Shown one piece after another: positions 1-64,000 of a DNA stretch of 64,000 bases. This stretch comes from Bugula neritina (Eukaryota; Animalia; Bryozoa). How positions within the stretch are numbered: position 1 is the first letter of the stretch; each line of letters starts with the position of its first letter. Made by a program: the position numbers and the translations under genes. The stretch lies in contig OZ037767.1 of NCBI GenBank assembly GCA_964035545.1, positions 3,922,707 to 3,986,706 on the forward strand. The letters run 5' to 3'. Under the pieces are notes generated by a model. That model had not been told where the DNA came from, searched no databases, and worked only from the letters and a program-made list of their open reading frames with translations.

Positions 1-895
1 TGTATATACTCACTTGTGAAATGTGCTGCTTACAGTACATTTCTGTAAAATGCTTGTCTCCAGCAAAGTTTAAACCACAGACCTTCAACTTCAAAGCTAG
101 CATATACTATTCATTACACTATATGGGTGCTACTACAGAATCTCAACACCATGCACATTCTATATACTCAGTTCTCCAAAACTCTACCATATGGCTCTGT
201 CAGTTCTTGGGTTCCACTGGCCCCTCAAATTCTTAGGAGTAGTACTTTACATTCCTCAGGCCAGAAAATAACTTCCCCACTTGAAACCAAACCTTAGATT
301 TCTACTTGCAAGCGCAATATGGGGGCCATGCACAAGAAAATTTCATCACTATGATAAAGAAGAAAACAGTGGTATAATTGGTATTTTATTGCCAAACACT
401 TGGTTAAACATAGTAGGAATCCATGTTATTTTGAAATAATCAATCACTATATTAAGTAAAAGAACATGCTTTGTTAGTTGCATCTGAAAAATTTGTAAAA
501 AAAATTCTAAGCCTAATACACCAAAAAAGTTAATTGAAATATATATTATGTTAATAGTACTGAAAATGACGTTTTTACTTATAAACGATGATTATCTTTG
601 TGAATTGCATGTGAATAAATTTATTATCGATAAGATATACTACTTACTATTGAGTTCTAAGAAGTTTACATAACACTTGCACCTATCAAGCTGCCTGAAA
701 CTAGCCACTAAATAAGAAAAGTGAGATAAATTACCAACAACGAGCACAAGTATTTACATGTAAAAGACAAATACTCTTCAAGGAGTTACTATCCCTTGCC
801 TTATGTATCTGACGATATGCCAAATGTGCAACAAGGAAGCACTGGACACACGTCATATTACAGGCATACGAAATAATTATGTACCTATTGGATTA

Positions 896-1058
896 GAATA
901 GTTTTATAAGCAGCTCGGAGTTGAGAGTGATTAAGTGCAGTAATTTGCAGTTCTCAAGTTTGAAATCGGGGGTCTATTAAAGTCCCCAACTGAAACTTGA
1001 GAACTGCAAATTACTGCACTCAATCACTCCGAACTACGAGCTGCTTATAAAACTATTC
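896..1058. mobile_element. Short foldback/MITE-like inverted repeat (~163 bp)
   Basis: gaatagttttataagcagctc...gtgcagtaatttgcagttctcaagtt is mirrored by aacttgagaactgcaaattactgcac...gagctgcttataaaactattc, with a few mismatches around a short spacer. No clear target-site duplication. Confidence 0.65.
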
Positions 1059-1232
1059 ATGGGATTAATTGTAATCGATTCCATATGTTACGCTTGACTT
1101 ACTGTTATCATTGAAAGCAAACTGCTTCTGCATTACCTACTACTACTTCAACTACTACTAATTTGAATGGTGAGTGTATTAATTTCAATGTCTGTAAACC
1201 TGTATTATTAACCATTCTATAAGTAGTTTGTA

Positions 1233-2645
1233 GGAGTAACGGATGGAGGGGAAAAACGGTCATATAAGGGTACAAAATGCCGGTCAAATTGTGAGAGAAT
1301 TTATTGACTGAGAGTTGTGATTTTTTTCTTAAATAAAAAGGCAATGACATAATTATTCAGCCATTGATGATTGTAGTTTCAGCACTTGCGGAGCATACAT
1401 GTTGAAGAGGCGAGTCAAAAACTGTTTTTACCTACTTTTTGTAAATTTGTAAATAATTGCCCCCACTGGGAATCGAACCCCAGTCCTCTGGTTTGCAAGC
1501 AAGTGTGCTACCATATTACACCACAGGAGCTACTGGGTAAATTCAACACTACACTTTATAACTTTTTAGACTCAAAAGTAACAAGCCTAGTTTTTACTGA
1601 TATTGCTGCCATTACTTGTTTCTAGATTGCTTAACTAGTATAATAGCAAATTCTAAAATAAATTTTCCTTGAGCCACATTTATTTTCAACTTGGTCACAC
1701 GGGGCACAATGGGCCACCTGATTTTTGCGCCCTAATCAGTGTTATTAGTTTGTTTGTCAAAAAATTAGTTGAAATGTCAGTAAAATCCATAGATATAGCC
1801 ATTTCTGATTTGTATGTTTCATAAAATATCATAGACATCATGGTAAGAGTACCAAACCACAAGGTCAAGCTGCCCTCATATATACATCTGGTGAGGTTAT
1901 AGCTTTGCCGTTTTATACATCATACAAAACACTCTGCTGTTGCTACTAATGGATAGTCATGGTTTTCATTATACATTATATCATTGAGGGAATATACATG
2001 TATTTGACTAAAATAAATTGTGAGTTGCCCATTTTCTCTACCCCCCCCCCCCCCTTCCGCACTACAGCCACAAACCTCAGCCATGCACCTTAGCTACAGT
2101 TCATAGAAAAAAGTTCACTCGGAATTTTGTGGTACCTATTACTAAAGTTTTTTTCTGATCAAAGTTCTTGTGAAGTGAAAGTAGAAAAAAACATTCTTAG
2201 TTCTAAACAGTAATAATAATGGCCTCGTAGAAATGAGTGATTTGCATTTGGTTTTGCCTCCCCCTGCTATCTGTGGTGGCACAAACTGTACAGCTAAAAC
2301 ATGATTTTTGCTGTAGATCTGAAAGAGTATTTTCTACTTACTTGTGTATATTAAATAAATAAAGATCAGATGCAACCAAATCAGCAAAGTTTTAATATAT
2401 AAATTGTTGTGTCCCACTCAGTGGCCTATTGTACCCGGTACCGTGGCACAATGGGCCAATATTTTCGTCATGAAAATTTTGTTATTCTGAAAGTTGTGAA
2501 AAAGATAGAAACAACAAACTGATACCTATAATAGACAACTAGCGTAGCAATTAGACTAGAGATCATTGAATTTGTAACTTGAAAAACAGACAAATTAGAG
2601 CAAATGTTCAAAATTCGGCCCATTGTGCCCCCCTCCCGTTACCCC
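1233..2645. mobile_element. Non-autonomous DNA transposon, TA-flanked (Tc1/mariner-pogo-like)
   Basis: Imperfect terminal inverted repeats TA|GGAGTAACGG (1231-1242) and CCGTTACCCC|TA (2636-2647). Internal/subterminal motif GGGGCACAATGGGCC at 1701-1715, a head-to-head pair at ~2421-2458 and the inverted copy at 2617-2631. No transposase ORF. Confidence 0.65.
1459..1530 (-). pseudogene. tRNA-like sequence (tRNA pseudogene or SINE head), 72 nt
   Basis: Minus strand reads GCTCCTG TG GTGTAATATGGTAGCAC ... GGGGTTCGATTCCCAG TGGGGGC: A box, B box (GTTCGATTC) and acceptor-stem pairing are present, but the anticodon stem pairs poorly. Confidence 0.6.
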
Positions 2646-3470
2646 TACACTAATTAGTAACAATTAAGTTATCTAGTTAACTTAATATACAAGCCACAGT
2701 TATCAGACTTGAGATTCTGTAAAAAAATATTTGTATAGGTTGAAGTTAACCTATATCAATATGAATATGAAACTTTTTAGAATCTTCTTCATTTATCTTA
2801 AAATTAGCTAAAAATTAAATTGACTGCAGGTTCAATAGTCTACTAGATTCGGTCCGTTTTCATCATTGTTTCTAGGTTTAAGAAAGAATACTTTTGATAC
2901 GCATTGTGTCTAAAGCACCCGAGAACATTAATTTAAAATTAATGATTAAATTATTTTTAATATTCTACAAAATGCAGATGCGTTCATTGGTTAGATATAA
3001 GTTTACAGGCTGTCACTACATAAATAAATTTTATTTATATTAAGTTACTTTTTGAATTTAAGTTTAAAAAACTTTGTTTATAGAAGTAATAGAGCTGAAT
3101 TTTAAAGTGCACTAAAAATGGAAATCTTTTCCACCATAAACAATAATGTAAACAATGTATTTTTTATTCTACAACTACTCTATAACATAAACAGAGTGTT
3201 ATTGTAATAAAAACAAAACTGGCTGATGTGTGTTTTAATTAGAGTATTCATATAATTTTCAAGTTGGCTATATGCCAACTATAAAAACACTAACAAAAAA
3301 TGAGCCAAATCCCGAACATTTTGGGCTGCGTTATCTACCCAATAACAAATTTTCTCCAAATAGTTGGCCTAACACACAAACAGTATCAAGTATTCATTTG
3401 AGAATGTTATAAAATTTGTAGGTGGAATAGTACACAGTGATTGGTCAATAGTGTCAAATACTTATTCAAT

Positions 3471-4469
3471 ATGGCTGACAAGTCCTTATCTGATGAACCA
3501 ATGAGAGATGAAGACATCTGGAACTCGGATGGAGAATCTCGTCTATTACTAGACGATACAAAGCACAAACACGAAGAAGCTATCCAAGTTGAAACCAGTA
3601 CAGTTGTACAAACGTAATTATACATATTATATTTGTCAATAGAATGCCATTCTCATTTATTAAAAATAAGTTTGTAATGTACTTCTGGTGAAGTTTTAAT
3701 GACTCATCAATGATACTTTGAACTTTGTTCAATATTTTGTAAAAGATAGAAGCAAAACAACATGGGGATATCTATGCCAAGGGTATATGCACCAATATGT
3801 ATCTGGTTGGAGTATAGCGATAGTATAACATTTCCTCATGATTTGAAATAGAATGTGCCTGTTGTATAGTTTCCTTGTTAAAGTTTGCCTAGTATACTTT
3901 GCCATTAGTATACTCCTGGTTGTTTTAGAGGTCGGTGCAGTAAAGGAGAAATTGAGAAAAGCCTGTGTTCTAGTCTGAAAATGTAGCAAAAGAAGTTATG
4001 CCCTCACAAGAATTTAAACCCGTGCCCCAAACCAAAATTTAATAATAAAATTAAAGAACTTTAGGCTATCTCAATTTCTCCACTACTGCTTCTAAGTGAG
4101 TCTCCCCCTCTATTTGATCAAAGCTATATATAACTTAGGCTACATCTAACCAGCTGCAGCAGTCGCACAGCAAAACAAATTTGATCATCAATCATTTAAT
4201 TTGTTTAGAAAACAAATCGTTGCATCATATTTTGTAGAGCATCTTGCTGCTGCCGAGCTGGAGCCCTGAAGATTAACATGCTGACTCTAGTTCTGCTAAC
4301 TATTGCTGTAGCCTCAGTGCTAACTCTATTTCACTTCCTACTAAAATTTGCAAATATCCAGACACTCTGCTTTTGCGTATCATTTATAATTCTAATGATT
4401 GGCTTTGTACTAGGCTGCATGTGGCCCAGTAAAGCTGGACAGAAAACATTTCAAACCCCAGATGAGTAG
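3471..4469 (+). CDS. Small orphan membrane protein (124 aa, acidic N-terminus, CCC motif, two hydrophobic segments)
   Basis: Exon 3471-3613 (MADKSLSDEPMRDEDIWNSDGESRLLLDD...VVQT, donor gtaatt) joins in phase 2 to exon 4238-4469 (acceptor tttgtag; ASCCCRAGALKINMLTLVLLTIAVASV...FVLGCMWPSKAGQKTFQTPDE*). 375 nt in frame. AATAAA at ~4580. Confidence 0.6.
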
Positions 4470-5752
4470 CAACTAGTCATATACTGTAGAGTTGTGTTCT
4501 CACACAAATTTCAGTACGAGGATAAGATTTAGAATTATGGTTCAAGAGAGTGGTGCTGTGAAAGTGTCTATATTAGACAAATAAAATAAAAGTATTAGAA
4601 TACTAGGAAGGGTCATCTGTAACCCCTCCCGCACCCAGCACTTTTTATTAGAGATCTTGAGAACCACTGAGGCTGCCTAGTATAAAAATAAGTGTGCAAG
4701 ATAATTAAACTCCAACAATTTAAATAGAGAAAAATAAAAGACGACGTCTTGTGAACAATAATTTTCTATATGCTATTATCTTGTGGCAGTGGAGAATATA
4801 GTGTTTTAACAGAATTTAAAAAAACACTCTATTAGTTAAAACCTGTAATATGAACATTTTGTAATGAACACATTAATGTCATATAGATGGCAGAAATTAT
4901 TTGCAAAGTCATTCTAACGTACATTTTATCCATGGTTTATATACATTCTATCTTTATATTTTATATTGTTATATAATTGTTATATAATTGTTATATTGTA
5001 TATTATTATATTATGCCATCAGTACTTCATACTTGTTTACACTGTAATTACTTTTTTATTTCCTTTTTAGTGTAAAATTGTAACAAGTGTATTTATAGCT
5101 TTATTTAAATCCCTTCATTTTGTAACTTTTACTATAATAACATTATCTAGTTACAGGCAACAAGTTCTCTTGAGTCACTACTAGAAAGGCAGCATGCTAA
5201 TAACTGCACATTTCCAATACTGCCAGTTTATAGTTAGTCAATTATGTTGGATATGCACCAAATTGTACAATTTTGGTAAAATTGTGAAAGCTTTGGAATG
5301 AGGATACTTCGGTGATTCTTATATTGATGTAAATTTTGATAAAGAATCTCATTATTTAGCAATATTTAGGCATTTGAATTTCATATATCAATAACAATGA
5401 TGAAAGAGTATCCTTTATAATGAACTCAATGGTGTCACATATAAACAGTACAAATAGTTACTCATAGAGCTGCAATATTTAAAGCTATATTTGTTTATTA
5501 TAATGCAACGAGATTTTGAAAGAATCACATGACATCCTGTTACACATAAATGATATAACTGACAGTGACAGTTCATATTGTACCAGGCAGTGCTTGCAGG
5601 TGGTCTAAAAGCTCTCTAGTATAAAATCATCATCTGAATTGTGAGAAATTAAAAGAGGACTTAGAATTTGTAGCCTAAATTTGTTCTTAATTGCTCCCAA
5701 CCATTCAACCGGAGCCTAAGTTACTATATAACTAGAGTTTGGGCTGGTATCT

Positions 5753-7833
5753 ATGCCTATCAATCTTTCTATTGAGTTAGCTCAAGATGATACTGAAGCT
5801 ATACATGGCAGAGTATCTGATAGTGTAAAAGGCTTGGTAAGGGTGGCTGTCACAGACACCCCTGCATATTTATACGGCGTGTCTATAAGCTTCTCTCTTG
5901 TTGGTGTTTCAACTACTCGGCTTCCTAAATATTCTTCAACAAAACCACAACTGATTGAATATAAAGTGGAGCATATGGTAACCAATCAGAAAGTTGCTAA
6001 AATATCAGGTTAGTAGCATATAGGTTTAATATAACAGCAATATTAACTAAATGTTATTTAACATCTTGAATAACTTGTTTTGCCTTTGTTAAAAGTAACA
6101 ATAATATAATTTTAAATATGGATAGCTTTCTGCATATTAATTAAGCTAGTCATCAGAGATATAAATTTTACACTGCGTTTTGTATAGTTACATGCATTAT
6201 TTAAATGTTTTTATAATATATCATTTGCTATAATTTATTTAACATTTCTTTTGAACGCATCGCCACTACTATAAGTCTCAATTTATTAAGTCACATGCCT
6301 GGCGTACCGCATTGCTGTCGTTTTAGGCACATAGTGATGATGCTCATAAATCATCACTTTGCTTAGATCCTACAGTGAGTGGACAACTCTAGTATATGTT
6401 CTTTTTACATAAAATAAAACAGCTGTTATTACTTTGTAAGCTAATTTGATGGGCTGTTATTGTCCCAGGAGCAACAAACTATAATATTGAGACTTGAATT
6501 CACAGCTGGAATAGTCTAACTAATCATTTCTTTATCCAATCATTAGTTTAATTTTATTCTAGTACCTCTGAATGGAAGTTTTCTTCTTGTTGGAGAATAT
6601 GAGTTTCCATTTGAATTCAAAACGAGAAAGAGACCGCATTTCAAAGGGTATGACTATAAGTTTTTTAGTTGTATAGAACATGTTTAGAGATAGTTCCTAC
6701 ATTGACCAGCAGGTTATAATAGTAGAGCGGAAATGGCCCATTTAGATGGACAACCAAGCCATGTCAACTTAATATATTTTTTATTGACCGATTAAACAAT
6801 ATAACAGAATAAAATAGTTTAGAATTCATTCTTATACCACCCTGTGAATTTAGTCAATTTGAATAAACCATTACTGTTCAAATAGTTGCTTAATTACAAT
6901 TCTTTGAAATGAAAAGGTTGTTGCATATCATTTTTATATACATATAGCAATTGCATTTTTACTTTATACCTGCTTTATTATTATAAAATAATCAGTCAAA
7001 TCTGCTTAAATAGTCTGCCTTTATTTATTTCATACGTCATGAAGAAATCTCAATTGTGACTTTTAACAGATTCAGGCTAAACTGCTGTCTAAAAAAGAAA
7101 AAAAAAATTTATAGAAAGGAGTATACATTGGTAGCCAGAACTTACAGCATAAACGACTCGGAGAAAGCAGCTGCTGAAGCCAGTGTAATCATCATAAGTC
7201 CCTCTTGTTATGTGGATAAGTTGCTGAACGCTGACTCTGTGAGTTATTTGATAGAAGGACAGTAGACTACTTATTTATTTACAATAGTAACAATTACAAT
7301 GAAATTGCTGTCAAATGACTCATTATCTAAGCTATATAGCATGTGGTAAAGTACTATTTAAAGTACAAAGACAGCTAGGTTTATAGCAAAAACCTTCATG
7401 GTTTCAATTATTATAGAAAAATCAATCATAGAGAGTGAAGCAGTATTTTCAGAGTAATTTATGCAGCATGTCTTTGTCATTTAAGAAGCATGGCAGAGAA
7501 ATTCCAAAATGAGCCAAAGTTTTTTGCTTTGCCTATAAGTTTTGGTTTGTGGTGGAAGTTGAAAATTCTTTTAGAACATCTTTTGCAATGTTTTTCTTTT
7601 AAATACAATTTGTTCCATAAATACTCCGGCCTACTTCCTGAAAATCGTGAAGGTATAAAGGCAACTTTACTCTACCACTTAGAGTACACATGCACTTATA
7701 GCTGCATCTGTTTCCATTTTAGAAATCACCAACTGGCAATATTCAAAATAATGGCAGTCTTCCAGTTACCTACTGCCAAAATATAGAAGGGGCAAGAATA
7801 TATGCAGACAAAGAAATAGATGAACTAGACTAG
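5753..7833 (+). CDS. Alpha-arrestin-like paralogue 1, N-domain only (~206 aa), possibly degenerate
   Basis: Exons 5753-6008, 6563-6647 (GEYEFPFEF arrestin-N motif), 7070-7238 and a tentative last exon 7723-7833. 621 nt in frame. The first three exons match the phases and sequence of the two downstream paralogues (VKGLVRVAVTD vs VKGLVKVSITD; VTNQ). Confidence 0.65.
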
Positions 7834-9609
7834 CTATAACTACTAGTTATTCATGCGCAATATATAGACTGAATACAGACTGTAGTTTGGCATCTGCAAA
7901 GAAATAAATAAAGTGGAGTAACTGACATGAATATAGGTTGAGGGGAATGTACAGTCTACATTATGAAGGAAATTGCGCCGATGCTGTAGTGTGGTAGTCA
8001 GCAACTGCTGACTTACTAATAATCCTATAAATCTTTATTTTTCAACTGTTTATAAATTTTTATTTTTCAACTGTTTATAGTAAGATTTAATATAGGAAAA
8101 ATGTGTCTTCGTTTAACAACTTCAGTTATTGTTGAGCAAACAAAAGGTAGACAACTCTGGAGCCAGGAACTGTGATAGAATTTTTACACAACTTGCTTTA
8201 TATAAGATATTAAATCAATCAAATAGTGATGTTATTAATTTTTTGCTACCATTATAAATCATACATTACACATTACATGTTAAATAATAAAATAATGAAA
8301 CATTAGAAAATAAAATGGTTTTACATTGCTTACACTTTCACTAGTAAACTTGAATGTGTAACAACGTCAACCAATCATCTTTCAGCTCCATACTATTCAT
8401 ATTTGTATTATTCACACCTGTTCTCACCTATCTCCTCTTTGTTCTGTTCGGGTAGCGGGTTTCATATTTATAGTATAATATAATGTAATAGTGTATTGCA
8501 TAAATGTGATTATTTAAGTATAAGATTTTTTAAGTCTAATATAGACTGCTTCAAGTTGTAAATGTAAATAATATTAATACAAAACCACCTTTACACAATA
8601 AACTGTTTAAAATAAACAGCCTAATAACATCAACTTGCTTTTACTTCAACATTGATTTAACCAATGATTATATGAAAGCAATGGTTTTTGACTCGCATTT
8701 GAAAAAATCTTGTTACACCTTTCAATTGTGGAATAACTCTTATATTATTATTGTAGATGTTATGTTATAAATATTTTTTTATTATAAAATAAACAGTATT
8801 TTTATGTAATGGCTGCCACACACGACATTGTCACATGATGCTACAGAATATCTTGATTTGACAAGTGTCTAAGAGCAAAGAGTGCTTAGTTCACCATCAG
8901 CCAATCACAAACAAGGTGTTGGATAATCTGCTTCCTCCATAATGCTGAATTCTTGTAAAATAACTTTATTTATGAAAATATTTTATAGATTTTATAATAT
9001 GTAAATTACTATACGTATATTAATTTAGTCCAGCAATAAATTATACATTAGAACTTGCAGATACCAGTTTTAAAAAATATTGTAATAAAAAAAACTAGAT
9101 CATGCTTGCCAGCTTTATGTGAGAGTGGAATTTTATGTTCTTTTTTATTCATTCATTTCAATGAAAGGGAGAGTAGGAGCTGGAATATACCCCAATAATC
9201 TGAATAAACTGGTTCATCTTGTTTTAGTAAGGATGGGAGTGCCGCTTTAGTGTTTCTAATTAATGCTAGTGTTGCAATCCACTGAGCTGGAAAAGACCAA
9301 TAAAATTATCGAGTTCGATGTTGCAATCATTGCGAAAGATTATAGCAGGGATGATTCATCAAGAGCATCGGATAAGTGCAATAAAACTGCGGTACGGTAA
9401 TTATTCTAGCCGTACTGAACAGGAAATATTTTCCTTATCTTTACATTGTGTATAATTAGGTTATCTTTCAAGACGACTTTACTTTGATTGGCTACAGCGT
9501 GTTGCGGGTCAATCCTTGGATCGGGTCATTTATACGTCACTATCTAATAGCACATGTAGTTAAACTCGTCAACAAGCTTGCAGGGTAATCGATGCAAAAC
9601 AGAACCATT

Positions 9610-10120
9610 ATTATATTAGTAGTAAATGTAATACTAATAGTAATAGTTATAGTAAATATAATACTAATACTATTAGTATTACATTTACTATAACTATTAC
9701 TATTAGTAATAGTAATATCTTACTGATTCTACTAGTACTAGTACTACTAGTTGAGTACTGCTACTACTAGTAGTAATACTATTACTAGTACTTAAACTTA
9801 GTCTTAGTTTTGATATCAGATAATTATATTGGATTTGATAATCATAATCATAATGGTATTGATAATCATAATATTGATAACTATAAATAGACTAATCGTA
9901 ATACTAATATATTATTAATAGTAATACTAATAGTAATAGTCACATTCATTAGTGATTAGATTAGTTATTTAGTCATTACTAATAGTAATCTGATAGTTCT
10001 ACTTATAGTAATACTAATACTAATAGTAGCCTAATGCCAATCTGAATCTAATGCAAATGCTTATAGTTTTACTTATATTATAGTAATAGTAATACTAATA
10101 CTCAAATAGTTAATAACTAT
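9610..10120. repeat. AT-rich low-complexity (TAG/TAA/CTA-type) degenerate repeat
   Basis: Long run of tagtaatactaatagtaat-like units in both orientations. Confidence 0.6.
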
Positions 10121-10597
10121 AAGTATATCAAATTCAATAATCAATATGAATACGGATATCAAAGTCAACTGACACTGTCAATGATTATGACAATGAGTAT
10201 CAGTATGAGTTGTTGTACAAAGTCTAATATTGCTGGCATTTGACTTCAAATTGAGTTCAAAACGACAGTTTAATGTTCAGTTTATGGTTAAAGTTTACAA
10301 TGTTATGACTAATTGTAATCACCCAGAGACAGTAATCAATGTCAGTCAAGTAGATTTGATGCTAAAAGTAAATGTAGAGATATTAAAATTTTTGTAGCTC
10401 TTTAGAATGTGATTGCTTTATTTACTATTTAGACGACTTTTCAGCCTACAAGTAGTACTGTTCAAATAGCTGTGATTCTGCATTTACCACGATTTTATCT
10501 TTACAATTCAGCTGCTGGTGTTTGATTTTTGTTGTACTCTACAACTGTAAATTTATTCTTCAACTTTTTGAAAACATCTGATGTTTTTAGAATAGCC

Positions 10598-11862
10598 ATG
10601 GCACCTCAGATCCTAATAGAGTTTCTGGATACACTACCTGGCTCTGAGTCTATATACAGAGTACCGAGTAACATCAGGGGCGTGGCCAAACTGACTGTTC
10701 AAGACAAGCCAGTCGACGCCCAGGCTGTCGCAGTCACCTTCTTTGGTATTTCGAAGTTCAAGTTTCACAAGCGTCCTTCTTCAAACCGCACGGAGATATA
10801 CCGGGCGGAGTTTGTCTTGACCAATCAGACAATAGTCATTCAGACAGGTTTGTGTCAGTCATAGCTTTTCAACTATCAATATTTTTTTAATATTCCACTA
10901 TGGATCATTTACAGTTGTAATTGTTGTTGTTATCTATATTTTATGATTGTCATTAAATTTAAATATGTTATGCAAATATATTGTATTGTATGCTTTGGCA
11001 GTATTTAGTTTATCCTAGCAGTACCAAGGTTTCATATACCACTGCTATTTGATGTCAATTCTAGAACCTTATTCTGATTGAGCTCTGTGGAGTAAGAGTT
11101 TATCTATACAACATGATGTTTGCTGTGTATAGCTATAAGAAGATTAGACTAAGTTTCTAACATCAGCTTATTATGTTCTGCTTCAGGTTCCACGGCTAAC
11201 AACCCCCTAAGGCCTGGCGACTACGCTTTCCCATTTGTATTTCGGACGACAGATGAGACTGGAAGGTGTGCAATTCTATCCTAGTTAATATTTTATATTA
11301 TGCAGTGCTAGCTTGTGTATTATACAGTGCTAACGTGCCTATTCTGCAGTGCTAACTTGTATATTATAATAAATTAGCGTATATACTATATTGTATATGT
11401 TATTGTACATTATTTATTGTACACACTTGTTCAAAGAAATGTTGGCAAGCTGTGGCATTTCTTTATCACTTATGCTGGGTGTCCCACTGTGGTCCTGGGA
11501 ATGCTTTTACTACTAACCTTTCAATCAACTGATGCTTCAGTTAAGCCTAAAGTTTCAAGTTGACCAGCTGTTCTCCTCTCGTAGGTTTCTTCACTCATCC
11601 ATCGCGGATACTCACGGTGAGATCAGATATCAGCTGGAGGCTAAACTGTACGGTGCTAAAAGTGCAAGGGCTGCTTCGGACACTAAACTAGTGACCCTCG
11701 TAAACCCCCCTTTCATCAGCAGATTGCCATTGGCTGAGCGGGTAAGTGTCTTACTGCTACTGCTACTGCTGCCGCTGCTGCTGCTGCTACTACTACTACT
11801 ACTGCTGCTGCTACTACTAGTACTACTGCTGCTGCTACTACTGCTACTGCTGCTACTACTAG

Positions 11863-11895
<33 letters not shown>

Positions 11896-13597
11896 CACTA
11901 CCACCGCCACCACCACCACCACCACCACCACCACCACCACCACCACCACCACCACCACCACCACCACCACCACCACCACCACCGCTTTATATTACAGGAG
12001 AGACAGTATGGGGAAGATGACATGACTATGGGCTGTTGCTGTTGGAGACCATACAGCGTCAAGTTAACTGCTGAGATACCCAAAGGAGCATACAGACCAG
12101 GTAATTAATTCTCCACCAACACTCCATGTATCACAGCGATTCTTGCAAAAACATTTCTACATATTAGTGCTGTGAGATAAGAAGTTTCACCTACTGGTTT
12201 TGTTGTATTGAAATTTTTGCCTGTTGCTATTTAAAATTGTATTATTACAGAAATAAAAATTTTATCATTAACCATCCTAAATGCATGTAGTCACAACTTC
12301 TAATTGGCATACTCTAAATATCTCCAAGTTATCGCATTGGCAGTAGAAGGTATGTCATGAGATTGTTGCTATGGCGAGTTTGTCGCATATTTCAGGGGAG
12401 ACGATTGAAGTGAAGCTGCACGTGGTGAGTCACTCTCCAAAGATGATGACTCCCAAAGTGTCTTTGGTAAAGACGCGACGCATCATGATCAATGAAGCGG
12501 AACATAAGGATAACATGAAGATATACTCACACAAGTGTATGTGTTTATGTTGCTATGGTGATGAGTAAACTGTTTTGCTCTGTTGTTTAACTGAAGACAT
12601 CAATGTTTGTTGACATTGATGAATGTCTAATTTAATGTAGCACCATTCAATACGCTGTACTGAATTCCATTGTTCAGAATTCAAAATTTATTTAAATTAG
12701 CATATATATCAAATTTTAAAACGTTATCTGCCATTGCAGAATTTTTTGGGGAAATACATGCAAAAGAGGATTTTTTAATTACTGGGATATTAAATTTAAG
12801 TTGTTACACATACATTGTAAACATTGCTGCTCCAATGCATTCACCTTGAATTGATTAGAAAATTCACCATTTCATTTTGTTTTCTCATTTGAACAGTAAA
12901 AGACGCCATTCTGCCTATGGCTCAGGGCTGGTCAACAATAATGACGATATTTATTCCACCGAACATGCACCCCGGCACTGTGCGAGATGTTGGTTACCTG
13001 GATGTCAACTACACTGTCAAGGTTTGTATGTTATGGTGATATTTATAGAGAAGGTGGGGGGGGGTAATTCCTAATAGTTGCAGCTATTTCTCGTTTAACA
13101 TGCAAAATTATGTGATAAATCGACTAAACCCTGTTTTTTGAAATACAAATCTTTTCAAGTAGAATTGATAGCTGCACTACATTTCATAGTAAAAGTAGAG
13201 TTTCGGACCTGAATATTTTGTCTGGCTATTTGAAAGCAACTTTATTTGCTCCTGTTTGGTGGTGCGACAACTCCTGTGTGTTAGAAAGTTATTCTAGCTG
13301 CAGTAAGATATTAATAAGTAGTCTATCAGGTAAATTTAAACTAGTCTCATGTAACAGTCTAATAGTCATTTCAGTCCCTTGACCTATTCACTTCTGCTCA
13401 TATCTAACTAATAAGACAACTCCTATTAATAGAATATAATTCCAACCGCACAGATTTTGAGGTCTCTTTTCATAACTTTCGAACTCTAAGTAAAGTCTGC
13501 ACCTTGTGACACCTGTATATGCTTTCAGGCTGCAGTGAGCATTCCGTGGGAGATCTTTGATGCCGAAGTCAAGTTGCCTATTGTGATTGGTCAATAG
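10598..13597 (+). CDS. Arrestin domain-containing (alpha-arrestin-like) protein, paralogue 2, 307 aa
   Basis: Exons 10598-10847, 11187-11265 (LRPGDYAFPFVF), 11585-11741 (HSSIADTHGEIRYQLEAKL), 11998-12100 (GCCCW...IPKGAYRPG), 12396-12536 (GETIEVKLHV), 12897-13021 and 13529-13597 (KLPIVIGQ*). 924 nt, all introns GT-AG. Confidence 0.9.
11752..11983. repeat. Compound trinucleotide microsatellite (CTA/CTG)n-(CCA)n filling intron 3 of arrestin paralogue 2
   Basis: Directly visible. It produces the spurious poly-L/poly-P, poly-V and poly-W ORFs in the track. Confidence 0.95.
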
Positions 13598-15257
13598 ACA
13601 GTAAACCGCCATTTCCTGTGTTTCATAACCCACTACTCTACCTACTGAAAATCTGACTTATAAAGAGAAAATACATCTATAGAGAGAAACTGCATTTACA
13701 AAGAGAAACTGCATGAATTATAAAAAGTTATTTGTTCTGTAATTATAATATATGGTTTAGTATCTGTTTCATTCACTGCCCTACACGATGTTCAATACAT
13801 TTGGACTAAATGTATTACTACTGCATAATATATGATATACTCATACAATGTTTGTCTTACGAAATACATTCATCCTTTTGTACTATTATATTTTTTTTAT
13901 GCATGTTCTATCATTAGCCATTATTTTGTGCACCTAGAATCTTGACTGTGTTATATTTTATATAAATGTCTGTATTTAATAAATGTCATTTTTATTCGGG
14001 GGAAAAAGTTTAGCAATTTGTAATTACTTTTGCGTTACTAAAAGTCCGAACTTCAAAAGGCTATAGTGTTCAACAATATTTCATTAAAGCACAATAATGA
14101 GGCAAGTTAATGTAGTTCAAAGATTTTTATTGAAATCGTTGGGTTTTGTTTGACATGTCTTATTACGCTCTTCATTGCTTATTAGAGAAAGGAAACTAAT
14201 GCATTGATACAGAAATTTTTAATGTTTATATTAAAATATGTTGGTCTGACTAACATTTTTGCTTAAATTTTGCAATAACTAATAATACTATGCTGGATAC
14301 ATATAAAAATTCATTTACATGATTTTCTATTTATAGCTTACCTACTTGGCAATAAAGTGATATATAAATAGAAAAATTACCTGGGCACTGAATTATCTAG
14401 TAGAGAGCATAATGTCAGATTTAGTGTCATCTTATATTGAGTCAACATAAAATACAAGTAGATCTATTTGCTGCACACTTACAACTAATTCATGGATAGC
14501 ATCTCCCTTACATAGTCCAGTGAAATATTGGTAGAGATGTAAATCATAAATATTAAGTTAGTTATACATCAACAATTATTATTACGCATATAGTAAATAC
14601 CTTCATTAGACAAGAGTAAAGTGATAACACCCTACGCAAGGGCGTGCAAGACATTGCATAGTTCAAAATTGATGTGAAAAACATGGGTTATATGTAATGG
14701 GAAACTGTATTTTTCAACATCAACACAAGTTTTTTAATTTTGCGTTCCCATGTAACATATTATGTGTTTATCATTATAGTCCATATAAAAGCATGCAATA
14801 ATGATAATATTGGTGTCCAGTTCTAATATTTATAAACAGTGTTGAAAAAATAAACATATCTAATTATTAAGCATTGTACAAAATGTATAAGTATTTAGTA
14901 AGTATATACAGCAGTTACGTAAGTTTGCAGTGAGCTATAAATAAGACACTTGCAGTGTAGTAGTAGAAATATTTTATATACCCATCAGCATGTATGTACA
15001 GATACTGCAGATTGCTGTACAAAGCTAAGTTGCTTCTAAGCCTTTCTGTAAATAGTGTAAATAGCATCGCTGAGCCAACCACTTTTATGGAATATACAAA
15101 TTCGAATAACACATAATATCCACTGACCCACATTTTATAACACTATTTGCAATGCAAGATTCATTTACAAATATCATTTCTGTGAAGGTAGATCTGGTTT
15201 ACTACTAGACTATCAGACCAGAAGTTAAACCAGATTCTAGTGGTTGTTACTATCAAT

Positions 15258-18220
15258 ATGCCAGCATCAGTGTCTTTGCGTTTAGTGAAAGAATTTGATG
15301 ACTTAGATGCATTTAAAGAAAATGAGGGAACATACAGAGTGCCGGGCAGTGTGAAAGGTCTTGTGAAGGTAAGTATAACAGATGCACCGGCAGACGTACA
15401 GGCGTTGGTTGTCAACTTCACCGGTCACTCCAGATTTTCGTTTTCTACAAACTCGGGAACTGTAAGGCTAACAGTACGGAAGAAAGAAGGCGTTGTCACC
15501 AACCAAACTATGATTGTGCCAACAGGCAAGTTGTATTTATTAGTTCTAACTAACCTCTATTGGTGAGTTATAGGAAATTATATTGTTTTAGATGTCATTT
15601 TAGCTTGTCGATAAGCCAGCATATAGCATAGCTATTATAACAAAATAAAGCTTAACAAAAAACCCAGTATTGAATAATTTGGCAAGTTGCCCAGTTAAGA
15701 AAATAATATTAAGATTTGCAATATATAGGACTGTCATACCATAGCCATATTTAGGTACAGTACTGAAAATTTTTAATGACTTCAGCTTTTTATAGTGTTT
15801 TTAATAAATTTTGATGTGAATGCGGGTTAAAATTCTTGAGAGAAAATAACTTCTTTGCTACATTGCTAATCTAGAACACAGGCTTTTCTCAATTTCTCCA
15901 TTACTGTACTTACCTCACCATGGCATACAGTTCCTGTAACTGCTGTGTTTGTAATAAACGTCACACTATATACAGGTTGGAGAGCAAATACCCTAATTGG
16001 AGTTGGGGTGTACGTGTATGCATTTGAGTTTGATACTGTGAATGAAGACGGAAAGTAAGTAATCGCTTCCTCAGAAAGTTTGACATTTTTATATCTCTAA
16101 ATCTTTTGACCCTAGATTACATAATATATGGAGCATGGAAAAGTTTATAAATTACTTAGGATTTTTCTTCCTATATACACTTTTTTTATTCAATAGTTAA
16201 ACACCTTGATAATCAATTAGTATGAATTTGACTTAATTGAATGTTGAAAGTTTGACAGAATTTACTATACTTTCCTGGAGTATGCATTGCTATGCAATAA
16301 TGTACAATACTATGCAATACTTATATGCAATAATATACAATATTATGCAATACTTAAATGCAATAATATACAATATTATGCAATACTATGCATTACTACG
16401 CAATAATATACAATACTATGCAATAATCCTCTATAGAATGGATTCTATTTAAGATTTTCATTCATGAATTTATTCATCCTAATCTAACTCTTATTTTAAA
16501 ATAATTCAAATTAGAACTCAACAGTATACTATAATATTTTTGCCAACAGACATCTCTGCCCATCTGTGTCGGGAGAGCTGGGAAGTGTTGGATATGAAGT
16601 AGAAGCTCGGTTGTACTGCACACACGCAGCTAACAACACGACAGCTAAGCAGACGGTTACTCTATTGAATAACTTGGAAGTAGAGAAACTATCTGCTATA
16701 GAAAAGGTGATTGAATAAAAAGAGCTACTCATTAATTGCGTTATTTTATTTTTAACTTTTTTAAATTTCTTTTTCAAAATTTTGTTTCAGTCAGAGAAAA
16801 AAGTCGATGATGAGTTTAATGTGGGTTGTTGTTGGAACTCTGGAGTTGTGAGATCAGCCGTGGAAATTCCGAAAGGAGCTTATATACCAGGTAGAGCATT
16901 GGCTATTTTACTTCAAAAGCAGAGTTTTTCCCAGAACAAATGTTTGATGAGGTAAACTGCGGGGGAAAAATCTTGGCAACTATGCCAGTGAGCTATGACT
17001 ACCAGAATTTCAAATAAACTAATTTAAAGGAATATCTAATAGCTTAGATGCATCAAAGCTTTGCTTAGTTATATAATATAAATAATGGTTCATTTTTGTT
17101 GGGCTAGCTTCACTTTTAAAATTAAATTGTCTTACCGCCCGTTTCTAAGGGGAACGCTGCTGAAACTTTTGTGGCTATGCATATACCTTCCAGTACTCAA
17201 TATTTTTAGAAGGGGAACAATTCCTATTATTTCAGTTCTTTTTTCCCTATAAAACAAATAGGAAAATTAACTCATATCTAGCTGAATATTTTCCAGGGGA
17301 GATAATTGAGATAAAACTAGATGTTGCTAATAGCTCACGGAAGAGAGTCGTAGCATCAGCAGGATTATATCAAGTAACTCGAATCATTATTGACGGGCAT
17401 GCTAAAACAGAGGAAAAGGAAGTGCTTGTTTACCCAGGTAGTGTTGGTTAACTTTATTAGTGCTTTACCTAAAACAGTATGTTGGTGAAAAATTTCAAAC
17501 GTTGGAAGTTAGAAATAACATTGGAAATTTTTAACACCCACAAGCTTGTAGAAACAGTTGGGTTATATTATATTTTCTGCCAAACATAATCATCATCTTT
17601 GATTATTTGATTAGATTATTGAACAAAGCTTAGTTATAAAAATATAATTTATTCATTAGTCAGAAGAAAATTAGGATTAGGTTAGAAACTGAAGGATTCT
17701 CCTTAAAAAAGTCAATACAAGAATTTTCCTTGCATTCTTTTGAAGAAGCAAACTGGTGTTTTAATTTGGAATCTTAACTTGCTTTTTCATTCTGGTTTAT
17801 TATCAGAATAAAGTCAAAATTAAAATTTCTTCATCATTTAAGCAATCATGAAGCATTTTCTTTATCAGACAATATATATTATATAGTTTATTATTATTCT
17901 AACTTGAACTAATCTATTGTAGAAAAAGAAATAATACCACCATACATTAGTAACTGGTCAACAACTATGAGTATAATAATTCCGGAAGAATTTCATCCAG
18001 GTTCTCTGTATGGTCTGACATCATTAGAACTTGGATACTTTGTCTTGGTATGATCTCTTTATTTACAGTGTGATGTCAGAAGAAATTATATTAGCGTATT
18101 ATTCTGTATTATATATATTATTTCTAACAGCAACTATATGGACATTTACAGGTGAAGCTTGATGTTTCGTGGAATTTGCCTTCTCAGTATCTCAGACTGC
18201 CAATTGTGATTGGACAATGA
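15258..18220 (+). CDS. Arrestin domain-containing (alpha-arrestin-like) protein, paralogue 3, 312 aa
   Basis: Exons 15258-15525 (GC donor gcaagt), 15976-16054 (GVYVYAFEF), 16550-16706 (PSVSGELGSVGYEVEARL), 16791-16890 (GCCWNSG...IPKGAYIPG), 17297-17437, 17923-18047 and 18152-18220 (RLPIVIGQ*). 939 nt. Exon sizes 79/157/141/125/69 are identical to paralogue 2. Confidence 0.9.
16290..16427. repeat. Imperfect ~33-bp tandem repeat (atgcaataatatacaatattatgcaatac..) in arrestin-3 intron 2
   Basis: About four degenerate copies visible. Confidence 0.7.
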
Positions 18221-21120
18221 GTGGAGGTCTGTATGTGAAGCTCAAATAATGTTTAACCAACCAGTAATTATTGCTCTCGGCAGTACTTATATTATGATAT
18301 CAATATTTTTTGTAAATATAAACATTTTTCTGCAAACAACACTATTCTTTAAATATTACATAACCTAATATATGGCAACTATTTTCAATAGCATTTAATC
18401 ATGTTATGTTCAAATGTTTATGGTACACCAAATAGTTGGCCAAATGCAGATGTCATGTTTTCAAGAATTCAAGATGATAATATAGTTGCTTTGAATGAAT
18501 CTAGCACTAGAATTGCTTCCCCCCCCCCCCAATATATTATTTATGCACATTTATTTTCCTTTGTGGCAATATATGTTTTTAGTGGTGGTAATAATTAGAA
18601 AGAATTTGTTATTACGTACTGTTTGAGAATTTTAGTAGTAAATTTAAAGATAGTGTATTTTACCGGTATTTTTTGGTTTACTTCTAGCATAGAGTCTTTT
18701 GAGTTTTTAAACCCGTGCACTTTTGCATCCAGTTCAGCTTATAAAGATTAGCTTATATAGATGTATACTGTGACAGCTTAGTGTGTATACTTATTTCTTA
18801 TATTGTAGTGTTGATAAAAATGAATTGTATACGCTAGACAATTGGAAAATACATAATTTATAACTAAACTGAACTAGTTCTAGTCTTACTTTGTAGAAAC
18901 TATCAAATTACAAAAATTCAAGCATGCATTCTAATATAATTTTACTCATGTAACCTACAATCATACACATAATAATCACTAAGATTTTTAAAGCATTTGG
19001 TTACGACAAAATCCAATCCAAGTTTTATTATCACACAGTTTTGTGGATGAACTTTATGAATGCTAGTTCTTATGACTGGACATTAGAGCAAGTGTAGCTA
19101 GCGCAACTAGGTTAAGTCACCCTGACTCAAATGCGTGATAGATGAGCACTTGATATTCTTTAACTAACATATTGACTTGGTAGATGCATTAACTTGGATT
19201 GACTTGAAATTTCGCATAACTTGTGGCTTGTCTTTAAAATTATAGCAGGCCAAAAGCCAAAGTGACAAAATTAAATTAAAAACCTGAAGTCAACTAATCT
19301 AATTTTCCTATATTAGTATCTACGGTGCCTGCTTCACTGTGTTATTGTCACACGTTTTTGAAACTAGCACATACTTGCCATTAGACAGGTTAATATCAAA
19401 TCCTGAATATTTTTACATTCAGTCAATCATATAAGTTTCTGGTGTTCAAAATCTGTTTTATTAAAATTTGAAGATTAATCGATCTGCCTAAAACTTAGAT
19501 GTCGACTATAATTATAGAAGTTTGTGACAATGTTGTAATGGCATTAATAATGCATTCTATCACAGACAGAAAGTGTTGAAATAAATTTGATAAATTTTGT
19601 GAATTAAATAATACTTTAATAAAAGTTGTTTAAAATATTATATTAAGCAAATTTGCAGCCCCAATTAGTACAGGTCAGTTAATGATTTAGTTAGTAAAGT
19701 TTGTTCCAAAGCATAACTTTTTTGTCTGTAACCTAATATAGAAAATTAAGGAGTTTTAGAGAAATTAATTAGCAACTAAGAGCAAGTAGCTTAAGTTAGG
19801 TATAGCAGATGTAGTATAACTTTGAATATTGTTATATCTATACATTCAATCTATTATACTGCTAAAGGCTGGCTTTAATTGTTAATGATGTATAGGAAAA
19901 CATGTAATAACATTTCAGCTTAATTATAGATTATCACTTATGAAAAACCAGACTTATCTCAAAGTTCTGAACAAAACTACTTTACCAGAAAGTCAAGTAT
20001 GCTAATTTAATCACTCAATATATTATTGAGAACTCACATTAATAACACTAGTATTGCTACTGAAGAAATCAACTCTAAACTGGTTTTATGCAATAAGTTG
20101 CCTCTATAATTGTAAGCTATTTTAGAAAGCAGTTGCAGGCCATAAGTTTGGACTGCATGAATGTTTGACTTTTTTTAGGTCATTGTTTGTGTGCCACATG
20201 ATCCATCTCACAAAATTCTGTGAAATTAATGCAAGATATTAATTCCACTTGTAGCCTGCATATACAATACCTGTCTAAAAATATGATATACTCAATAATA
20301 TGATGCATCAATCCAATTATATACCTATCTTCTGTTATATAATGTACAAAAGGGGTAAATTTTCAGGGCTGCTTATATGCTATGATTTCAAGGCATGTCT
20401 GTTAAATGAATGTATTTGATTAGAGAGCTTTCATAACGGAGACAATAAACTGGTGCCCTGCACATGTTTTAATACGCTACAGTCAAGTATGTGCATTTAC
20501 AGCCCTACTTTTTTCTGCAAACTAGAGATGTTAGAGCTTATATTTAGAAGTTGTGGACTAATATAGACAAAATTCAACATTACTCAATGTTTCAAAACAT
20601 TTTTATTTTACATGACGTAGGTACTTCAAAGATTATGTAAAATTTGTAGTAAACGTTTAGTAGATGTAACATGCTCTGGGCTTAAAGCCTACACTTCATT
20701 GTGAACACCAATCTACAAATTTTATAAATTGGCTTACAATAATATATTTTATTGAATAATTTAAATAAATTTTAAAAGGCGGTATGCACCTCTGCGACGG
20801 CCTACGTACAGATTGTGAGAATATTTCAAAGTTTATACATCAAACAAAAAATTTTACGTAGACTAAAGACATTCGTCATTACAAAAATAATTTAAATTGG
20901 AATTTTAATGCCGTACAAGAAAGTCAGCTGAGGAAAATTAAACTTTTATCCTGATAGGAGTGGCGTAGGCAAGGGAAGGAAGTGCTCCACCTTTTATTCA
21001 AAGAGTGTAGTTGATTAAAACAAACCCTTTGTTATCGAGTTTTAGGAATTTTAAATCTATAATCAACAACATGCTTCAAGTCCCAGTTTATTGAAATTGG
21101 GTTAAGCATTCTCAGACAGG

Positions 21121-21127
21121 TATAAAT
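21121..21127 (+). promoter_or_regulatory. Candidate TATA box of the KG-repeat/Kunitz gene
   Basis: TATAAAT about 115 nt upstream of the ATG at 21237. Position only; the genome is AT-rich. Confidence 0.4.
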
Positions 21128-21236
21128 GAGCTGAAATTTTAAACTTAAGCCACTTTGAAGGCAGCAGTCAAAGCAGCAGTTAAAGCAGCAGGCAGACATA
21201 ATTTTAATTGGCTATCAAGCAGAGGTATATACAGAC

Positions 21237-21398
21237 ATGAAGGGGTTTATTGGGATTGTTGTTCTAGCCTTAGCTGTTGCTATCTATGCTGCCGACAGCG
21301 ATGTCGTTCCTGTGGAAGCTGTGGAAGATGATAGCGCAGCACCAACAGTAGGTTCTAAGGCTTTTGAAATTTCCAAATTGATAAATTAATTTAAATTA

Positions 21399-21438
<40 letters not shown>

Positions 21439-21681
21439 AAATGAGTGTTTATAAAACGTTACTAGAGTGCTCTATAGAAATAAATCTAGAGCATAAACAT
21501 TAGAAGAAGTAAAATGAGATTTGATTAATATAATGGCATTTATTACTAGTAGTTTCGTACACAAGAACAATGTGCACTCGTCAGATAAATTGGCTAATTT
21601 ATCTGACGAGTGCACATTGTTCTTGTGTACGAAACTACTAGTAATAAATGCCATTATATTAATCAAATCTCATTTTACTTC

Positions 21682-21772
<91 letters not shown>

Positions 21773-24700
21773 CAAATATCGATAATAGCAGACCTAATAT
21801 GTTGTATATTAAAATCACTATGTTGTAGTATAAAAATTATTGAGCAGTCATGGTTATGCATATGTAATGTAGTGACTCAAATTCATGGGTTACGGAAAAT
21901 TCTGGAACTATTATGAACTGATTTTATTGTAGGGTGGATATGTCAAAGGGGGTCTCTCAGCTGCGTACCTTGGTAAGTAAACTAGAAGTGCTTATAGTAA
22001 GTAAATTATTAGCGAATTGATCTTTTTAGTGCTGTTATACTAGATAAATATAAGATTTTTTTTCAGGTTTTAAATTGTTTATAAATTGATCAATTATTAT
22101 AATAACTAAAATATATTTTTATATAATCCAACTGTTTTTTACACTAGGGATTAAGGTTTTTGCCTTCGTTTTGAAATGCATTTCAAAGCATTTTACAATT
22201 GTTAATAAGTTAATTAAAAAACTACAATATAAATTAGATTTTACATAATATATATTAGAGTACATTGTAATGCATATAAATATATTGTTACAATAAAATA
22301 TATAAGCATCATTGCCTGTTTAATGAAAAAAGCTGTGATTTTTATGCTGTTAAAAAGTTGTTTGTTAAGCTAATATGAGTGCAGATTTAGGACTAATGGT
22401 ACACAATTTCTAATTATTAGCATGTAGCTAAGTTGTACCCACATATCTGTTATAGCATACTATAGACAGAAAGCACAGGCTATGGCTGCTGCTAGGACTA
22501 AGGCCTATGTTCCAATGATGGCCCCTTATAAAGGCTATGTGATGAGCCCAACCTGGTTGAGGGCTTATGCTGCTTCTAAAGGTTACATCGCTGCTGCCCC
22601 TGCTTCCAAAGGTTCCATCATTCCCATGGCGCCAATGACCAAAGGTCAGAATGTGTTGATGAGTGCTGCCGCTAATTTGAAGGGCTCTCCTGCTGCCGCT
22701 CCTTATATGAAAGGGTATATGCCCTACCTTGCCTCAAAGGGTGCTCTACCATTGGCTCCTATGACCAAGGGTAGCTATTACTACATGAGCAAAGGACTGG
22801 CATATGCCTATCCCTTGGTAGGGGTGAGTATTTCTTGTTATCCCCTGCATAAGCAGTTATTGACTGCATGTGTGAAGTAATTGTTTAGCATTACCTATAC
22901 TGTAGCATAAAAAGATCAGGGGATCCTCCGCTACTGCAGTATAAGCTTTTCTCCTGGCTCTACCATGTATATTTGATAACTACTTTAATTGCACCACAAA
23001 TTCTAATTGAAATTGCATTTAGCAAAGCTCATTGCAAATTATTATTACTCTGTTAATATTCAATTAAATTATTAAGCAATGCTTCACTGATATGTGATAA
23101 ATGTAATACTAATGTAAATATACTGACTTGAAATTCAAACTTTAAACATTAAAAGAGATTGTGATTATGTAACTTTTGTTTGTCAGGCCGTGACTCTTGC
23201 TAGCAGACAACGTTTTGATGACTTGGATGATAATAGCTGGGTACTAAAAATATATTCTGAAACATTTCAGTGTATTATTGTCTGTATTATTGATATGGAA
23301 TATCTTTATAAATTTATAGTCATTATATTGGATCTCATGAGTTTCTAAGTTTATTCCACAGAGCTTTTGAGAGTGGAGTAACTGTTTTGTTAACAAATTT
23401 CAGAATTGAATTTTCTAAGTTTACATATGCTGTGCTTTTACTTCTAACAAGCAAGCTGCAGCTAGCATCAAATAAGCAGCTCAGTGTATATAAGCTTTTA
23501 AAGATTAAATGCAGTTTTACTGTTTAAGCCAAGTCTTTTACTAAATTATATAATTTTGTAGACACCAGCCATGAGAGAGGAGTGCGTCGAAGAACTTGGA
23601 GGTAAGGGAGATGCACTTGAATAGATTATTACTTTAGAGACTATATATTTTTAGCATTCCCAATTTTTCATGTTTTAACTTAAACCTACAATGGCAGCAA
23701 AAACTCTATCACTAAAAGCATTATTATAAACCACTAAAATAGTCATTTCTTTACAAATGTAGGTTACTGATTATACATTTAACTGTGTTTGGTTAGGAAT
23801 GACATGGGCCCATAACTCCTGCAAACACCTGAAATAACATTGTGGAAGATTTTTTCTGCTCTTCATTTTCTTTCTAGCTCATTAGATAAAACGCAATATT
23901 AGGCTTGGTTTCTATTGTATGATAAATACGAATTAAATTTTTCAGTCTATTTCTACAACTCAAACACAGGGAAGGTAGAGCTGTACAGTGCCAGTGTTGA
24001 TGGTCAAATGGTAAGCTTACATTGAAATACTTCCTAAAGTATAGTATGCAACATTAAAATCAAATTGATTTTGTTTTATTTTGTTTTAATTATTAGTTAT
24101 ATTCATTATATTTGTTTATTATATTTATGTTATTTTAATTATGCCTAAGTGTTGATGCAAATTACATAGAACCATCATTTACACTCTGTAGTCATCATTC
24201 TTTGCTCAAAAAGCTTTTGATCTTTTAGGCTTACATTGAAGATTTCAATAAGTGCGTAGCAGACAAAGTCGCAGAAGCAGAAAGTGGAAGTGGGGACGTT
24301 GACAGCACAACTACAGCTGCCCCAGCAGGCAATAAGTGTTTAAACTTAGTCTATTATTTTTTCACATTGATTTTTTAGCTTCTAAACAAAAAGCTAAAAT
24401 TTTTTTGATTTATAAAACAAAATCTAAGGAGAGATTTTTATTTGTTTGCTCCAACAAAAACTGAATGCAGCCATCATCCAACAAAAATATTTTATTTACA
24501 ACTAGCATACATTATAATATATCTAATCATTGATCTATGTAGTTGAATTAATTTTCAAAACTATTTATTGAAATATTTTACAGAAAAGCCTAGCTTTATA
24601 GTTTTTAGAACTATCGCTTCAAATTTCAAGTTTGAAAAATCAGTGTATTTGAGGTTATATTCAAAAAAGTACGAAAGACAAATCCAGGCAATTAAAATAC

Positions 24701-25508
24701 AAAATGAGACTTGATTGTGAATAAATATTATACACAAAGTATATCATTCTATATTCAATAAGATTATTCAAAACTAAAATGTTTTTTGTAAAATATAATT
24801 AACATTGATAGTATTTTTAATGATGCTTTAATAACTTTTATAGTTTTTCATCAGTTTATCAAATAGTTTATTTACTTGTAGAACCCTGGACCTGCTACCT
24901 GAAGCCAAGTCGAGGAATGTGTATGGCATACATGACTAGATACTACTACAACTTCTACACTCAAAAATGTGAAATGTTTGTCTACGGTGGATGTGGGGGC
25001 AATGACAACAACTACGAGTAAGCAGTTCTATAGGAAATTAAAAACAAGCTAGTCCTACTAAAAAAATTAACAAAAAAGAAATTTATCAAATCCTCTGCAA
25101 ATAAACATTGAATTGATAGATTGTCTAAAATGTCATGTTATATAGCCTGTATTTTAAACGTATAATTCGGTTAAGTGATTATTCTGAATGTTGCAGCAGC
25201 ACAAAGTGATAATTAGCAATTATTAGTGCCAGTGTTAGTGGTGATAGTAAGCTTAGCTGCCATACCATCAGCAAGTGAGCCATTGTCACAGATTAATTTG
25301 AGAAATACATTCATAAAATCTATTATAAGGCCAATATGCTTAAGCATACAACCCTGGAGCTATATTTAGATGTACAGTATGTAAATAATTTAATACAACA
25401 TAAATGTAGCTTGTCGGGAATTCTTTAAGTCTTTACATAAATTTTGTAGCTGGTTGTCATTTTCTGTTTTCCAGGTCTTACAGTGACTGCGTCGAGGCTT
25501 GTCAGTAA
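21237..25508 (+). CDS. Secreted protein: signal peptide, Ala/Tyr/Met/Pro-rich xKG repeats, Ser-Gly linker, C-terminal BPTI/Kunitz domain (~315 aa)
   Basis: Exons 21237-21347 (MKGFIGIVVLALAVAIYA), 21933-21972, 22456-22823, 23187-23240, 23562-23601, 23946-24010, 24229-24328 (GC donor), 24882-25017 and 25475-25508. 948 nt in frame. Kunitz domain CYLKPSRGMCMAYMTRYYYNFYTQKCEMFVYGGCGGNDNNYESYSDCVEAC has all 6 Cys. AATAAA at 25578. Confidence 0.85.
21499..21688. repeat. 190-bp near-perfect palindrome (93-bp arms) near (TA)n arrays, intron 1 of the Kunitz gene
   Basis: 21499-21591 is the exact reverse complement of 21596-21688, with spacer GGCT. This is why the ORF track shows the same peptide on both strands. 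Confidence 0.95.
21687..21770. repeat. (TA)n microsatellite (a shorter one lies at ~21403-21435)
   Basis: Directly visible. Confidence 0.95.
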
Positions 25509-26399
25509 AGAAATCATTTGAAGTTGTCTCCTCTTTCTTAGCAAAAGCCTGGAACCTTATCTTTCATTTGATAACGCAATAAATAACTGAACTACAGGGA
25601 TACTTTTCAGCAATACTGTTGCATTTTCTCAAGAAGAATTTTTGTAATGAAGTTTATGTTGAATAAATAAAATTTGATGTCTAACACACCATTCTTTTAT
25701 GAGCATTTAGCATGTAAACATGCAATCACTTTGGGGTGGTGGCAATAGATAGTTGGTATTCATGCAGGCTGTAAAACTGAACAAATTTACAAGGTAAAAA
25801 AAAGATAAACACTTATTTATGTAAAAGCATATAATTATATCCATGTTAGCAAAGTAAAGAATTCATAACAAATGCACATCAACTTTGAAACATAATAATG
25901 TATTTTATAATAACCTTACTAGTTACAAATTGAACCCACTCACTCACTGCATGCGTTGCAACACATAAATGCATGTCTTATCACTCAACATTTAAATAAG
26001 GGCGCTTTCGGACTCCCTATACGTTTAGCCCACTCTTACGCAAAATTAAAAGCAATCAAAGATAATAATATTTTCAATAGCTTGAAGTATCAATTATGGG
26101 TGTTAAAATAAATATTTAATGTAAAACTGTGGAATAATGCTATAGTCTTCAAAAGTTTAATAGCTTTAAAAGCAAAATCAGGAATGTTGATAAGCTAAAG
26201 CTTCATTTCATAAATTATCAGTATAATATCAAGTGTTAAGATGTGCAAAGATCGGTTAGCTGAGAGTGTTTTCAGTGTGTTTTTGGCTCAAAAACACTAA
26301 AATTAAACTATATTTTGACAAAATATTCTCATATGAAATAAAATTCTACAAAATATTTCAATTTGGGAGCTAATTTTATACAACAGTATAAATGCAACT

Positions 26400-26695
26400 A
26401 ACATGGTGGTCACATGATCGCACTATCCCATGATCACACTGTCACACTGTCACATCATCACATGATCAAACTGCCACATCATCACACTGTCACACTGTCA
26501 CATGATCATAATGTCACATGATCACACTGTCACACGAGCACACTGTCACATCACACTGTCACATCATCACATGATCAAACTGTCACATGGTCACAATGTT
26601 ACATGGTGTCACAGTTACCCAGTCATACTGTCACGCAGTCAAATTGTTAGATGGTTACACTGTCACACAGGTATAGAGTCACATGGTCACATGGC
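26400..26695. repeat. Degenerate short-unit repeat (tgtcaca/tcacatg/catcaca)
   Basis: Many copies of cactgtca/catgatca units. Related motifs recur at ~38840-38915. Confidence 0.75.
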
Positions 26696-26965
26696 GAACA
26701 TTTTGCATATATTGGCTTCTTAAAGCACTTACATGCGTTGCACAATTTAATCAAAGTTTACAGATACATTCTATATGAATAGTCATACAAGTATATTATA
26801 TGTAGTTAAGTCTTTTAGCTGATATTTGCTGAGTATACTACATGCTAAATAAAATTTAACATTTAATCTATAAATAATACACAATTTTCCAAGATGAATT
26901 TATATAAAAACTTTGGTTCAAGTTATTTAGTGCAATAATTAAGTGGCTCTTTACCAATGAGTTAA

Positions 26966-27733
26966 AGGATTGCTCTATCTTAGTTTATTACAATCACATT
27001 ATAATTATGAACTATAATCTAATGTGTATGCAAACAATTGTGACTTTGCAAAGGGATATGTGCCTAGAAAACAGCTTTTCAAAATTCCAATTTTGAGGGA
27101 GGTAAAATTTTCAGCCATGAAAAAGAATAGCCTAATACGTGACGTGTGAACGCCAGTAACTATGCTGCACGTGCTAACAATAACGCTAGTATTCAAGGTT
27201 GCTGAGCGAAACATCAACCAATAACGCTCAAGCAGTTACAGTGTGCTATATAGGTCAGCTTTGGTGCGCCCGTAATATTGCACAATCTGACCTAGTTTAG
27301 ATCGATCGCAGGCATTCATCCTAAAGAATGCATGTTTTTGCAATGCTTTTTTCTATGTTTACAAGCAAAATATGGCCTAATGTTATCACATACATGTTAT
27401 TTAACATGTCAAAAAACTATAGATTGAGATAATTCACATTTGCACTTCTATAAATATACAAATTACGAGCTGAAAGATCACATCTCACAGTCATATTTCT
27501 ATAGTTATTCATTTGTATAGTCACGTGACCAGCAGGAATGCTGGCGCTGTTACGTCACACTTCCCAGCTCATTTCAAAATCGGCGTTTTGGCTGTTACCA
27601 ATCTACACCCTCAACTTCAACTAACTTTTTCTACCTTTGGTCAAATGCTTTTTGTCAATGCATGCTTAGAAAAACACAATATTATGTGTGTTTGACCTAA
27701 ATGGCCATTTATTAGACAAGATAGAGCAATCCT
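26966..27733. mobile_element. Non-autonomous DNA transposon with TTAA target duplication (Kolobok-like)
   Basis: TTAA|AGGATTGCTCTATCTT (26962-26981) and AAGATAGAGCAATCCT|TTAA (27718-27737): perfect 16-bp TIRs. AG..CT termini with a TTAA TSD fit Kolobok better than piggyBac, which ends CC..GG. Confidence 0.8.
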
Positions 27734-28070
27734 TTAAGCAATAACTCTAAGGTCAAACAAGCTTCTTCACCTTTAGCAAGTTTCAAGGTCATCTTTATTT
27801 TCTGAAAGCTTATCAATACGCATTATATAAAAATTAAAATTAGCCTCTAAAATATTTTAAGCAAATACGCAGCATATTCCTATCACTACTTGTCCAGATT
27901 TCGAACTCAACCTCAAACTAAACTGTGTTTACATAATTTATTTATTATTTAAAATTGCCTGGCAACTTGAAAGATAAGATTTCTCAAGCTACACTACGTT
28001 GGTGAGAAGATAAGTAGAGTTATTTGATGGAAGGTGCTTGCTTGCTGTAGAAAGGCACCCTACTCTCAAA

Positions 28071-31000
28071 ATGAAGCTGATTTTACTCGTAACTTTGGCT
28101 GCAGTTCTGATTGCTTCAGGTTACTCTTTGGTGAGAATTTTACTCGATTAACATGCGAATTAGTATTTTTGAAATGATGCTTTATTTGAAATTATTGCTT
28201 TTAGCAAGCTGACATTAAAAATTTCATTAATAGCATCTTGTATTAAATTTCTGGTATTGCATAATATATATTAAATTTCTGGTGTTGAGTAATTTGTATT
28301 AAGTTTCTATGCCTGATTATCAAAGTGAAATAAATTTTAAAAAACTAGTTTTTGAAAATTAAGTTTAATTGAAAAGCTATTATTTTAAATATTTAGTACA
28401 ATTTGTTAAAAGTAAGGTCTTTTTGCTCCACTTTTTATAAGCAAGGTAAACTTAGTTGTGCTAAATGTCTCGAGTAAACATATAGTAGCTTATTTAAAAT
28501 CTTATAGCTGGAAATAATGTACTACATTGCAAAAAAATAACAATTATGATTGTCATACAAATTAACCAAAACAATAAGTTCATACTTGCATTTATTATAA
28601 AAATATTTTTGAATTAAAATCCTAGAACTGCTCTCTTTGTATGTCTAAAAAACATTTTGTGATTATGATTAAAATCAAATACTTACTGAAGGCAAAATGC
28701 AAAATATATTACAGCATTTTTTTGCAGTATACTCTAACTTTTATACCCCCTTTGCTTAAAAATAATTTATAAAAATAAAACATTGGTAGAAAAATTCAAT
28801 GGCATATATTTTAATATTACATTCTCTATATTCTACTGAAATCAAAATTTGGAGCTTTGAATTATCAAGAGTTTAAGAAAAGATTTTGTAGTAAAACATC
28901 TAGCTAGTAAAAAAATTGTAGGCATTTTTATTTTTTAATGAATACAATTTTTCATAATATATTTAAATATATATGGTTAATTAGCTAGGGTTTACATAAA
29001 ATTATATTGCATAATATGCATACTTATTTTAAATAATTTAAAAATTATTTAACTTCAACTTATAATCTTTGCACATGGTACATGCATGTAGAACTGTGTG
29101 AATATAAGTTAATTGCTAAATGAATCTCAATGAAATTGAAAATAATACCTTATTTTTAAGAACAAGACTCCCTATTTTAATGCATATTATTAGCTATACA
29201 ACACACACCTATATAATATTTTATTCTTAGGATTCTGAAGAACTGGGCGAAGATGAATCGACAGCTCTGATACGAGAAAAGCGATCAAAGCATCATCATT
29301 ACGGTCATGAAAGTAAATATCACACAAGTCTTGCAGGAAAACAAGTTTTAACCATAATTTCTATGATGCACAAACTGCTATAAACGCTGTTGATAGTGTT
29401 CACTTTTTAGTTTTTAGCTTTTTATGTAAACATATGCAAACACACAGTTTTAATGGAATGTTATTACAGCCTAATTAGCTGCTTGTCCAACTCCAATTTC
29501 CCACCTAGATGGCAGTAGTCGAATAGCCATTTATAGGAGAGAAATTAGAATTGAGCAACCAGCAAAGTAGGCTGTAATAACATTTCATTCAAACAATTTC
29601 TGCTCTTCAACTCTAATGGTGTTTTTATATACAGAGGTTTTGACAAATCTCCGATAGCTATTACCTGCTCAAAATCATTCTTATATATTCTGCATATTTT
29701 TTACATATTATGATATGTTTTAGAATGTAAACATGATTGTCATCACCATGGCGACTGCTTGGAAACTGGATCTAGTTCAAAGTACAAGTGAGTACAATCC
29801 CAATTAATGCCATGAGTACCCATAGTGGGTTGCAAACATTTCTCTGTGTTTTTTTCTCATTTTGTTTTATTATAGTCTGCCTCTCTGTAAAAGCCTTTTC
29901 TAGTTTGTTAAAGGACTGCGCATGTTGTAACAGAATAGCGATTGTGATTCGATTTTCTTTCTGGCGCAATAAATAGTATTGCAAAGATTTCAAACTATAA
30001 CCTAGACTCTAGCGCTTGCTATATGTCTGCAGTGCTTTCACTGCTACCATGGCTGCTGAAATACTTCCTTAAGTGTATTATTCTCTAGCTAATAAATTTG
30101 TGCAATTACTTTTACCAACATTTATTTATAAGCTAATGATGCACAATAAAAATGTTATAACTCACGCAGGTTTATAGTCGCCATCCCTAGAGAAACCCCT
30201 GATGGAAGGGGTTTGTTTGTTAAGTCGGACTAAGAACTTGTTTCAGATGGCCGACACAAGAGCAATTATGACTGGATGCTCTTCCTTACATCACCAATGG
30301 CCTTTGTTGGGTCTCGAACCCGTAACTTCGTTTTTACTAGACAAGTGCTATAACCCCTAGACCACGGCTGCTCCCCACAATAAGGTTATATTATAAGTTA
30401 TTCAACACAACAGAAATATCTAGGACTATATGCAATATTGAGATATACTACAGCAACTATGTAGCAAGTCTTCTTTATCTACTTGAACGTTCTCGTCAGT
30501 TGTTGTATCATTTTAAAATAACTTTATTTGCTTAGAGGGAGGTATTGCAATAGAAAGTTACTGCAAGATAATGTTGTTTGTTAACACAGCCTACGCATAA
30601 TATATCACATTTTTATCTTTACATGTGTGCGTTGTGACGTATAACACACACTGATACACATAAAACTCTTCATTTTAATGCACGAGTAAATTTTCAACTC
30701 TCCCATTATTAAATCGTCACACCTAAATCTAAAATTAGCCTGTTTTTATCAGTTTCCAGCCTTTAGACTTGGTTCTATGAATATTTCAGAGGAAAGTATG
30801 ACAAGTACAAGTATTATCAATGTAAATGCTATGACGGGTATGGGGGTGACCACTGCCAGCACAAGGCTAAGAGCGTCTGCTACAGAGTCAACTGCAAAAA
30901 TGGTGGCAGACCAGAGGCCCAGGGATCTAAATGTGTCTGTGGTGAGTGCATTGTTATATAATATAGTTACATAATGTAGCAATAATTATATAACACAATA

Positions 31001-34000
31001 ATGTGGTGACTATATATAACGCAATATGTTATATAATTTAGTAACAATATTATATTAATTATGTAACTCGATAATATAACAATTACACAATGCAATAATA
31101 AAGTGATTATAATTTTACAACAGTGTAATGTAGGCTTTATATAGCCACAAAAATGTAATAATTGTAAGGCATATTGTAATACACACACATAAGCAATAAA
31201 ATACAGTCCATATAGTAATATTATTATTTTAAAACTAAGTTACAATGAGTTTAGTAAAGCATAAGAACTTCATTGACAGAATACATAATTTTAGTTTTGG
31301 TATTTCAGTTTGTCCGGATGGGTTCGGAGGCAATGACTGTAACATAAACTACTGTGCCAACAACATCTGTGGTAAATATGGTACCTGCACCAAGAAACCA
31401 GTTAGCCAGGGTTCTTACTCATGTTCCTGCCAGACAGGGTACACTGGTAAAAACTGCAACACCCGAACATGTGCAGGTTAGTAGTTGAAACTTGGGCAAT
31501 TATATTTATACTGCATAGAGATATTATAATCCCAAATTATAACAGTTATTTTCTAATTCAATGATATTTATTTAATATTATATGAAAGTAGTAACTTGGC
31601 CACACCTACTCGCAGCTACAGAGAATGTGATGTAACTTCCTCAATACACTTCTATGTCTTTGCACAGGATGATACAATTACTGAATTTAGCTAAAATAAT
31701 GTACAGTATGGAAGATAGTTCTAAAAAGTTATTCCAACTTTTGAGTTGATGGGCACATTTGTGAGTCATACTGGATTAATGAAAATAAAACTTAATAGCG
31801 ATGCTTTTGCTGCAGGAAAGAGATGTGGTTCTGGAACGTGCAAGATCAACCCCACAACAAACCAGGCCTATTGTGCCTGTCCACATGGGTGGTCTGGAAA
31901 CCGATGTCAGAAATCTCCATGTGCTACTAGTATGTGAAGCTCAAGATTTATTAAATATTTTAAAAATATCCTTGTTATAATAATTATGTTGTTTTTTACG
32001 CTTCTTAATATTAAAATAGTAATTAAATTTAAAATTAAAAATGAAAATTCAGATTTGAATATTATATTGTTATACATTATACAAGGCCAATGCATATGAA
32101 ATTGATATATTAAACCAATTGAATTTTGGTAAAGTTTGTTCGCCTGCTATTGCTATGTGTAATGATGAATAAAGTAAACATTGTATAAAAACTCCAGCAC
32201 AATCTACTGCATGTATTTCTACAGATCCACCAGTTTGTGTGCATGGCTCCCTGAAATTGTCAACAGATAAGAGAAGCTGTTACTGTGGTAAGTGTTTAAG
32301 ACTATCTTTTGACTATGTGGTAAAATTAGGAGGCTTAAAGGAAATACCAAATTATATTATATTATATATTATATCATATGTTACCATACCGCACAATTAT
32401 ATTTAATTTACCATATTATATACCTATCATATTGTTACATAATATATTGTCATATCATGTCATAATATTTATTATTTCCTATAATACCATATAATAGTAT
32501 AATATTTATTACATCATATAATACCACACCATTTTAAAGTCTATATTCTACGTTACCACATAACACTATAAATTTGATTTTATTAGAATTGGCCTTCACT
32601 TAAGAAAGGTAAAGCAGTAATTATGTTCTACCAATGCATATGATTATACCAATTCAGCAATTAGAGACATCTTGTAGAATGTGACAGCACCAAGTGGACT
32701 GGAGCAAAGTGTCATCTGCCAGCACTGAGTTGTAAACCAAATTCCTGCAGCTACAAGGGCAGTTGTCAGGAGACCCTCACCGGAAAGGGCTACAAGTGCA
32801 ATTGTCTACCAGGCTACAGTGGTGTAGATTGCTCCAACACCATCTGCAACAGTAAGTTATTTATTTGCTATAGAATAATTTATAAATTGGCAAACATGTT
32901 GAATTTTCATTAATATCTCATCTAGAAATCTCACTGCTGCTCCGGGTTCAAACTCAATAATTAAAGTTAGATACAAGATTGCTGGATAAATTTAAAAATA
33001 TATTTGAACAATTAAATTTTGTGATTTTCAAAATTGGCCTGGTAAAGCCTCCTTGCTGCACATTTCAAACTAAGAGATATAAACTGTAAATTATAACATA
33101 TAAGGTTTTTAGCACGGTACATACAGGGGAGGTAATGCCCATCATTTTAACTATATAAAACCTACTGATAAACAGCAAAGAGCCGCAAGTTTCTTAGTTG
33201 TAATCTAAAATCAAGAAGCCATGGCTTAAATATTATATAAGCAAAAATGTTATGCTAAAAGTTCCCCTCTAAATATGAACATACAGATTATGTGACATAT
33301 AGAGGTTAGAACCATTATGTATGTGTTCTGTTTCAGCCCACAAGTGCTACAACAATGGTCTCTGTCAGATAGATAAGAATGGTTTGCCTCAATGTGTCTG
33401 CCCAGCCGGCTATACTGGACAAAACTGCGAGTTTGATAGGTGCAGGGGTAAGTGGAGATAAATCTGATTTAGTCAATTGATTGACTTTAATAATATATAT
33501 CGTTTAATATTATGCATTATGGTAAATTGCTTATTAATCATTGTTATCATTATAATCATATTAATTAATAAATGATGATGAAGTAACAACAATTATGAAT
33601 TATTATTGATTCAATTTTATTTATTAAAACATATTAAATAACGTTTGAAATCAACTATATAGGCAGTAGATTTCGGTTGACTAAACAATGATAATAATAC
33701 ATTAGACTATGTATCATTTTGTTGCACAATTTATTTCTTGATGGTACGTGGTTGTTCAACCTGCTTATATCTGTTTAGGAGTCAACTGTGGAAATAAGGG
33801 TACATGCCAAACCGACCCAACAAAGGCTCTGTGCAAATGTTCCCCGGGCTATTCAGGAAAATTCTGCCAGACCAGCGTGTGTGATTCTAATACTTGCAGT
33901 GGGCAAGGAGTGTGCAGGGTCAGCAGCCGAGGTCAAGGTCAATGCTAGTGAGTAATAAAACTCATTGTTCTCACTGTAAATAGTATGCATTTGGAGATCA

Positions 34001-37000
34001 AATAAATTACTTGTATCTAAAATAATATGTGAGTGGTAAAAACGAATTATTTCACTCTAAATAAGCATCTGTTGCTGAAATAAACTAGTTTTATCTGAAC
34101 TTCAATATGCAATTGCTAATTGCCAAGTGCATTAAATAGCCAACTGCCAATTGCTAATAGCTATTTGCCAGTTGCTAATAGCCAATTGCCAATTGCTAAT
34201 AGCCAAGTTTCGATAAACACCTAAACATAACTGGGAGCCAAAGAGAGTCGGTTTTTGAAGCTGCACGTATATTCTAGCTACATGAACCTGTAAACCCTCA
34301 AATATGAAAATATCTGAACACATTGTTTCACCATCACTCTCACAATTAATAATAATATTTTACTTCTCTTTGCATATCGTATGAAAAAAGTTTGTTTTGG
34401 TTTAAAAGCTAAAAAAATTTAATTTTTTAAGCGTATTCAAAAGCATTGAACACATTGGAAGACTGTATTGAATTTTTCAGCTGCAACAATGGCTACAGTG
34501 GAGGAAAATGTGAAAGGGATCCATGTTACAATGAGTTCTGCAGTGGCAGAGGAAAATGTATCGTAACTCTTGATGGTAGAAAGATTTGCGAGTGTCGACC
34601 TGGATATATTGGGGACCTCTGTCAGACTTCAACCAATCAGTGTCAAGCTAACAACTGCGGACAGAACTCTATTATGTGTATGATGAAAAACGGTGTTGAA
34701 ACCTGCATTTGTAAACCAGGTGGGTGTGGAAGCTTTAGGATATGAATTGCAAACACTTTTTAATATGTGTTTGAATAAAAAGGGTACATATCCTTTCATA
34801 AATTATTCTTGATCATAATTTTTATTTTAATTGTTTGGCAAAAGCATTTGAAAGAACAATAAACAAACCAAAAATGACTCAAAGACAAATTCGATAGCCA
34901 ATTTTTTTAGTTCTAGCTACAAATAGCTTACAACTGCCACTTTTTTGTTTCTCAACACATAATAAGGCTATAAAGCTGTATTTGTATATACAATCTTGCT
35001 GCCTTCTAGTTCAGTTTAGTTCATTGTGGTCAGCTTTAATGACTTGTGCTGGTGTTTTCTGCTATTAATTCAAAGACAACTAAAGCTTCAGTTAAACACA
35101 TAAAATTTGTCACTAAAATTTTATTTACAATACCACCAGCTGTTGAAAAGCTGTTCATTGGGGTCTACTAAACGTTATATGCAGCTTCCATACTGCCGTC
35201 AGACCGATACAATTTTCAAGAGGCGATAACTTTTCAACTTTTAGCTCATGAATGTAATGGAAATTAATAACCGAACAATCAATAAAAGTAAGTTATTAGT
35301 GTATTTCAACTATATATTTTGTTAATATAAAAAGTGGCTGTGCAGTGAAAAGACTGTATTATTTTTGTTATTGCAGGTTTCTATGGAGACAGATGTGAAA
35401 AACACCAGTGCTCACCCAACCAGTGCATGAATGGAGACTGTGTGATAATAGCGCCGTATTGGGGAGATCCTAAGTGTAAGTGCTGGGACGGTTTTACTGG
35501 AGAATACTGCGACATTTGTGACATGGGCAACAACTACTGCCTCAATGGTGGCACTTGTACAGCCATGGTATTTAGAGAGAGGTACTGTGACTGTCCAGCC
35601 GGCACAACTGGAGACAGGTCAGTTATTGGTTTATACCTGATAAGTAGTATATTCATGTAAGGAAGATGATCATGTCATTAAATAGTTTACAGGCAATCTA
35701 AGTTCTAAAGCCTGTTTTAATTGCATGCATGATCATGCCTCAAATAGCTATATTGCAAGTTAAAGTTTGATCTTTGAATATTATAAAGTGTAAAACTGTT
35801 CCTTAAATATAATTGGTTTAATTTAAATAGAATACTAAAACATTGTAGAGACCCTGTGATTATCAAATTGTTAGCTTATATTTATGTAGATAGTTTGGTA
35901 GTAATGAGTTATTCAATTTTTAGCTCAAATAAAACATTTTTGCAGTCATTTCAGTACGACTGCCTATTTCTTTGATGTAGATGTGAAAAGAGATTAGCTG
36001 TTCCATGTGGGGCCAACAGATGCGAAAATGATGCTACCTGTGACCAAAGCTCACTGACTTGCATTTGCAAGATGGGATACTTTGGTCCAAACTGCAACCA
36101 GCAGCACTGCGATCCAATCTTGAACAAGTGCAATGGCAAGTGGAATAACAACACACTTTGTTCTTTTAAAAAATAATATTTAATGAGGAACAAATATGAA
36201 CTGCAATTTATATCATTTATAAGCTCACTAAGCTAACTTTATTGGGTGCTTGTAGGTGGTATTTGTGAGCCATCGTCATCATCTCCAGGTTACAAGTGTT
36301 CCAGTTGCAAAGCTGGGTGGTCTGGTCAGTTCTGCCATATTAGTCCCTGTGCCAGTAGTCCATGCAATAATGGCGGAACATGCTCACTAACAGGAAATGC
36401 TGTTAAACCGTACACTTGCTCGTGTCCTGATGGCTACTCGGGCCAGAGGTGTCAAGTGTCTGTCTGTGACAACTACAACTGTAATGGAGGCTTGTGTCAG
36501 GTGTACGTGGGAGGAGTCCCAGTCTGTACAAATTGCCCAACCAACTTCAAAGGGTCTCACTGCCAGACTCAGATATGCCCTGATGGTTTTTGTGGTAGTA
36601 ACGGCTGGTGCACCCCTAAAAATGGCATACCAAGTTGCAGCTGTAAAAATGGCTTTAAAGGAATCCTGTGTGATGAAGCTGTTTGCAAGCCATCTGCTTG
36701 TATGAATGGAGGCACGTGCTCGGCAGTGAATGGAAGTCCAAAATGTAGTTGCCCTCAAGGGTTTTCCGGAGACAAGTGTGAACGAGATGCCTGCTACACC
36801 TTCAGTTGCTTGAATGGAGGCACGTGCATCCTAGAGTCTAAAACCGAAGCTATATGTAATTGTCCTATGGAATATGCCGGAACTCACTGTGAAACTCCCG
36901 TATGTCAACCCGGTTATTGCACAGCAAATGGCAAGTGCGTAGCTGTTCTTGGAGGCGGATATAGATGCGATTGTAACAAAGGGTTTGCAGGAATACGATG

Positions 37001-40000
37001 TGAAACTGATTTATGCTCACAGAAACCATGTCTGAATGGCGGAGTGTGTCAAGCTACAAATGGAGGCTACGAATGTTCGTGTCCAGAAGGGTTTGAGGGA
37101 ACATATTGTGAGGTGAGCTATCGATAACTGAGCCAAGAAATATTTATGAGTATGACTAAAACAAAAAAAGTTTCCAATGGCAACACTGTAATTTCTTGTT
37201 AAGATAAATTATTGATTTTTTTGTGATTTGCAAACAAAAAAAAATTATTTTTTTTAATTGTCTAGTGCTTTAATATAAAAAATAAAATATTTGAGCCAAC
37301 TGAACTATAGTCTTGTTGCTGAAAGAGAAGTTTACTGAATTGCTAAGAGATATTTAACACTGTGTATGCCTGTGACAGGTTGATTTGTGTGGATGTGTCA
37401 ATGGTGGCGACTGCAGACAAACTACACAGGGAAACTATGAATGTGATTGTCCAATAGGATACAGCGGTGCAAAATGTGAATATGATGTCTGTCGAGGACG
37501 CTATACTTGTCAAAATGGAGCCACTTGTAATAGACTAGACGCCAATTCTTTCAGTTGTCAATGTGCTCCAGGGTAGGTCTGAATCTCTACATGTAGGCTG
37601 TAGTTAGGGAGGGGGGCAGATAGATACAAACAGATTATAAGTGTTGAATATATTTGTGAAAAAAGAAGAATGCAATAAAATGGTTCACTTTGCAATGGCA
37701 GCAAAGCTTTATTAACTAATTAATTATAAAACACAAACACAATGCCACTGCAGCTAGACCCAATTCCAGAATTTCTCCAATAAACAATATTTCCCTAGAA
37801 ACTGTAACATCAAGTGTTAATGAGTTACATAAAGCTTCATTTGGCTCTAACATATGTGAAATTGCACTCAAAATCAAAATGCAGAGCATATATTTAAAAC
37901 AATAAGCTCCTTTTAAAGCATGCATTAGAGATGATAGTTGAACCATGGGTATTGACATACATTGAACCTATACCACTCAATCATTTAAGTTATACTGTAA
38001 TTTTTATAGATACACTGGCTTCTTCTGTGATTCGAAAGTGTGCGATTTAAAACCTTGTCTCAACAATGGCGTCTGCAGAGAAAATTTGACTGTTGGAGAA
38101 TATTACACTTGTGCATGTCAGGACAACTTCTATGGAGATCAGTGTCAACATGATCCGTGCAGTGGTAATCTTTGTAAGAATGGAGCTTCCTGTCAGAGAT
38201 TGGCCAATAAAGGGTAACTATAGGAACTTCACTCAGGAGTGACTCTTGTTATTAACTGTTAGTTTCAACTTATATAGTAAATAACATAGAATAAATTTGA
38301 TAAGAAGTTACCACTGCATTTAAGACAAACTAATTACTTTGAAAAAATGGTAAACAGAAATTTCAAGCTAATGTACTAGTGATTAGCAGAGCTTTAAATA
38401 ATGAATATATTTTATAATCTATGAGCAGAAACTATTCAGATAAATCATGATAGTGTATCTTTTTGTAGATATCAGTGTGCCTGTCCTGCTGGATATTCTG
38501 GCAGATACTGTGAAGTCAATCACTGCTCTAACTCCCCGTGCATACAAGGTACATGCGTACCGACTGCTACGAGCTACCGATGTGATTGCTATTCTGGGTA
38601 CACAGGAAGTCGCTGTGAGATAGACGTCTGCTTGCCTAGTCCTTGCGTGAGAGGAATCTGTGTGAGACAAAATGGTGGACAGTTTGTGTGCCAGTGTCCT
38701 GCAGGTATAACTGTGATAGTAGATTTGAGACTATAACCATGGACAAACAGATTTCTAATGTATGCATTGAATCAATGACTTTGATGCAATACTATAAAGA
38801 ATATAGATTATAACAAGCATTTTTGACTATCAATATTTGCATGTCACATGATACCATTTACCTGTCATATCACATAACTTACCTGTCACAAGATGTCATT
38901 GATTTGTCACATGACGTATTTGCTTGCATAGCGTTGGTTGAATTTTGAAAGACAGTTAGTTTACCACTGCCCAATGTATGGTATAGCCTTAAACATGCAT
39001 TTTATTGACAGCTTCTTGAAAGATTATGTTTGTCATTGACTAATTTAATTGCGTAGGCATTACCACCCTCACCTCTCATACCATCATTGATGTTTCTAAT
39101 TTCAGGTTATACTGGGCAGTTCTGTGAGAGAAACATAGATGACTGTACGCCAAATTTGTGCCAGAATGGTGGGAAATGCGTGGACTTGGTAGATGACTAC
39201 AGATGTAACTGTTTGTCCGGGTGGAGTGGAAAGAGGTGTGACATCTCATACTGTGCTTCTAGACCCTGTGACAACGGAGGCACGTGCTCTCCAGCCACCA
39301 ATGCCTTAGGCTACCAGTGTGACTGTCCGCCAGGCTTCAAAGGAGTCAACTGTGAACGAGATGCGTGTAAACCAAACCAGTGTGCACACGGCACATGCAT
39401 GTGAGTAACGGTTTCATCTGTAACCATTCCAACTCACCGCATGCCTGATTTTTACCTCCAAAAGTTTCAGCATAACTCTTTCCATCAGTTTGAAGTTTTA
39501 ATATTTTGCATAGGATGGTTCTCATTTGCTGCCATTAGTTTATCTGTCACACTGCAAGTTGTCAGTATAAAAACCAGTAATGTGTTAAAGAAATAGTTGT
39601 TTGATATCTGTGGTGATATTTTTTTGTCCTTGCACTTGCTTAAATTTTTTGCAATATTTAGTGTTAAAACGCATACTCATGCAATATGAGTTTTTATGCT
39701 GATTCTTGTTTTATATAATAATCAAGATAAAATTCAACTTGTCCCACACACATACACAAAGCTGGAATGCTTTCACTGTAGCAAGAAGTTGTTTCTTTAC
39801 AGAAGGCAAGCAGGGGGAGCATTCAGCTGCGCATGTTACCCTGGATACACAAACTATCTTTGTGATGCTATTGTTGACTACTGCCTGTCCGCACCTTGCA
39901 AGGCTCAAGGCAGATGTGAGGCTGTATTGAATGACTACATCTGTCACTGTCCTATTGGGTGAGCGGTCGTACTCTTTTGTAGCGTAAATTTTTAGATTAG

Positions 40001-43000
40001 CCATAGTTCAAGGTTAATTAAACTTCAGTGTTGTTAGCAAAAACATTCATTTGCCTGCCATAACATTAATAGCAGCATTTGATTTAAATTCAAGTGTTAT
40101 TAGAATAAAGAACTCAATTGCAGATACTCTGGTAAAGATTGCGAGAAGCATGTATGTGACAGCTTGCCATGCAGAAATGGAGGCAGTTGCACAGGAAATA
40201 GTGTGGGAGGGTTTACCTGCTCATGCCCAGATGGATACAGTGGCCATCAGTGTGAGGTAGACGCCTGCAGCCCCAACTTGTGTGTCAACAATGGCAAGTG
40301 TAAGAGAGAGCCTAATGGCGCCTTTTCTTGCGACTGTCCTCAAGGTGAGCATGAGCTGTGATGATGTAAGCATGACTCATTGTGCCAATGAGAGAAATGC
40401 AGACTTTTATGAGTTTAAAATAAAACTGTCAAAAAAGATATCACAGAAGCCTTGAAATATATTTTTATGAAAGAAATAATTAGTTGCAAAAATAGCATAA
40501 CCAAAAGCCGTTTAGTTTACATTTGACTGCCACCCTTTCTTGGCACCAGCTTAACATATTGTAAAGATAGTACTAGTATTTGTTAAGCTTTCTATTCTGT
40601 TTATGCTGTAGAGCAGGGCACAATTAATACAGTGTAGATGCTGCATGCTAGAAAAGTTTCATTTTATACATATTGGTTTTTACATCATGCGAAGGAAACC
40701 TTTAGAAACAATTTATATGCTGCTTTGTTTTTACTAGAATTAAGGGGGTCTATCTGTGACCTATTCCAATTTTGCGGCTGAAATTCTATCAATTTTAGTT
40801 TATTAGAGTCTAGACCTAATGCTAAAACCTACGCTGTCACAAAAAAAGTTAATTAAAGCGCTTTATTATGACAATAATAGAACTGAAAAAAGTAGTAGAG
40901 TAAGAAATCAATTTTTTTTGGCTGTTTATCTTTATTACTATTTAAACAAAACGTGCTTTATAATGTTTCTATTAATTATATATAGCATTACTTTCAATGA
41001 TATCTGTTAATAATAACTTATAGTATATTTAATGGAATAATAAAAAGCTAAAACTGCAGCTTTCTTAGTTGCATTTTTATATTAACATGACAATGCAACA
41101 GTATTTAATTCCTAAAATATGCTTTTGACCTTAAATCTTATTCTTCCAGGTTTCTCCGGAACTACATGCAACATTGACTATTGTTCTTCATCACCTTGTG
41201 AGAATGGCGGCGTCTGCCAACTCTCAAACAATGGCTTCAGCTGTGTTTGCCCTCCAGGATTTGGTGGCAACTTTTGTCAGGTAAAAAGTTTAAACAACTA
41301 TGCAAACCTTTATGTACTCTTGAATGACATGATAATCAAAAGCTACTCACTTTAATTGGCTTTAAATTAAAAATATAAAATAATAGAATATACAAAGGTA
41401 CAAAATGGCTACTTCAGACTATGTATATAAAAAATTTTCCAGCTAATAATTTTAATAGTTCATGTATGAATTTGGGTTATGTGACAGTAAAATTTCACAA
41501 GGTTAGGTTATAATAGCAAATAGCCGGAGACTTTCAAAATTTTTATTTCACTCACTGTCTTTTAGGATGATCTCTGCAAACCAAATCCATGTGGCTCCAA
41601 TGGTGCATGCATTAGACTGAACAGGGACTTTGAGTGTAGATGTCATGATGGCTTCACGGGAGAATATTGTACTAAAGGTGGAGGAGTTATCTTTTCATGT
41701 ACTTGTTTTCAGTTAAATTCATATTTGAAAAATTATTTTAGGCTAAAAAAACTAAAATATTTTACCACAACAATGCTTAGTCAAACATACAGATAAAAGA
41801 TATTTGAAATAAAAAGCTACAATATATTACATTACATAATCAGCATTAGTAATTTATTAGGTCAGAGCAGATTAATCGTACTATATTTACTACAAGCAAA
41901 ATATATTAAACCTAAAAGCCTAAGGTTCATACATATACATATCTATATACATATACATATATATACACACATAGTGTATGTGTATATGTTCAACTTCACT
42001 ACTAACCTTGTTTACTGTTTTACTAACCTATCCTATATAACAAACGCAGATTTGTGTGACCCACTGGTAAACCCATGCATCAATGGTGGACAGTGCATAA
42101 GGCAACCTGGATCCTATCAGTGTGATTGCGCAAAAGGATATGGAGGACCCAACTGTGGCACGGATTTGTGTAAACAGAAAGCTTGCAATACAAACAACAC
42201 TATCTCAGGAATGTGTACTTACACCAAGAAAGGAGACGCTGTCTGTCCATGTGTACCAGGCTACACAGGAGAGCGGTGCCAGGTGGGTGTGGTCATGATG
42301 CTTACTTGTTAAACTAGAAAAGTTTACAAAGTGACAAAGTCTCTCTAGCTTAAAATGATTTAAATTAAGTATCCATTATTATAATTCATGTGCAAAAGAT
42401 ATTCCAGCATTTGCAAAGTAATAGACTACCTTTCAATTTGGTATCAGTTAAATTGGTCAGCTACAAATGCTTTTCATATAACCTAAAAAAACTTCACCAA
42501 CTACTCTTTCTCAGTTATAAAGAAATTTTTTCATACATAACCTAAAAGAACTTAGGACTAATTCTAATTGGCGATTTAAAGCAAGAATTGCAGTGAAAAT
42601 AAACATAAATTCTTTGGTTTGCCTCTATATACAAATAGGCAAGAAATTATAAAAGAACCTGGAATGAAAATAGCATGTTATTCATTGAAAATTTAACACT
42701 TATCAGTATATTATATAGGATATAGGAGATTTAGTATTTGAGTTTCTTCTTTCAGCATGACTTTAATGAGTGTGAGCAGACACCCTATCCGTGTGTTAAT
42801 GGCGCCTCTTGTGTGAACACTCTGGGCTCTTTCTACTGCCTCTGCCAGGATGGGTAAGTAGTTCTTACTACTCCACTAATATCTTGCATATCAGAGCATA
42901 TATATAGCATATTGGGTATTCATAATGTCTAAGCATTAGTACTTTGTCAGTGCCTATGCCACTCTAAATCTTCATAACAGAGACTATATCAACATTTGAT

Positions 43001-46000
43001 TGTGATTTTCACAAAAGACATGATGAACATGCAAAGACAATACTGCTAAGGCTGCTCTTAACGGACAGAAGTTTTCCTTTACACTAAGAGATCTAATACA
43101 TTATCAGATATCATTTACACGAATACTAATTTACAATTCAAGTTCATCTTGATAAAATTATTCATCGAAACTAAAGCATTTGGGAAATATTGTAAAAGCA
43201 TGCAACATAGTGCTAATAAAGGATTTTAAAGATGTATCTACAGTATATCTCTATATTACATGCAGATACACCGGTCTCTTATGCGACCAGAAAGTAAATT
43301 ACTGTGCAACCAAGCCTTGCGCTAACCGTGGAATTTGTGTCAGCAGTGATACTGGATACACATGTGACTGTCCACCAGGATTTAAAGGATCTAATTGTGA
43401 AATTGATGTCTGTAATCTGCCTTCTGTGTGCCTGTAAGTAATGTACTATTTTAAAAGAACTAAAAGCTATTTAGCCAATGATTGCCGCTGTAAGGTCAAT
43501 CAGTAAAAGTTTTTGTTTTAAAAAGGTAGAACTTATTAAGCGAAAATACACAAAATGATAATCGATTCTAGTACATATTATGTTTAGTTTTAGCACCCAA
43601 TGCATACTTATGTTTTTATATAGCACTTCAAGTAAACAGTCTCAAATGAATCTCTCAAACAATATAAATATTATTTTAATGGAAGTAACAGGTTGGAAAG
43701 AGGTTGTTATTACTTATGCTACATTTTTATATTTCAGGAATGGCGCTGTGTGTAACAGATTGCCAGATGGCAAAACCAATTGCACATGCCTACCAGGGTT
43801 TGTTGGAAATAATTGTGAAATTGAGCTCAATGAATGCTTATCAAGACCTTGCCAAAATAATGGTGTTTGCATAGATGGAGTAAACAGCTACAGATGCTCT
43901 TGTCCTCCAGGATACGGAGGAGCTAACTGCCAGATAAACTATTGTAATTCTAACCCTTGCATGAACAACGGGTTGTGTGTTGGTGCTCCAGGAGGTTTTA
44001 AGTGTGTCTGCGTACCTGGTTTTACTGGTAGTATTTGCGAAATAGACATTAATGAATGTGTATCTGACCCTTGTTTAAATGCTGGAATTTGTGTCAATCA
44101 AATTGCTGACTTTTCTTGTGCATGTCCAGCAGGATTTCAGGGCAAACGATGTGACATCGACTTATGCAACTTAAACCAGTGCTTAAATGGAGGAACATGC
44201 AACAGAGTAAATAATAGTGCAGGCTATGACTGCAGCTGTTTACCTGATTTTACTGGGCAAAGGTGTGAAACTAATTTTGATGATTGCATATCAAACCCAT
44301 GTTTTAACTTTGGAATTTGCAAGGATAGAGTCGCATCATATAGTTGTGACTGTCGAGGCGGATACAGCGGTAGCAGATGTGAAATTGATCATTGCTTTCC
44401 GAGTCCTTGCATTCACGGTCAGTGCATAAGAGATTTGCCAGGAAGTCATGATTGCCTGTGTATAGCAGGGTATACTGGAACAAATTGTGACACAAACATT
44501 GATGAATGCGCTTCAGATCCTTGCCTAAATGGTGGTGCTTGCCTGGATGGTATCAACAGCTACCAATGTAAATGCAAAAATGGCTATGGTGGAACCAACT
44601 GTGAAATAGACTTGTGCTCATTAAATATTTGTCAAAATGGAGCAACTTGTATAGGCAAACCTAATGGTACAGAGTGCATCTGTAAAAATGGATACTCTGG
44701 TGATCGATGTGAGATTGATGTTGACGATTGCAACCCATCCCCATGTCTTAACAATGCTCAATGTGTAGATGGAGTAGACAACTACACTTGTAAATGCAGT
44801 GCCGGTTATGGCGGTAAAAACTGTTCCATTGATTTTTGTTCAAGAAACAAGTGTAATAATAATGGTACATGTATTCCTTTGCCTAATGGATCATCGTGCT
44901 CCTGTGAACCAGGTTATACTGGCTTGCAATGTGAAAAGATAATAGATCAGTGCCAGTCATCCCCATGCCATAATGCTACTTGCATCAACAAGCTCACAGA
45001 CTTTGAATGTAAATGTAGAAGTGGCTTCACTGGCAAAACCTGTAATACAAACGTTTGCAAGCCAGAGCCTTGTATGAATAATGGAAAGTGCGTACATACT
45101 TTGAACGGGTTTAGCTGCATATGCATTCCAGGATACTACGGAGAAAAATGTCAGTATAACTACGATGACTGTCAATCTTCACCATGTATTAATGGTCAGT
45201 GTATTGATGGTGTAGATTCTTACACATGTGATTGCAATGCAGGCTACACTGGTCACAACTGTGACATTGATAACTGTACAGCCCTTCCCTGCCAGAACAA
45301 TGGCACTTGTGTGCGTCTACCTTTTGGTTCAAAGTCATGTACATGCCTCCCAGACTACACTGGAGCTTTATGCGAAATACAGATTGACAACTGCCAAAGC
45401 GATCCGTGTCTAAATAATGCTACATGTGTTGATGGCATAAATAATTTTCAATGTCAATGCCCAGGCGGATTCTTAGGGAAAAATTGTGACATAGACTTGT
45501 GTAAAACAAGCAAGTGCCAAAATAATGCAACCTGTGTTGGAGTCCCTGGTGCATACCGCTGCGCTTGTCAGCCAGGTTTCGTTGGAGGCTTGTGTCAAGT
45601 TGAGATTGATGAGTGCTCTTCAAACCCTTGTAGCAATGGTGGTAAATGTAAAGATCTGGTAAATGATTTCCAGTGCACGTGTGCTGCTGGATATACAGGA
45701 AAAACTTGTGATGTCATTATTGATGCATGCGTTTCTCAGCCTTGCTATAATAATGGTACATGTCTAAATTACATCAATAGTTATTCATGTGATTGCCCGA
45801 ATGGTGTTGTTGGAGACCAGTGTGAATTAAACTTATGTAAACAAAATCCATGTATGCATGGTAATTGCCTTCCTGTTAAGGGCGATTACATTTGCGACTG
45901 CCCCAAAGGATATAAAGATAAAAATTGCAGTACCGATATTGATGAATGCTTAAGCGCTCCTTGCCAAAATGGTGGCACATGTACAGATGACATTGGAAAT

Positions 46001-49000
46001 TTCTCTTGCAACTGCGCTGATGGATATTTAGGAAATGACTGTAGCATATATGCTTGCAACCTCAATGGACCATGTGTACATGGAATATGTCAGCCAACTG
46101 GAAATGGTTCAAGGTTCATCTGTAACTGCGATGTTGGATATTTTGGTGAACTATGCAACCAAAATTATTGCAAACCAGACCCATGTATTAATGGCAATTG
46201 TAAAGCACTTGCTACAAATTACACATGTCAGTGTAATTTTGGATACACCGGAAAAGATTGTGATTTAGATATTAATGAGTGTGAACAGTTTCCATGTCAG
46301 AATAATGGAACTTGTTTCAATGAACCTGGGTCATACTCATGCCAATGTTTGAATGGTTATGTTGGAAAGCATTGTGAAAATGACTTGTGCAACCCTGATC
46401 CTTGTAGCAATGGTTTATGTAAAGGAACTGTTGGAAACTATGAATGTGATTGCCAATTTGGATACTCTGGAAAGAACTGTGTCAACTACATTTGTGACAC
46501 TTGGCCTTGTCAAAATGGAAAGTGTATACCAGAAGGCGAATCAAATGGCACGTGTGTCTGCAACGCTGGTTATCAGGGCAAATATTGTGATGAAGACATA
46601 AATGAGTGTGCATCAAAACCCTGTCAAAATGGCGGCAACTGTACAGACTTGCTAAACGACTATGAATGTATGTGCGACAAAGGATATTGGGGTGACAACT
46701 GCGAAAATGATTACTGCAAACCAAACCCTTGCATGCACAACGGAACGTGTGAGGGGTTGACAAATGACTTCTTTTGTAAATGCCAAAAAGGCTACACTGG
46801 TAAAAATTGTTCAATAAATATAGATGAATGCAAAATTTCACCCTGTTTGAATGGAGCACAATGCATTGACACTGACGGTGGCTTTTTTTGTCAATGTACC
46901 CCTGGTTTCAACGGTCTCCTTTGTGATAACAACATTGATGAGTGTCAAAGCAACCCGTGTATCACTGGTAACTGCACAGATCAAATAAATGACTATCAAT
47001 GCTCTTGTCCTTTAGGAATTGTAGGGAAAAATTGCTCAAGAAACTTGTGTTTGCCAGACCCATGTGCGAATGGTGTTTGTATTGGTGTAGACTCTGATTA
47101 TGCGTGCATCTGTGATGATGGTTACGTTGGCAGACAGTGTAATGTCAGCCTGTGTTTAAACAACCCATGTGGATCAAACGGAACTTGTCTTAAAAAACCA
47201 AGCGCGTATGCTTGCAAATGCGACAAAGGTTTTGTTGGAACTAATTGCCAAGATGATTTGTGTACACCAAACCCATGCCAGAATGGAACATGCATACGAA
47301 GTGAAGGAAACTATTCTTGTTCCTGTAATGATGGGTTTTCAGGCGACAACTGTGACCAAGACCTTTGTCCAGCATGTCTCCATGGCACTTGTATGAGATT
47401 GCCTGACAATGCCGTGTGCACTTGTAATGCAGGCTGGAGTGGCCCTAGATGCACTATCAATATTGATGAGTGTTCCAAAATGCCATGTAAAAATGGTGGC
47501 AATTGCACTGACGGAATAGATGATTTCAGTTGCCAGTGCTTGGATGGTTACACAGGTAAAGATTGTGGACTTGATCTTTGCCTTACAGCGAATTGTCAAC
47601 ATGGAACATGTAATCGCCATCCAGGAGGAGCTAACTGTACTTGCAACCCTGGGTTCGGAGGAAAGCAGTGTTCAACCAATATTAACGAATGTTCATCTAA
47701 TCCATGTTTGCAAGGAGATTGTATTGACCTGATAAATGACTTTAAATGTGATTGCAATGATGGTTTCTATGGAAAATATTGTGAAAATGACTATTGCAAT
47801 GGTACAGTTTGTAATAGTGGAAACTGTGAACGAAAGCCTGACAATTTTACTTGCAATTGCTTTAGTGGCTTTATGGGAGAAAAATGCGAAACAAACATTG
47901 ATGACTGTAGCCCTAACCCATGCAAAAATAATGCAACCTGCTCTGATTTAGTTAATGGATTTTTATGTGATTGTTTGCCTGGTTTCTCTGGTAAAACCTG
48001 TAATGAGAATTTATGTGATCCATCTCCTTGCGTATTCGGAGAGTGTGTGCCAGTTTTAGGAAGTTACAAATGTAATTGCACTGAAGGTTATGGAGGTATA
48101 AACTGTGACACTAATATAGATGATTGTAAACCTAGTAGTTGTAAAAATGGAGGTACTTGCTTTGACGGGATCAACAGCTTTAGTTGTCAGTGTTTAGATG
48201 GGTTTTCTGGATCCACTTGCACTGTAGATGAATGTAGAGCTAATCCCTGCATAAATGGTGACTGTCAAAAAACTCCTGGAAACCGGACCTGTTTGTGTTA
48301 CTCTGGTTATGTTGGAGACTCTTGTCAGATTAATTATGATGATTGCCAAAATGATCCATGTGAAAACAATGGAACATGCATAGATCAAGTAAACGGATAT
48401 GTATGTAAATGCGAAAAAGGGTTCACAGGTCAAAATTGCAATGTAGACTTATGCAAACCTGATCCATGCAACAACGGCAAATGCCTACGAGAAGACAGTA
48501 GCTACAGCTGTTTGTGTGAGGCAGGCTGGTTAGGTCCACACTGTCAAGTTGATATAGATGATTGTCACAACATGCCTTGTAAGAACAATGCTACATGTTA
48601 TGACAAAGTCAATGGCTATGACTGTGCATGTATCCCTGGCTTTGGAGGCTTCGATTGCTCTGTAGATTTATGTAACCAAACTAACTGCGGATTAAATGGT
48701 ATCTGTTTGCCACAGAACTACAGCGCAACTTGTCAATGCAACGCAGGCTACACTGGAAACTCTTGTGAAACAAACATAAATGATTGTGTCAACCATACTT
48801 GCCAAAATGGAGGCATCTGTGTTGATGGGATTGAAAGTTACGCTTGTGCTTGTCCAGATGGAATGGTTGGCACATATTGTGAAACTAACTTATGCCAGCC
48901 TTCTCCATGTAAAAATGGAGTGTGCAATGCACTTCCTGGAAACTACAGTTGTAGCTGTCATGCCGGATATGAAGGTTATCATTGCGATATAAATATTGAT

Positions 49001-51092
49001 GATTGTGCTGCATCACCATGCGCAGCAGGGCGTTGCGCCGATTTGGTGAATGGATTCCACTGTTTCTGTCCAAAAGGAAGAGTCGGTGACAGATGTGAAA
49101 CAGATCTGTGTTCTCCATCACCCTGTGTTAGGGGTATGTGTCAACATGAAGTTGGAAACTTTAGTTGTCAATGCCCACCTGGATTCACAGGGAGGTTATG
49201 TGAAACTGATATCAACGAATGTTTGACTGCTGGATGTTCCGATAACTCTACATGCATTGACAAAATCAATGGATTTTATTGTGATTGCAACGAAGGTTTC
49301 ACGGGAACTACTTGTTCAATTGACCTTTGTGACCCATTAAACAACCCTTGCGCATTTGGTACATGTGAACGTCAAGACGGCAACTTTTCTTGTAACTGTG
49401 ACACTGGCTATACCGGAAGAAGATGCACGACTAATATAGATGACTGTTTACCAAGCCAATGTGTAAATAATGGAACCTGCATTGACCATATTGGAAATTA
49501 TAGTTGCAGCTGTTTACCAGGATATGGTGGAAGAAATTGTGAAATTGATTTCTGCGAAGCACCTAACCCTTGTTTGAATGGGATGTGTGAAGGCATTGAT
49601 GGAGGATTCAAATGCACTTGCCTAGCTGGCTACAGAGGAGATAAATGCGAGATTGAAATAGATGAATGTGAAAGTGATCCTTGTCAAAATAATGGTACAT
49701 GCATTGATGAAGTTGACAACTATTCGTGCATTTGCAAAGCAGGATATAGTGGCAAAAACTGTCAAGTGGATGCGTGTCAAGTTGATCCATGCCGTAACCA
49801 GGGTGTTTGCATTCGCCAAACAAACGGCTCAAGATCATGTCAATGTCAACCAGGCTATGAAGGTGATAATTGCAGTGTTGATACTAATGAGTGCAAGTCT
49901 GATCCGTGTAAGAATGGAGGCATCTGTATTGACAACATAAATCACTTTACCTGTTCCTGCAAACCTGGTTATAGTGGAGCCCAGTGCCAACAGTCAGTTT
50001 GTGACGCAAATCCATGCGGTGGAAAAGGTAACTGCACAGTAGGAGGAGCTGGACAGCCACTGTGTGCCTGCCACTTTGGATTTGAGGGGGACAAATGTCA
50101 GGTATGTAATACTAAAATACTAGCAAAAAGTTAGCATTATAATTCAAATTATATTGCTTGTCATTAGGTTTACATAATGAAAATATTTAATTACTTGGCA
50201 AAGCATGGTGAACAAAGGACCTCAGGCTAATTGGTGCCAAGTGTTTAATTTTCATTGAAGAGTGAATAGAGGCAAGAAAAATCTTTAAACTCACTATATA
50301 GTGAGTTTAAAGATTTTTCTTGCCTCAAGTTACTATATTATAGTAACTTTTATTGTTATACAACTATTAATGATTCTACCAAAGGTTATGCCTGCTTGTA
50401 GGTAATTAATAACCAGTGTGCTCTGTTTACCTGTGAAAATAATGGAACATGTAAAGGGGACCGATATGAAGCAGTATGTACATGCGAGAAAGGGTACGGA
50501 GGACTCAATTGTGAGAAGGTGAGAAAACACAGCCATTAATGAAGGCTTAAATGTTTAAATGCAAACACTATCATATTTCGGATTTGCTGTCAGAATGTTA
50601 CCAACATTAATCTTTTAATAATATACATAGATTTTCAAACATATTGTAAGCGCTTCAATCTAGCTAGCAATATCTTTGTACATATTGCTTGCAGTAAAAG
50701 TGCATGGATTATACAGCCAGAAGAGAGTTTTGTGTTCTGAAAAACAGTGCAAGAAGCACTGTAATAATTTAACAGCTAAATCTGCAAAAAGCAAAATTTT
50801 GAGTAGCTAGTTAGATGATTTTTTTTTAGAAAGCAACCTGAAGATGTGCACAAAGCACTATGTAGTATAATAGGTAAAGTTTCCATTCTAGTTTTATAAC
50901 TACATCAATGTGATATTGCAGCAAGTGTGTGAGACCTGTATTCGGCAAGGCAACACATATCAGGCCCAGGATGGAACAGGCTGCAAATCCTATCAAGAGA
51001 ATTTTGTAACCAAGGATTGTCCTCCTGGCCTGACATTCAATGCTAAGAGATGTGCTTGCATTGGAGACTACCTGAACACATGTGGTTGCTAA
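28071..51092 (+). CDS. Giant secreted multi-EGF-repeat (fibropellin/Notch-ectodomain-like) protein, ~3,782 aa, 28 exons, C-terminal chitin-binding type-2-like Cys motif
   Basis: Exons: 28071-28130 (signal MKLILLVTLAAVLIASGYSL), 29231-29312, 29724-29787, 30790-30941, 31309-31476, 31816-31929, 32225-32287, 32678-32851, 33337-33447, 33779-33947, 34481-34719, 35377-35617, 35981-36135, 36256-37112, 37379-37572, 38010-38213, 38469-38704, 39106-39400, 39803-39958, 40124-40344, 41150-41280, 41566-41677, 42050-42282, 42756-42853, 43266-43433, 43738-50101, 50402-50518, 50922-51092. Sum 11,349 nt, in frame. Continuous 6-Cys EGF repeats; no TM, LNR or ankyrin region. AATAAA at 51182 and 51212. Confidence 0.9.
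29452..29589. mobile_element. Short imperfect inverted-repeat element (MITE-like) in EGF gene intron 2
   Basis: aatggaatgttattacagcct ... aggctgtaataacatttcatt, with further partial complementarity inside. Confidence 0.55.
30155..30373 (-). mobile_element. tRNA-derived SINE-like element
   Basis: Minus strand starts GAGCAGCCGTGGTCTAGGGGTTATAGCAC (A-box-like) ... GGGTTCGAGACCC (B box), followed by a non-tRNA body (GGAAGAGCATCCAGTC...). The 3' end is approximate. Confidence 0.6.
34110..34207. repeat. 7-bp-unit degenerate tandem repeat (ttgccaa/ttgctaa/tagccaa)
   Basis: Directly visible in the EGF gene intron. It gives the spurious LAISNWQ ORF. Confidence 0.75.
43738..50101 (+). CDS. 6,364-nt exon 26 of the giant EGF gene (roughly 55 EGF repeats)
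   Basis: Core of ORF 43580-50134, bounded by acceptor atttcag and donor gtatgt. Confidence 0.92.
50269..50326. repeat. 58-bp perfect palindrome in the intron after the giant exon
   Basis: gaggcaagaaaaatctttaaactcactat|atagtgagtttaaagatttttcttgcctc, no spacer. Confidence 0.92.
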
Positions 51093-52038
51093 AGTACGAC
51101 TTCTGTAAACCCAATTTTTACTATATTATGTTTTTTCTTAGTTATTATTTCATCTACAAATCATATTAATTTTAATTCTTAAATAAATTGGAAAGATTTA
51201 CTTTTTAAACCAATAAATTACAATTTTAAACTTTGTGAAAAAAAAATTACTTAGATGTAGTCTGACTGCTATTCTTGTATTAACTGTATGAAATTATCCT
51301 TGTCAAATATAAAACTTGCGCTTTTGAACAAAACATCCTGGTTACTTTATTTTACTATAAAATATCTAAAATCCATAGAGCTTGGCAAAAATGAGCTCAA
51401 TTAATAGAAACACTATAGAATTTTGAATTACAAATAGATTTTTGAGAGTATAAAAAAACTGAAAATTGATTCACTAAAACAAGAAATAGGAATGACAAAT
51501 GTAACACAACGGAATAGCACAGAATAAAAAGTAAGAAATCAAAACCTAATTAAAATAATTTCTTAGCTCAGGAGAGAAATCTTAAATTACAAGAGCAAAC
51601 AATAAGGTGTACATAATACTAAAATATCATTGAAATTATATCATATTTTTTACACACGAAATGATTTACCAACAATGGTGACACACGAAATAAATTGAAA
51701 AGTCGAGTAGTCTAAAATGAATGGGTGGACTGCCATTTAATTACCTATATAGAAGCAGTAAAACATAATACAAGAATACTATGAAATAATACAATAATAC
51801 CATATAGTAATACAATATTACTATGCAACAATACAATATAGAATAGTAATACAACAATGCTACATAGCAATACGATTAAGTAATACAGTATCGCCATGTG
51901 GTAATACTACAATACCGCATGGCAATACGATAAACACTAAGTAGTAATACTATAATATCATATATTAAAGCTAAAACAGGTCGGCCTCTTTCATCAAAGT
52001 TTAACCATTCTATCTTTTGGGTAAATTATTATGAATTG

Positions 52039-55000
52039 TTAATCGGTTTTCCTTGATTTGTTCTTTACTGTATTCCTTGTGCTACTTGTGCTAGTTTTTG
52101 ACCTGTAATAAGCAACAATATAATAAATTATTGCAATAATATTTACATTATGATATATTATATTGTAGCATATTGTGAATATTAATATAATATAGTACTA
52201 ATATGTACTTACACAGCAAACTAGCTGCTAAAAGTTATGTTTCTTTTAGTTTATCAACATAGTATTTAAAAAAACATATAAATTAAAAGGGATGTGGTAA
52301 GGAGACCCAATGGGTTATTATATTATAATACTATACTACTTCAACAGTGAATATCAGTCAAATATAGATACTATCTGACAATACGTGAGAGACATATAAC
52401 ATAGACTGAGAGACATATAACATAGACTGAGAGACATATAACATAGACTGAGAGACATATAACATAGACTGAGAGACATGTAACATAGACTGAGAGACAT
52501 ATAACATAGACTGAGAGACATATAGACTGAGGGACATATAACATAGACTGAGAGACATATAGACTGAGGGACATATAACATAGACTGAGGGACATATAAC
52601 ATAGACTGAGAGACATATAACATAGACTGAGAGACATATAACATAGACTGAGAGACATATAACATAGACTGAGAGACATATAACATAGACTGAGAGACAT
52701 GTAACATAGACTGAGAGACATATAACATAGACTGAGAGACATATAGACTGAGGGACATATAACATAGACTGAGAGACATATAGACTGAGAGACATATAAC
52801 ATAGACTGAGAGACATATAACATAGACTGAGAGACATATAACATAGACTGAGAGACACCAACCTGGCTTTGACCATGGCTTCCTTCACCACTTCGTCTTC
52901 CCGCACATCATCCACCTCCGTCATCTGCCCAGTCGCTACTTTGAACAGGAAGTAAAGTATGAACTACAATAATGAGACATTACGCTATCACAATGCCCAC
53001 AACAACCATTATTTTCGAAACTGAAACCCTAGTGTGGCACTCAAAAGTTTGCTTAAAAGTACAATACTCGTAGCTATAAAGTTTCCAAACCAATTCCTGT
53101 GAAAAAAGTTCATGTTGAATAAAGAAGACAGTTTTCTCTTACCATAAACCAGTAGATGTTCATTGCTTGTAGAATCCACAGCATAATGTTGAAGAAGAGA
53201 TAAAATGGCAGGTGATTGGTCTGTTGGTGACGAATCATAGAGCTATACCCAGTGCTGTGCAGAACTTTCAAGGGCAACCAATACAGTCTAAACAAGTACC
53301 TACGAACAGGAAGTATAACACTGCAGCTGCACACGCATACAAAAAGCATACAGCTCCAGTCAATGCAGCAAATATAGGCTAACAAAATTTTTCCGTTGCA
53401 AAACAATTCAAATAAATCTGTATAGCAAGACTTTTTGTCATTAAAATACAATACATAGCTAAAGTTTAACACCACCCTCTATTGATAAAGCAGCAAGTAT
53501 CAAATTACAAGTACAGGAGTTGCCTTCTCTATATTTTATAAACAACATTGAGCAGACAACTTCAAATATATAATTAAAACTATAGCACAGGTGTTATGCC
53601 GTTACTACATGCACTTTACACTGCACATAAAGCATAATAAACTAAGCTTGAATTTTGACCTTTAACCTAGTAAAGTACTTTTACACACAAACTGTACACA
53701 ACCAGATGGTATTAAGATTAGTAGTAACTATTAGTGCTCACTAGTAACTGTTAAATTATAAACAGTATAATTAAATTAGTCAAAAACACAAGTGCAAAAA
53801 TATAATAGTAGCTTCAAATACAAGAAAATATAGCTGATGGAAGAGACAGAGTGAGAATAACTCCAACTTCTGAATATGAAGTGTATACTCACATAACCTA
53901 CCAGAAAATAGCGAATACCACAAATCCAACATTAGACATGACTTCATTGAGCCAGTGGAACTGGCCACCCCTACTCTTGAAATATACGTTGACTTTGGTG
54001 AACTCTAAAGCTATGTCGGTGACATCATGAACGAATAGCACCATCAGCCCAATCTTGTGGTACCTGAAAATGTAAGGATTTGGTACACAGAGCAGTCAAG
54101 ACAATACTGATGGGGAAACAACTCCCAAATGGTTTACTTTTCAGTCAATGCTTCAAAAGCAAAATCATGTTCGTTCAGTCTCCTCCACCCCTGTGAGAAC
54201 CCCTGGAGGCAAGTGGTGTACGTGGCACAGGGGCAGTTATGTTCTCTCTCCGTGACACTAGCACTGGACCTGTTAAGATTCGAACTTGAAGTAACCTAAC
54301 CACTGGACCACAGCTGTTCTCTTACGGTTCGGGAGAAATTTGAACATAAATTGAAATAAATAAATATTTTTCAGCTTCAGAAGCCTCTTCTATACATTTG
54401 TTTAGTTTATGGTAACGCATATACATGTATGTGTAAACAATGACAAAACTGTAGCCCTTTTTTCATATTCAAGACAAAATGACTGCCTGCCTATATTCAA
54501 AATTGAATAACCTAGGTTCTAAGACAAGAACAGCTAAAATTCATACTTTTTCATTTAACTATTTCATCAATGAATAAGACCCCAGTCTATTAAAACCCGC
54601 TGGGTAAAGTCTAAACCAAATAAACATACCAGCTATTGTGTTGACAACGCTTGCCAGCTACAAATGAAAGCACTCAGGGTAAACAATAAGGCGTACAACC
54701 TTTATTATAAAAAAAAAACCACTAAGAAAGTTAAACAAAAGTAGACAAACAATTGAAAGAGCAGTGAAAGTGAAGAAAATTGGCCGATCAATTTTGTGTT
54801 TATTCACCCTAACACTTTGGTTAGGAGAAAAGCAGTAGCATAAAGTTGACCTGCTAAACCCATTATCAATCACCGCTGCTCGTGTAATCTAGTAAACCCA
54901 CGGCCTTATCTGAAACTTTGTAGATTGTGTCTAAGATATGAAATTTAGACTTTACATGTAACATAATATAAATAAAACTTAAAATAAGTAGAATTTTATT

Positions 55001-58000
55001 ATACAAAGAGATGTCAAAGTTTACTCTTATCTCGTTGAATGGTGAAACTGGCATCAGATAATAGGATGGCAGCACGCTGGCAGACTTTGATCAGAGTAAG
55101 AAAGTGTGAAGAGACAATGTTAATTGCAATGGAAGAACTCACAGATTGTATAAGGAGCAATGTCAGCCATATCTGTTAAACTTGTGCTCAAAGGTTACTG
55201 GAACGATATACTTTACCACACCGTGGCTAAACAGGGGTTAGAAATAAGGAACTCACTTTAAAGTCTAGACTCTAACTAGTAGTGACTGATGACATTCTTC
55301 AGTTGAATTAAATTAGACACACAAGTACATGTAGACCAGCTATCTGGTTACAGAAAGCCACTATACTGCTAATAAACACAGTCTAAAGTCTAAACTTAAG
55401 TTTGCTACAATAAGTTTTGAAATGAAAATGATGAAGAGATGGGTAGTGGGAGACCTGCCCATACAGTAAACAGATAGAATTTAGCTTAAATTTCAGATAA
55501 TAATAATAAGTTTCAGTAATACTTTGTGCTGACCAAGACTAGATTATTACACATCAAGTCACAGAACTGTTTTCCTAGCAGAGTGTTTTTGTGTCAACCT
55601 GATAGTAATAAATGTGTCAACCTGGTGGTAAGAAATGTGTCAAGCTGATAGTAAGAAATGTTGAGAAAATGTTTTCATCGTTTAGTATAAAATAAAACAA
55701 ATGCTGGCAAAGCATATGGATAGCAGTGAGCAGTCGTTAGTTTATCATAATGATTGATTTATTCTTACAATTTAATTTAAACATGATTAATATACTGCTA
55801 CTCATTATGTAAACATACATTTCTAATACTTGGTTGTACGAATGAAAAAATTATTAGCAGAGAGGATGGCTGAAAAATACTCAACATGTGTGCTTTCATG
55901 TTTGAGTCACAAGTGTTTCCACTGATTTAAAAACACTCCAACCGAATTTTGAATATTTTGAGAGGATCTTTCACCAACAAAATCACAAAGTTTTGACCAT
56001 AATGTTGGCTACCAGTTTACTATAATGCGTCATATCAGCAAAGCAGCCCTGTTTCTCTAAACATGACTGTCACAGCTATAATTAGTTACAGATAATCTAC
56101 AGGTAATCTGTAGGTCACTGGTAGGTTACATGAAAATAATATACAAGTTACTCAGAGATCACTGCTACTGCCAATATAACTGCCAGTTATACTGCTAACT
56201 GTAAACATCCAGCACATACCTGCTTGCGTAAGAGAATCCAATGAGGGAGATGGTGAGGAAGTGGTGGAAGAGCATGAGACCGGTGTCCTTACGCTTGGCA
56301 TCCATGCAGATCGTGCCATAAATGGAATGTACATAGAAAGACAGCTGCAGCATGTACAGTAAGTAGACTTTTGGCTCTATGGGCATCCCAGACTCAAAAT
56401 CTACACAAGATTGCGGCAGACAAATTTTATTTGGATTGATAGAAGGAAGACAACTTGATGCAAGTGAAAAGTTTCAAGTTTTTAGTTCAATTTATTCAAA
56501 GTGAAGTACAAATATTCTCCCAACTTTATACTTTCATACTCAGTGTTTATGTTGCATTTAAATCTTTTACAAGCAAGAATGCAAGTTAAAGCAGAAATAG
56601 ACCAGCTTCCAAATGATTACAACAACATAACAAGTTTTCAAAAATATTAATAAATAAAAATCACAGTTATTAGATATGTGAAAAAATTAGAATGGAGGAG
56701 GGACTTGGTTACTAGGGAAAGTTAATTTTACAACCCTCAACTGTTTGAGGTTACACAAGCAAAAATTATGGTGGCCAGCCTTTAAATTACAAAGTTCAAC
56801 GCACACAATCACTGGAATAATGAACTTTGGAACAACCTAGAGAAATGTACAGACCTTGGACTATAATAGAAGGGCAGTGAGAGGGGAGTAAAATGAAAGT
56901 GGTGGAATGGGAAAAGTGAGATGGGGAAGAGGTTTGGGCTCAAGTTGCACACTTGTAGACTCTAAACTCAAACTAACCAGAAATTACAGGTCAAAAAGTT
57001 GACCTTCACCTGGTCAAGAGAGGTCAACTATTATTGAGAGCATCTCACCATCCCACACAGAGTCTGTGTCATAGTATATATTGTTATATTGAGGTAGTCC
57101 AAATATCACATAGCAGGTAAATGCCCAGGTGTGAATGTATACTAGTAACTTCCATGCACTCTCTGGGTATTTTTTGGCATCTACATTTCTCAGCTGACAC
57201 CAGCTGGCAATGGGCTACAAATTAAGAACAAATCATGAAGATGTGCTAGATAAATCACAATCTAAAACAATTTCCTTGACTTGATTAACTCTAGAGTTTA
57301 ATGAGCACCTGAATTACATGATAAATGGAGTACAAATGCTTAGTGTATGCAAACCAAAGAGCGTAGGCTAAGTAGATTTGATGTTGGGAGATATTGGAAC
57401 ATATTATATATGTGAGTCAATACTAAATGGTACAGTTATTGTATGAGCGAGTATAACACATACTGGGATATTCAGCTATAAAACGTAGAACACAATAGTA
57501 ATGATAATAGAGATTTTTGATGGGATGGGTTAGCGAAGAATGAGAGAATCAGTCAATATATAAACAATAGTTTACACTTTATGACATGAAATATTAATAA
57601 GTATTTAGATAAAGGCAACGAAACATCAATCAGTAACACAAGATGTTCGTACAGCAGACAATATGTAATGCAGTGAATACAAGTTAGCAATCTTTTAGGT
57701 GAAAATAAGATCAATCTAAAGTAATATTGACTGCTATAAGAGTTAGGGCTATAGTATTCTGTGTGTTTACAGAGAGTTTGAGATAATACTGTCATCATAA
57801 CATGTATAGAATCTGTCAACTACCAAGTCTACAAGTAACCATTATTTACTAAAACCTTGAACTTATAATTCTGTGAATCACAGAATCTTATTTAGTTAAA
57901 CACTAGAATAGTGGAAAGTCAAATTGCATGCTAGTTCACTTCTACATTGACCAAGTAAATCAGCTAATACACTGCTACTGCTGCTGCTGCTGCAGAGGTG

Positions 58001-59759
58001 ACCATCAAAGACCAGTCTTTTGTTAGTACAGTTCAAGTACATACAAGTTTAAGAATAATTATATTGTAGACTGAGAAAATTATTGACGAAAACTATTATG
58101 CTGAGGTTATTGACCAGGCCTACATTCACCTACTAATGTAGACTAAGACCATAATTTATTGTTGGGGGAAATAGTTAGGACATTTACCGATTATAAGTTG
58201 AGATATTAACAACATAGCAAAAGCAATTTGTCAAAGCATAGTGCTAAAACTAACTCTACTAATCTATTTATAATGAGAAACGTAACATAATTACACCTTT
58301 TATTCAACAATATTAATCTGATGTAATCAAATATGAGTGAGATCAAAAAGACATTAATAGTTTTCAAAAAACATTCTCAACCAGCATAACTAATACCTGT
58401 GGTGAATTGTGGCGTAGTTAATACTGTGGCTAGACTACCAACAAACTACAAGTTAGTTGCAATCATAACAAACTATGCTCTACTACTAAACTTGTTGATC
58501 TATGGAGTGTAAAATTTAGGTTTAGTAACAGCACGAGTTATGAGTGAGTTATCAGTATGAGTTAGAAATAAAATAGTATTAGTAAAAAAAGAAGATAAAT
58601 TAAAATTTATATTTAAATTGAATAAAATTTAACAAAATATATAACATCTGTTTTTATTTTAACTATATTACTAGTATAATTAATAGTAGCAATAAATAAA
58701 ATACCTCATATCAACTGTAACACAGTACAATAGAACTAATAAAAATAAATCATAAATGTGCCTAGCTATTCCTATACAAGTTGTAATAAAAATTACTAGC
58801 TAATGTTACTTAGAAAACTTTGTAAATTTTAAAATGATTTTAATGAATCATTATATTATAAAGATCAAATTTTACATCCTAGACCTCGAGCATGTACTTA
58901 GCTTTCACTTTGAATTCACGATCGTAACATCATAATTAAGTCATGATTATTAATATTATAATCAGCCAAAATGAAGATTCCCATAAGTCAGTACAGTACT
59001 TTATCTTGAAATCTAATCAGTAATAATCATAATCATAATCATAATCATAATGTTTAACTTTATCATATTGCAATTATTTATATTTTCATTTTGCCTATCA
59101 ATAACTATAAGTAATTATTACCATAACAAGAATTAGCATTGGTACTGGTACGAGATATATCTTTAGAGTAGAAGTCGCACCCTCACAATCAGTATTGGCT
59201 ATTGTTATCGTTAACAATTAAATACATGAATGCCACTATTAAATTTAATATCACTATGTACTTGTAGTATGACTATATACTAATACTCACGCCATATTCT
59301 TAAACTTGAGTAATACTAATAACTTGTACTTATAAGTATAACTTTAACTAATAAACTTTAAGTCAATAACTAATAAATAATAACTTTAGGTTTAAGTAAA
59401 CTTAAAATTAAATCGCTTAAACTTAAAGTTATTAATATTGAATTTGATAATCCATACTCAATCTGAATACTCTTTAGGAGTAGGTTTACGTAAATTATTA
59501 AACATACCTGAAATACAGCAAAGGTTAACGCATATCGTAAGATTGTCCATAAAACTGCCAATCCAACAATGACAGCTAAATCCCAAACTTCAAAATAGGG
59601 TAAAGCATATTTTTGCAAGTCTTTAGAAAATGTTTGAGGGGAGAAATCGTTTACATTTGAGTACCAATATTCTAAGCCCCATTTTATATCATAACATGTT
59701 TGCGTATATGAAGGAACGCCATTTGTGGCAAAAGAGTAAAACCCGCTTATATATTCCAT
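52039..59759 (-). CDS. CERS1: Ceramide synthase 1 (LAG1/TLC domain, no homeobox), 360 aa
   Basis: Exons 59759-59508, 57214-57049 (DAKKYPESAWKLLVY), 56400-56220 (RKDTGLMLFHHFLTISLIGFSY), 54063-53902 (YHKIGLMVLFVHDVTDIALEFTKVNVY), 53299-53143 (WYLFRLYWLPLKVL...MNIYWF), 52963-52863 (KVATGQMTEVDDVRE) and 52102-52039. 1,083 nt. The Lag1p motif HH and HD residues are intact, and the motifs match the CerS1 type. Confidence 0.93.
52386..52857. repeat. 21-bp minisatellite (gagagacatataacatagact) with 14-bp deletion variants, CERS1 last intron
   Basis: More than 20 near-identical copies starting a few bases from the exon 6 donor. Source of the three repetitive minus-strand ORFs. Confidence 0.95.
54150..54319 (-). 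mobile_element. Degenerate tRNA-derived SINE-like element in a CERS1 intron
   Basis: Minus strand GAACAGCTGTGGTCCAGTGGTTAGG...GTTCGAATC (A and B boxes). The head resembles the element at 30373 (GAGCAGCCGTGGTCTAGGGGTTA). Confidence 0.45.
55590..55660. repeat. Three copies of a 23-bp unit (gtgtcaacctgatagtaagaaat)
   Basis: Directly visible. Confidence 0.75.
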
Positions 59760-60976
59760 TTATGAAAAGTATGCGGCTCCTTCAACTCATCAAGAGGAGT
59801 TTCAGTTTGATTCTGTTGGTAAGAAAAATTGAACTTCCCAACAACCTTAGTCTAATATCTATAAAATTATCTGTAACAAGGTTGTTGTAAACATGTAGTA
59901 CAACTTATTTGCGTGCATGTTTATTACTACGCAAGTTAAGAAGTTGTAAAATTTATTATTTTAGTCAAACAACTCCAAATATACCTACAACTCCATTCGC
60001 AGCGCTGAAAACCATTCCAATTAATATCAGCGCCTTTTAAAATTGTAGAGAGATGATAAATCTGCGTTTATATTGACCTTTATTGCAAATTGCTGTTTTC
60101 AGACAGCTATAATTATAATAAAAATACGTTTTAGTTATTATTAAGCAATTCAACAATAAAATAATTATTAGCAACTATTTGAATTTTAGCCACTGGCACA
60201 TACAGGTGAGATAAATATGTTTTAATATACATGTATATCATGGTTATGCTCATATCTGCTTTTTATTTATCAACTGTAATGATTTTGCAAAGCATCTATA
60301 TTTGTGATCTTATTTTATTAGCATTATTTTGACACCTGTGCAATAAAAATGTTAATGTTTTCAAAATATGATGTTGAGAAATTCCCTAACTAGAAGTGAT
60401 TTATACATTCTTCCTATTTACTGACTGGTAATTTTAACCCGCCTTGTACTGTCACCTATAGAGCAAAACTTTCAGTATATCATGTAAGAGTAAGCAAAAT
60501 GTTATACTCTAATTTGTATATACTTCGAATAAATTCTCGTATAATATGCTTTTGTATCTAATTTGGGATAATATATAATTTTGCATAATATAATATTCTG
60601 ATAATATAGAGCTTCATCTAATATTAACAATTATTTAATATAATTATTATTTATATAGAAAAGAATAATCACAACTCTTTATTTTCTATTTAATGAAATA
60701 AAAACTATAATTGTATATATGACGCTATAATAGGCTTTATAAAGTAAAACCTTGATACTAGCTAATAAACTGTTTCTACATATTGCAATGATCTGTCCAT
60801 CAGTATGCCGTTGTTAGATACAAAGGCATGCATACCAAGAGTTATCTATAAGCCACGTAGCATTTCAAAGTCGATCCTAAACTGAATATAAAAATTTTAG
60901 GGCTTATAGCTGACCAAGCCTTGTTTTTAATGTTCAATTGAGCATTAAATACAAGCAATCCTATAAGCTTTTGCTT

Positions 60977-63690
60977 CTACATTACAACACATTTGTCTTT
61001 CATAGAATCCACTGGTGCACTCTTAGTTCTGTGTAAGGAGTTGCTCTAAAAATAACAAAGTAAAGCTGTGTGGCAGTTTATACTTTGCAAAATAATAGCC
61101 ATATGTGCTTAAAAATTATCTGAATGAAATAGAATTTAAAAAATAATCATGAACTATGCAATAACAGCTGCTAATAAATCACAAAAAGGTACACAGTAAT
61201 TTAAATGGTATAGTAAATAGTTATATGTATGGTTTAATAGGGAATAATAATGTAAAGATTCTTACTCGTCGTAATGTTGATTTGTGAGTACAATGCTTAT
61301 CACATCCTGCTTTTAACTTATTGCTGTCACTTTTACTTTTATGAGCTGTTTTTTCTGCAACAGAATTATAATTAATTTACGTAATATGCTTTCTATTCAA
61401 ACTTATTATGATAGTTAAGTGATCTACATAATGATATATTGTGATACACTTTTATTGTTCTATATTATGACATACACATGCACATCCTGATAAACAAATA
61501 GTTATTCTTTGACAAAGTAATGTATATAAAATTATTATAAATCTTTGCACATAAGTTTTTGAAATATAAACTAGAAATAAATAGATTTTCACTAACCCTG
61601 GCGCATTTTCTTATGTGTTCTCTTCTGAGCATCTGACACCCACCTGGCAGTGCTTGAAGATGAGCACCTTGCAGACCTGCCACCTCTTTCTACAGAATAA
61701 TATAATTAATGAAGCCTTAAATAGAACTAAGTTTGAAGATCTCCAGTTTAAAAAGTTATATTTAAGCAAAGTTAGAGTTCATGAAATTACATTGTGACAA
61801 TTTGTGAGAATATGACATGCATTGACAACATGAAGCTAGAAATATTGCACCAGGCTAACTTAAGACACCTAATTTTATATTTAAACCCACCTATATAGAC
61901 TTACATTTCAAAAACTGATCTTCATGTATGACACCTAAATTTTGATTGTAAGATTTCTGCAAAATTTAAAACTTATGATTCATATGTTTGCTCAAAGTTA
62001 TTATCTTACTACGTTCTCGCGATGCAATGGATGTCCCAGAGTTGGAATTTATTGTAGTCTTAGATATCGATTTTGACTTTTGGCAAGAAGGGCGGGTACT
62101 TGAACGCCTCCTATTTATTTGATGATTGCTGACACTTTTCCATAAGTCTGTTAGCTACATTAACATGGAATTGTATAACTGTGATGATAATTCGTACAAT
62201 TTCAAAACCCTATAGTACCTGTTTTCAAAGTAATTCACATTGAAAAAAAAACTATGCAGACTGCATGCAACTGGAACGGCTCTTTTTAAAGCAAAATGTG
62301 GCTGATTTCTAATAAACATATAAGAAACATTTTTGAAACGAAATGGAACTTTAATAGAAATTATATATGTCACACCTACCATTGAAGCAACGCTCCTTGG
62401 AGATTTCCCAGAGGATAAAATTGACGCAGCGGATTGTGATAATGCAGGTAGTGAACTGAGAAAATTACAAAACAACTTTGCATGTTTTATCAATATATTA
62501 TAATATATACTTTAATATAAAAATATGCCAATTTCTTTAATGTATTTTATTCATGTTTATCGCACAATAAAATAATTTAAATGTTAAGTGTGTTAAATGT
62601 TATTATATATTATTTGCTTCACTGCACTAACTGAAAATAACAGTACTAATATTAATGCCACAAGATACTATCTTTAACATCACGACTTCTCTGTTTAAAA
62701 ATACAAAGATTTTGTACTCTGAAGTTTGAATTAAAAAAAAATTTGCAAGTAATTGCTGTATATATAATATTACGTCACCATTATCTTCATTTAACCTAGA
62801 TTGAGAGCATAAATAACTGATTACCCTAAAGAAGTTTACAGAGTTTAAAATTTAAATGAACAACTCTGTAGTTACAGCTTGACTTTGAACATATGGCATT
62901 GAGCATGAAGCATTGTCATTGCTTGCTTGGCAAAATAGTTTATGTAATTATTAATATAAATAGATAGTAACTTAATAGTCTAGTCACTCTAGAGCCTAGA
63001 GTCTAGAATGTATATAGGTATTAAATCTTTTTCCTAAAATATTGAAGTTTACTGACATAGGGTACTTTGCAAAATATGCTGATATAGTGACTTCAATTCT
63101 ATTTACAAACAAACAATGCAAAATATGTTGCTATTCAAGCTTGTCAAAACTATTATAATATATATACGTAATATAGAATTATTACATAGTTATATATATA
63201 ATATATTGTTTCATAGTTACCTTCTCCTGCTAGAAGCTCTCCTTTGACAAGATGGATCACTTCTGCTTTTTGCTAAACTTATTGTACTTCTACTTTTTCT
63301 TCCAGCTTTACTTATTCCAAGCCGTCGTCTTTAAGAGAAATACATTTCATAATTATAACAAGTATTCCTAATTGTCAAACTTCATAACATAACATAAGTA
63401 CCTATGCTATAGTGTAGTAGCACTAAAGCATACCCACACGCACGCGCACGCATACACACGCACACACGCACACACGCACACACGCACACACGCACACACG
63501 TAATAACTGACCTGTGAAGAATACACCGAAGCTCTTCTGTATTGTTCTCTACTTTACAACGAGATTGTAAAAGTTTGAATGTGTCGAGGTCAACTGGCTT
63601 CAACCGTAGCAACTCATTCAGATGTGTAAAGCATCTGTATTTACAGCGATATTTTACTATTGCATGGACTGCCTTTGTGGGAACTTTAAG
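60977..63690 (-). CDS. 3' part (252 aa) of a protein with a ComEA/HHH_3-like helix-hairpin-helix motif, a basic Ser/Arg/Lys-rich tail and a C-terminal CaaX box; 5' exons not found in the window
   Basis: Exons 63690-63512 (LKVPTKAVHAIVKYRCKYRCFTHLNELLRLKPVDLDTFKLLQSRCKV), 63328-63221, 62455-62380, 62154-62010, 61689-61597, 61354-61266 and 61045-60977 (SNSLHRTKSAPVDSMKDKCVVM*). All introns GT-AG with compatible phases, 759 nt. Confidence 0.75.
63435..63500. repeat. (CA/CG)n-type microsatellite (cacacg units)
   Basis: Directly visible next to the donor of the HhH exon. Confidence 0.85.
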
Positions 63691-64000
63691 CTGAAAACAT
63701 TCCAAAAATATTTTAATACTTTTAAAGCAATATTCCTTTGCAGCAATCGTATGACAGCAATAAAACAATTTCAAATATTAAAATGAAATGCTAAGCGCAT
63801 GCCTGATTGGACACCATTTTTATAATATGTCATTATTTAAAAAGCACTGTTGGTATGCTTTTTTTCACAAGATCAAAAGTTTATTGTTAGCATTGGCACT
63901 TTTTATTTAATATGAAAATAGTTTCATTGCCTTCATGAAATATACGTTTGTGAAACAGATACAAAATGCAAATAAAATATTTGGAAAACAAAAAAACTTT

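Follow-up and report, generated by a model that had tools for sequence, protein, structure and literature searches.

Helix-hairpin-helix (HhH) motifs contact the DNA backbone through Gly-hydrophobic-Gly hairpins, which are regarded as their DNA-contacting hallmark. Among the units of the ComEA type (HHH_3 in Pfam, PF12836), those of the bacterial ComEA and Tex and of the animal proteins EEPD1, KIF22 and TEFM are about 60 residues long with a common helix pattern, and we know of no CaaX C-terminus in any of these five proteins. Links between chromatin and the nuclear envelope have been built in other ways. Barrier-to-autointegration factor (BAF), a small protein with an HhH-like fold, binds DNA and so connects chromatin with the envelope; LBR has an N-terminal Arg/Ser-rich region that attaches to chromatin under the control of phosphorylation. 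Farnesylated proteins, which sit at the cytosolic or nucleoplasmic face of membranes, are few and come mostly from a handful of families; to our knowledge, those of the nuclear envelope are the lamins and a few proteins restricted to single lineages, among them Kugelkern, which is not known to have an HhH unit. Kugelkern of Drosophila is insect-specific and non-lamin, and its C-terminal farnesyl holds it at the inner nuclear membrane (PMC10660854). A CaaX box is found in about 1-2% of proteins (PMC11152559).

The gene described here, from Bugula neritina, brings an HhH-like unit, a basic disordered tail and a CaaX box together. The reading we prefer, to which we give a probability of about 0.55, is that of a farnesyl-anchored basic protein with a divergent HhH-like unit, which would hold a polyanionic partner at a membrane.

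A seven-exon gene and its counterpart in a related species

On the minus strand of the window, the 64,000-nucleotide stretch of DNA that was analysed, seven exons join from 63690, the first exon base, to 60977 into one frame ending in CVVM-stop. An earlier note on this DNA had read seven in-phase exons up to this end, and each of them was recovered with canonical GT-AG borders. They are the 3′ part, the last seven exons, of an unannotated spliced protein-coding gene of invertebrate type. Elsewhere in the window lies an EGF ORF of 2184 codons.

Exon 1 of the visible part (63512-63690, minus strand as for all features below; 179 nt; phase 0 in, 2 out) is bordered by the acceptor ttttcag and the donor CACAG/gtcagt. 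It encodes a conserved extra helix (EELR..LH) and, of one divergent HHH_3 unit of the ComEA type, the C-terminal two thirds. Exon 2 (63221-63328; 108 nt; phase 2 to 2) is basic and Ser-rich. Exon 3 (62380-62455; 76 nt; phase 2 to 0) is Ser/Ala-rich and ends in RSVASM at the donor ATG/gtaggt (62380), which was picked by homology to RSMASL/gtatgt of the related species described below. Exon 4 (62013-62154; 142 nt, or 145 nt with the donor at 62010; phase 0 to 1) starts as L-T-D-L-W-K behind the acceptor tgtag/CTAACA (62154), the counterpart of which in the relative is ctgtag/ATCAGC (I-S-R-L-W-R), and runs on as a Ser/Arg/Lys/Thr-rich stretch. A junction of exons 3 and 4 at 62376/62147 was dropped, as the sequence of the relative fixes the donor at 62380 and the acceptor at 62154. 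The two donors of exon 4, 62010 and 62013, are 3 nt apart, share the phase and score equally, so that this junction is uncertain by one codon. Of the peptides named in the earlier note, KRGGRSAR arises only with the donor at 62010 and is as uncertain as this choice; the others, RRRLGISKAGRKSRS and RRASSRRS (across split codons), NRRRSSTR and KDKCVVM-stop, were all found. Exon 5 (61597-61689; 93 nt; phase 1 to 1) contains SSSSTARWVSDAQKR (61619-61663), the best conserved motif of the tail. Exon 6 (61266-61354; 89 nt; phase 1 to 0) is Lys/Ser/Cys/His-rich, follows the good acceptor ctgttgcag and ends in L-R-R at the donor CGA/gtaaga. The last exon (60977-61045; 22 codons and the stop) has the acceptor ttgttatttttag, with 12 pyrimidines in 15 positions, and carries the CaaX box C-V-V-M at 60980-60991 directly before the TAG stop (60979-60977). 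A possible polyadenylation signal, ATTAAA, is located at 60926-60931, 45 nt past the stop, and AATAAA follows 64 nt past the stop of the relative; both are weak evidence in AT-rich DNA.

The sole homologue found is the same gene in one related species, for which metagenome contigs are the only source. The number of exons is equal and all seven intron phases are identical, which means that every difference in exon length is a multiple of three. Exon 1 of the relative is likewise 179 nt long with the same boundaries and is 56% identical; its last exon likewise has 22 codons in phase 0 and ends in CILM-stop (TAA) in four contigs from four samples. In a shuffle test, the similarity between the species was significant for exons 1, 2 (z 4.3, score reached in 0 of 500 shuffles) and 5 (z 8.6, 0 of 500; tblastn E ~1e-6 to L007, L008 and L009) and marginal for exon 4 (z 2.7). 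By the same comparison, the similarity of exon 3 was not significant by itself, and exon 6 has kept position and phase but not sequence. In the last exon, 5 of 22 residues are identical and the box is kept. Neither species shows a frameshift or an internal stop in the gene. Within the relative, 10 of 990 exon sites vary against 104 of 2385 intron sites (Fisher, 9e-8), a variability four times lower in exons than in introns, and 6 of the 10 exon variants are synonymous.

No relative of the gene was found in the bacterial and archaeal genomes and viral contigs scanned. Exon 1 is absent from the annotated proteins of public sets (1.8 billion proteins searched), and a word-index search with its alignment among proteins of 45-143 residues gave the known fragment P0001 alone. 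Public protein sets lack this gene despite its several exons and its conservation.

The helix-hairpin-helix-like unit and the basic tail

The pattern of exon 1, A-x-x-A-I-V-K-Y-R...F...ELL.L..V...F..L, was confirmed, and its proposed likeness to the HhH of ComEA and EEPD1 holds in part. On sequence profiles, exon 1 is homologous to a ComEA-type HHH_3 unit over the final two thirds of that unit. Pfam HHH_3 was the top match in both species with the same profile region aligned (window, E 0.0032, 18 bits, positions 24-62 of 65; relative, E 0.00031, 21.2 bits), so the HMMER search suggested in the earlier note did return this family, but neither score of this partial unit reaches the gathering score of 27 bits. 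Alignment with bacterial units by hhalign gave a probability of 97.4% (E 1e-11, 45 columns), pairing residues 3-47 of exon 1 with unit positions 17-61; this score is partly circular, as the units were chosen by their match to exon 1. When 1.8 billion proteins were searched with phmmer, exon 1 had four non-orthologous matches, and three of them are repeat proteins of the ComEA type. Another repeat protein, P0004 (E 7e-8), was rejected as not HhH, its score being an effect of summed repeats. Searches of PDB sequences with phmmer and with a two-sequence profile of exon 1 gave nothing meaningful.

The start of the unit was found in the relative, where the preceding exon ends in K-V-D-I-N-T-C-S-M-T-S-M-R-K. 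These residues correspond to columns 1-13 of the unit; they supply the missing VDINT start and end almost at the first unit column of exon 1. The gene encodes an HHH_3-like unit near the N-terminus that is split by a phase-0 intron. Like the units of ComEA, Tex, EEPD1, KIF22 and TEFM, which are those relatives of the bacterial units matched by exon 1 whose structures have been solved, it is a single unit of ~60 residues with the same helix pattern, and it shares with ComEA-type units the core [VI]-D-[IL]-N-T, A..I..YR, F....EL and T-F..L, in which the hydrophobic positions are well kept.

Unlike in those units, the hairpins have been replaced. In both species the first hairpin reads L-K-[VI]-P and the second [PS]-V-D, Gly-hydrophobic-Gly being lost from each. 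Among 14 bacterial units, the second hairpin always has its Gly, and the partner of this Gly occurs in at least 90%; the Gly of the first hairpin is missing in some bacterial units as well. The AlphaFold model of exon 1 (pLDDT 75) has the helix pattern of a genuine unit. With this model, Foldseek retrieved no HhH structure, the top match being the RNA polymerase alpha-CTD at E 2.5, whereas a genuine bacterial ComEA unit cut to the same columns retrieved TEFM, KIF22, a ComEA-related protein and Tex (probability 0.95-0.99, TM 0.68-0.76). The negative result is informative because the equally truncated control did retrieve HhH structures. Taken together, the replaced hairpins, the Pfam score below threshold and the failure of the model to retrieve an HhH fold make DNA binding through the HhH-like unit doubtful.

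The frame stops 193 codons past exon 1. In the 188 counted residues after this exon, 45 K+R, 8 D+E and 44 S were found, which bears out the Ser/Arg/Lys-rich basic tail described in the earlier note; in total, the window protein has 57 K+R against 14 D+E in 247 counted residues and that of the relative 84 against 27 in 326. A Pfam scan of the six exons after exon 1 matched no family. Islands of conservation in the tail are K/R-S-x-S-D-P and SSSSTARWV. The tail also contains numerous sites for basophilic kinases (RRxS), and its NLS-like basic clusters lie further upstream, away from the Cys of the box. The mode-1 consensus of 14-3-3 clients is R-S-x-pS-x-P. An exact match, R-S-K-S-D-P, is present in the relative, and K-S-R-S-D-P occupies the same place in exon 2 of the window (63253-63270).

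The same gene and lipid anchor might operate without any DNA binding, as a phospho-regulated peripheral scaffold at the plasma membrane or endomembranes in which a degenerate HhH serves protein contacts, and farnesyl and basic clusters rest on acidic lipids. In favour of such a scaffold are the replacement of Gly-x-Gly in both hairpins of both species, the HhH structures missed by the exon 1 search and retrieved by the control, the many basic clusters and Ser sites, and the conserved R/K-S-x-S-x-P site. In eukaryotes an HHH_3 unit is not necessarily what binds DNA in its protein, e.g. in TEFM, itself one of the relatives of the bacterial units with a solved structure. Nevertheless, the residues directly before the Cys (SMKDK in the window, DDGDT in the relative) are not polybasic, unlike plasma-membrane signals of the K-Ras4B type; a disordered chain with a net charge of ~+43 to +57 would bind nucleic acid anyway, and the hydrophobic core positions of the unit are well kept. 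We consider such a scaffold possible, though not likely.

The CaaX box and the extent of the protein

In both species a Cys stands fourth from the C-terminus with the stop directly after the box, C-V-V-M-TAG in the window and C-I-L-M-TAA in the relative; both boxes consist of two aliphatic residues and a final Met (V-V-M, I-L-M). Among 2779 open stretches of at least 15 codons in the window, only one, the last exon of the gene, ends in C-[VILA]-[VILA]-M. By these comparisons the position of the box has been kept between the species and is improbable by chance. That the box was retained in an exon that otherwise diverged marks the box itself as the target of selection. The tetrapeptide CVVM is identical to the box of N-Ras, which in a humanised yeast assay was modified only with human farnesyltransferase (FTase) present; lamin-type boxes, CAIM and CSIM, with the same final Met, were also tested in that study (PMC11152559). 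Because CVVM is the N-Ras box, farnesylation of its Cys is strongly predicted. The one homologue found keeps both the HhH-like unit and the box, a combination the earlier note had proposed to look for. Unlike N-Ras, K-Ras4B and B-type lamins, the protein has no GTPase or intermediate-filament domain in the Pfam scan, and neither a palmitoyl Cys nor a polybasic run adjoins the box as in N-Ras or K-Ras4B.

It may be asked whether the box is used, since transcripts could end elsewhere or the Cys could stay unprenylated in vivo. Exons 6 and 7 are poorly conserved and the poly(A) signals are weak, which would fit an unused box. Against this, the 22-codon phase-0 last exon ends in C-aliphatic-aliphatic-Met-stop in both species despite the diverged remainder, a conservation of phase and length which, with the nearby poly(A)-like signal, indirectly suggests that transcripts end in this exon, and in N-Ras, CVVM has been proven to be a substrate of FTase (PMC11152559). 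An unused CaaX is thus improbable.

Exon 1 and the end of the window are separated by 310 bases, and the 5′ part of the gene lies outside. A first coding exon past base 64000 is the best explanation. Upstream in the relative, at a distance of 3.2 kb, is the end of a cornichon gene that is complete (Pfam profile positions 4-122 of 122) and lies on the same strand. The open stretches separating it from the ATG exon match no Pfam domain above threshold, kinesin and EEP included, and no motor or nuclease exon is present in the 4.7 kb that were read ahead of the first coding exon. A 175-residue ORF between the two genes has no homologues and does not fix the 5′ boundary. With cornichon and no motor or nuclease in these 4.7 kb, the protein probably has ~330 residues and is not the tail of KIF22 or EEPD1. 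The full protein is probably of roughly 300-340 residues, very basic and largely disordered. It lacks the signal/TM anchor of ComEA, the EEP nuclease of EEPD1, the motor of KIF22 and the pseudonuclease of TEFM.

Three known identities were rejected. EEPD1 would require an EEP domain after the HhH, which the six later exons do not encode; a KIF22-type chromokinesin would require a motor exon upstream, of which the 4.7 kb of the relative, where alone this was judged, have none; and a lamin would require a rod or lamin-tail domain, in place of which the tail is a low-complexity, basic chain. That the seven exons are the C-terminal tail of a larger known protein of this kind is very improbable. 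The unseen 5′ part leaves room for it, an HhH unit of this type is found in KIF22 and EEPD1 as well, and in the ATG exon of the relative, a short basic exon with MPQTK, a possible acceptor precedes the ATG by 16 codons; but neither EEPD1 nor KIF22 was present among the exon 1 matches in 1.8 billion proteins, the tail exons belong to no Pfam family, and the complete cornichon gene follows upstream with no domain exon between. The earlier note had named a known family, with the CaaX not conserved in homologues, as the outcome that would speak against it, and in the relative the 4.7 kb upstream hold no kinesin or EEP exon and the CaaX is conserved. Finally, chance open stretches or a decaying pseudogene, for which the absence of exon 1 from annotated public proteins and the insignificant similarity of exons 3 and 6 could be cited, are close to refuted by seven in-phase junctions conserved though even the best exon is only ~55% identical, by frames intact in both species and by the low exon variability in the relative.

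Predicted membrane attachment and possible partners

For the farnesyl-anchored basic protein that we prefer, the following course is proposed. FTase would modify the Cys, the last three residues would be clipped and the Cys methylated. The lipid would then anchor the C-terminus in a membrane, on its cytosolic or nucleoplasmic side. A polyanionic partner, for which chromatin or nucleic acid is the most plausible candidate, would be held by the basic tail, alone or together with the HhH-like unit. The inner nuclear membrane would be the likeliest site, given that no strongly polybasic stretch lies by the Cys and that NLS-like clusters are found further up; the nuclear-envelope location is, however, pure inference. 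The RRxS sites and the conserved R/K-S-x-S-x-P suggest that phosphorylation, perhaps with binding of 14-3-3, may switch the attachment. A membrane-anchored receptor for outside DNA in the manner of ComEA, which the earlier note had also offered, is unlikely, because farnesylated proteins face the cytosol or nucleoplasm.

A more specific form of this reading is that an invertebrate lineage has evolved a tether of its own, other than lamins, from chromatin to the inner nuclear membrane, with a re-modelled HhH and an Arg/Ser tail as the grip on DNA or nucleosomes, farnesyl as the pin and release by phosphorylation in mitosis, possibly through 14-3-3, invented in parallel to Kugelkern. This is speculative and on balance unlikely. 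Kugelkern, being lineage-restricted and farnesyl-held, is a functional analogue of the preferred reading by its description. BAF and the RS region of LBR are cited by analogy, and no homology is claimed; those proteins reach the membrane via LEM partners or transmembrane helices, and here a lipid would do so.

The earlier statement that no named protein has such an architecture agrees with our protein and literature searches, in which none turned up; no paper was found that joins helix-hairpin-helix with farnesylated and CaaX. The combination of an HhH-like unit, a basic disordered tail and a CaaX box is hence one for which we found no named precedent, and its function can only be inferred. 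Should the HhH-like unit prove inert, what is left is a basic, prenylated orphan protein whose role would have to be sought elsewhere. If the preferred reading is true, a domain of nucleic-acid-binding type, a very basic tail and a lipid would make a simple tie between chromatin or RNA and a membrane, formed without lamins or transmembrane partners.

Gene model and the copy of a second species

Translation of the minus strand of 60900-64000 gives seven open pieces, each bordered by splice sites (AG acceptor, GT donor). All on the minus strand, they lie at 63690-63512 (exon 1, the first visible in the window, phase 0 to 2), 63328-63221 (exon 2, 2 to 2), 62455-62380 (exon 3, 2 to 0), 62154-62013 (exon 4, 0 to 1), 61689-61597 (exon 5, 1 to 1), 61354-61266 (exon 6, 1 to 0) and 61045-60977 (exon 7, 0 to stop), and the frame ends K-D-K-C-V-V-M-stop. 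An alternative donor of exon 4 at 62010 has equal score and unchanged phase, so the junction is ambiguous by one codon; the reading KRGGRSAR depends on 62010. Exon 1 is entered in phase 0 (acceptor 63691-63693) and the gene continues past the window edge, no exon-like sequence being found in the 310 bases between exon 1 and 64000. A perfect microsatellite, (ACACACGC)x6 at 63454-63500, is present in intron 1 and lengthens the raw ORF containing exon 1. The gene was searched exon by exon, and Pfam scores and homologue searches refer to single exons. No paralogue was found within the window.

Comparison of the 59 residues of exon 1 with 1.8 billion representative proteins returned five matches. 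The top match, P0001, an 82-residue ORF from metagenome contigs, is 54% identical across the whole exon and ends at L-H-R, as exon 1 does. The only relatives of the window's contig are contigs from environmental assemblies (L001-L005, L006-L009 and L010), whose mutual identity of 96-100% indicates one species or tight species group, the relative hereafter. Contig L009 carries the complete gene, an ATG exon at 4737-4886 followed by seven exons. Its phases equal those of the window at every junction, and exon-length differences between the species are therefore all multiples of three. Exon 1 has 179 nt in both, with matching acceptor and donor positions, and both last exons have 22 codons, that of the relative ending C-I-L-M-stop, which was found in four contigs from four samples. 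L001 diverges from every other contig of the relative from 3540 on, inside intron 1, owing either to an insertion polymorphism (inserted DNA with repeated GTTCAAAAC-like ends) or to an assembly break.

Orthologous exon pairs were aligned singly, each against 500 shuffles. No shuffle reached the score of pairs 1 (z 21), 5 (z 8.6) and 2 (z 4.3); five did so for each of pairs 7 (z 3.1) and 4 (z 2.7), 39 for pair 3 (z 1.6) and 66 for pair 6 (z 1.2). Among the relative's contigs, variant sites number 10/990 in exons and 104/2385 in introns (Fisher 9e-8); of the ten in exons, six are synonymous. Judged from these comparisons, the gene is under purifying selection and a chance frame is ruled out; we put the probability of a real gene at about 0.97. 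The proposal of seven in-phase exons ending in CVVM-stop is borne out by the GT/AG borders, the phases and the relative's matching gene. A word-index search with the exon 1 alignment, covering proteins of 45-143 residues, and scans of bacterial and archaeal genomes and viral contigs found no third species with the gene.

Extent of the protein and genomic surroundings

In L009 a complete cornichon gene (139-1477 (+), three exons, Pfam positions 4-122 of 122) lies on the same strand within the 4.7 kb read 5' of the ATG exon and ends 3.2 kb from it, and the open stretches between the two contain no domain above threshold. Hence the relative's protein most likely begins M-P-Q-T-K and has about 330 residues; a candidate acceptor 16 codons upstream of the ATG makes a small further 5' coding exon possible. 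The same upstream DNA, with its cornichon gene and no motor or nuclease exon, makes it very unlikely that the exons are the tail of KIF22 or EEPD1, the known families that the earlier note had named as possible identities. An ORF of 175-191 codons (P0006; L009 3763-4335 (-)), antisense to the gene, lies about 400 bp 5' of the ATG exon; lacking homologues among 5.8 billion proteins, it is either spurious or an orphan gene. Beyond cornichon, the relative carries proteasome-type AAA ATPase exons (L010 8090-8302 and 12090-14232).

The window's contig has 28-41% G+C and short introns. The gene next downstream of the CVVM-ending gene, on the same strand, has a TLC-domain exon (PF03798, E 6e-6) at 53113-53475 (-), and a 129-codon ORF at 59370-59759 (-), without Pfam match, is perhaps its first exon. 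A tandem array at 52386-52857 (21-bp unit in about 23 copies, alternatively 221-bp unit in 2 copies) yields three long artefactual ORFs (MSLSLCY...). EGF and calcium-binding EGF repeats, fibropellin- or Notch-like, occupy one uninterrupted 2184-codon exon at 43580-50134 (+), one piece of which matched Pfam EGF with E 8e-29; further EGF exons lie upstream at 34446-42312. Two low-complexity ORFs, 11532-12020 (+) with long Leu and Pro runs and 22482-22880 (+; 132 codons, K-G-Y/S-K-G-rich), have no Pfam match. Two similar ORFs at 10529-10864 (+) and 15240-15566 (+) (…YRVP..[IV][RK]G[VL][AV]K[LV][ST][VI].D.P.D.QA..V.F.G…) matched no Pfam family above threshold, their likeness suggesting exons of duplicated genes. 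An Rfam tRNA match of 38 bits at 1458-1530 (-), without ARAGORN call, could represent a degenerate tRNA or a repeat of tRNA origin.

The HhH-like unit of exon 1

The Pfam top match of exon 1 in both species is HHH_3 (PF12836), the ComEA-type helix-hairpin-helix unit, at 18 bits (window) and 21 bits (relative), below the 27-bit cut-off, over profile positions 24-62 and 28-58 of 65, respectively. Three of the four remaining matches of exon 1 in the 1.8-billion-protein search are bacterial proteins of tandem ComEA-type units; one such protein appears by eye to have an EEP-like C-terminus. A profile of the two orthologues matched 14 bacterial units, picked because they matched exon 1, with hhalign probability 97.4% over 45 columns. 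In the relative, the exon before exon 1 closes with K-V-D-I-N-T-C-S-M-T-S-M-R-K, corresponding to the first 13 unit columns, and its alignment stops almost at the start of exon 1; together the two make one whole unit divided by a phase-0 intron. Solved relatives of the bacterial units are EEPD1, ComEA, Tex, a ComEA-related protein, KIF22 and TEFM. The search E-values are flattering, since P0004, a non-HhH protein of 252 residues built of four near-identical repeats (…KPEDVPSLNLSGLSGPCKFEYNTQESKC…), reached E 7e-8 against residues 19-56 of exon 1, probably by summation over its repeats.

Both Gly-hydrophobic-Gly hairpins are substituted in both species, by L-K-[VI]-P and [PS]-V-D, and in the bacterial units the Gly of the second hairpin never varies. 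Helices in the AlphaFold model of exon 1 (pLDDT 75) are arranged as in a genuine unit. Compared with PDB structures, the model retrieved no HhH, the top match being RNA polymerase alpha-CTD (E 2.5), while a genuine unit cut to the exon 1 columns retrieved TEFM, KIF22, a ComEA-related protein and Tex (probability 0.95-0.99, TM 0.68-0.76). Taken together, the sequence profiles indicate that the unit is a divergent HHH_3 homologue that has lost the canonical DNA-contact loops and whose HhH fold is putative. The resemblance to ComEA first noticed thus holds as profile homology, with HHH_3 as top match; the hairpins are replaced, the Pfam score is sub-threshold and the fold search was negative.

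Basic tail, CaaX box and proposed working

The basic Ser-rich tail described earlier is confirmed: about 190 residues follow exon 1, with 45 K+R, 8 D+E and 44 Ser in the codons counted, and its exons matched no Pfam family. Conserved islands are K/R-S-x-S-D-P in exon 2, R-S-[VM]-A-S-[ML] closing exon 3, [IL]-[ST]-[RD]-L-W-[RK] opening exon 4 and S-S-S-S-T-A-R-W-V-[ST]-D-[AV]-Q-K-R in exon 5. The relative has exact R-S-K-S-D-P in exon 2, the mode-1 14-3-3 consensus. Among 2779 open stretches of at least 15 codons in the window, exon 7 alone ends C-[VILA]-[VILA]-M, and in the relative the box persists within a last exon that is otherwise divergent, a sign of selection on the box. CVVM is the box of N-Ras; in a humanised yeast assay CVVM was modified by human FTase and showed no shift without FTase (PMC11152559). 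The reading of the Met-ending CaaX as an FTase-type box is therefore upheld, the relative having CILM; farnesylation of the Cys is a strong prediction from the sequence, and in vivo we consider it probable.

The Cys would be farnesylated, the last three residues clipped and the Cys methylated, and the lipid-modified Cys would hold the protein to a membrane, on its cytosolic or nucleoplasmic side. A ComEA-like membrane-anchored receptor for external DNA, suggested in the earlier note, is unlikely, as to our knowledge farnesylated proteins never face the cell exterior. The residues adjoining the Cys (S-M-K-D-K in the window, D-D-G-D-T in the relative) form no polybasic run, hence no plasma-membrane signal of K-Ras type, and the upstream basic clusters (R-R-R-K-K, R-R-R-R and K-R-L-K in the relative; R-R-R and K-R-T-H-K-K in the window) resemble signals for nuclear import. 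These two features favour the inner nuclear membrane, the site of lamins and of the insect-specific Kugelkern (PMC10660854); a nuclear envelope location is a tentative assignment that we hold to be less likely than not. Carrying roughly +43 to +57 net charges, the chain would bind DNA, RNA or nucleosomes with or without a contribution of the HhH-like unit, and we hold the chances of nucleic acid or chromatin binding to be roughly even. The numerous R-R-x-S motifs, together with the S-D-P site, suggest that phosphorylation would release the protein.

Exon 1 was absent from annotated proteins within the searched protein sets, and the literature search found no paper coupling HhH with CaaX. The architecture, in which one divergent ComEA-type unit is combined with a basic disordered tail and C-a-a-M, was not found in the searches made and is not known to us from any protein, in agreement with the earlier note, which knew of no named protein with it. 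What that note described in the sequence is confirmed, and the reading it gave is supported in part. Each part of the architecture is of a known kind; two species carry the gene so far, and its function is one that we infer.
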